Positions 1 through 32,000 of a stretch of 32,000 bases of DNA are shown one piece after another. The DNA is from Kiritimatiella glycovorans (GTDB lineage Bacteria > Verrucomicrobiota > Kiritimatiellia > Kiritimatiellales > Kiritimatiellaceae), in contig NZ_CP010904.1 of NCBI RefSeq assembly GCF_001017655.1, forward strand, positions 2,130,001 through 2,162,000, given 5' to 3'. The position numbers and the translations under genes were made by a program. The notes beneath the pieces were generated by a model, which was not told where the DNA came from, searched no databases, and was given only the letters and a program-made list of their open reading frames with translations. Each line of letters opens with the position of its first letter. Position 1 is the stretch's first letter.

Positions 1-2
1 GG

Positions 3-653
3 GAATTTCAGCGCGACACCGGAGAGATCGCGGGGCGAACGACGATCCGCAACGCGAAGATCGTGCAGGCCGACCGGAAGGCGGGCGTGGTGCGCATGAC
101 GCTCGAATACGCACCGCGCGAACACGAGGGGAAACCCTGGATGCGCGAGACGCGCACGATCCGGATCGGTACGCCACGCCCGGACGGGAGCTATCGCATT
201 GACTGGGCCATGGCGTGCACCGCCCTGCAGGATCTCGAGTTCGGACGCAATCCGAATCCCGGACGCGGATACGGGTGCTTCTCCTACCGCGGGGCGAAGG
301 ATTTTGTGCCGGTCACGCTGCAGGACGCCGAAGGCCGGACCGACGGGGAGATCCATGGAAAGCGGGCACCGTGGGCGGTTGCGGCGGGGGCCGTGGACGG
401 ACGTGAGGCGGCCGTCGCAATTTTCGACCATCCCTCGAACCCGGGTCATCCCACGCGGTGGTTCGTCATCAACCGCGCCCTCGGCCACGGCCCGTTCACC
501 TACCTCAACCCCGCCCTGCTCTACGCACAGGACCGCAGCCTGAAGGCGGGCGAGACGATGACCCTGACGTACGGCGTACTCGTGGTTCCGCACGAAGCGG
601 ATACTGAGAGGCTCGAGGCCGAGTTCGCAGAATTTGCCTTAAAAAAGGAGTAG
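3..653 (+). CDS. PmoA-family (DUF6807-like) protein, C-terminal part; 5' end outside the window
   Basis: The frame of the 63..653 ORF stays open back to nt 3 (EFQRDTGEIAGRTTIRNAKI...), so the gene is cut by the window edge. The C-terminal segment FDHPSNPGHPTRWFVINRALGHGPFTYLNP resembles the PmoA/DUF6807 signature as I remember it. That family typically neighbours Gfo/Idh/MocA oxidoreductases. Stop TAG 651-653. Confidence 0.6.
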   Translation, partial: EFQRDTGEIAGRTTIRNAKIVQADRKAGVVRMTLEYAPREHEGKPWMRETRTIRIGTPRPDGSYRIDWAMACTALQDLEFGRNPNPGRGYGCFSYRGAKDFVPVTLQDAEGRTDGEIHGKRAPWAVAAGAVDGREAAVAIFDHPSNPGHPTRWFVINRALGHGPFTYLNPALLYAQDRSLKAGETMTLTYGVLVVPHEADTERLEAEFAEFALKKE

Positions 654-658
654 ACCGG

Positions 659-2023
659 ATGAAGGAAATGAAATCTCAATCTCCGCACACCTCGCGCCGC
701 GCCTTTCTCGGAGCCGCGACCGCTGCCGCGGCGGCCCCGGCCATCATTCCCTCCTCGGTTCTCGGAGCGCAGGCGCCATCGAATCAACTCACCTTCGCCG
801 CGCTCGGCGTCGGCAATCGAGGCGCCGGGATCAGCAAAGGCTATTTCGCCGGACTCAAGGATGTACGCGTCGTCGCCGCGGCCGACTGCTGGAAGAGTCG
901 GCGGGAACGCTTCGCGGCCGAGATCGACGAGATGGAGGGGGGGCGGGTCTGCACCCCCTATGCGGATTACCGCGAGGTGCTCGCGCGCGACGACATCGAC
1001 GGCGTGATCATCGGCACGCCCGATCACTGGCACGTCCCGCTGGCGATCCTCGCCGCACAGGCGGGCAAGCACATGTACGTCGAAAAGCCGCTCGGCACGT
1101 CGATGAAACTCGCCTGGCGGCTGCGCGACGAGATCCGCCGCAGCGGCGTGAAATTCCTCTACGGCACCCAGCAGCGTTCCCAGCCCCACTTCCGCAGGGC
1201 CTGCGAACTCGTGCTCAACGGCTATATCGGCGAGATTACGCGCGTGGAGGCCTGGTCGCCGGACATGTCGACCCAGTATGGGGTGCCGCACAATCCTCCG
1301 TACGGATCGACGATGGAGGCGCCGGTGCCGGACGATCTGAACTACGACATGTGGCTCGGCCCCGCACCGATGAAGCCGTACACGGTGGACCGCTGCGTGC
1401 GCGGCGGCCAGTGGCATATCTATGACTACGCGCTCGGATTCATCGCCGGCTGGGGCGCCCACCCGCTCGACATCGCCCAGTGGGGGCTGCAGCGGGATCA
1501 CACCAGCCCGGTGCGCTACGAAGGCACCGGCCATCAGCCCCCGCGCGGCGCACTCTGGGACACCACCGAATCGTGGGACATGACCTGCACCTACGCCGGC
1601 GGGCTGCCGATGCGGTTCATGGATTGTCGCGTCGCGAAACCCCTGGTGCGCGAGTACCACTACACCTTCCGCAATCACGGCACGACCTTTCACGGGACGG
1701 AGGGATGGATCAGTGTCGACCGCAACGCGCTCTATTCCTCCGGACGCAACCAATACACGAAGATCGAACTCAAGAACGGCGACACGCGGCTGCATGCGAG
1801 CGATCATCCCGGACGCGATCTCGTGCAGGCGATCAGGACCGGCGGCGAGACGGTGTGTCCGATCGAGGCGGCGATCCGGTCCGACACGATCAGCCATCTC
1901 ACCGATATCGTCGCCCGGACCGGCCGTTCGATCGAGTGGGATCCGGAACGCGAAAAGATCATCGGTGATCCCGAGGCGGAGAAGTTCCTCGACCGTCCGA
2001 TGCGCACGCCGTGGACCGTCTAG
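659..2023 (+). CDS. Gfo/Idh/MocA-family oxidoreductase with twin-arginine (Tat) signal peptide
   Basis: 454-aa ORF. ATG 659 is preceded by AAGGAG (643-648). N-terminal SRRAFLGAATAAAAAPAI is Tat-like. Rossmann-type segment LTFAALGVGNRGAG and the family motif HMYVEKPLG are present. Confidence 0.9.
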   Translation: MKEMKSQSPHTSRRAFLGAATAAAAAPAIIPSSVLGAQAPSNQLTFAALGVGNRGAGISKGYFAGLKDVRVVAAADCWKSRRERFAAEIDEMEGGRVCTPYADYREVLARDDIDGVIIGTPDHWHVPLAILAAQAGKHMYVEKPLGTSMKLAWRLRDEIRRSGVKFLYGTQQRSQPHFRRACELVLNGYIGEITRVEAWSPDMSTQYGVPHNPPYGSTMEAPVPDDLNYDMWLGPAPMKPYTVDRCVRGGQWHIYDYALGFIAGWGAHPLDIAQWGLQRDHTSPVRYEGTGHQPPRGALWDTTESWDMTCTYAGGLPMRFMDCRVAKPLVREYHYTFRNHGTTFHGTEGWISVDRNALYSSGRNQYTKIELKNGDTRLHASDHPGRDLVQAIRTGGETVCPIEAAIRSDTISHLTDIVARTGRSIEWDPEREKIIGDPEAEKFLDRPMRTPWTV

Positions 2024-2099
2024 TCCGGGGAACGGACAGGAGGCGAGACAACGGACTGGTGAGAGTGATTCGGATTAATTTTCGGATTCAGACCGGCCG

Positions 2100-2300
2100 T
2101 TTCTGTTGTCGCAAGAATTCTTCGCAGTCCAGGCACACCCCTTCCAGACTGGCCTGGCTACACCTGTCAACTGGAGTTCCCTCGCGATCCTTTTTACAAT
2201 CCAAATAATCGGGCACGGGCAGAGCTTCGCTGAGTACGAGCACGATGTGACGCGGGCGGATTTCTGGTCCAGCCACTAAAATTCCAGCAGTTCCACAAAT
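2100..2300 (-). repeat. Copy A (inverted orientation, diverged) of the dispersed hairpin-element family
   Basis: The reverse complement of 2222-2266 (aaatccgcccgcgtcacatcgtgctcgtactcagcgaagc) aligns almost base for base with 9407-9452 and 21199-21240. It also shares ggatcgcg (rc of 2183-2190) and a gaattcttcgcag end-like motif (2115-2128). Confidence 0.7.
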
Positions 2301-2304
2301 CGTT

Positions 2305-2688
2305 ATGAACGGGTGGTATGACACGTTGAACAAGCCGGCGCTGACCCCACCGGGCTGGGTCTTCTCTCCGGTGTGGACCGTGCTTTACACCATGATCGCC
2401 ATTGCGGTGATCCTTTACTACACCGCACCCCGGCGCCAGTACGTCGTGCAAACCTCGATCCTGCTCGCGGTACACCTGGCGACCAATTTCGCCTGGCCCT
2501 GGATCTTCTTCGGCCTGCATTCCCCGGAGGCGGCCCTTGCGAATATCCTGCTGCTGGACGGAACGCTCATAGCGCTGATCCACCGATTCCTTCATACGCG
2601 ACGCGCAGCGGGATTCCTGCTGATTCCTTATCTGCTGTGGGTTCTATTCGCCACCGGCCTGAACCTCGGGCTGGTGCTGCTGAATTGA
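2305..2688 (+). CDS. tspO: TspO/MBR-family tryptophan-rich sensory protein (short form, apparently lacking TM1)
   Basis: MNGWYDTLNKPALTPPGWVFSPVWTVLYTMIA... matches the WY-x-L-x-KP...PP-x-VF-x-VW-x-LY core of TspO. Four hydrophobic helices follow. The in-frame upstream region is closed by TGA at 2248-2250 and has no ATG/GTG/TTG. Confidence 0.85.
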   Translation: MNGWYDTLNKPALTPPGWVFSPVWTVLYTMIAIAVILYYTAPRRQYVVQTSILLAVHLATNFAWPWIFFGLHSPEAALANILLLDGTLIALIHRFLHTRRAAGFLLIPYLLWVLFATGLNLGLVLLN

Positions 2689-2697
2689 AGAACCCGC

Positions 2698-4257
2698 TCA
2701 CTGCGCGCCGGGGGGCCATTGCCGCAGACGGCGGCCGTGGTACAGGAAATAACGATGCACCTTGCCGGGGCCGTACGGAACTTCGATCTCCTCCAGAAAC
2801 CGGAGTTCATCGAATACCCCGCGAAGCTCGTCCGGGAATGCCTCCGGCGTGTGATTGGCCATGATCAGGGCGTCGTCCCCGATGCGGTCGACCGGACCCG
2901 GCCAGAGTTCGTACTGGGAACTGATATTATCGCCGCTCTTCCAGCGATGGATAAAGGGCTGATCCGGAAGGTAGAAGGCCGTCAGGCTGACCGGCCGGCG
3001 GTGCGTTGCCGAGATCAGAATGGAGTCTTCGGGGACGGCTTCACTTTCGCGGACCTCCTGAATGCGTTGCGCGAGCTGCGGCCACCCGCGCAGCCGGTCG
3101 GCCGGGTCGAGATCCGTTCCCGCCCCTCCTGCGAGGCGGACGACGACGGGGGAGGCGTAGGTCAGCAGCGAAAGCACCAGGCCCGTCCACAGCGCGGCGC
3201 GCCCCCACCCTCCGGCGCGGCGGGGCCGGCGCGCGGTCGCCAGCGCGCCGGAAAGCCATCCGCCGGCAAGTATGACCGCGGTGATATAGAACGGCGCGGG
3301 CCAGTTCGGATTGATCTCCCGTACGAGCGCGAGCGCGTAAATCGCCGCCAGCGGGGCGGGCCCCATAGCGAGCAGGAATCGCTCCGCCGCCGGCGCGCGC
3401 CTCCAGCGGAGTCCCGCCCCCAGGGCCGCCGCCACCGCCAGCCCCCAGGTCACCGGAGAAACAAGGGCGATCTGCGATCCCGCAAACTCGGCGAAATGAC
3501 TGAGCTTTTCCCCGAGTTTCACGGTTTCGGCCTCGAAGTGGCTTCCCGTGTGCTGAAACATGATCCAGCCGTGCTGCGCGTTCCAGGCCAGGACGGGGAC
3601 GGCGAACAGGAAGGTCGTCAGCAGGTAAAGCGGAAACCCGCGGACCAGGTGGCGACGGTACGGGCGATGCATGACGAGGAGAACACCGGCAAGCGCGGGC
3701 AGCGCGACGGCCGTCTGTTTACTGAGCAGCGCCAGACCCGAGGCCAGCCCCGCCAGGAGCCAGCGCCCCGGGGCGGCGTTTTCCGCGGACACCGCCGCCC
3801 ACAGGGCCCAGAGCGCAAACGACCAGAAAAACATCAGCGGCGCGTCGATCGTCATGATCAGGTTCAGCGCCCCGTTGGCCGGCATCAGCAGGAGCGCGAG
3901 CAGCGTCCATCCGGCCGCCTGGGCGCCGAACAGGCGCGCGGCGAACCGATAGAGGGCGGCGAGCGATACCGTGCCCAGCAGGGCGGCGGCGATGCGGACC
4001 CCGAACGTGGTGGCGCCGAAGAGCGAGGTCGAGGCGCCGATCAGCGCGGCGATCATGGGAGGCTTGCTGTAGTAGCCCCACGCCAGGCGGCGGCTCCAGT
4101 CCCAGTAGTACGCCTCGTCGGGAGAGAGCGGCAGGCCGCACCAGGCCGTATACGCCGCGCGCAGCGCCAGCACCGCCAGCAGCAGCAGCGCCGCCCGCGC
4201 CCCGGTGACCGACGGCGGAAGATCTTTGCGCTTCAGTTCGTACTGTTTTTCCGTCAT
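2698..4257 (-). CDS. ArnT/PMT-like (GT39/GT83) polyprenyl-phosphate-sugar dependent membrane glycosyltransferase
   Basis: 519-aa polytopic ORF. N-terminal region LPLSPDEAYYWDWSRRLAWGYYSKPPMIA is typical of the ArnT/PMT family DE-x-YY motif region. It is the last gene of a minus-strand PAP2/GT2/flippase-like/GT39 set. Confidence 0.85.
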   Translation of the reverse strand: MTEKQYELKRKDLPPSVTGARAALLLLAVLALRAAYTAWCGLPLSPDEAYYWDWSRRLAWGYYSKPPMIAALIGASTSLFGATTFGVRIAAALLGTVSLAALYRFAARLFGAQAAGWTLLALLLMPANGALNLIMTIDAPLMFFWSFALWALWAAVSAENAAPGRWLLAGLASGLALLSKQTAVALPALAGVLLVMHRPYRRHLVRGFPLYLLTTFLFAVPVLAWNAQHGWIMFQHTGSHFEAETVKLGEKLSHFAEFAGSQIALVSPVTWGLAVAAALGAGLRWRRAPAAERFLLAMGPAPLAAIYALALVREINPNWPAPFYITAVILAGGWLSGALATARRPRRAGGWGRAALWTGLVLSLLTYASPVVVRLAGGAGTDLDPADRLRGWPQLAQRIQEVRESEAVPEDSILISATHRRPVSLTAFYLPDQPFIHRWKSGDNISSQYELWPGPVDRIGDDALIMANHTPEAFPDELRGVFDELRFLEEIEVPYGPGKVHRYFLYHGRRLRQWPPGAQ

Positions 4258-4302
4258 CGCTTCACCCCACAGCCTGGGTCCAGATTCTCAGAACACCGAT
4301 CT

Positions 4303-4332
4303 TCGGAAAAGTGGTTCTTCGTAGATTTTTGT
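4303..4332 (+). repeat. Solo copy of the terminal repeat of the dispersed element family
   Basis: ggttcttcgtagatttttgtggtgag closely matches the left end of element B (agttcttcgtaaatttttatggtgag, 9375-9400) and the reverse complement of its right end (9632-9660). Confidence 0.6.
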
Positions 4333-4372
4333 GGTGAGAGACGGGGAGCATGCGGTTGCGGCCCGTGCTTAA

Positions 4373-5311
4373 TCATGACACTAACTCTGACTCTGACCCC
4401 GGCTCCCTCTTCATCCCCCCGGCCAGCACGAACGGGACGGCGCCGGCCAGGCTGACGGCGGACTGGGTAAAGAAGACGAGCAGGCTCAAGGTAAACGCCT
4501 GCTCCGGCGCGACACCGCCGATCCCCAGCATGGCGGCGTAGCCGGCCTCGCGCACCCCGATCCCGTTCAGTGAGACGGGGAGCAGGGTCAGCACGGTAGC
4601 GGCGCTGAACGCCAGCGCCGCGAGCGGGAGCGGCAGTTCCATGCCCAGCATCCGGGCGTAGAGGATTACGATGGCGACCCCGGCGCCCTGGATCAGCAGG
4701 GAGAGAGCCGCCACGATCAGGGGCGTCAGCGGGCGGCGGTAGATCATTCGCGTCCCCTCCGCCAGCCCCCGGATGTGCCGGACCCGCTCCAGCGGGACCG
4801 CCAGCTTCGGGGCCAGCATCACCGCGCACAGGGCGCCGGCTCCGAGCGCGGCAAACAGGGAACGGAGTCCCGGCACCGTGGCCGCGGCCGGGACCCGCCA
4901 GACGGCGGTGCCGCCGATCCAGATCAGTGCCAGCAGGCCGAAGCCGCGATCCGCCAGCACGCTGACCAGCGACATCCAGCCCTTCTGTTCGCTGCGCCAT
5001 ACGCGCCAGGCCTTGAGTACATCGCCGCCCATGCTCGTGGGGAGAAACAGATTGCAGAACATCCCCGCGAAATAGGTCGCGGCCAGAAATCGCCACGGCG
5101 CGCGGAAACCGAGGCTTCGCCCGAGCACGTACCAGCGGAAGCTGCTGACGAGCTGGGCCGCGGTGTACACCGCGACGGCGGCGAGGACGTGGGCCGGGCG
5201 GACCTGCGCGAAGGCCGCGCGCAGTGCGGAAAGGTCCATGCGCGTCAGCAGCACGGCCATTACGCCGGCACTGATCAGCAGCCGCGCGGCGGCCGATACG
5301 ATGCGCCGCAT
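4373..5311 (-). CDS. Flippase-like / lysylphosphatidylglycerol-synthase TM-domain (UPF0104) membrane protein
   Basis: The real start is taken at MRRIVSAAARLLISAG (ATG at 5311-5309), giving 312 aa. The track ORF 4373..6079 runs on into the upstream GT2 gene in another frame. Motif SSFRWYVLGRSLG...FCNLFLPTSMGGDVLKAWRV fits the family. The last residues GSESELVS are encoded by the CTGACT-type hexamer repeat. Confidence 0.8.
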   Translation of the reverse strand: MRRIVSAAARLLISAGVMAVLLTRMDLSALRAAFAQVRPAHVLAAVAVYTAAQLVSSFRWYVLGRSLGFRAPWRFLAATYFAGMFCNLFLPTSMGGDVLKAWRVWRSEQKGWMSLVSVLADRGFGLLALIWIGGTAVWRVPAAATVPGLRSLFAALGAGALCAVMLAPKLAVPLERVRHIRGLAEGTRMIYRRPLTPLIVAALSLLIQGAGVAIVILYARMLGMELPLPLAALAFSAATVLTLLPVSLNGIGVREAGYAAMLGIGGVAPEQAFTLSLLVFFTQSAVSLAGAVPFVLAGGMKREPGSESELVS

Positions 5312-5319
5312 CTCGCGGG

Positions 5320-6297
5320 TCACTCCACCACCTCGCGTATCGAGTAGATGGTGCGGCCGGAGGTCTCGTAGTAGGCGCGCATGACGATCTCCGAGACCAG
5401 CCCGATGCCGAGCACCACGAACCCCGAGATAATCAGCAGCGCGCCGAGCTGGAGCAGCGGACGGTCGCCGATATCCTGTCCGAAGCCGAACTTGAGCACG
5501 GTGAGGTAAAGTTCGATCAGCACACCGATCCCCAGCATCAGCCCGCCGCCGCGCCCGAAAAACTGGAGCGGCCGGGTCTGGAACCGCTGGAAAAAGAGCA
5601 TCAGCATGAGATCGAGTACGACGGTGGGCATCCGGCTGAGGTTGTACTTGCTCTCGCCCCGGGTGCGCGCGTGATGGCGCACCACGACCTCCTTCATGTT
5701 CGCGCCCCGCAGGTGGAGCAGCACGGGGATGAAGCGGTGCAGCTCTCCGTAGACGACGAGGTCGCGGACGAGGTCGCCCTCGTAGGCCTTGAGCGAGCAC
5801 CCGTAGTCGTGGAGCCGCACGCCCGTGAGACGTCCGATGAGACGGTTGGCCCACTGCGACGGAATCCGGCGCGTCAGGAGCCGGTCCTGGCGGTCCTTTC
5901 TCCATCCGCACACGATGTCGTATCCTTCCTGGAGACCGCTCACCAGTTCCGGGATATCGGCGGGGTCGTTCTGCAGGTCGCCGTCCATCGACACCACCAC
6001 GCGGCCGCGCGTGTGGTGAAAGCCGGCGGTCATGGCGGCGCTCTGTCCGAAGTTGCGCCGGAAGAGCACCGCGCGGCATTCAGGCTGTTCGCGGCAGATG
6101 GATCGGAGCAGATCCGGTGTGCCGTCCGTGCTTCCGTCGTCGACCAGGATCACCTCGAACGGAACCGCCATTTCGCGGCCGACGGCGAGGATACGCTCGC
6201 TCAGTTCGCGGACGTTGGGTTCCTCGTTGTATACGGGCACGACGACCGAGAGTTCCAGGTCGTCGCCGGCGCCGGTCCGGTTCTGTTGATGCTCCAT
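5320..6297 (-). CDS. GT2 polyprenyl-phosphate glycosyltransferase (DPM1/ArnC/GtrB-like)
   Basis: Start at MEHQQNRTG (ATG 6297-6295) is preceded by TAAGGAGG. Motifs LSVVVPVYNEE, ILVDDGSTDGT and MDGDLQNDP are present. The C-terminal part is hydrophobic, as in GtrB/ArnC. Confidence 0.9.
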   Translation of the reverse strand: MEHQQNRTGAGDDLELSVVVPVYNEEPNVRELSERILAVGREMAVPFEVILVDDGSTDGTPDLLRSICREQPECRAVLFRRNFGQSAAMTAGFHHTRGRVVVSMDGDLQNDPADIPELVSGLQEGYDIVCGWRKDRQDRLLTRRIPSQWANRLIGRLTGVRLHDYGCSLKAYEGDLVRDLVVYGELHRFIPVLLHLRGANMKEVVVRHHARTRGESKYNLSRMPTVVLDLMLMLFFQRFQTRPLQFFGRGGGLMLGIGVLIELYLTVLKFGFGQDIGDRPLLQLGALLIISGFVVLGIGLVSEIVMRAYYETSGRTIYSIREVVE

Positions 6298-6370
6298 GGT
6301 CTGCCTCCTTAACGGACCCGTCTTTATCCGCTCTATGTGCCGCGGCCGATTCCGCCCGTCCCGAGCCCCC

Positions 6371-7105
6371 TCAAGACGCTGCGGCCGCGCCGGCTTCATC
6401 CTCCACGTCTCTACGCGAGCCGAAACGGAACAGCTTCGCGAGGAGGTACCCTCCGAAGTAGACCACGGCCCAGGACCACAGCACGTCGCTCGGGAAATGT
6501 TCGCCGCGCGCGACCCGGCAGAGACCGGTCAATAGACCGTGCACAAGGCCGACCGCCAGGAAGAGACGGGCCAGCCGGTAGCGGCGCCACTCGCGGAGGA
6601 TGAAGTACGGCGTGAGGATGAAAAAGCCGGAGGCGGCATGCCCCGAGGGAAACGAGCGGCCCGCCTCGCGGCCCCCTTCGAAGTCGAACTCCAGCACCTT
6701 AAGCAGTTCCCGCTCCCCGCCGAACGGGCGGGTGTCTTCCGGGCGCGGGCGTCCGGTCCGGTCCTTGAGCACGGTGTTCACCACCAGTCCGGGAAACAAC
6801 ACCAGGGCCAGAAAAAGATAGCAACCGGACCGGCGCCAGCGCCGGAGGCGGACGACCCAAAAGCCGGCCGCCGCAACCAGCAGTCCGCCGATCCCGAGGA
6901 CAAGGGCCGGCCACTGGGCGGCGTCGTTATACACATTCAGAGCCGGATTCCGTTTATAGATCCAGGCTCCCGTGTCCGGATCGTAGAAAAATTCGAGAAT
7001 CAGGACATCCAGGCCGGTGACCCGGAAGAGCGCCGTAAGGACGACGAGTAACGCCAGGGGGAGCGCCCACACCATGAGTTCATTACATTTACCGGATCCG
7101 TGCAT
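6371..7105 (-). CDS. PAP2-family (phosphatidic acid / undecaprenyl-PP type) phosphatase
   Basis: The three PAP2 motifs are present: KDRTGRPRP, FPSGHAASG and RVARGEHFPSD. The protein is multi-TM. The start could alternatively be Met-11 (7075). Confidence 0.85.
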   Translation of the reverse strand: MHGSGKCNELMVWALPLALLVVLTALFRVTGLDVLILEFFYDPDTGAWIYKRNPALNVYNDAAQWPALVLGIGGLLVAAAGFWVVRLRRWRRSGCYLFLALVLFPGLVVNTVLKDRTGRPRPEDTRPFGGERELLKVLEFDFEGGREAGRSFPSGHAASGFFILTPYFILREWRRYRLARLFLAVGLVHGLLTGLCRVARGEHFPSDVLWSWAVVYFGGYLLAKLFRFGSRRDVEDEAGAAAAS

Positions 7106-7115
7106 TGCGGTCCTT

Positions 7116-8231
7116 TCAGTTTAGTCGCGCCAGCCACAGGCAACCGAGCCCCTGGCCGAGCACGACAGGTGTCCAGATCACCAGGTCGGGCCGCAACTGC
7201 GGCCGGTCGCCGAGACCGTCGGCGAGGAGCAGAAAGGCGTAGAAGAGCACCAGGACGACCACGCCCCATACGATACCCAGCGAGGAGTCCTTGCGCTGTC
7301 CCTGGACCCCGATCGCGGTCCCGAGCAACGCGAAGGTCAGACACGAGAGCGGCAGCGTGAGACGCCGGTTGGCTTCGGTGATCAATTCCATGCGTTCGAT
7401 GCGATAGGCCTGCGGCGCACCGGGATAGTCTTCCTTCCGCAGGCTGGAAATGCGCTCTACGAGTGCGGGAAAGGCCGTGTTGTTCGCTTTCGTCTTCACC
7501 TCGCCGCGGCGTGTGAGTTCGGCGATATCGACCCGCAGGGGATAGCGTCGCGCGCTGATGTATTTCGTATCCCCCCCGCCCTCCTCTTCTCCGTGAAGCT
7601 GGATACGGACGTTTTCGAGTTCGATCCGCAGGATGCCGTGCTGGTCGTCGACCCGGATCGATCCACGTTCGGCGCGCACGCTGCGCCGGACGCGCTCGCC
7701 GGCGAGCTCGTAGGCGAGCACATCCTCGACGTCGCGCCCGTCCTTGCTGCCGATATAGATCATCAGCCCCGGAAGCTCCCTGACGAAACGCCCTTCCTCG
7801 AGCAGGTCCACCGGGTTTTCCAGTCCGACGCTGCGCAGAAGCTGCCGGTTCGCGTGGGCGCTGCGGGGACTGAGCCAGCCGCTGAAGAGAAAGCACACCC
7901 CCGAAAACAAAAGCGCCCACAGCAGGACGGGGGCGACGACATTCCACAGGCTTACCCCGCAGGATTTGAGTGCCGTGATCTCGCCGTCGGACGACACGCG
8001 CTCGAACATCAGCAGCGTACTGATCAGGATGCCCACCGGGATGGTGAACATGAGCAGTTTCGGGATGTTCTGCAGAAAAAAACGGCCGACCAGGGCGATG
8101 GAGATCCCGCGGGCCATGAGATCGACCGAGCGGAGCAACGCACCGACACATAATACAAAGGTCACCACCAGCACGGTGATCAGAAAGGTCACCAGGAAAT
8201 CGCGACCCACATATCGGTCAAGAATTCGCAA
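7116..8231 (-). CDS. LptF/LptG-family LPS export permease
   Basis: N-terminus (TTG start) RILDRYVGRDFLVTFLITVLVV is the canonical YjgP/YjgQ start. 371 aa with an N-terminal TM bundle, a soluble middle domain and C-terminal TMs. Overlaps the folD stop by 14 nt. Confidence 0.85.
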   Translation of the reverse strand: MRILDRYVGRDFLVTFLITVLVVTFVLCVGALLRSVDLMARGISIALVGRFFLQNIPKLLMFTIPVGILISTLLMFERVSSDGEITALKSCGVSLWNVVAPVLLWALLFSGVCFLFSGWLSPRSAHANRQLLRSVGLENPVDLLEEGRFVRELPGLMIYIGSKDGRDVEDVLAYELAGERVRRSVRAERGSIRVDDQHGILRIELENVRIQLHGEEEGGGDTKYISARRYPLRVDIAELTRRGEVKTKANNTAFPALVERISSLRKEDYPGAPQAYRIERMELITEANRRLTLPLSCLTFALLGTAIGVQGQRKDSSLGIVWGVVVLVLFYAFLLLADGLGDRPQLRPDLVIWTPVVLGQGLGCLWLARLN

Positions 8232-9105
8232 CGACGCGCTCCGCGGCTTCGACCGTGTTCTGCAGCAGCATGGTGATGGTCATCGGCCCCACTCCGCCGG
8301 GCACCGGCGTGATGGCGGCGGCCTTTTCCCGGACCGCCTCGAAGTCCACGTCGCCTCTCAGCCTGTAGCCGCGTTTGGCCGAGGGATCCTCGATGCGATT
8401 GACGCCCACATCGATCACGACCGCGCCTTCACGGACCATGTCGGCCGAGATCATGTTGTGCTTGCCTGCCGCAGCGATCAGGATATCGGCCTGGCGGGTG
8501 ATCGCGCCCAGGTCTTTCGTCCGCGTGTGGCAGACCGTCACCGTCGCATTGCCCAGCTCCCATTTGCGGCTGAGCAGGTTGGCGACGGGTTTGCCCACAA
8601 TGTTACTGCGTCCGACCACGACGGCGTGGGCGCCCTCGATCGTGACCCCCGAACGCTTCAGGATCTGGAGTATACCGTGCGGCGTGCAGGGAAGCGGGGC
8701 GGGCAGACCGAGCATCATGCGTCCGACGCTGACGGGATGAAACCCGTCGGCATCCTTTTCCGGAAGAATCGTCTCGATCACGTCCGCCTCCATGGCGCTG
8801 TCGGGGAGCGGGAGCTGAACCAGAATGCCGTGGATGCGCTCATCCGCGTTGTATCCCCTGACGACCTCGAGGATCTCCTCCCGGCTCGCCGAGGCGGGCA
8901 GGACGGTCTCCTGCGAGTGAAGCCCCACCTTTTCGCAGGCGCGTTCCTTCGCGGTCACGTAGGACCGGGAGGCGGGATCGTCTCCCACGAGGAGTACGCC
9001 GAGTCCCGGCGTGACGCCCGCTGAAGTAAGCTCCGCCGCGCGCCGTTTGAGTTCCTCGCGTATGTCGGCCGCGATCTGTTTGCCGTCGAGAATGTCCGCG
9101 CTCAT
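8218..9105 (-). CDS. folD: Bifunctional methylenetetrahydrofolate dehydrogenase / methenyl-THF cyclohydrolase
   Basis: MSADILDGKQIAADIREEL...PGLGVLLVGDDPASRSYV..K...VQLPLP...VVVGRSNIVGKP...PVPGGVGPMT. GGGGGAG RBS upstream of ATG 9105. Confidence 0.95.
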   Translation of the reverse strand: MSADILDGKQIAADIREELKRRAAELTSAGVTPGLGVLLVGDDPASRSYVTAKERACEKVGLHSQETVLPASASREEILEVVRGYNADERIHGILVQLPLPDSAMEADVIETILPEKDADGFHPVSVGRMMLGLPAPLPCTPHGILQILKRSGVTIEGAHAVVVGRSNIVGKPVANLLSRKWELGNATVTVCHTRTKDLGAITRQADILIAAAGKHNMISADMVREGAVVIDVGVNRIEDPSAKRGYRLRGDVDFEAVREKAAAITPVPGGVGPMTITMLLQNTVEAAERVVANS

Positions 9106-9202
9106 GATCTCCCCCTGCTGTCTGTTGACTCCGTACCGTAACCGACGTGAGGCGCACTATACGCCCTGACCCTCACGCAGACAAGACGACGCTGGTCTCG
9201 CG

Positions 9203-9346
9203 CAGCGATTCTCATTATGGCTTCACCCTTTTCGGTCGGGGTGGCACCCGACCCTCCCAGTGCCCGAAAATGCGTCGGATATCGACTCGGGAGGGACGGC
9301 TGCCACGCCGTCCGCGGTCGGAATGCGGCCATAATGAGAACTGCTG
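9203..9346. mobile_element. 144-bp MITE-like element with 19-bp terminal inverted repeats, flanked by a 9-bp direct repeat
   Basis: Left end cagcgattctcattatggc (9203-9221) against the reverse complement of the right end cagcagttctcattatggc (9328-9346): 17/19, with the inner 13 bp perfect. It is flanked by identical GGTCTCGCG at 9194-9202 and 9347-9355 (candidate target-site duplication). The interior is highly self-complementary and has no credible ORF. Confidence 0.55.
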
Positions 9347-9371
9347 GGTCTCGCGAAGAAAATAGAACCAT

Positions 9372-9660
9372 TGAAGTTCTTCGTAAATTTTTATGGTGAG
9401 CGGCGGCAAGTCCGCTCGCGTCACATCGTACTCGTACTCGTACTCAGCGAAGCGGTACTCGTACTCGAATTCCTTGAATCGAGGAAGTGGGATCGCGCCT
9501 TCGGCGCTCCGAGTACGCGTACGAGTACGAGTACGAGTAAGAGTACGAATTATGTTCACCCCCTCAACCCGCCTTCATGCTCTTCATGTGAAGGCAGGGA
9601 TTCTGCTGGACAGCAGAAGGCCGTCCGCGCTCCACCACAAAAATCTGCGAAGAACCTTCA
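9372..9660 (+). repeat. Copy B (most complete) of the dispersed hairpin-element family; ~28-bp imperfect terminal inverted repeats and a ~120-nt (GTACTC)n/(GAGTAC)n hairpin
   Basis: Ends tgaagttcttcgtaaatttttatggtga (9372-9399) and the rc of 9632-9660 (tgaaggttcttcgcagatttttgtggtgg). Arms cgtactcgtactcgtactc (9427-9445) plus ggtactcgtactcg (9453-9466) pair with gagtacgcgtacgagtacgagtacgagta (9511-9539). The apex contains gcgccttcggcgc. Confidence 0.75.
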
Positions 9661-9696
9661 TTGAGTGAACACCGGGGGCTCTCCTATAGTGCCCGT

Positions 9697-9981
9697 ATGC
9701 CGTGGCTGAGTCAGACGGACGACGGGGTCGTGCTTCGTGTACGCGTAAGCCCGCGGTCCTCTAAAACGGGCGTACAGGGCGAATACGGAGATGAACTCAA
9801 AATCCGCCTTCAGTCGCCGCCGGTGGACGGCAAGGCCAACAAGGCCCTGCTCAAATTCCTGGCGGAAAAACTGGGCACGGCGCCGGGGTGCCTTGAGCTG
9901 CGATCCGGAGAGCGCGGCCGGTCCAAACGCATCCTTGTGCGGGGCCTCGGGTGCGAGGACATACGCAGGAAACTGACTTAG
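9697..9981 (+). CDS. yggU: DUF167 / YggU-family protein
   Basis: Start taken at ATG 9697 (MPWLSQTDDGVVLRVRVSPRSSK...). The motif PPVDGKANKALLKFLAEKLG is characteristic of YggU. 94 aa. Confidence 0.85.
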   Translation: MPWLSQTDDGVVLRVRVSPRSSKTGVQGEYGDELKIRLQSPPVDGKANKALLKFLAEKLGTAPGCLELRSGERGRSKRILVRGLGCEDIRRKLT

Positions 9982-9984
9982 AGC

Positions 9985-10236
9985 TCAATGCTTGTGATCG
10001 GTGGCGTCGATCACCTCGGTAATCTCGGGGATCTGTTCGCGCAGAATCTTTTCGATCCCGCCCTTCATCGTCATCCGCGCGCCCATGCAGCCCTTGCAGC
10101 CGCCGAGCAGTTCGACGTAGACCTTCCCGTCTTCAACTTTAACGATCTTCGCGCCGCCTCCGTGCATGCCCAGCGAAGGGTTGATCGTCTCGCGGTTGAT
10201 CTGCTGCACCTTTTCATAGATTTCTTCGTCGGTCAT
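9985..10236 (-). CDS. NifU-like (Nfu-type) Fe-S cluster scaffold/carrier domain protein
   Basis: 83 aa. INPSLGMHGGGAKIVKVEDGKVYVELLGGCKGCMGARMT is the NifU C-terminal domain with its CxxC pair. GGGAGG RBS upstream. Confidence 0.85.
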   Translation of the reverse strand: MTDEEIYEKVQQINRETINPSLGMHGGGAKIVKVEDGKVYVELLGGCKGCMGARMTMKGGIEKILREQIPEITEVIDATDHKH

Positions 10237-10285
10237 AATACCTCCCGCTTGCCATGGTCGGGGGAAATCGCTCTCCCCCTCCCCC

Positions 10286-10369
10286 TGCCTCTGCCTCTTA
10301 CTCTAACTCTGATTCTGATTCTGCCTCTGCCTCTGACTCTGACTCTGACTCTGATTCTGACTCTGCCTC
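10286..10369 (+). repeat. Hexanucleotide microsatellite, 14 units of CTNNYT (CTGCCT/CTGACT/CTGATT/CTTACT/CTAACT)
   Basis: Counted directly: 14 contiguous in-phase hexamers from 10286 to 10369. Short relatives occur at 4385-4400 and 21404-21412. Confidence 0.95.
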
Positions 10370-10378
10370 CCCCTGTCC

Positions 10379-10600
10379 TCTTACTCAGGTCTCAGGTTTC
10401 AGGTCTCTCACTCAAACCTCCCCCCTCTTACTCAGGTCTCAGGTTTCAGGTCTCTCACTCAAACCTCCCCCCTCTTACTCAGGTCTCAGGTTTCAGGTCT
10501 CTCACTCAAACCTCTCCCCCTCTTACTCAGCCATCAGGTCTCAGGTTTCAGGTTTCAGGTCTCTCACTCTCTCCTGCCTGCTCAGGTTTCTCACTCAACC
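10379..10600 (+). repeat. 47-bp tandem repeat (3 near-perfect units plus a longer degenerate fourth), each containing three YTCAGGT heptamers
   Basis: Units ctcttactcaggtctcaggtttcaggtctctcactcaaacctccccc start at 10379, 10426, 10473 and ~10521. A related single module lies at 21417-21451. Confidence 0.9.
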
Positions 10601-11270
10601 CGTTCAGCTTCCTGCGCAGGGCGCCGAGGGCGAGGGCGAGCAATGCGATGCCGGCGATCACCGCCCCCCACCAGCCCATGAGCGAGAGCGTAGTCATGAT
10701 AATACCGGAGATGAGCACACCGAGAAAGATCGAGAGCATGGCGTGACGGAACGAGAGGCCCATCAGGAACGCCGCGACCGCCCCGGTCCATCCTCCGGTC
10801 ACCGGGAGGGGAATCGACACGAATACGGTCAGCCCCAGCGTCTCGTATTTCTCGATCGACGCACTTTTGCGCCGGGTCCGCGCGAACAGCCAGTCGAAGA
10901 AGGTCTTCCCGGCGGGAAAGCGCATCAGCCACCGCGATACAGGTCCCAGCAGGAGAAGGATGAACGGGACCGGCAGCATGTTGCCGGCGACCGACAGCGC
11001 GTAGATCTTGACGGAAGCCGCAGCCCGCGCGGGCCCCGCGAGGGACGGGACGTCCATCAGGACGTGGCCCGCCGGCACGGCGCCGCGGAGTTCCACGATC
11101 GGCAGCGTCGCGATACCGAAGATCACGACCTCCTCCGGCAGCCCCGCCTCCTCCAGGCCGAGGGCCAGGCGTTCTCCGATCGACGCGTGCTCCCCGGACG
11201 GCGAAGGCGCGGCTTCCGTACTCAGGGCCGCGCACACGAGGCATAAGGCCAGCCATATCGCGCGCATCAT
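10548..11270 (-). CDS. Small multidrug export (COG2426 / Sm_multidrug_ex) family membrane protein with N-terminal signal-like extension
   Basis: Start MMRAIWLALCLVCAAL overlaps the upstream GT2 stop in ATGA. The core IVELRGAVPAG...AGNMLPVPFILLLL...IPLPVTGGWTGA fits the family as I recall it. The C-terminal tail SEKPEQAGESERPET is encoded by the heptamer repeat module. Confidence 0.7.
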   Translation of the reverse strand: MMRAIWLALCLVCAALSTEAAPSPSGEHASIGERLALGLEEAGLPEEVVIFGIATLPIVELRGAVPAGHVLMDVPSLAGPARAAASVKIYALSVAGNMLPVPFILLLLGPVSRWLMRFPAGKTFFDWLFARTRRKSASIEKYETLGLTVFVSIPLPVTGGWTGAVAAFLMGLSFRHAMLSIFLGVLISGIIMTTLSLMGWWGAVIAGIALLALALGALRRKLNGLSEKPEQAGESERPET

Positions 11271-11989
11271 GAACTCCAGAGGGTTTCGCCGGGCGCGAAG
11301 CCCTTCTGACGCCGGCGGTGGCGTTGGACGATCGAAAAGAAGCGCAGCGTATCCCGCACGGGTCTCACCCTGCTGGGTTCGCCCTCGTAAATAGAACTGA
11401 TCCGCACGTTGTCCATCCGGATGCGGCGGGAGGCCATATTGAGCAGCATCTCGAATTCGGCACCGAAGCGGTCGTCCTCGGACTGGATGTAGGGGAGTAC
11501 ATCGGCACGGTAGAAGCGGAACCCGCACGGGGGATCCGGCAGATACACGCCGGTGGTTTTACGCAGGCTGTGGCTCATGAAACGGTTCACGGTGCGTCGA
11601 TAGAGGGGCATCGGTCCCGGCGCCGCCATGCGGTTGCCAATCAGCGCGGGGATACCGGTCCGGCGGTACGCCTCGAGGAAAAGCGGGATCTCGCCCGGAT
11701 CGTGCTGCCCGTCGCCGTCGAGCGTGATCACGGCGTCGCACTCCGCATCGCGGATACGGTCGAACCCCGCGCGCAGCGCGGCGCCCTTGCCGCGGTTGGA
11801 CTCGAACCGGATCACCTCGGCCCCGGCCTCCTCCGCCCGGCGCGAGGTGGCGTCTTCAGAGCCGTCGTCGACCACAATGACATTCAAACCGCGGGCCCGG
11901 GCACCTTCCACAACCTCCGCGATGCGCCGCTCTTCGCGGAAGGCGCAGATCACGGCATACACATGTTCGAGTGTGCGGGCGCGGACCAT
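11267..11989 (-). CDS. GT2-family glycosyltransferase
   Basis: Start at MVRARTLEHVYAVICAF (ATG 11989), 1 nt after the lipA stop. Motifs VVDDGSEDAT, NRGKGAAL and LDGDGQHDP are present. Confidence 0.85.
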   Translation of the reverse strand: MVRARTLEHVYAVICAFREERRIAEVVEGARARGLNVIVVDDGSEDATSRRAEEAGAEVIRFESNRGKGAALRAGFDRIRDAECDAVITLDGDGQHDPGEIPLFLEAYRRTGIPALIGNRMAAPGPMPLYRRTVNRFMSHSLRKTTGVYLPDPPCGFRFYRADVLPYIQSEDDRFGAEFEMLLNMASRRIRMDNVRISSIYEGEPSRVRPVRDTLRFFSIVQRHRRRQKGFAPGETLWSS

Positions 11990-11990
11990 A

Positions 11991-12899
11991 TCAGTGTCCC
12001 TCTCTGCGCGCACGGGAGACGGTCTCCCACATCTCACGCGCCTGGTAGGAGGACCGGACCATCGGCCCGGAGGCCACGGCCTCGAAACCGCACTCGTGCG
12101 CGCGGCGGGCCCATTCCTCGAAACGCTCCGGCGGCACGAACCGCTGGACCGGCGCGTGCCCGCGCGTCGGCGCGAGGTACTGGCCCAGCGTGAGCGCCCG
12201 GCAGCCTGCGGCGTGCAGGTCGCGCAGCGATTGCCCGATCTCCGCGTCGGTCTCTCCGAGCCCGAGCATCAGGCCCGACTTTACGAGCACGGCTTCGCCT
12301 CCGCGCTCCGCGGCCGCGCGCAGCACGTCGAGTGAACACCCGTAAGAGGCCTCCGGACGCAGGGCGGGCTGGAGGCGTTCGACCGTCTCGAGGTTGTGGT
12401 TGAAGACCTCGGGGCCGGCGTCGATGACGCGGTCCACGCAGGCGCGGTCGCCTCCGAAATCCGGGGTGAGCACTTCCACGGTGACGCCGCCGGGCTCGTG
12501 CAGCCGCTCGATCGTACGCGCGAAAAGATCCGCGCCGCCGTCCGGGAGGTCGTCGCGCGTCACACTGGTCACCACCACGTGGCGCAGGTTCAAGCGCCGC
12601 GCCGCCTCCGCCACGCGCTCCGGTTCATCAGCCTGCGGCGGCGACTCCGGCCCGTGGGCCACTGCGCAGAATCTGCAGTTGCGCGTACAGCGGTCCCCGA
12701 GAATCATGAACGTGGCCGTGCCTCCGCTCCAGCACTCGTGCCGGTTCGGGCACTGCGCACTCCCGCACACGGTATGGAGTCCGAGTTCACTAAGGACCGC
12801 ACTCACACCCCGGTAGGCGTGCGCGGTGCGCAGCGGACGCCGGAACCACTCCGGCAGCCGCCCGTGCCCGGTCTCTTCCTGCCTGGTGCTACGCGTCAT
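11991..12899 (-). CDS. lipA: Lipoyl synthase
   Basis: Both cluster motifs are present: CGSAQCPNRHEC (auxiliary cluster region) and the radical-SAM CTRNCRFC. 302 aa. Confidence 0.95.
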   Translation of the reverse strand: MTRSTRQEETGHGRLPEWFRRPLRTAHAYRGVSAVLSELGLHTVCGSAQCPNRHECWSGGTATFMILGDRCTRNCRFCAVAHGPESPPQADEPERVAEAARRLNLRHVVVTSVTRDDLPDGGADLFARTIERLHEPGGVTVEVLTPDFGGDRACVDRVIDAGPEVFNHNLETVERLQPALRPEASYGCSLDVLRAAAERGGEAVLVKSGLMLGLGETDAEIGQSLRDLHAAGCRALTLGQYLAPTRGHAPVQRFVPPERFEEWARRAHECGFEAVASGPMVRSSYQAREMWETVSRARREGH

Positions 12900-12911
12900 A
12901 GGCCGTCCCGG

Positions 12912-15593
12912 TCAGGCGTTCCGCAGCGTGCCGATCAGCCGTTTCAGCTTGCGGCTCTTCTCCTGCAGCTCGCTTTTGCGCTGTTTCTGGGTGTCCACCA
13001 CTTCGCGCGGCGCTTTGTTCAGAAAGTTTTCATTTTCCAGCTTGCGGTTGACGGCCGTGAGCCCCTGTTCAACGGTCTCCAGCTGCTTATGGAGTTTCTG
13101 TATCTCGGCCTCGACATCGACGAGTCCCTCGATCGACATATAGACCGTGCCGAGACGGCTGATTCCGCTGGGCATCGCGCTTTCGGGATGGAATTCGCGG
13201 TCGACGACCACTTCAGCCGCCGGGAGCAGGTCGGCCACCGATCCGCGGTCCTCGTGCAGCATGTCCGCGAAGCGCTCCTGCGACGGGCGCACCCGGAAGG
13301 CCGGTCTCTGCTTCGGCTTGAGATCGTAGTCCGCGCGCAGGGTGCGGCCGACGCGGATGAGATCGTGTTTCGCCTCCACGTACTCGACCGTCGCGCGCCG
13401 GACGCCCCAGGGCTTCATCTCCTCGTATCCGAACGATTCCGGCCACTCGGCCGTCATGATGCTTGAAGACATCGCGGTGTAGCCCATGGCGTGCCAGAGT
13501 TCTTCGGTAAGGAACGGCATGATCGGGTGCAGCAGCCGCAGGGAGGCGCAGAGGACGTAGTGCATGACGCGGATGACGTCCTGCTTGCGCTGTTCGTCCT
13601 CCCCGTAGAACACGGATTTCGAATATTCGACATACCAGTCGCAGAAATTATGCCAGAGGAAGTCGTAGAGCGAGAGCGCGGCATCGTTGAACCGGAAACG
13701 CTCCAGGTTCTCGGACACCGAGGCGATCGTCTCGTTGAGCCGGGCGATGATATGCTGATCGTCCGGCTCCAGCGCCATCTCGTCGAACGGCGGACGGCGC
13801 GGATCGAACGCGGCGCCGTCGTCATTCATCTTCATGAAACGCGCCGCGTTCCAGATCTTGGTGCCGAAATTGCGCCCGATCTCGAATTTCTCGTCCGAGA
13901 GGTACACGTCCTGGCCGGTGGCGGTGAGCATGATCAGACTGAACCGCAGCGCGTCGGCGCTGTAGCGGTCGATGATATCCAGGGGGTCGATGGAATTGCC
14001 GAGGCTTTTGCTCATCTTCACGCCGTCGTCGTCGCGTACCGTCCCGTGGATATAGACGCGGCGGAAGGGGATATCGTCCATGAACTCGAGACCGGACATA
14101 ATCATGCGCGCGACCCAGAAGAAGATGATTTCCGAGGCCGTGACCAGCGTGTCGGTCGGATAGAACTGCTCCAGGTCCCGGCTCTCTTCGGGCCACCCGA
14201 ACACACTGAACGGCCACAGCCACGAAGAGAACCAGGTGTCGAGCACGTCCGGGTCCTGGCGGATCGCGCCGGAAGCGCACTTCGGGCAGACCTCCGGCGT
14301 GCCGCGGTCGGCCCAGACGTGGTCGCAGTCGTCGCAGTAGAACACCGGGATCCGGTGCCCCCACCAGATCTGGCGCGAGATACACCAGTCCCGGATGTTC
14401 GTCATCCAGTCCAGGTAGACCCGGGTCCAGCGTTCGGGGGTGAACTTGATGCGGCCGTCCTTGACGGCTTCGATCGCGGGACGCGCCAGCGGTTTCATCC
14501 GCACGAACCACTGCGGGGAGAGGCGGGGTTCGACCATCGTATCGCAGCGGTAGCAGTGCCCGATCGAGTGATCGTGTTCTTCGACTTTCTCCAGCAGGTT
14601 CTGTTCCTCGAGGTCTTTCAGGAGCTGCTCGCGGCACGCGAAACGGTCCATGCCCGCATACGGGCCGGCGGTCTCCGCCATCGTCCCGTCGTCCTCCATC
14701 ACATCGATCGGTTCCAGCTCGTGCCGCACCCCCATCTCGAAATCGTTGGGATCGTGCGCCGGCGTGACCTTGACGACCCCGGTGCCGAACTCGGGGTCGA
14801 CGAAATCGTCGGCGATGATCCTGAGTTCGCGGTTCAGGACCGGGAGCAGCACGGTCTGTCCGACGAGTCCCTCGTAGCGTTCATCGCGCGGGTTCACGGC
14901 CAGGGCGACGTCACCCAGCATCGTCTCCGGCCGGGTGGTGGCGACCCGCAGCCGCTTTTTGGATCCTTTGATCGGGTAGCGGAGATGATAGAGCTTGCCG
15001 TTGACGGGGCGATGCTCGCTCTCCTCGTCGGAGAGGGCGGTCCGGCAGCGGGGGCACCAGTTGATGATGTAGTGGCCGCGATAGATCAGGTTTTTCTCGA
15101 AGAGCCGGCAGAACACCTCCGTCACCGCGCGGCTCAGGCCCTCGTCCATGGTGAACCGTTCCCGGCTCCAGTCGCAGGACGCGCCGAGCTGTTTGAGCTG
15201 GTTGACGATCGTGCCGCCGTACTGATCCTTCCATTTCCAGACCTCTTCGAGGAAACGTTCGCGGCCGAGGTCCTCGCGCGTTTTACCTTCCTTGTGGAGC
15301 TTGCGTTCCACCACATTCTGGGTGGCGATCCCCGCATGGTCCGTACCCGGAACCCAGAGCGCCGCGCGACCCTGCATGCGCCACCAGCGGATCAGGACAT
15401 CCTGGATGGTATTGTTGAGCGCATGCCCCATGTGCAGAATGCCGGTCACATTGGGGGGCGGGATCACGATACAGGCCGGATCGCCCTGCCCCGCACCGGC
15501 CTCGAACAGCCCCTGTTCGCGCCAGTGACGGTACCACCTGGGCTCCACCTGCTTCGGATCGTACGTCTTCGCCATTTCGGTCATAGCCATCAT
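12912..15593 (-). CDS. valS: Valine--tRNA ligase
   Basis: PPPNVTGILHMGHALNNT (HIGH-type), KMSKSLGN and a C-terminal coiled coil. The ORF is open to 15623. Start chosen at the MMAMTEMAKTYDP cluster; the exact start is uncertain (15575-15623). Confidence 0.93.
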   Translation of the reverse strand: MMAMTEMAKTYDPKQVEPRWYRHWREQGLFEAGAGQGDPACIVIPPPNVTGILHMGHALNNTIQDVLIRWWRMQGRAALWVPGTDHAGIATQNVVERKLHKEGKTREDLGRERFLEEVWKWKDQYGGTIVNQLKQLGASCDWSRERFTMDEGLSRAVTEVFCRLFEKNLIYRGHYIINWCPRCRTALSDEESEHRPVNGKLYHLRYPIKGSKKRLRVATTRPETMLGDVALAVNPRDERYEGLVGQTVLLPVLNRELRIIADDFVDPEFGTGVVKVTPAHDPNDFEMGVRHELEPIDVMEDDGTMAETAGPYAGMDRFACREQLLKDLEEQNLLEKVEEHDHSIGHCYRCDTMVEPRLSPQWFVRMKPLARPAIEAVKDGRIKFTPERWTRVYLDWMTNIRDWCISRQIWWGHRIPVFYCDDCDHVWADRGTPEVCPKCASGAIRQDPDVLDTWFSSWLWPFSVFGWPEESRDLEQFYPTDTLVTASEIIFFWVARMIMSGLEFMDDIPFRRVYIHGTVRDDDGVKMSKSLGNSIDPLDIIDRYSADALRFSLIMLTATGQDVYLSDEKFEIGRNFGTKIWNAARFMKMNDDGAAFDPRRPPFDEMALEPDDQHIIARLNETIASVSENLERFRFNDAALSLYDFLWHNFCDWYVEYSKSVFYGEDEQRKQDVIRVMHYVLCASLRLLHPIMPFLTEELWHAMGYTAMSSSIMTAEWPESFGYEEMKPWGVRRATVEYVEAKHDLIRVGRTLRADYDLKPKQRPAFRVRPSQERFADMLHEDRGSVADLLPAAEVVVDREFHPESAMPSGISRLGTVYMSIEGLVDVEAEIQKLHKQLETVEQGLTAVNRKLENENFLNKAPREVVDTQKQRKSELQEKSRKLKRLIGTLRNA

Positions 15594-15641
15594 CCCGCTG
15601 AAGTTCGCCCGCCCCGCACGCATTCGGAGCGGAACAGAGGT

Positions 15642-17246
15642 TCACGCTCCGCCGCCGCCCTCGGGGCCGCTCTCTTCCTCCAGGAAGAGCTTGTACTCCA
15701 CGCTGTCCACGAGCGCCTCCCAGGAGGCCTCGATGATATTCTCCGAGACCCCGACGGTACCCCAGACGCGCCGGCCGTCGCCCGATTCGATCAGCACCCG
15801 CGTGCGCGCGGCCGTGGCCTCCTCCGGATCGAGGATGCGGACCCGATAGTCCTTGAGCACCACGTCTGCGATCGAAGGGTAGAAACGCATCAGCGCCTTG
15901 CGCAGCGCCTGGTTGAGCGCGTCCACCGGACCGTCGCCCTCGCCCACGGTGAACTCCGTCTCCCCGCCGACGTTCACCTTGACGGTGGCCTCCGACATGC
16001 AGGGCTCGCTCTTGCTCCGCTTCTCGACCATCACCCGGAAGGCCTCGAGATCGAAAAAGGTCTTGTGCGACTTGAGCACCTTCTTGATGAGCATCTGGAA
16101 CGAGGCATCGGCCGACTCGTATTCGTAGCCTTCGCGTTCGAGCTTTTCGAGCTGCTTGAGCACCTCGCGCACCTCGGGCGACTTGCGGTCGACATCAATC
16201 CCCATCTCCACGGCTTTGAGAAAGACGTTGCTCGCGCCCGAGAGCTCGGAGATCAGGACGCGGCGCTGGGCCCCCACCTTTTCCGGTTCGATATGCTCGA
16301 AGCTCGCCGGGACCTTGCGCACGCCGTCGACGTGCATCCCCGCCTTGTGCGCGAAGGCGTCGTCGCCCACGTAGGGCGCTTTGGGATAGGGACGCATGTT
16401 GGCCTCTTCCCACATGAAGCGGGCCAGCGATTTGAGGTGGCGGAGCGATGCTTCGCCGCACAGACAGTCGCAGCCCATCTTGTAGAACAGCGCGGGCGCG
16501 ATCGATACGAGGTTGGCGTTGCCGCACCGCTCGCCGATCCCGTTGATCGTTCCCTGGACGTGGGTGGCTCCGGCGCGCACCCCGGCGAGGCTGTTGGCCA
16601 CACCGAGTTCGGCGTCGTTATGCGCGTGCACGCCCAGCGGCGTCGTGCAGGCCTCCGCCACCGCCTCGGTGACGGCATGGATCTCCTCGGGGAGCGACCC
16701 CCCGTTCGTATCGCAGAGCACCAGACGGTCGGCCCCGCCCTCTTCCGCGGCCTTGAGCGTCTTCAGGGCGTACCCGGGATCGTCCCTGTACCCGTCATAG
16801 AAGTGCTCGGCATCGTAGATCACCTCGCGGCCCTGTTCCTTGAGGAAGCGGACCGAGTCGCGGATCATCGCCAGATTCTCGTCCTCCGTGGTACACAGGA
16901 CCTCGCGCACGTGCAACAGCCAGCTCTTGCCGAAAATCGTGCAGACGGGCGTCTGCGCCTCGATCAGCGCCTGCAGACCGCGGTCCTCGGACGCGGCGGT
17001 ATGCGCGCGCCGCGTGCTCCCGAACGCCGCCAGGCGGGCGTGACTCAAGCCCTCCTCGCGCAGCCGCCGGAAGAACTCCATGTCCTTGGGATTCGACGCC
17101 GCGTACCCGCCCTCGATCACATCGATGCCGAATTCATCGAGGCGGCGGGCGATGCGCAGCTTGCCCACCAGCGAAAACGATACGCCGGCGGCCTGCTCGC
17201 CGTCGCGCAGCGTCGTGTCATAGATTTCAATGCGTTGCTTGTTCAT
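15642..17246 (-). CDS. cimA: Citramalate synthase / 2-isopropylmalate synthase family protein (CimA-type length and N-terminus)
   Basis: Start MNKQRIEIYDTTLRDGEQAAGVSFS (ATG 17246). HxH region GVHAHNDAELGVANSLAG. 534 aa with a LeuA-dimer-type C-terminal domain. Assignment to CimA rather than LeuA is by resemblance only. Confidence 0.7.
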   Translation of the reverse strand: MNKQRIEIYDTTLRDGEQAAGVSFSLVGKLRIARRLDEFGIDVIEGGYAASNPKDMEFFRRLREEGLSHARLAAFGSTRRAHTAASEDRGLQALIEAQTPVCTIFGKSWLLHVREVLCTTEDENLAMIRDSVRFLKEQGREVIYDAEHFYDGYRDDPGYALKTLKAAEEGGADRLVLCDTNGGSLPEEIHAVTEAVAEACTTPLGVHAHNDAELGVANSLAGVRAGATHVQGTINGIGERCGNANLVSIAPALFYKMGCDCLCGEASLRHLKSLARFMWEEANMRPYPKAPYVGDDAFAHKAGMHVDGVRKVPASFEHIEPEKVGAQRRVLISELSGASNVFLKAVEMGIDVDRKSPEVREVLKQLEKLEREGYEYESADASFQMLIKKVLKSHKTFFDLEAFRVMVEKRSKSEPCMSEATVKVNVGGETEFTVGEGDGPVDALNQALRKALMRFYPSIADVVLKDYRVRILDPEEATAARTRVLIESGDGRRVWGTVGVSENIIEASWEALVDSVEYKLFLEEESGPEGGGGA

Positions 17247-17366
17247 CGACTCACCCTCCCGACGCATCGGCCGTCCCGGACCGCTTCCCCGCCGCCCTGT
17301 CGCAGAACAGCGGCACGGGACGCCGCGCACACGGCGCGACTGGAAAGATTCAACTCCTCCGGCGGG

Positions 17367-18578
17367 TCACTCGAGTTCGAAGGATTTATGAAGGACGCGC
17401 ACCGCCTCGTCCGCGGAATCCCGGGCGATGACAATCGAGATTTTGATTTCGGAGGTGGAGATCATGCCGATGTTGATTCCGTGTTCGGCCAGCGCGGAGA
17501 ACATGCGCGAGGCGACGCCCGAGTGGCTCTTCATGCCGATGCCGACGATGCTGACCTTGGCGATGTCCTCGTCGAAATCGACGCCCTGCGCCTCGAGTTC
17601 CCGGGACAGTTCGTCCGCGGCGGTCTTTGCGCGCTTCATGTCCGAGACGGGGATCGTGAACGAGATATTGGTATGCCCTTCCTCGCTCACGTTCTGGACG
17701 ATCATGTCCACGTTGACATCATGGTCCGCCAGCCGGTGAAACACCCGGGCGGCGACGCCGGGACTGTCCGGCACGCCGTGAAGGGTGACCTTGCACTGCC
17801 CTTTATCCGCCGCGATTCCGCGTACGACTACATCTTCCATCGAACTATCTCCTTCCACGATCTCCGTGCCGGGGCTTCGCTTGAAACTGGAGAGCACTTC
17901 GAGCCGGACGCCGTATTTCTTGGCGATCTCCACCGAACGGGAGTGCAGAACTTTGGCGCCGAGGCTCGCCAGTTCGAGCACCTCATCGCAGGTGATCCGG
18001 TCCAGCTTGCGCGCACCGGAACAGATGCGCGGGTCGGTCGTGTAGACCCCGTCGACATCCGTGAAAATCTGGCATTTGTCAGCCTCCAGGGCCGCGGCCA
18101 GGGCCACCGCGGTGGTGTCCGAGCCGCCCCGACCCAGCGTCGCCACGTCCGAGGCGGGCGTCAGCCCCTGGAATCCCGCGATGATCACCACGCGCCCGAA
18201 TCCGAGCGCCTGGTGCACGCGCGCGGGATCGATGCCCGTGATCTTCGCCCGCGTGTGGGCCGCATCCGTGCGGATCCCCGCCTGGGGCCCGGTCATCGAG
18301 ACCGCCTCACAGCCCATCGCATGCAGCGCCATGGTCAAAACTGAACTGGAGATCTGCTCGCCCGCCGCCATGAGCTGATCCATCTCGCGGTCGTCCGGAC
18401 TCGCATGCACCTCCTGCGCAAGCTGAATCAGCTCGTCGGTGGTGTCGCCCATCGCGCTCACGACCACGACCACGTCGTTCCCCGCTTCGCGGGTCTCGTG
18501 AATCCGCTGCGCCACCCGGCGCATGCAGTCCGCATCCGCGACCGAAGATCCGCCGTATTTCTGTACGATCCGTGCCAT
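17367..18578 (-). CDS. lysC: Aspartate kinase (monofunctional, two C-terminal ACT domains)
   Basis: MARIVQKYGGSSVADADCMRRVA...VVVVSAMGDTTDELI...GRGGSDTTAVALAAAL. 403 aa. Confidence 0.95.
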   Translation of the reverse strand: MARIVQKYGGSSVADADCMRRVAQRIHETREAGNDVVVVVSAMGDTTDELIQLAQEVHASPDDREMDQLMAAGEQISSSVLTMALHAMGCEAVSMTGPQAGIRTDAAHTRAKITGIDPARVHQALGFGRVVIIAGFQGLTPASDVATLGRGGSDTTAVALAAALEADKCQIFTDVDGVYTTDPRICSGARKLDRITCDEVLELASLGAKVLHSRSVEIAKKYGVRLEVLSSFKRSPGTEIVEGDSSMEDVVVRGIAADKGQCKVTLHGVPDSPGVAARVFHRLADHDVNVDMIVQNVSEEGHTNISFTIPVSDMKRAKTAADELSRELEAQGVDFDEDIAKVSIVGIGMKSHSGVASRMFSALAEHGINIGMISTSEIKISIVIARDSADEAVRVLHKSFELE

Positions 18579-18791
18579 ACCGTCCCCCGGAATATCCCCG
18601 CCTGTTAACCGGATTTACCGGGCCAATGCAACCCAAAAGCACCGGGCTTTCGGCGCGCGAGGACATTAAAACCCAGTCCGAACCACACCCTCGCATTTTC
18701 CTCATCAGCATCAAACAGACAGAGGTTCCAATCAGCCCATTCCGGCAGCGTCCCGAACTCCCGGCCCAGCGCAAAAAAAACCGCACCCCCC

Positions 18792-19745
18792 GACTGCCAT
18801 GACTCTTCCACGCTACGCCCGAGGCAACGGCCTTCGGCCTCGAGAAAACGCTCCGCTCGTGAAAACGGCGGCTTTCCCGACTGCCACGAAATCCCCCGAC
18901 TGCCACGATCTTCCACGCTACGCTCGAGGCAACGGCCTTCGGCCTCGAGGAAACGCCCCGCTCGTGAAAACGGCGGCTTTCCCGACTGCCACGACATCCC
19001 CCGATCCCCCCGATTGCCACGAGGCCCGTGAGGGCCGTTGCCACGATTTCCCCGATTGCCACGATCTTCCACGCTACGCCCGAGGCAACGGCCTTCGGCC
19101 TCGAGGAAACGCCCCGCTCGTGAAAACAGCGGCTTTCCCGACTGCCACGAAATCCCCCGATCCCCCCGATTGCCACGAGGCCCGTGAGGGCCGTTGCCAC
19201 GATTTCCCCGATTGCCACGATCTTCCACGCTACGCCCGAGGCAACGGCCTTCGGCCTCGAGAAAACGCTCCGCTCGTGAAAACGGCGGCTTTCCCGACTG
19301 CCACGAAATCCCCCGACTGCCACGACTGCCACGATTTCCTCGATTGCCACGATCCCCCGACTGCCACGATCTTCCACGCTACGCTCGAGGCAACGGCCTT
19401 CGGCCTCGAGGAAACGCTCCGCTCGTGAAAACGGCGGCTTTCCCGATTGCCACGAACCCCCCCGACTGCCACGATCTTCCACGCTACGCCCGAGGCAACG
19501 GCCTTCGGCCTCGAGGAAACGCTCCGCTCGTGAAAACGGCGGCTTTCCCGATTGCCACGAACCCCCCCGACTGCCACGATCTTCCACGCTACGCTCGAGG
19601 CAACGGCCTTCGGCCTCGAGAAAACGCTCCGCTCGTGAAAACGGCGGCTTTCCCGACTGCCACGATTGCCACGATCCCCCCGACTGCCACGACATCTCCC
19701 GATCCCCCCGATTGCCACGAGGCCCGTGAGGGCCGTTGCCACGAC
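18792..19745 (+). repeat. Complex unidirectional tandem array: 7 copies of an ~86-nt core, 3 copies of a GNRA-hairpin module, 24 perfect copies (+1 variant) of the octamer TGCCACGA
   Basis: Cores (cttccacgctacgcYcgaggcaacggccttcggcctcgagRaaacgcYccgctcgtgaaaacRgcggctttcccgaYtgccacga) start at 18805, 18910, 19066, 19222, 19371, 19476 and 19581, with only five variable positions. Module gattgccacgaggcccgtgagggccgttgccacga starts at 19012, 19168 and 19710. Octamer starts are listed under findings. All copies are on one strand and there are no unique spacers. Confidence 0.95.
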
Positions 19746-19769
19746 CTCCCCGCCTGCCCCGATTCCCCC

Positions 19770-21158
19770 ATGATCACCCCTGCCCTTCACCCCGACGATG
19801 CATGGCCGGTCACCGAGCGCCACCTGCAGGCGATCTGGTATGACCGGGCGCTGCGCCCGGACCGTCTGACCACAACGGCGGGGGTCCCTGTGCGCGTGGT
19901 TCATCCGGGACGCTGGAACCTCGAGGCGGGGCCGGACTTCATGGATGCCCGGGTCCTGATCGGCGACCCGCCGCGGCCCGTGGCCGGTGACGTGGAAGTG
20001 CACCTCCGCGCGGCGGACTGGGCACGGCACGGTCATGACGCCGACCCCCGGTACTCAAAGGTTCGGGTTCACGTGACGCTCCATGCCGGGAGCGCCCCCC
20101 GGCTCCCGCTTCCACCGGGCTGCGAGGAGATCGCCCTGGCCTCCTTTCTGGAAGAAGACCTCGAGCGGATCTGCGAGCGCATCGACGTCCACTCCTATCC
20201 CTATCTCAAGCTCCCGTCGCCGACCCGCTGCGGAGAACTCCTTTCCGGCCGCCCCCCGGAGTTCAAAAGCGCGCTGCTCGAGGCGGCCGGCCGGCAGCGG
20301 ATGCGGAGGCGCATCGATCGTTTCACCGCGCTCCGCGAACGGCACGGCGCCGCCGAGACGCTGTACCGCGAACTCATGGCCGGTCTCGGCTACCGCGTGA
20401 ACAAAAGCGCGTTCCGCCGGGTGGCCGAGGCCGTTTCGCTCGAGCGCCTACGCGCCGCCGGCGGCCCTCTCGCGGCGACGGCCGTACTGACCGGCGCGGC
20501 CGGACTGCTCCCCGATCCCGCCGATCCGCGTCTGACGGAGGAATCGCGCCGCCGCGCACGGATCCTCTGGGACCTCTGGTTTGTGCGCAAACCGGTCTGG
20601 ACCCCGCCGCTGCCCGGACGGGACGACTGGTGCGCGGCCTCGCGTAGACCGGCCAACGAGCCCGCCCGCCGCCTGGCCGCCGCCGCGCTGTGGTTCGGAC
20701 CTTCCCCGGGACTCGAGGAACGACTGGCTGCGGCGCCCGCCGCCGATGCCGGGGGATTCATACGCAGGGCGATGGAGGAGCTGACCGCGCCGCGCGACCC
20801 GTTCTGGGAACGGCACTGGACGTGGACCTCGGCTTCGCGGCAGGCGCCGACGGCGCTCATCGGTCCGGGCCGCGCCCGAACCCTGCTGATCAACAGCGTC
20901 ATCCCCTGGCGGCTCGCCGGTCCGGAGCCCCGCTCGGAATGCGAAACCTGTTTCCGCACCATGCCCGCCGAACCCTGGAACAGCACCCTCCGCCGCGCGG
21001 CGCGTCTCGTCCTCGGCCCCGACCACCCGTCCACGCTCTGCGCCTCCGCACTCGCGCGACAGGGCCTGATCGAGCTGCACGACCGCTACTGCCTGCCCGC
21101 GCGCGGCGTCTGCGACCAGTGTCGGCTTCCGAAAGCTATCTGTGAGTGGGAACCCTGA
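19770..21158 (+). CDS. DUF2851-family protein
   Basis: Start taken at ATG 19770 (MITPALHPDDAWPVTERHLQAIWYD...), in frame with track ORF 19194..21158, whose first 192 codons are array repeats. GDVEVHLRAADWARHGHDADPRYSKVRVHVTLH matches the DUF2851 core as I recall it. Confidence 0.8.
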   Translation: MITPALHPDDAWPVTERHLQAIWYDRALRPDRLTTTAGVPVRVVHPGRWNLEAGPDFMDARVLIGDPPRPVAGDVEVHLRAADWARHGHDADPRYSKVRVHVTLHAGSAPRLPLPPGCEEIALASFLEEDLERICERIDVHSYPYLKLPSPTRCGELLSGRPPEFKSALLEAAGRQRMRRRIDRFTALRERHGAAETLYRELMAGLGYRVNKSAFRRVAEAVSLERLRAAGGPLAATAVLTGAAGLLPDPADPRLTEESRRRARILWDLWFVRKPVWTPPLPGRDDWCAASRRPANEPARRLAAAALWFGPSPGLEERLAAAPAADAGGFIRRAMEELTAPRDPFWERHWTWTSASRQAPTALIGPGRARTLLINSVIPWRLAGPEPRSECETCFRTMPAEPWNSTLRRAARLVLGPDHPSTLCASALARQGLIELHDRYCLPARGVCDQCRLPKAICEWEP

Positions 21159-21159
21159 G

Positions 21160-21375
21160 TGGAAGGTTCGACGTAAACTTTTTTGGGGTGTACGACGGGA
21201 AATCCGCTCGCGTCACATCGTATTCGTACTCACCGAAGCGGTACTCGTCCTCGATTTGCCGGTTTGGAAAAGGGATCGCGCCTTCGGCGCTCCGAGTACG
21301 CGTACGAGTACGAGTACGAGCAGGAATTATGTTCACCCCCCTCACCAACCTTCATGCTCTTCATGTCCTTCATGG
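21160..21375 (+). repeat. Copy C of the dispersed hairpin-element family
   Basis: Collinear with copy B from ggaaggttcgacgtaaactttt (degenerate end) through aaatccgctcgcgtcacatcgtattcgtactc, gggatcgcgccttcggcgctccgagtacgcgtacgagtacgagtacgag and attatgttcacccc...cttcatgctcttcatg. Confidence 0.75.
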
Positions 21376-21399
21376 TGAATCCCGATCCCCCCCCGTGGT

Positions 21400-21465
21400 T
21401 TCTCTGACTCTCCTTTCTTACTCAGGTTTCAGGTTTCAGCTTTCTCACTCATACCTTCACTCAGA
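21400..21465 (+). repeat. Single hexamer/heptamer module related to the 10286-10600 repeats
   Basis: tctctgactctcc followed by cttactcaggtttcaggtttcagctttctcactca, compared with cttactcaggtctcaggtttcaggtctctcactca at 10381-10415. Confidence 0.7.
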
Positions 21466-21541
21466 TTTCCAACCTTGATTCCCGCCGCCCATTGCATTAC
21501 GTCATATGGGCTCACGAAACGGCGGGCGGAGGATATCGCGG

Positions 21542-22822
21542 ATGAAAGTACTGGTCGTGGGAAGCGGAGGACGCGAGCACGCGCTTGTGCGGACGCTGGC
21601 GTCTTCGCCCCGGAAGCCCGAACTCCTCTGCGCCCCCGGAAATGCCGGCACGGCCCGTCTCGCCCGCAATCTTCCCGTCAAAGCGACCGACCTCGACGGC
21701 CTGGTGTCGTGCGCCCGCGCTGAACGACCCGACCTTACCGTGATCGGTCCCGAAGCACCGCTCTGTGCCGGGCTCACCGATGCGCTGGAGGCCGAAGGAC
21801 TCGCGGTCTTCGGCCCTTCGAAGGAGGCCGCCCGCCTCGAGGGGAGCAAAATCTTCGCCAAGGAAATCATGCAGGCCGCCGGCGTACCCACCGCGCGGGC
21901 CGAGTCGTTCGACGACCCCGCGGCCGCCTGCGCCTGTCTGCGCGAACACGGAGCGCCGGTCGTGGTCAAGGCCGACGGCCTCGCCGCCGGCAAGGGCGTG
22001 ACCGTGTGCGCCTCGATCGACGAGGCCGAGCGCGCGGTGCGTGAGGCCCTCGAGGAGAAGCGTTTCGGGGACGCCGGGGGCTGCGTCCTGATCGAAGACT
22101 GCCTCCGCGGCGAAGAGGCGTCGATCCTGGCCCTCACCGACGGCGAGACCGTGGTGCCGCTGGCTTCTTCGCAGGACCACAAGCGCGCGTACGACGGCGA
22201 CCGGGGTCCGAACACGGGGGGAATGGGAGCCTACTCGCCCGCGCCGGTCGTCAGCGAGGACGTATGGCGCCGGGTCATGGACGACATCTACCGCCCCACG
22301 CTGGCCGAACTCCGGCGGCGCGGCATCCGCTACAAGGGCGTGCTCTATGCGGGACTGATGATAGAACACGGTCGGCCGCGCGTGGTCGAATTCAACTGCC
22401 GCTTCGGCGATCCCGAGACGCAGGTCGTCCTTCCGCGCCTCGATAGCGACCTTCTCCCCGCGCTGCAGGCCTGCGTCGATGGAGATCTGGCCTCGGTCGA
22501 GCCGCAGTGGAAATCCGAGGCCTGCGTGTGTGTGGTCATGGCCTCGGGCGGCTATCCGGGGCCTTACGAGAAAGGGCTCCCGATCGAAGGCCTGAACGCG
22601 GCCGAAGAAGCCGGGACGATCGTCTTTCACGCCGGGACGGATGCGGATCCCGAAGGCCGGGTCGTCACCGCCGGCGGCCGCGTACTGGGCGTCACCGCCC
22701 TGGGCGCGACGCTCAAGACCGCGGTCGCCTCCGCCTACCGCGGGGCGGGAAAGATCTCCTGGGATCATGCTTTTTATCGAACCGACATAGCCCACCGCGA
22801 ACTGGAAAGGGAGGAACCATGA
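21542..22822 (+). CDS. purD: Phosphoribosylamine--glycine ligase
   Basis: Start MKVLVVGSGGREHAL (ATG 21542, GGAGGA RBS). ATP-grasp core and C-terminal GGRVLGVTA. The stop overlaps the purE start (ATGA). Confidence 0.95.
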   Translation: MKVLVVGSGGREHALVRTLASSPRKPELLCAPGNAGTARLARNLPVKATDLDGLVSCARAERPDLTVIGPEAPLCAGLTDALEAEGLAVFGPSKEAARLEGSKIFAKEIMQAAGVPTARAESFDDPAAACACLREHGAPVVVKADGLAAGKGVTVCASIDEAERAVREALEEKRFGDAGGCVLIEDCLRGEEASILALTDGETVVPLASSQDHKRAYDGDRGPNTGGMGAYSPAPVVSEDVWRRVMDDIYRPTLAELRRRGIRYKGVLYAGLMIEHGRPRVVEFNCRFGDPETQVVLPRLDSDLLPALQACVDGDLASVEPQWKSEACVCVVMASGGYPGPYEKGLPIEGLNAAEEAGTIVFHAGTDADPEGRVVTAGGRVLGVTALGATLKTAVASAYRGAGKISWDHAFYRTDIAHRELEREEP

Positions 22823-23337
22823 CGCAGAAAAACGGAAAGAAGATCGGAATTGTGATGGGAAGCCGCTCCGACTGGAAGACCATGGAGCACACCGTCTCCA
22901 CGCTTCAGTCCTTCGACCTCGAGTGCGAGGTGCGGGTCATGTCCGCGCACCGGACGCCGGAGGACGCCGCCGAATGGGCGCGCACCGCGCGGGAGCGCGG
23001 CCTGAAAGTTATTATCGCCGCCGCGGGCGGAGCCGCCCACCTCGGGGGCGTCGTTTCGGCGCATACCTCGCTGCCCGTGCTGGGCATTCCGCTGCAGGGC
23101 TGGGCGCTGGACGGCATGGACGCGCTGCTCTCCACGGTGCAGATGCCGAAAGGCATCCCGGTCGGGACGCTGGCGATCGGCAAGGCGGGCGCCATCAACG
23201 CGGCCATGCTCGCGATCCGGATTCTCGCCCTCGAAGACGACACGCTTCAGCTGAAGCTCGAAGAACATCGCGACCGGATGGCCGAAGAAACGCGCCATGC
23301 CGATCGGGGCCTCAATGAGGAACTGGACGGCTCCTAG
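22819..23337 (+). CDS. purE: 5-(carboxyamino)imidazole ribonucleotide mutase
   Basis: [19 protein letters not shown]...[10 protein letters not shown]...[27 protein letters not shown]. 172 aa. Confidence 0.93.
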
Positions 23338-23455
23338 GGCCCCGAAGAAGCGCAGAAGAGTTGTCCGGCCACCCCAGGGCACAGGAAGCACAGAAAAGTT
23401 CTTTGGGCCACGTAGAGGCACCCTGGGCACAGAAGAGAAGTCCAGCCAGTGAATT

Positions 23456-24517
23456 ATGAGTGAACACGCCGTCATTGATCCCGTAAATCCGGACCCGGCC
23501 CTGCTGGACCGGGCGGCGCGTCTTCTCCACGACGGCGAACTCGTGGTCCTGCCCACGGAGACCGTGTACGGAGTGGCGGCGGATGTGCGGGCGCCCGGGG
23601 CCCGCAGCCGGCTCTTTGCCGCCAAGGGAAGGCCGGCGGGGAAACCCTTCGCCCGGCTCGCGGTCGATATCGATCAGGTGGAAAAAGACGGCGCCGAAGT
23701 GGGCGAATTCGCCCGGTCGCTGGCGGACGCCTTCTGGCCCGGCCCGCTTACGCTCGTTCTGCCCACGGAATGGGCGCCGCGGGGGTATCGCGCCCCGGAT
23801 CATGCCGTACCCCAGGGGGTCGGGCGGCGGCTCGGGCCCCAGGTCGCTCTGACCAGCGCCAACCGCAGCGGACAGCCGCCGGCCTGCACTGCGGACGAAG
23901 CGGTCGCCGGACTGGACATCAAGCCGGCGCTCGTGCTGGACGCGGGACCCTCCAGCGGCACGCCGAGCACCGTGGTCAGCCTCGCACACGGCTATCCCGA
24001 ATTGCTGCGCGAGGGCACGATTCCCTTCGACCGGATTGAAGCCGCCTGCACGGGGGCGCGACGACGGGTCATCCTCTTCGTCTGCACCGGAAATACGTGC
24101 CGCAGCCCGATGGCCGAACACCTGTTCCGCGAACGGCTGGGGGATCGCGCCGAATGGTCCGCGCAGTCCGCCGGCATCAGTGCGGCCGAAGACATGCCCG
24201 CGACGCAAAACGCGGTCCATGTGCTCCGGGAGAAGGGGATCGACATGTCCGGCCACCTCAGCCGGCGGCTGACGACCGCCCTCGTACGCGATTCGGATCT
24301 GATCGTGACGATGACGGCCGCCCAGCGGGAGGAAGTCTGCCGGCTGGCCCCGGAATGCGCGAGCCGGGTCAAACTGCTGACCTCGTTCCACGTAAACGGC
24401 GGCGGCGAGGATGTTCACGATCCGATAGGCGGCGATGAAGAGGCCTACCGGCAGGTCAGGGACCGTATCGACAGCGCGCTCTCGGATCTGATACTCTATC
24501 TGCTTGATTACGTGTGA
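23456..24517 (+). CDS. tsaC: Fusion protein: TsaC/YrdC-domain L-threonylcarbamoyladenylate synthase (aa 1-~200) + YwlE-like low-molecular-weight phosphatase (aa ~203-353)
   Basis: N-domain: VLPTETVYGVAADV, AKGRPAGKP, LTSANRSG. C-domain: VILFVCTGNTCRSPMAEH (CX5R P-loop with Thr as in B. subtilis YwlE) and VHDPIGGDEEAYRQVRDRI (DP loop). Single uninterrupted 353-aa frame. Confidence 0.85.
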   Translation: MSEHAVIDPVNPDPALLDRAARLLHDGELVVLPTETVYGVAADVRAPGARSRLFAAKGRPAGKPFARLAVDIDQVEKDGAEVGEFARSLADAFWPGPLTLVLPTEWAPRGYRAPDHAVPQGVGRRLGPQVALTSANRSGQPPACTADEAVAGLDIKPALVLDAGPSSGTPSTVVSLAHGYPELLREGTIPFDRIEAACTGARRRVILFVCTGNTCRSPMAEHLFRERLGDRAEWSAQSAGISAAEDMPATQNAVHVLREKGIDMSGHLSRRLTTALVRDSDLIVTMTAAQREEVCRLAPECASRVKLLTSFHVNGGGEDVHDPIGGDEEAYRQVRDRIDSALSDLILYLLDYV

Positions 24518-24542
24518 ACGAAAGAATGGGTAAGGAGATTGC

Positions 24543-26225
24543 ATGAAGATCGCTATCGGCGCCGACCACGGCGGCTACGAGCTGAAACAGGAGATCATCG
24601 AACGACTCGGGAAACGCAAAGGCCTCGAGATTGAAGACTGCGGCTGCCACAGCCGGGAGTCGGTGGATTATCCCGACTACGCCCGCGACGTGGCCGGAAA
24701 AGTTTCGGAAGGCTCGGTCGACGAAGGCATCGTGGTCTGCACGACCGGCGTCGGCGTTTCCATGACCGCCAACAAATTTCCCCACGTCCGCGCCGCGCTG
24801 TGCGTTACGCCGCACATGGCCACGATGGCCCGCCGGCACAATAAAGCCAACGTCCTGTGCATGGGCTCGACCACCGTCGAAGGCGAGGCCGTGCCGGGCA
24901 TCCTCGAGGCCTGGTTCGCGGCGGAGTTTGAAGGCGGGCGGCATCAGCGCCGCGTGGACAAGATATCCCAGTGCGAAACGACGCTCGCGGAACTGATCGC
25001 CCTCTACGACACGGATCCGGAAGTCTACAGCGGCGTGCGCGCCGAAGACCGGCGCCAGGAGGAGAACCTGGAACTGATCGCCTCCGAGAACATGGCCTCC
25101 CGCGCCGTGCGCCAGGCGCAGTCCTCGCGCATGACCAATAAATACGCCGAGGGCTATCCCGGGAAGCGCTGGTACAACGGATGCGAGTGCGTCGACGAGA
25201 TCGAGCGCCTCGCCATCGACCGCGCCCGGGAGATCTTCGGCGGGGAACACGTCAACGTCCAGCCCCACAGCGGCAGCGCCGCGAACATGGCGGCCTATTT
25301 CTCCGTGCTCGAACCCGGCGACACCATGCTGGCGATGAGCCTCGCGGAAGGGGGCCACCTCACCCACGGTCACCCGATGAATTTTTCGGGGCGGTTCTTC
25401 AATATCGTCCCCTACGGGGTCGACGAAAAGACCGAGCAGATCGATTACGACCGCCTGGCGGAGCTGGCCTCCGAACACAAGCCGAAGATGATCGTCGCCG
25501 GCGCCAGTGCGTATTCGCGGCTGATCGACTTCAAGCGGCTGCGCGCGATTGCCGACGACGTCGGGGCGTACCTCACGGTCGACATGGCGCACATCGCCGG
25601 ACTCGTCGCCGCGGGTTGCCATCCGAACCCGGTGCCGTATGCCGAGTTCGTGACGACGACGACCCACAAGACGCTGCGCGGGCCGCGCGGCGGCATGGTG
25701 CTGTGCCGTGAGGCCTTCGCGAAGGAAGTCGACCGCCAGGTCTTTCCCGGCATCCAGGGCGGGCCGCTGATGCACACCATCGCGGCCAAAGCCGTCTGCT
25801 TCCACGAGGCGCTGCAGCCGGAGTTCAAGACCTACCAGCAGCAGGTGGTGCGCAACGCGCAGGAACTCGCCGCCGCCCTCCAGGAACAGGGTATCCGGAT
25901 CGTGTCCGGCGGGACTGACAATCACCTGATGCTCGCCGACCTGACCTCGGTCGAGATCTCCGGAAAGGACGCCGCCAACGCGCTGGATAAGGCGTCGATC
26001 ACGGTGAATAAGAACTCGATCCCGTTCGACGGCAAGAGCCCCTTTGTGACCTCCGGCATCCGGCTGGGCACGCCCGCGGTGACGACCCGCGGCATGGGTC
26101 CGGAACAGATGCGGGAGATCGCCGGGCTGATCGCGGACCTGCTGCAGAACGCGTCGGACCGCAAGACCATCGCGCACGTGCGCGAAAAGGTCCTGCACAT
26201 GACGTCCCAGTACCCGCTCATCTAG
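24543..26225 (+). CDS. glyA: Fusion protein: RpiB/LacAB-type ribose-5-phosphate isomerase B (aa 1-~143) + serine hydroxymethyltransferase (aa ~150-560)
   Basis: N-domain: [37 protein letters not shown]-domain: [32 protein letters not shown]-lysine box [23 protein letters not shown] before ATG 24543. No stop between the domains. Confidence 0.9.
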
Positions 26226-26395
26226 CCCGCGGAAACCGGGGCTTGCACCGGGCGCATTCCTGTGTTACGCACGGGTCCACCTGAGGTGAGGAGCGGCATC
26301 CGAACCCGAGGGTACAACCCGACCGCTGAGTGTGCGATCTGAGACCCGGGAGAGCGGAGCTCTCCCGTCATTCGAGGAACGCGCGCGGGACGCCG

Positions 26396-26426
26396 CTCCG
26401 CAGCCTGAGGCTGACGGAGTTTTTTT
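26396..26426 (+). terminator. Strong rho-independent terminator / attenuator hairpin immediately upstream of the hydrogenase-maturation operon
   Basis: CTCCG-CAGCC-tga-GGCTG-a-CGGAG: 10 bp with one bulged A and a 3-nt loop, followed by T7 (26420-26426). It lies 170 nt after the glyA stop and only 13 nt before ATG 26440, with the GGGAGGG RBS in between. Confidence 0.8.
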
Positions 26427-26439
26427 GCGGGAGGGTGTC

Positions 26440-26733
26440 ATGGAACGACGGCTGGGCTTTATCGGTATCGTACTGGAAGACCGCGAGCACGCGGCCCCGG
26501 CGGTCAATGCCCTGCTTACGGAATACGGCGGGCTGATCGTATCCCGCACAGGGGTGCCCTACCACCGCCGCCACTGCGCGGTCATCGCACTGGTGGTCGA
26601 CGCCACGACCGACGAACTCGGCAAGCTCACCGGACAGCTCGGACGCATCGACGGCGTCTCCGTGAAGTCGATGCTCAGCAAACACGCGCCGACGGCCGAT
26701 CGGGAAGGCTGCGGGGAGGGTCTGCCTTCATGA
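26440..26733 (+). CDS. TM1266-type small ACT-like protein (putative iron-only hydrogenase system regulator family)
   Basis: Start taken at ATG 26440 (MERRLGFIGIVLEDREHAAPAVNALLTEYGGLIVSRTGVPYHRRHCAVIALVVDATTDELGKLTGQLGRIDGVSVKS). The size, the beta-alpha-beta pattern and the position ahead of hydF/G/E match my recollection of the TM1266 family. The track's 36-codon N-terminal extension would span the terminator. Confidence 0.7.
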   Translation: MERRLGFIGIVLEDREHAAPAVNALLTEYGGLIVSRTGVPYHRRHCAVIALVVDATTDELGKLTGQLGRIDGVSVKSMLSKHAPTADREGCGEGLPS

Positions 26734-28142
26734 CCGCCGCCACGAAAAGAGCTCAGGAAACGCGGACGGAGCGGGACGCGCTCGGCGAACGCCGGATCGC
26801 CGCGCAGGCTCCATGGGGGATTCATACCGAACGGGCGCGGGACAATTTCCGGCTGACCGGCCGACCCGTACGCCGCGCATTCATCCTCGCCCTTCTGGAC
26901 GTGAAGCGCGCCTGCGCCGAGGCCAATCGGGAGCTGGGCCACCTCGAGGACCGTGTCGGCGAGGCGATCGTGTCCGCGTGCGAGGACCTGATCGCGGACT
27001 TCACGCACGAGGCCTTCCCGGTCGATGCGCTGCAGGGCGGCGCGGGGACCTCGCTGAACATGAACGTCAACGAAGTCGTCGCCAACCGCGCCCTCGCCCG
27101 GCTTGGCCGCGCATCCGGGGACTACGGCACGGTCCACCCGCTGGACCACGTCAATCTCCACCAGTCCACCAACGACACGGTGCCCACGGCACTGCGGGTG
27201 GCGGCCATCCGGGGCCTGCGCGAACTGAGCGCCGCCTTCGCGGAGCTGCAGGGCGCGTTTCAGCGGAAGGAACAGGCCTTCGCGAATATCGTCGCCCTCG
27301 GGCGCACCGAGCGCGTGGCCGCGGTCCCGCTGACGCTCGGGGCGGAGTTCTCCGCGTTCGCGGGGGCCTTCGCGCGCGACCGCTGGCGCACGTTCAAATG
27401 CGAGGAGCGGCTGCGGGTCGTCAATCTCGGCGGCACGGCGGTCGGTACGGGGCTGACCGCCCCGCGCGACTACATCTTTCTGGCCATCGAGAAACTGCGC
27501 ACCGCGACCGGGGTCGGGCTCAGCCGCGGCGAGAACATGGTCGACCAGACCGCCAACGCCGACGCCTTCGTCGAGGTCTCCGGCGTGCTCGACGCCGCGG
27601 CCTCGAACCTGATCAAGATCGCCGACGATCTGCGCACGCTTTCCATGCTGGGCGAAATCCGGCTCCCCGCCGTGCAGCCGGGGTCCTCCATCATGCCGGG
27701 CAAAGTCAACCCGGTGATCCTCGAATCCGTGATCCAGGCCGCGATCCGGGTACGGGCCCACCACGGAACGGTCGCCGACGGCGCCTCCCGGGCCTCGCTG
27801 CAGATCTGCGAGTTCCTGCCGCTGCTCGGCGACGCGCTGCTGGAGTCGATCGAACTGCTCGCGAACGCGGCGCAGAGCCTGGCCGTTCACGCGGACGGCA
27901 TCGAAGCGGACGCCGCGCGCTGCCGCGAACACCTCGACCGCAGCCCGGAACTGATCACCGCCTTCGTCCCGGAACTGGGCTACGACCGCTGTGCCGGTCT
28001 GGTGAAGGACTGGAAGTGCACGGACCACGGGGATATGCGGGCGTTCCTTAAGGAGAAACTGGGCGACGATGCCGTAAGGGAGAGGCTCTCCCCACAGGCC
28101 CTGACCGCCCTGGGCCACCAGGAGGCTCGGAAAAAATACTGA
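26730..28142 (+). CDS. Aspartate ammonia-lyase-like (aspartase/fumarase superfamily) protein, divergent, hydrogenase-cluster associated
   Basis: QGGAGTSLNMNVNEVVANRA, HVNLHQSTNDTVPTA and the SS-loop signature GSSIMPGKVNP are present. The middle motif reads GRTERVAAVPLTLGAEF where E. coli AspA has GRTQLQDAVPMTLGQEF. The start overlaps the upstream stop (ATGA). Confidence 0.8.
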   Translation: MTAATKRAQETRTERDALGERRIAAQAPWGIHTERARDNFRLTGRPVRRAFILALLDVKRACAEANRELGHLEDRVGEAIVSACEDLIADFTHEAFPVDALQGGAGTSLNMNVNEVVANRALARLGRASGDYGTVHPLDHVNLHQSTNDTVPTALRVAAIRGLRELSAAFAELQGAFQRKEQAFANIVALGRTERVAAVPLTLGAEFSAFAGAFARDRWRTFKCEERLRVVNLGGTAVGTGLTAPRDYIFLAIEKLRTATGVGLSRGENMVDQTANADAFVEVSGVLDAAASNLIKIADDLRTLSMLGEIRLPAVQPGSSIMPGKVNPVILESVIQAAIRVRAHHGTVADGASRASLQICEFLPLLGDALLESIELLANAAQSLAVHADGIEADAARCREHLDRSPELITAFVPELGYDRCAGLVKDWKCTDHGDMRAFLKEKLGDDAVRERLSPQALTALGHQEARKKY

Positions 28143-28178
28143 ACCGGGCCACAAAGGGGCACAGACAAAATACGTTAG

Positions 28179-28292
28179 ATGGACGACAAGCAGATCTTTG
28201 CACTCTGCGACACCATCCGCAGCACAGCCTGGAAACTTCACCGTTATCTGAGACACGGGCATGCGGAAAAAGTTTATGAAAACCACACCTAA
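28179..28292 (+). pseudogene. 37-codon N-terminal remnant of a GxxExxY-family gene
   Basis: MDDKQIFALCDTIRSTAWKLHRYLRHGHAEKVYENHT* resembles the N-terminus of GxxExxY proteins (..I..A..VH..LG.GflEkvYEN). Those are normally ~125 aa, whereas here a stop follows at 28290. It is preceded by ggccacaaaggggcacagacaaaa, a leader typical of such genes. It overlaps the hydF start in another frame. Confidence 0.5.
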
Positions 28293-29526
28293 AAGCCTGC
28301 GCCTGCACCTGGCCATCTTCGGTCGCACGAACACCGGGAAGTCGAGTTTCCTGAATCTCGTGGCCGGTCAGGATGTGGCGATCACCTCCGACGTGCCCGG
28401 CACGACCACCGATGTGGTGGAGAAACCGATGGAACTGCTGCCGGTCGGGCCGGTGGTGTTTCTGGATACGGCGGGGCTCGATGACGTATCCGCGCTCGGC
28501 GAACGGCGGATTGACAAGACCGAACGGGTGTTCGACCGGGCCGATGTGATCCTGCTGATCACCGAACACGGACGCGAGACGGATTTCGAATCGGAAGTGG
28601 AGCACAAGGCGGCCGAACGGAACACGCCCGTGCTGCGGATCCACAACAAGGCCGATCTCTACCGCCCCCCTGCCGATCATGACGGCATCGCCTGCTGCTC
28701 GGTCGACGCGGGTTCGCGCACCGGGGTTCTCAACGCGCTGAAGCGCGAGTTGCTGAAAATCTGCCCCGAGGATTTCGTCCGCCCCCCGCCGCTGGTCGGC
28801 GATCTGCTCCCGCCGGGCGGGCTGGCGGCACTGATCGTGCCGATCGATCTGCAGGCGCCCAAAGGCCGCCTGATCCTCCCGCAGGTGCAGACGATCCGCG
28901 ACGCGCTGGACAGCGACGCGGCCGCGCTGGTGGTCAAGGAACGCGAATACCGGGCGCTTCTCGATCGGCTTTCCGCCCCGCCCGACCTGGTCCTCTGCGA
29001 TTCGCAGGTCGTGCTCAAGATGACCGCCGACACCCCGCCGGAGGTGCCCTGCACCACGTTTTCGATCCTCTTCGCGCGGCTCAAGGGAGACCTGTCCGCC
29101 TTCGCCCGCGGCGCCGCCGCGATCGACCGGCTGACGGGGAGCAGCCGCGTGCTGATCGCGGAATCCTGCTCGCATCATGCGCTCGAGGACGACATCGGGC
29201 GCGTGAAGATCCCGCGCTGGCTGCGCCAGTACACCGGAGCGGCGCTCGAATTCGAAGTCTGCGCGGGCCGGGATTTTCCGGACGACCTGGACTCGTACGA
29301 CCTCGTCGTCCAGTGCGGCGGCTGTATGCAGAACCGGCGCGAGATGCTCTCGCGCCTCGCCAAATGCGCCGAGGCCCGCGTACCCGTCACCAACTACGGG
29401 ATGGCTATCGCCTCCACACAGGGCGTGCTCGAGCGCGTCCTCACCCCCTTCCCCGCCGCGCTGCTCGCCTGGAAACGCGAACGGGATCGAACGAACACAC
29501 CACCGCAAACCGGGGAAACCGCATGA
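28261..29526 (+). CDS. hydF: [FeFe]-hydrogenase H-cluster maturation GTPase HydF
   Basis: GTPase motifs IFGRTNTGKSS, DVPGTTTD, DTAGLDD and HNKADL. C-terminal cluster region ESCSHH...VVQCGGCMQNR. The start could be ATG 28261 or 28276. Confidence 0.9.
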   Translation: MRKKFMKTTPKSLRLHLAIFGRTNTGKSSFLNLVAGQDVAITSDVPGTTTDVVEKPMELLPVGPVVFLDTAGLDDVSALGERRIDKTERVFDRADVILLITEHGRETDFESEVEHKAAERNTPVLRIHNKADLYRPPADHDGIACCSVDAGSRTGVLNALKRELLKICPEDFVRPPPLVGDLLPPGGLAALIVPIDLQAPKGRLILPQVQTIRDALDSDAAALVVKEREYRALLDRLSAPPDLVLCDSQVVLKMTADTPPEVPCTTFSILFARLKGDLSAFARGAAAIDRLTGSSRVLIAESCSHHALEDDIGRVKIPRWLRQYTGAALEFEVCAGRDFPDDLDSYDLVVQCGGCMQNRREMLSRLAKCAEARVPVTNYGMAIASTQGVLERVLTPFPAALLAWKRERDRTNTPPQTGETA

Positions 29527-30998
29527 GCACACTGAAAGAGAAGATCATCAAGCCCGACGAGATTACGAAGTACATGGACGGCGATCGCGACTTCATCGAC
29601 GACGGCGCGATTGAGCGGACCCTAGCCCAACACTGCGACCCCGATCCGACGCAGGTGCGCGACATCCTCGCCAAATCCCGTGCCGTCGAGACGCTGACCC
29701 CGGACGAGACGGCGGTGCTGCTGCACGTCGAAGACCCGGAACTGCTCGAGGAGATGCGCCAGACCGCGCGCGAGGTCAAACTCAAGGTCTACGACAACCG
29801 CATCGTGACCTTCGCCCCGCTCTACATGAGCAACCTGTGCGTCAACAACTGCGCCTACTGCGGATTCCGAACGGGCAATCCCGACGCCGTACGGCGCAAG
29901 CTATCGATGGACGAAGTCCGCCGCGAGACCGAAGCGCTCGCCGGCGAGATCGGGCACAAAAGGCTGATCGTCGTGTACGGGGAACATCCCGAAACCGGGG
30001 CGGAGTACATCGCCGACACCATCCGTACCGTCTACGACGTCGAAGTCCCCGTCCGTCACGGAAAGGGCTGCATCCGCAGGGTCAACATCAATGCGGCCCC
30101 GATGTCGATCGACGACCTCAGGATGCTTCACGACGTCGGCATCGGCACGTTCCAGGTCTTCCAGGAAACCTATCACCACGACACCTACGCCTCGCTGCAC
30201 CCCGCCGACACGATCAAGGGCGATTACCGCTGGCGGCTCTACTGCATGCACCGGGCCTTCGAGGCCGGCGTGGACGACGTCGGCATCGGCACACTGTTCG
30301 GCCTGTACGACTGGCGTTTCGAGGTGATGGGGCTGCTGCAGCACGCCCGCGAGCTGGAGGATAAATTCAACATAGGACCGCACACCATCTCGTTTCCGCG
30401 GCTCGAGCCGGCCGGCGGCTCGCCGTTGACCCGCCATCCGCGGCACCGCGTATCCGATGAGGATTTCCGCAGGCTGGTTACGGTGCTTCGGCTGGCGGTG
30501 CCCTATACGGGACTCATCATCACCGCGCGCGAATCGGCGGAGCTGCGCGACGAGGTGCTGGTGCACGGCTGCACGCAGACCGATGCCTCGACGCGGATCG
30601 GGATCGGCGCATACAGCGAGACGGACGAGGACCAGCACGAGGAACGCCAGCAGTTCATGCTGGGCGACACGCGCAGCCTCGAGGAACTGATCGTCGCGCT
30701 GGCGGAAAAGGGGATCATCACCTCCTTCTGCACCGCAGGCTATCGCTGCGGCCGCACGGGCGAGTGCATCATGGACCTGCTGCGCACCGGACAGGAGGGC
30801 AGGTTCTGCAAGCTCAACGCCGTACTCACTTTCCGCGAGTGGCTCGACGACTTCGCAAGCGAGGAGGCCCGCACACTCTGCGAACCCGTGGTTCAACAGG
30901 AAATCGCGGAAATCCGCGAGCGAGTTCCGCAGGTGTACGAGAAGTTCATGGAGCACTACCACAGGACCGCGGCCGGCGCGCGGGATCTGTACTTCTAG
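29523..30998 (+). CDS. hydG: [FeFe]-hydrogenase maturase HydG (radical SAM tyrosine lyase)
   Basis: Start MSTLKEKIIKPDEI at ATG 29523, overlapping the hydF stop (ATGA). Radical-SAM CVNNCAYCGF. C-terminal cysteine motif FCTAGYRCGRTGECIMDLLRTGQEGRFC. 491 aa. The track ORF start at 29313 lies inside hydF. Confidence 0.9.
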   Translation: MSTLKEKIIKPDEITKYMDGDRDFIDDGAIERTLAQHCDPDPTQVRDILAKSRAVETLTPDETAVLLHVEDPELLEEMRQTAREVKLKVYDNRIVTFAPLYMSNLCVNNCAYCGFRTGNPDAVRRKLSMDEVRRETEALAGEIGHKRLIVVYGEHPETGAEYIADTIRTVYDVEVPVRHGKGCIRRVNINAAPMSIDDLRMLHDVGIGTFQVFQETYHHDTYASLHPADTIKGDYRWRLYCMHRAFEAGVDDVGIGTLFGLYDWRFEVMGLLQHARELEDKFNIGPHTISFPRLEPAGGSPLTRHPRHRVSDEDFRRLVTVLRLAVPYTGLIITARESAELRDEVLVHGCTQTDASTRIGIGAYSETDEDQHEERQQFMLGDTRSLEELIVALAEKGIITSFCTAGYRCGRTGECIMDLLRTGQEGRFCKLNAVLTFREWLDDFASEEARTLCEPVVQQEIAEIRERVPQVYEKFMEHYHRTAAGARDLYF

Positions 30999-31007
30999 GA
31001 TGCGGGA

Positions 31008-32000
31008 TGCATAGCGATAACTCCATGGATCGCCCCGCAATCGAGCAGCGGCTGCGTGAAACGCGCGCGGACCGGCTGGCCGATTTATGGCAGCGGGCCG
31101 ACGAAACACGACGCCGCGAAGTCGGCGACGAGGTCCATCTGCGCGGACTGGTCGAGATCTCGAACCACTGCACGCGCCGCTGCCGCTACTGCGGCATTCA
31201 TGCGGACAACCGCACCCTGCCGCGCTACCGGATGCGGGCGGAGGAGATTCTCGAAGCCGCGCAGCGAGCGGCCGAATTCAAATACGGCACCGTCGTCCTG
31301 CAGGCGGGCGAGGATCCCGCGCTGGACCGCCCCTTTATCGCGAACGTGATCCGCCGCCTGAAAGAGGACCTCGGACTCGCAGTGACCCTGAGCCTCGGCG
31401 AACGGAACGAAGGGGACCTGGCGGCCTGGCGCGAAGCGGGGGCCGATCGCTACCTGCTCCGGTTCGAGACCTCGCGCCGCGACCTCTTCGAGCGCATCCA
31501 CCCGCGAGGCCCGCACTCGGTCGACCGGTTCGAGCAGCTGGCCGTACTCCGGCGTCTGGGCTACGAGACCGGCAGCGGGGTCATGATCGGCATCCCGGGA
31601 CAAACCTTCGCCGACCTCGCCCGCAGTCTTGCCCGGTTCGCCGAACTGGACCTCGACATGATCGGCGTGGGACCCTTTATCGCGCACCCGGACACCGATC
31701 TGGGACGCGGGGCCGCGGACTGTCCGCCCGCGCCGGAGAGCGACCAGGTGCCCCCTTCGGAACGCATGGCCTACAAGGTGCTCGCCCTGACGCGCCTCGT
31801 CCGGCCCGATGCCAATATCCCGAGCACGACCGCCATCTCCACGCTCGATGAACACGGGCGCGAATTGGGCCTCGAGCGCGGCGCCAACGTGATCATGCCC
31901 AACCTGACCCCCATGCGCTACCGGCGGCTCTACGAGATCTATCCCGCCAAGTCCTGCCTCGCCGAAGACCCGGCCACCTTCGACGCGGAGCTCAAACGCC
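31008..32000 (+). CDS. hydE: [FeFe]-hydrogenase maturase HydE (radical SAM), 3' end outside the window
   Basis: Not in the ORF track because the frame has no stop before the window end. My translation from ATG 31008: MHSDNSMDRPAIEQRLRETRADRLADLWQRADETRRREVGDEVHLRGLVEISNHCTRRCRYCGIHADNRTLPRYRMRAEEILEAAQRAAEFKYGTVVLQAGEDP...YLLRFETS.. The CX3CX2C motif and the HydE/BioB-like pattern are present. 331 codons are visible. Confidence 0.85.

What the first reader, a model, noticed from the sequence alone, without database searches (positions are those of the whole stretch)
18792..19745. Unidirectional ~950-bp array of seven near-identical hairpin units and 24 perfect TGCCACGA octamers between lysC and DUF2851
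Seen directly:
- Seven ~86-nt cores start at 18805, 18910, 19066, 19222, 19371, 19476 and 19581 (period 105 or 149-156). They differ at only five positions.
- Each core can form CGAGGC/GCCTCG enclosing GGCC-TTC-GGCC, and CCGCT-N9-GGCGG.
- The longer periods come from an extra module (starts 19012, 19168, 19710) with a perfect GGCCC-GTGA-GGGCC GNRA-type hairpin. The reverse complement of that module (GGCAACGGCCctcacGGGCCTCG) resembles the core hairpin (GGCAACGGCCttcgGCCTCG).
- The octamer TGCCACGA (usually GAYTGCCACGA) occurs on one strand at 18882, 18901, 18987, 19015, 19039, 19057, 19143, 19171, 19195, 19213, 19299, 19318, 19327, 19345, 19362, 19448, 19467, 19553, 19572, 19658, 19667, 19685, 19713 and 19737. 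A variant TGCCATGA is at 18795. I did not see the perfect octamer anywhere else in the window on this strand. The nearest match is TGCCACGC at 9301.

Why the obvious explanations fail:
- It is not a CRISPR array. There are no unique spacers and no cas genes.
- It is not credibly coding. All six frames are open and repetitive, and none has a start context.

Inference: such a dense, oriented, highly homogenised array is either an iteron-type protein-binding platform (centromere-, origin- or regulator-like) or a tandem battery of small structured RNAs. A recently amplified satellite is the null hypothesis. I know of no described element with this unit.
Basis: partly seen in the sequence, partly recalled or inferred. 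Interest (0 to 1): 0.8.

Follow-up and report, generated by a model that had tools for sequence, protein, structure and literature searches.

The report
Species-specific dispersed mosaic repeat array
The 1-kb stretch between lysC and DUF2851 is a real, non-coding array of an oriented 8-base motif and small hairpins. It is not unique to this spot: related arrays sit at four or more other regions of the same Kiritimatiella glycovorans chromosome and in no other organism searched, so it is a new family of interspersed repeat DNA rather than a lysC-specific control element.

Summary
There are 24 perfect TGCCACGA octamers, all on the + strand and all within 18882-19744, against 1.6 expected by chance. 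There are seven 85-nt cores that differ at five columns, and three GGCCC-GTGA-GGGCC modules.

The whole stretch 18792-19769 parses into four module types: a 9-bp iteron, a 9-10-bp C-tract spacer, a 77-bp core and a 24-bp hairpin module. It ends directly at the ATG of DUF2851. It is non-coding, matches no Rfam family, and folds no better than shuffled sequence.

The source is Kiritimatiella glycovorans. Translating the array and searching protein databases found only five K. glycovorans 'hypothetical proteins': L21SP4_00612, 01247, 02129, 02319 and 02323. Each is a G-rich-strand read-through of a related but diverged array. Each reads the octamer in all three frames and carries the same hairpins, with stems kept and loops varied.

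So this is one member of a species-restricted, multi-locus family of mosaic repeat arrays. The arrays are homogenised within each locus and diverged between loci. The closest analogues in kind are BIME and NIME arrays, but it belongs to neither.

The octamer is the conserved element and is probably a protein recognition site. That step is inference. Origin, centromere, CRISPR and structured-RNA-battery readings are not supported. The rest of the source genome could not be scanned.

The parts
18792..19769 (+). Whole mosaic array. It is an unbroken chain of four module types, all in one orientation. The + strand is C-rich (GC skew -0.21 to -0.40).
   Evidence: Tokenisation. Sequence. Skew. TRF periods 105/149/156.
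18882..19744 (+). 24 perfect octamers TGCCACGA, i.e. the 9-bp iteron GAYTGCCAC plus the next module's GA. Spacings are 9, 17, 18, 19, 24, 28 or 86 bp. A degenerate copy TGCCATGA lies at 18795 and CCTGCCCCGA at 19752-19761.
   Evidence: The same octamer is read in three frames (SWQS / VA[VI]G / RG[SN]R) 51 times in five paralogous arrays.
18801..18878 (+). Core 1 (78 bp, edge copy with one extra base). Holds hairpin H1 at 18820-18842 (CGAGGC..GCCTCG / GGCC-TTC-GGCC).
18907..18983 (+). Core 2 (77 bp). H1 at 18925-18947.
19063..19139 (+). Core 3 (77 bp). H1 at 19081-19103.
19219..19295 (+). Core 4 (77 bp). H1 at 19237-19259.
19368..19444 (+). Core 5 (77 bp). H1 at 19386-19408.
19473..19549 (+). 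Core 6 (77 bp). H1 at 19491-19513.
19578..19654 (+). Core 7 (77 bp). H1 at 19596-19618.
19021..19044 (+). H2 module 1: GAGGCCC-GTGA-GGGCCGTTGCCAC. It is an inverted relative of the core hairpin and is fused to an octamer.
19177..19200 (+). H2 module 2.
19719..19742 (+). H2 module 3.
17367..18578 (-). Left flank: lysC (aspartate kinase with ACT domains). It is the last gene of a minus-strand block running 2698-18578.
   Evidence: Pfam AA_kinase 2e-54 plus ACT. Block orientation.
19770..21158 (+). Right flank: DUF2851 gene, whose ATG directly abuts the last array module. It is the first gene of a plus-strand block.
   Evidence: Pfam DUF2851 4.5e-47. 100% identical to K. glycovorans AKJ65085 / WP_052882351.
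18579..18791 (.). Non-repetitive part of the divergent intergenic region. It holds a terminator-like hairpin on the minus strand (18656-18639, then TTTTGGG) and an A8/T8 run at 18770-18777 next to the array edge.

Best explanation
The stretch is one copy of a Kiritimatiella glycovorans-specific family of non-coding interspersed mosaic repeat arrays.

Each array is about 1 kb. It is a one-directional chain of four module types:
- a 9-bp iteron carrying the octamer TGCCACGA (TCGTGGCA on the G-rich strand);
- short C-tract spacers;
- a core of about 77 bp with a GC-rich palindromic hairpin (H1);
- a 24-bp module with a second hairpin (H2) that is an inverted relative of the first.

Shown:
- Arrays grow and are homogenised locally by slippage or unequal recombination. 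The evidence is near-identical higher-order units, 9-bp iteron doublets and decayed edge copies.
- Arrays diverge between loci.
- Across loci only the octamer, its 19-bp-spaced pair and the hairpin stems stay constant.

Inferred:
- The octamer is the recognition site of a trans-acting DNA-binding protein. This could be the recombinase or transposase that spreads or maintains the family, or a nucleoid protein.
- The hairpins act structurally as extrudable or single-strand hairpins, as in REP/BIME and NIME arrays.
- At this locus the array has no lysC- or DUF2851-specific role. Its only local consequence is that it occupies the whole 5' region of DUF2851, so any DUF2851 promoter must lie in or beyond it.
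For: Anatomy:
- Complete tokenisation into four modules, all in one orientation.
- 24 of 24 octamers are perfect in at least 8 different sequence contexts, while adjacent spacers vary in length and sequence.
- Both edges of the array are degenerate.

Dispersal within the genome:
- A six-frame translation of the array hit only three proteins among 5.8 billion. All three are K. glycovorans hypothetical proteins.
- An exhaustive HMMER search of 1.84 billion representatives with one of them (P0121) added two more from K. glycovorans and nothing credible from other organisms.
- None of the five is encoded in the window. tblastn hits centre on and always include the array (a few alignments run up to ~0.7 kb into the G+C-rich flanks), only on the minus strand, at 29-45% identity.
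- Their locus tags (00612, 01247, 02129, 02319, 02323) are far from the window, which sits at about tag 0185x by interpolation of accession numbers.

DNA-level rather than protein-level conservation:
- The octamer is read in all three frames inside each ORF, giving 16, 11, 12, 5 and 7 copies.
- No Pfam domain passes threshold.
- P0124 and P0125 carry only GenBank AKJ accessions and no RefSeq WP accession.

Hairpins across loci:
- H1 is GGCC-GAA-GGCC in the window and GGCGC-G[A/C/T]A-GCGCC elsewhere. Both arms changed together and the loop centre is free.
- H2 keeps its stem (NGPxGP) while the loop residue varies: H, C, R, D or Y.

Concerted evolution:
- Exact internal repeats of 27-49 aa recur at 312-540-nt periods in four of the five other arrays. 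Only 10 aa is repeated in the most decayed one.

Restriction to this species:
- No counterpart in 185,579 species genomes (iteron-pair pattern).
- None in JGI metagenomes (core 22-mer), IMG/VR, plasmids or phages.

Genome background:
- The genome paper reports 75 transposase genes and 12 putative genomic islands, and does not mention repeat arrays (PMC5148204).
Against: - No DNA of the other loci could be read, because the source genome is not in the searchable collections. Their structure is inferred from single-frame translations. Copy number, orientation and gene context genome-wide are unknown.
- No binding protein, recombinase or RAYT-type gene is identified. None is in the window.
- Perfect octamers could partly reflect rapid birth by 9-bp slippage rather than selection. 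Iteron doublets at 19315-19332 and 19655-19672 show that this process operates.
- Hairpin arm co-variation can arise by template switching within a palindrome, without selection.
- Only arrays that happened to be annotated as ORFs are detectable, so the count is a lower bound. The 02319 and 02323 ORFs may belong to one region.
Confidence: 0.6

Rival explanations
1. Neutral minisatellite family. The arrays are junk DNA that expands and contracts by slippage and unequal crossing-over. The octamer is conserved only because new copies keep being made from old ones. Nothing binds it.
For: - Higher-order repeat structure, decayed edges and 9-bp doublets.
- Arrays of different 'ages' at other loci.
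- The same 32-kb window holds two other unrelated intergenic repeat arrays: hexamer arms at 9426-9548 and CT-rich 6-mer and 47-mer arrays at 10285-10546. This genome therefore tolerates or generates such DNA.
Against: - Octamers are mostly single copies embedded between different modules, not long runs. Yet all 24 are perfect while flanking bases and spacers differ.
- The octamer, the 19-bp pair and the hairpin stems survive between loci whose cores have diverged to 29-45% identity in translation.
Confidence: 0.25
2. Tandem battery of small structured or C-rich (anti-Shine-Dalgarno-type) RNAs, or a long structured leader, transcribed from the array.
For: - Hairpin stems are kept with paired changes across loci.
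- DUF2851 has no room for its own promoter, so part of the + strand is probably transcribed.
- The 148-nt unit folds better than shuffles on the + strand (z = -3.3), because H1 and H2 are inverted copies.
- Weak terminator-like sites occur on the minus strand in 3 of the 7 cores.
Against: - No Rfam hit at the gathering threshold, and none on the array itself up to E=10; the two sub-threshold hits (E 3.8 and 5.2, far below gathering) lie at its left edge or outside it.
- 105-nt units fold no better than shuffles on either strand, as RNA or DNA (z from -0.5 to -1.7).
- No sigma-70-like promoter anywhere in 18300-20000.
- The five variable core columns show no compensatory pattern.
Confidence: 0.1
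3. Locus-specific chromosomal platform: a replication origin, a centromere-like site, or a regulator array for lysC/DUF2851.
For: - The array lies exactly where a minus-strand gene block (2698-18578) and a plus-strand block (19770-31000) diverge.
- The iterons are dense, oriented and roughly helically phased.
Against: - Related arrays occur at four or more other regions.
- No DnaA box lies within 11 kb.
- No AT-rich stretch; GC is at least 0.56 throughout.
- No dnaA, dnaN, par or rep gene in the window.
- DUF2851 orthologues elsewhere have short upstream regions, different neighbours, and no octamers or non-coding arrays.
Confidence: 0.04
4. Protein-coding repeat. The paralogues are annotated as hypothetical proteins, and UniProt labels one 'collagen triple helix repeat'.
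For: - A 462-aa ORF (18307-19695, minus strand) is open across the array.
- Five paralogous ORFs are annotated in GenBank.
Against: - The same DNA motif is read in all three frames within each ORF.
- The 149-nt period is not a multiple of three.
- The window ORF overlaps the first 270 nt of lysC.
- No Pfam hit passes threshold; the collagen match scores 19 bits against a 27-bit cut-off.
- No homologue outside this one species among 1.84 billion representatives.
Confidence: 0.01

Closest known systems
NIME arrays (neisserial intergenic mosaic elements: dRS3 repeats flanking RS elements)
   Same: - Long non-coding intergenic arrays of about 1 kb at many loci of one genome.
- A short conserved repeat recurs between longer, more variable 50-150-bp modules.
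- Arrays vary in repeat number.
- The short repeat is proposed, and for Nf phages shown, to be a recombinase target (PMC1797815).
   Different: - dRS3 is a 20-bp inverted repeat, ATTCCCN8GGGAAT. It is absent here.
- Here the short unit is a 9-bp direct, one-directional iteron.
- Modules are few and near-identical within an array, not drawn from more than 100 RS families.
- The phylum is different.
- No link to surface-antigen genes is seen at this locus.
REP / BIME (repetitive extragenic palindromes in bacterial interspersed mosaic elements)
   Same: - GC-rich imperfect palindromes in extragenic DNA, combined with short linker motifs into mosaic clusters.
- Species-specific sequence.
- Known to bind host proteins (PMC2817692).
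   Different: - BIMEs have regularly spaced REPs in alternating orientation and more than 100 copies per genome (PMC2817692). Here 7 H1 hairpins point one way and only 3 H2 are inverted.
- Only about 5-6 places are detected.
- No 5'-GTAG-hairpin arrangement. The CTAC/GTAG next to H1 is not kept at other loci, where SEAWK replaces SGVAWK.
- No RAYT gene in the window.
- REP/BIME has nothing like the dominant direct iteron.
Plasmid and phage iteron arrays (origins, incompatibility loci, and type Ib/II partition centromeres such as parC)
   Same: Arrays of short, same-orientation, perfectly repeated protein-binding sites with roughly helical phasing. This comparison rests on my own knowledge and was not tested here.
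   Different: - Those arrays have 3-12 sites next to their rep or par gene, often with DnaA boxes and an AT-rich region.
- Here there are 24 sites per array, several arrays per chromosome, no rep or par gene, no DnaA box and no AT-rich region.
MIRU-type bacterial minisatellites (VNTR loci)
   Same: Tandem intergenic units of about 50-150 bp at multiple loci of one genome, evolving by copy-number change. This comparison rests on my own knowledge.
   Different: - MIRUs are simple head-to-tail units, often translationally coupled to flanking genes.
- Here the arrays are mosaics of four module types with an embedded invariant octamer.
- Strain polymorphism could not be tested.

Membership tests
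CRISPR array | Direct repeats separated by unique spacers of similar length | tested here: not met
   Every segment between octamers is itself one of four repeated module types.
CRISPR array | cas genes nearby | tested here: not met
   Pfam annotation of the window ORFs shows only housekeeping genes.
REP/BIME | Imperfect GC-rich palindromic unit of about 20-40 bp in extragenic DNA | tested here: met
   H1 (CGAGGC..GCCTCG, 23 nt) occurs 7 times and H2 (GGCCC-GTGA-GGGCC) 3 times, all intergenic.
REP/BIME | Regularly spaced units in alternating orientation within a cluster | tested here: not met
   All 7 H1 are in the same orientation. H2 is inverted relative to H1 but present in only 3 units.
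REP/BIME | High copy number (more than 100 per genome), dispersed | not testable with these tools
   The source genome is not in the searchable collections. Only 5 other ORF-bearing places can be inferred. There is no other copy in the 32-kb window.
REP/BIME | Conserved GTAG at the 5' foot of the palindrome and an associated RAYT transposase | tested here: not met
   GTAG lies 3' of H1 on the G-rich strand and is replaced at other loci (SGVAWK versus SEAWK). No Y1-transposase domain is found in the window ORFs. Genome-wide presence of a RAYT is untestable.
NIME | dRS3 repeat ATTCCCN8GGGAAT flanking RS elements | tested here: not met
   0 matches with up to 1 mismatch in the window. Definition from PMC1797815.
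Chromosomal origin (oriC) | Cluster of DnaA boxes (TTWTNCACA) | tested here: not met
   One match in 32 kb, at 6927, and none near the array.
Chromosomal origin (oriC) | AT-rich unwinding element; single locus per replicon | tested here: not met
   GC is at least 0.56 in every 100-nt bin from 18300 to 20100. Related arrays occur at four or more other regions.
Iteron-type plasmid origin or partition centromere | Iterons adjacent to the cognate rep or par gene | tested here: not met
   No rep or par domain in the window. No similarity to any plasmid or phage record.
Any Rfam RNA family | Covariance-model match | tested here: not met
   0 hits at the gathering threshold in the window. With E up to 10, only two chance-level hits appear at or beside the array's left edge.
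Multi-locus bacterial minisatellite (MIRU/VNTR-like) | Tandem 40-150-bp intergenic units at several loci | tested here: met
   Periods of 105/149/156 here. Periodic arrays at four or more other regions.
Multi-locus bacterial minisatellite (MIRU/VNTR-like) | Copy-number polymorphism between strains | not testable with these tools
   No second strain or close relative exists in the databases. The nearest DUF2851 homologue is 43% identical.

The most novel reading that the evidence does not exclude
The dispersed arrays, carrying at least 75 copies of one oriented octamer at 5 or more chromosomal regions, are a functional chromosomal iteron system. In this reading they are binding platforms for a lineage-specific DNA-binding protein. 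That protein would either organise, partition or titrate (in the manner of parS, datA or incA), or be a hairpin- and iteron-directed recombinase that builds the arrays by site-specific self-insertion. The second case would make this a new type of non-autonomous mobile element.
Probability: 0.15. Interest if true: 0.7.

Novelty: new variant of a known kind. Interest (0 to 1): 0.4.

Why it matters
Kiritimatiella glycovorans is the first cultured representative of its lineage (PMC5148204), and its non-coding DNA has not been described.

A species-restricted repeat family with an invariant, one-directional octamer and hairpins whose arms co-vary would be a useful handle for several things:
- finding the protein that recognises the octamer;
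- strain typing, since the arrays should behave as VNTR loci;
- correcting annotation, because at least five GenBank 'hypothetical proteins', one labelled collagen-like in UniProt, are read-throughs of these arrays.

It also shows that the apparent link to lysC and DUF2851 is incidental. If no binder exists, this is simply another example of interspersed mosaic repeats, which are widespread in bacteria.

Tried and rejected
- **Full-text search for the octamer on either strand**. It returned only primers and unrelated sequences.
- **Searches on K. glycovorans** for 'tandem repeat', the genome paper and its supplements. No mention of the arrays; no supplements are held.
- **The look-up of encoding contigs** for lysC, DUF2851 and P0121. 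None is on record, so no DNA from the rest of the genome could be read.
- **Genome-contig scan** with the iteron-pair pattern. It gave 93 stretches.
  - None has the core.
  - The inspected ones are 9/15/27-bp repeats, several of which look like coding repeats. One, the Verrucomicrobiota MAG L152, was checked by ORF analysis and encodes a TTPAA linker.
  - K. glycovorans itself was not returned. The other arrays should have matched the pattern, so the genome is not in the collection.
- **metagenome scan** with the core 22-mer. Three hits with no octamers in the contig and unrelated flanking sequence.
- **IMG/VR scans**. These returned unrelated tandem repeats and single chance hairpin matches. 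One phage group (L032, L051, L060, L073) has ATCGTGGCA iteron pairs in a divergent intergenic region next to a small HTH protein. The shared octamer was the search key, so this is not evidence of relatedness.
- **blastn against plasmids and phages**. No match.
- **Third search for homologous proteins** with a 905-aa chimera of the paralogues. It returned nothing, not even the sequences themselves, so it is uninformative.
- **'GCGNAGC' mini-hairpin idea** (GNA triloop on the G-rich strand inside the core). Dropped: 2 of the 7 window cores read GGG instead of GGA, one paralogue also varies there, and the stem is only 2 bp.
- **Sigma-54 and sigma-70 promoter readings of the iteron.** The spacing does not fit by inspection, and the scan found 0 promoter-like sites.
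- **oriC reading.** Rejected.
- **CsrA-sponge and Rho-loading (C-rich rut) ideas.** Considered but untestable here, and not adopted.
Full report
**1.

The window contains 24 exact TGCCACGA octamers. All are on the + strand, all lie between 18882 and 19744, and none occurs elsewhere on either strand. Dinucleotide-preserving shuffles give 1.56 on average and at most 6. Tandem Repeats Finder reports periods of 105, 149 and 156.

Over the 85 nt through the octamer they differ at five columns, all transitions. The three GGCCC-GTGA-GGGCC modules are present, and they are 16-17-nt inverted partial copies of the core hairpin. The core 20-mer has no further copy in the 32 kb even with three mismatches.

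Four corrections are needed:
- The array runs from 18792 to 19769 and ends directly at the ATG of DUF2851.
- Only one of the six frames is open across the array.
- The gene to the right begins at 19770.

**2. Anatomy**

The 978 bp parse without remainder into four module types. Each begins with GA after a C:
- a 9-bp iteron, GAYTGCCAC;
- a 9-10-bp C-tract spacer, GAnnnCCCC(C);
- a 77-bp core;
- a 24-bp module, GAGGCCC-GTGA-GGGCCGTTGCCAC.

These combine into higher-order units of 105, 149 and 156 bp. Octamer spacings are 9, 17, 18, 19, 24, 28 or 86 bp.

Both ends of the array are degenerate. At the left end there is TGCCATGA and a core with one extra base. At the right end there is CCTGCCCCGA. 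This edge decay is the usual signature of arrays homogenised by unequal exchange.

The + strand is C-rich throughout, with GC skew from -0.21 to -0.40. The arms of the core hairpin are themselves inverted one-mismatch variants of the iteron (TGCCTCGA versus TGCCACGA). The whole array therefore looks as if it was built from one 9-bp motif; this is read directly from the sequence.

**3. What it is not**

- *Not coding.* The 149-nt period breaks the reading frame. The one long ORF (18307-19695, minus strand) overlaps 270 nt of lysC and has no Pfam domain.
- *Not CRISPR.* There are no unique spacers and no cas genes.
- *Not a known RNA family.* There are 0 Rfam hits at the gathering threshold. With E up to 10 there are only two chance-level hits, at or beside the array's left edge.
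- *No sign of unusual folding.* Single 105-nt units fold no better than shuffled sequence on either strand, as RNA or DNA (z from -0.5 to -1.7). Only the 148-nt unit on the + strand stands out (z = -3.3), and that is because H1 and H2 are inverted copies of each other.
- *No per-unit transcription signals.* No sigma-70-like promoter is found in 18300-20000. Three weak terminator-like sites lie in cores on the minus strand.
- *Not an origin.* There is no DnaA box within 11 kb and no AT-rich stretch. No dnaA, dnaN, par or rep gene is in the window. This holds even though the array sits exactly where a minus-strand gene block (2698-18578) and a plus-strand block (19770-31000) diverge.

**4. Source and relatives**

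The DUF2851 protein is 100% identical to that of Kiritimatiella glycovorans, on a contig of 2,949,723 bp. The next best homologue is only 43% identical, so no close relative exists in the databases.

In three other Kiritimatiellia lineages the DUF2851 gene has different neighbours, no lysC, and an upstream gap of 0-243 bp. Those loci have no octamers and no non-coding tandem arrays. The array is therefore not a conserved feature of this gene pair.

**5. The key result: the family is dispersed within the same genome**

The source genome cannot be read with the DNA tools. Exact-protein look-ups fail, and the genome scan did not return it.

I therefore translated the array in all frames and used the chimera as a protein query. 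Among 5.8 billion proteins it hit only three, all 'hypothetical proteins' of K. glycovorans. An exhaustive HMMER search of 1.84 billion cluster representatives with one of them added two more from the same species, plus one spurious TPR protein.

| Protein | Locus tag |
|---|---|
| P0121 | L21SP4_01247 |
| P0122 | L21SP4_02319 |
| P0123 | L21SP4_02129 |
| P0124 | L21SP4_02323 |
| P0125 | L21SP4_00612 |

None of the five is encoded in the window. By tblastn their hits centre on and always include the array (a few alignments run up to ~0.7 kb into the G+C-rich flanks), all on the minus strand, at 29-45% identity. Interpolating GenBank accession numbers places the window near tag 0185x, far from all of them.

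These 'proteins' are read-throughs of the G-rich strand of related arrays:
- They contain SWQS, VA[VI]G and RG[SN]R, which are TCGTGGCA read in frames 1, 2 and 3, at 16, 11, 12, 5 and 7 copies.
- They contain the 19-bp-spaced iteron pair (RG[SN]RG.SWQSG).
- They contain LEAEGR / RPKAV / RGRRP, which are hairpin H1 read in three frames.
- They contain NGPxGP, which is hairpin H2.

One DNA motif read in all three frames inside a single ORF means the conservation is at the DNA level. Consistent with this, no Pfam domain passes threshold, and P0124 and P0125 carry only GenBank accessions, with no RefSeq one.

**6. What is kept and what drifts between loci**

- The octamer is kept.
- H1 is GGCC-GAA-GGCC in all seven window cores. 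At other loci it is often GGCGC-G[A/C/T]A-GCGCC. This is pinned by three reading frames (EARSAV, RGA[K/Q]RR, RR[E/A/V]AP). A base pair has been added on both arms and only the central loop base varies.
- H2 keeps its stem, while the loop codon is H here and C, R, D or Y elsewhere. The 'GNRA' loop is therefore not a conserved feature.
- Four of the five other arrays carry exact internal repeats of 27-49 aa at periods of 312-540 nt. The L21SP4_02129 array has decayed to 10-aa repeats.

Arrays are therefore homogenised within a locus and diverge between loci.

**7. Outside this species**

- The iteron-pair pattern found 93 stretches in 185,579 species genomes. None has the core. Those examined are 9/15/27-bp repeats, several of which look like coding repeats; one of them (L152) was checked by ORF analysis and is a coding repeat.
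- The core 22-mer found three hits in JGI metagenomes, with no octamers in the contig and unrelated flanking sequence.
- IMG/VR, plasmids and phages gave nothing related.
- The paper describing the organism reports 75 transposase genes and 12 putative islands, and does not mention such repeats (PMC5148204).

**8. Interpretation**

*Shown:* this is one member of a species-restricted, multi-locus family of non-coding mosaic repeat arrays that evolve in concert within each locus.

*Inferred:*
- The octamer stays perfect in at least eight different local contexts here and persists at loci whose cores have diverged. It is therefore the constrained element and most likely a protein recognition site.
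- The hairpins, whose arms change together, matter as hairpins or palindromes.
- The closest analogues in kind are NIME arrays (short conserved repeat between longer modules, proposed recombinase target; PMC1797815) and REP/BIME clusters (PMC2817692).
- It is a member of neither. dRS3 is absent. The hairpins do not alternate. No GTAG foot or RAYT gene is seen. The dominant element is a direct, one-directional iteron.

The neutral-satellite reading remains a serious rival. Its support is 9-bp slippage doublets, two other unrelated intergenic repeat arrays in the same window, and arrays of different ages. The structured-RNA battery and the locus-specific platform are weakly supported or contradicted.

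**9. Limits**

- The other loci are known only through single-frame translations.
- Genome-wide copy number, orientation and gene context could not be examined.
- No expression or binding data exist.

The decisive test is a scan of the complete chromosome, followed by RNA-seq and a pull-down with the iteron pair.

Noticed in passing
window 9426-9548: An intergenic palindrome between folD (8218-9105, minus strand) and a DUF167 gene (9661-9981, plus strand). Arms of tandem hexamers, (GTACTC)n and (GAGTAC)n, are 18-20 nt long and 95-100% complementary. They flank a spacer of about 65 nt that holds its own GCGCC-TTC-GGCGC hairpin. This is a second, unrelated repeat structure in a divergent intergenic region.
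   Followed up: partly
window 10285-10546: A CT-rich, strongly strand-asymmetric array: about 14 copies of CTGMCT followed by 3.6 copies of a 47-bp unit. It lies between the stop of a small-multidrug-export-like gene and the start of a NifU-like gene (start at 10236, minus strand). With the other two arrays, this makes three different non-coding repeat arrays in 32 kb.
   Followed up: partly
K. glycovorans proteins P0121-P0125 (L21SP4_01247, 02319, 02129, 02323, 00612): GenBank 'hypothetical proteins' that are read-throughs of repeat arrays. UniProt names one of them 'Collagen triple helix repeat'. These are likely mis-annotations.
   Followed up: yes
window 18639-18656 (minus strand) and 18770-18777: A terminator-like hairpin, GCGCCGAAAGCCCGGTGC followed by TTTTGGG, lies about 60 nt upstream of the lysC start. 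A T8 run (on the minus strand) lies at the array edge. Together they could be a lysC leader or attenuator. No lysine riboswitch was detected by Rfam.
   Followed up: partly
window 24543-26225 and 23456-24517: Two apparent gene fusions: ribose-5-phosphate isomerase B (LacAB_rpiB) fused to serine hydroxymethyltransferase in one 560-aa ORF, and Sua5/YciO/YrdC fused to a low-molecular-weight phosphotyrosine phosphatase domain.
   Followed up: no
L060 7600-7990 (IMG/VR contig 3300030095_004398); also L032, L051, L073: A group of viral contigs carries clusters of ATCGTGGCA / TGCCACGATT iterons, often as 9-bp-spaced pairs in both orientations. In L060 they lie in a divergent intergenic region next to a 144-aa protein with an N-terminal HTH (phrog_645). 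This may be a phage operator, origin or packaging site. The shared octamer was the search key, so no relationship to the window is implied.
   Followed up: partly
L152 5288-5590: A Verrucomicrobiota MAG has a 15-bp TGCCACGACGCCGGC array interrupted by an assembly gap. It encodes a TTPAA-type low-complexity linker in a 575-aa protein, so it is a coding repeat unrelated to the finding.
   Followed up: yes
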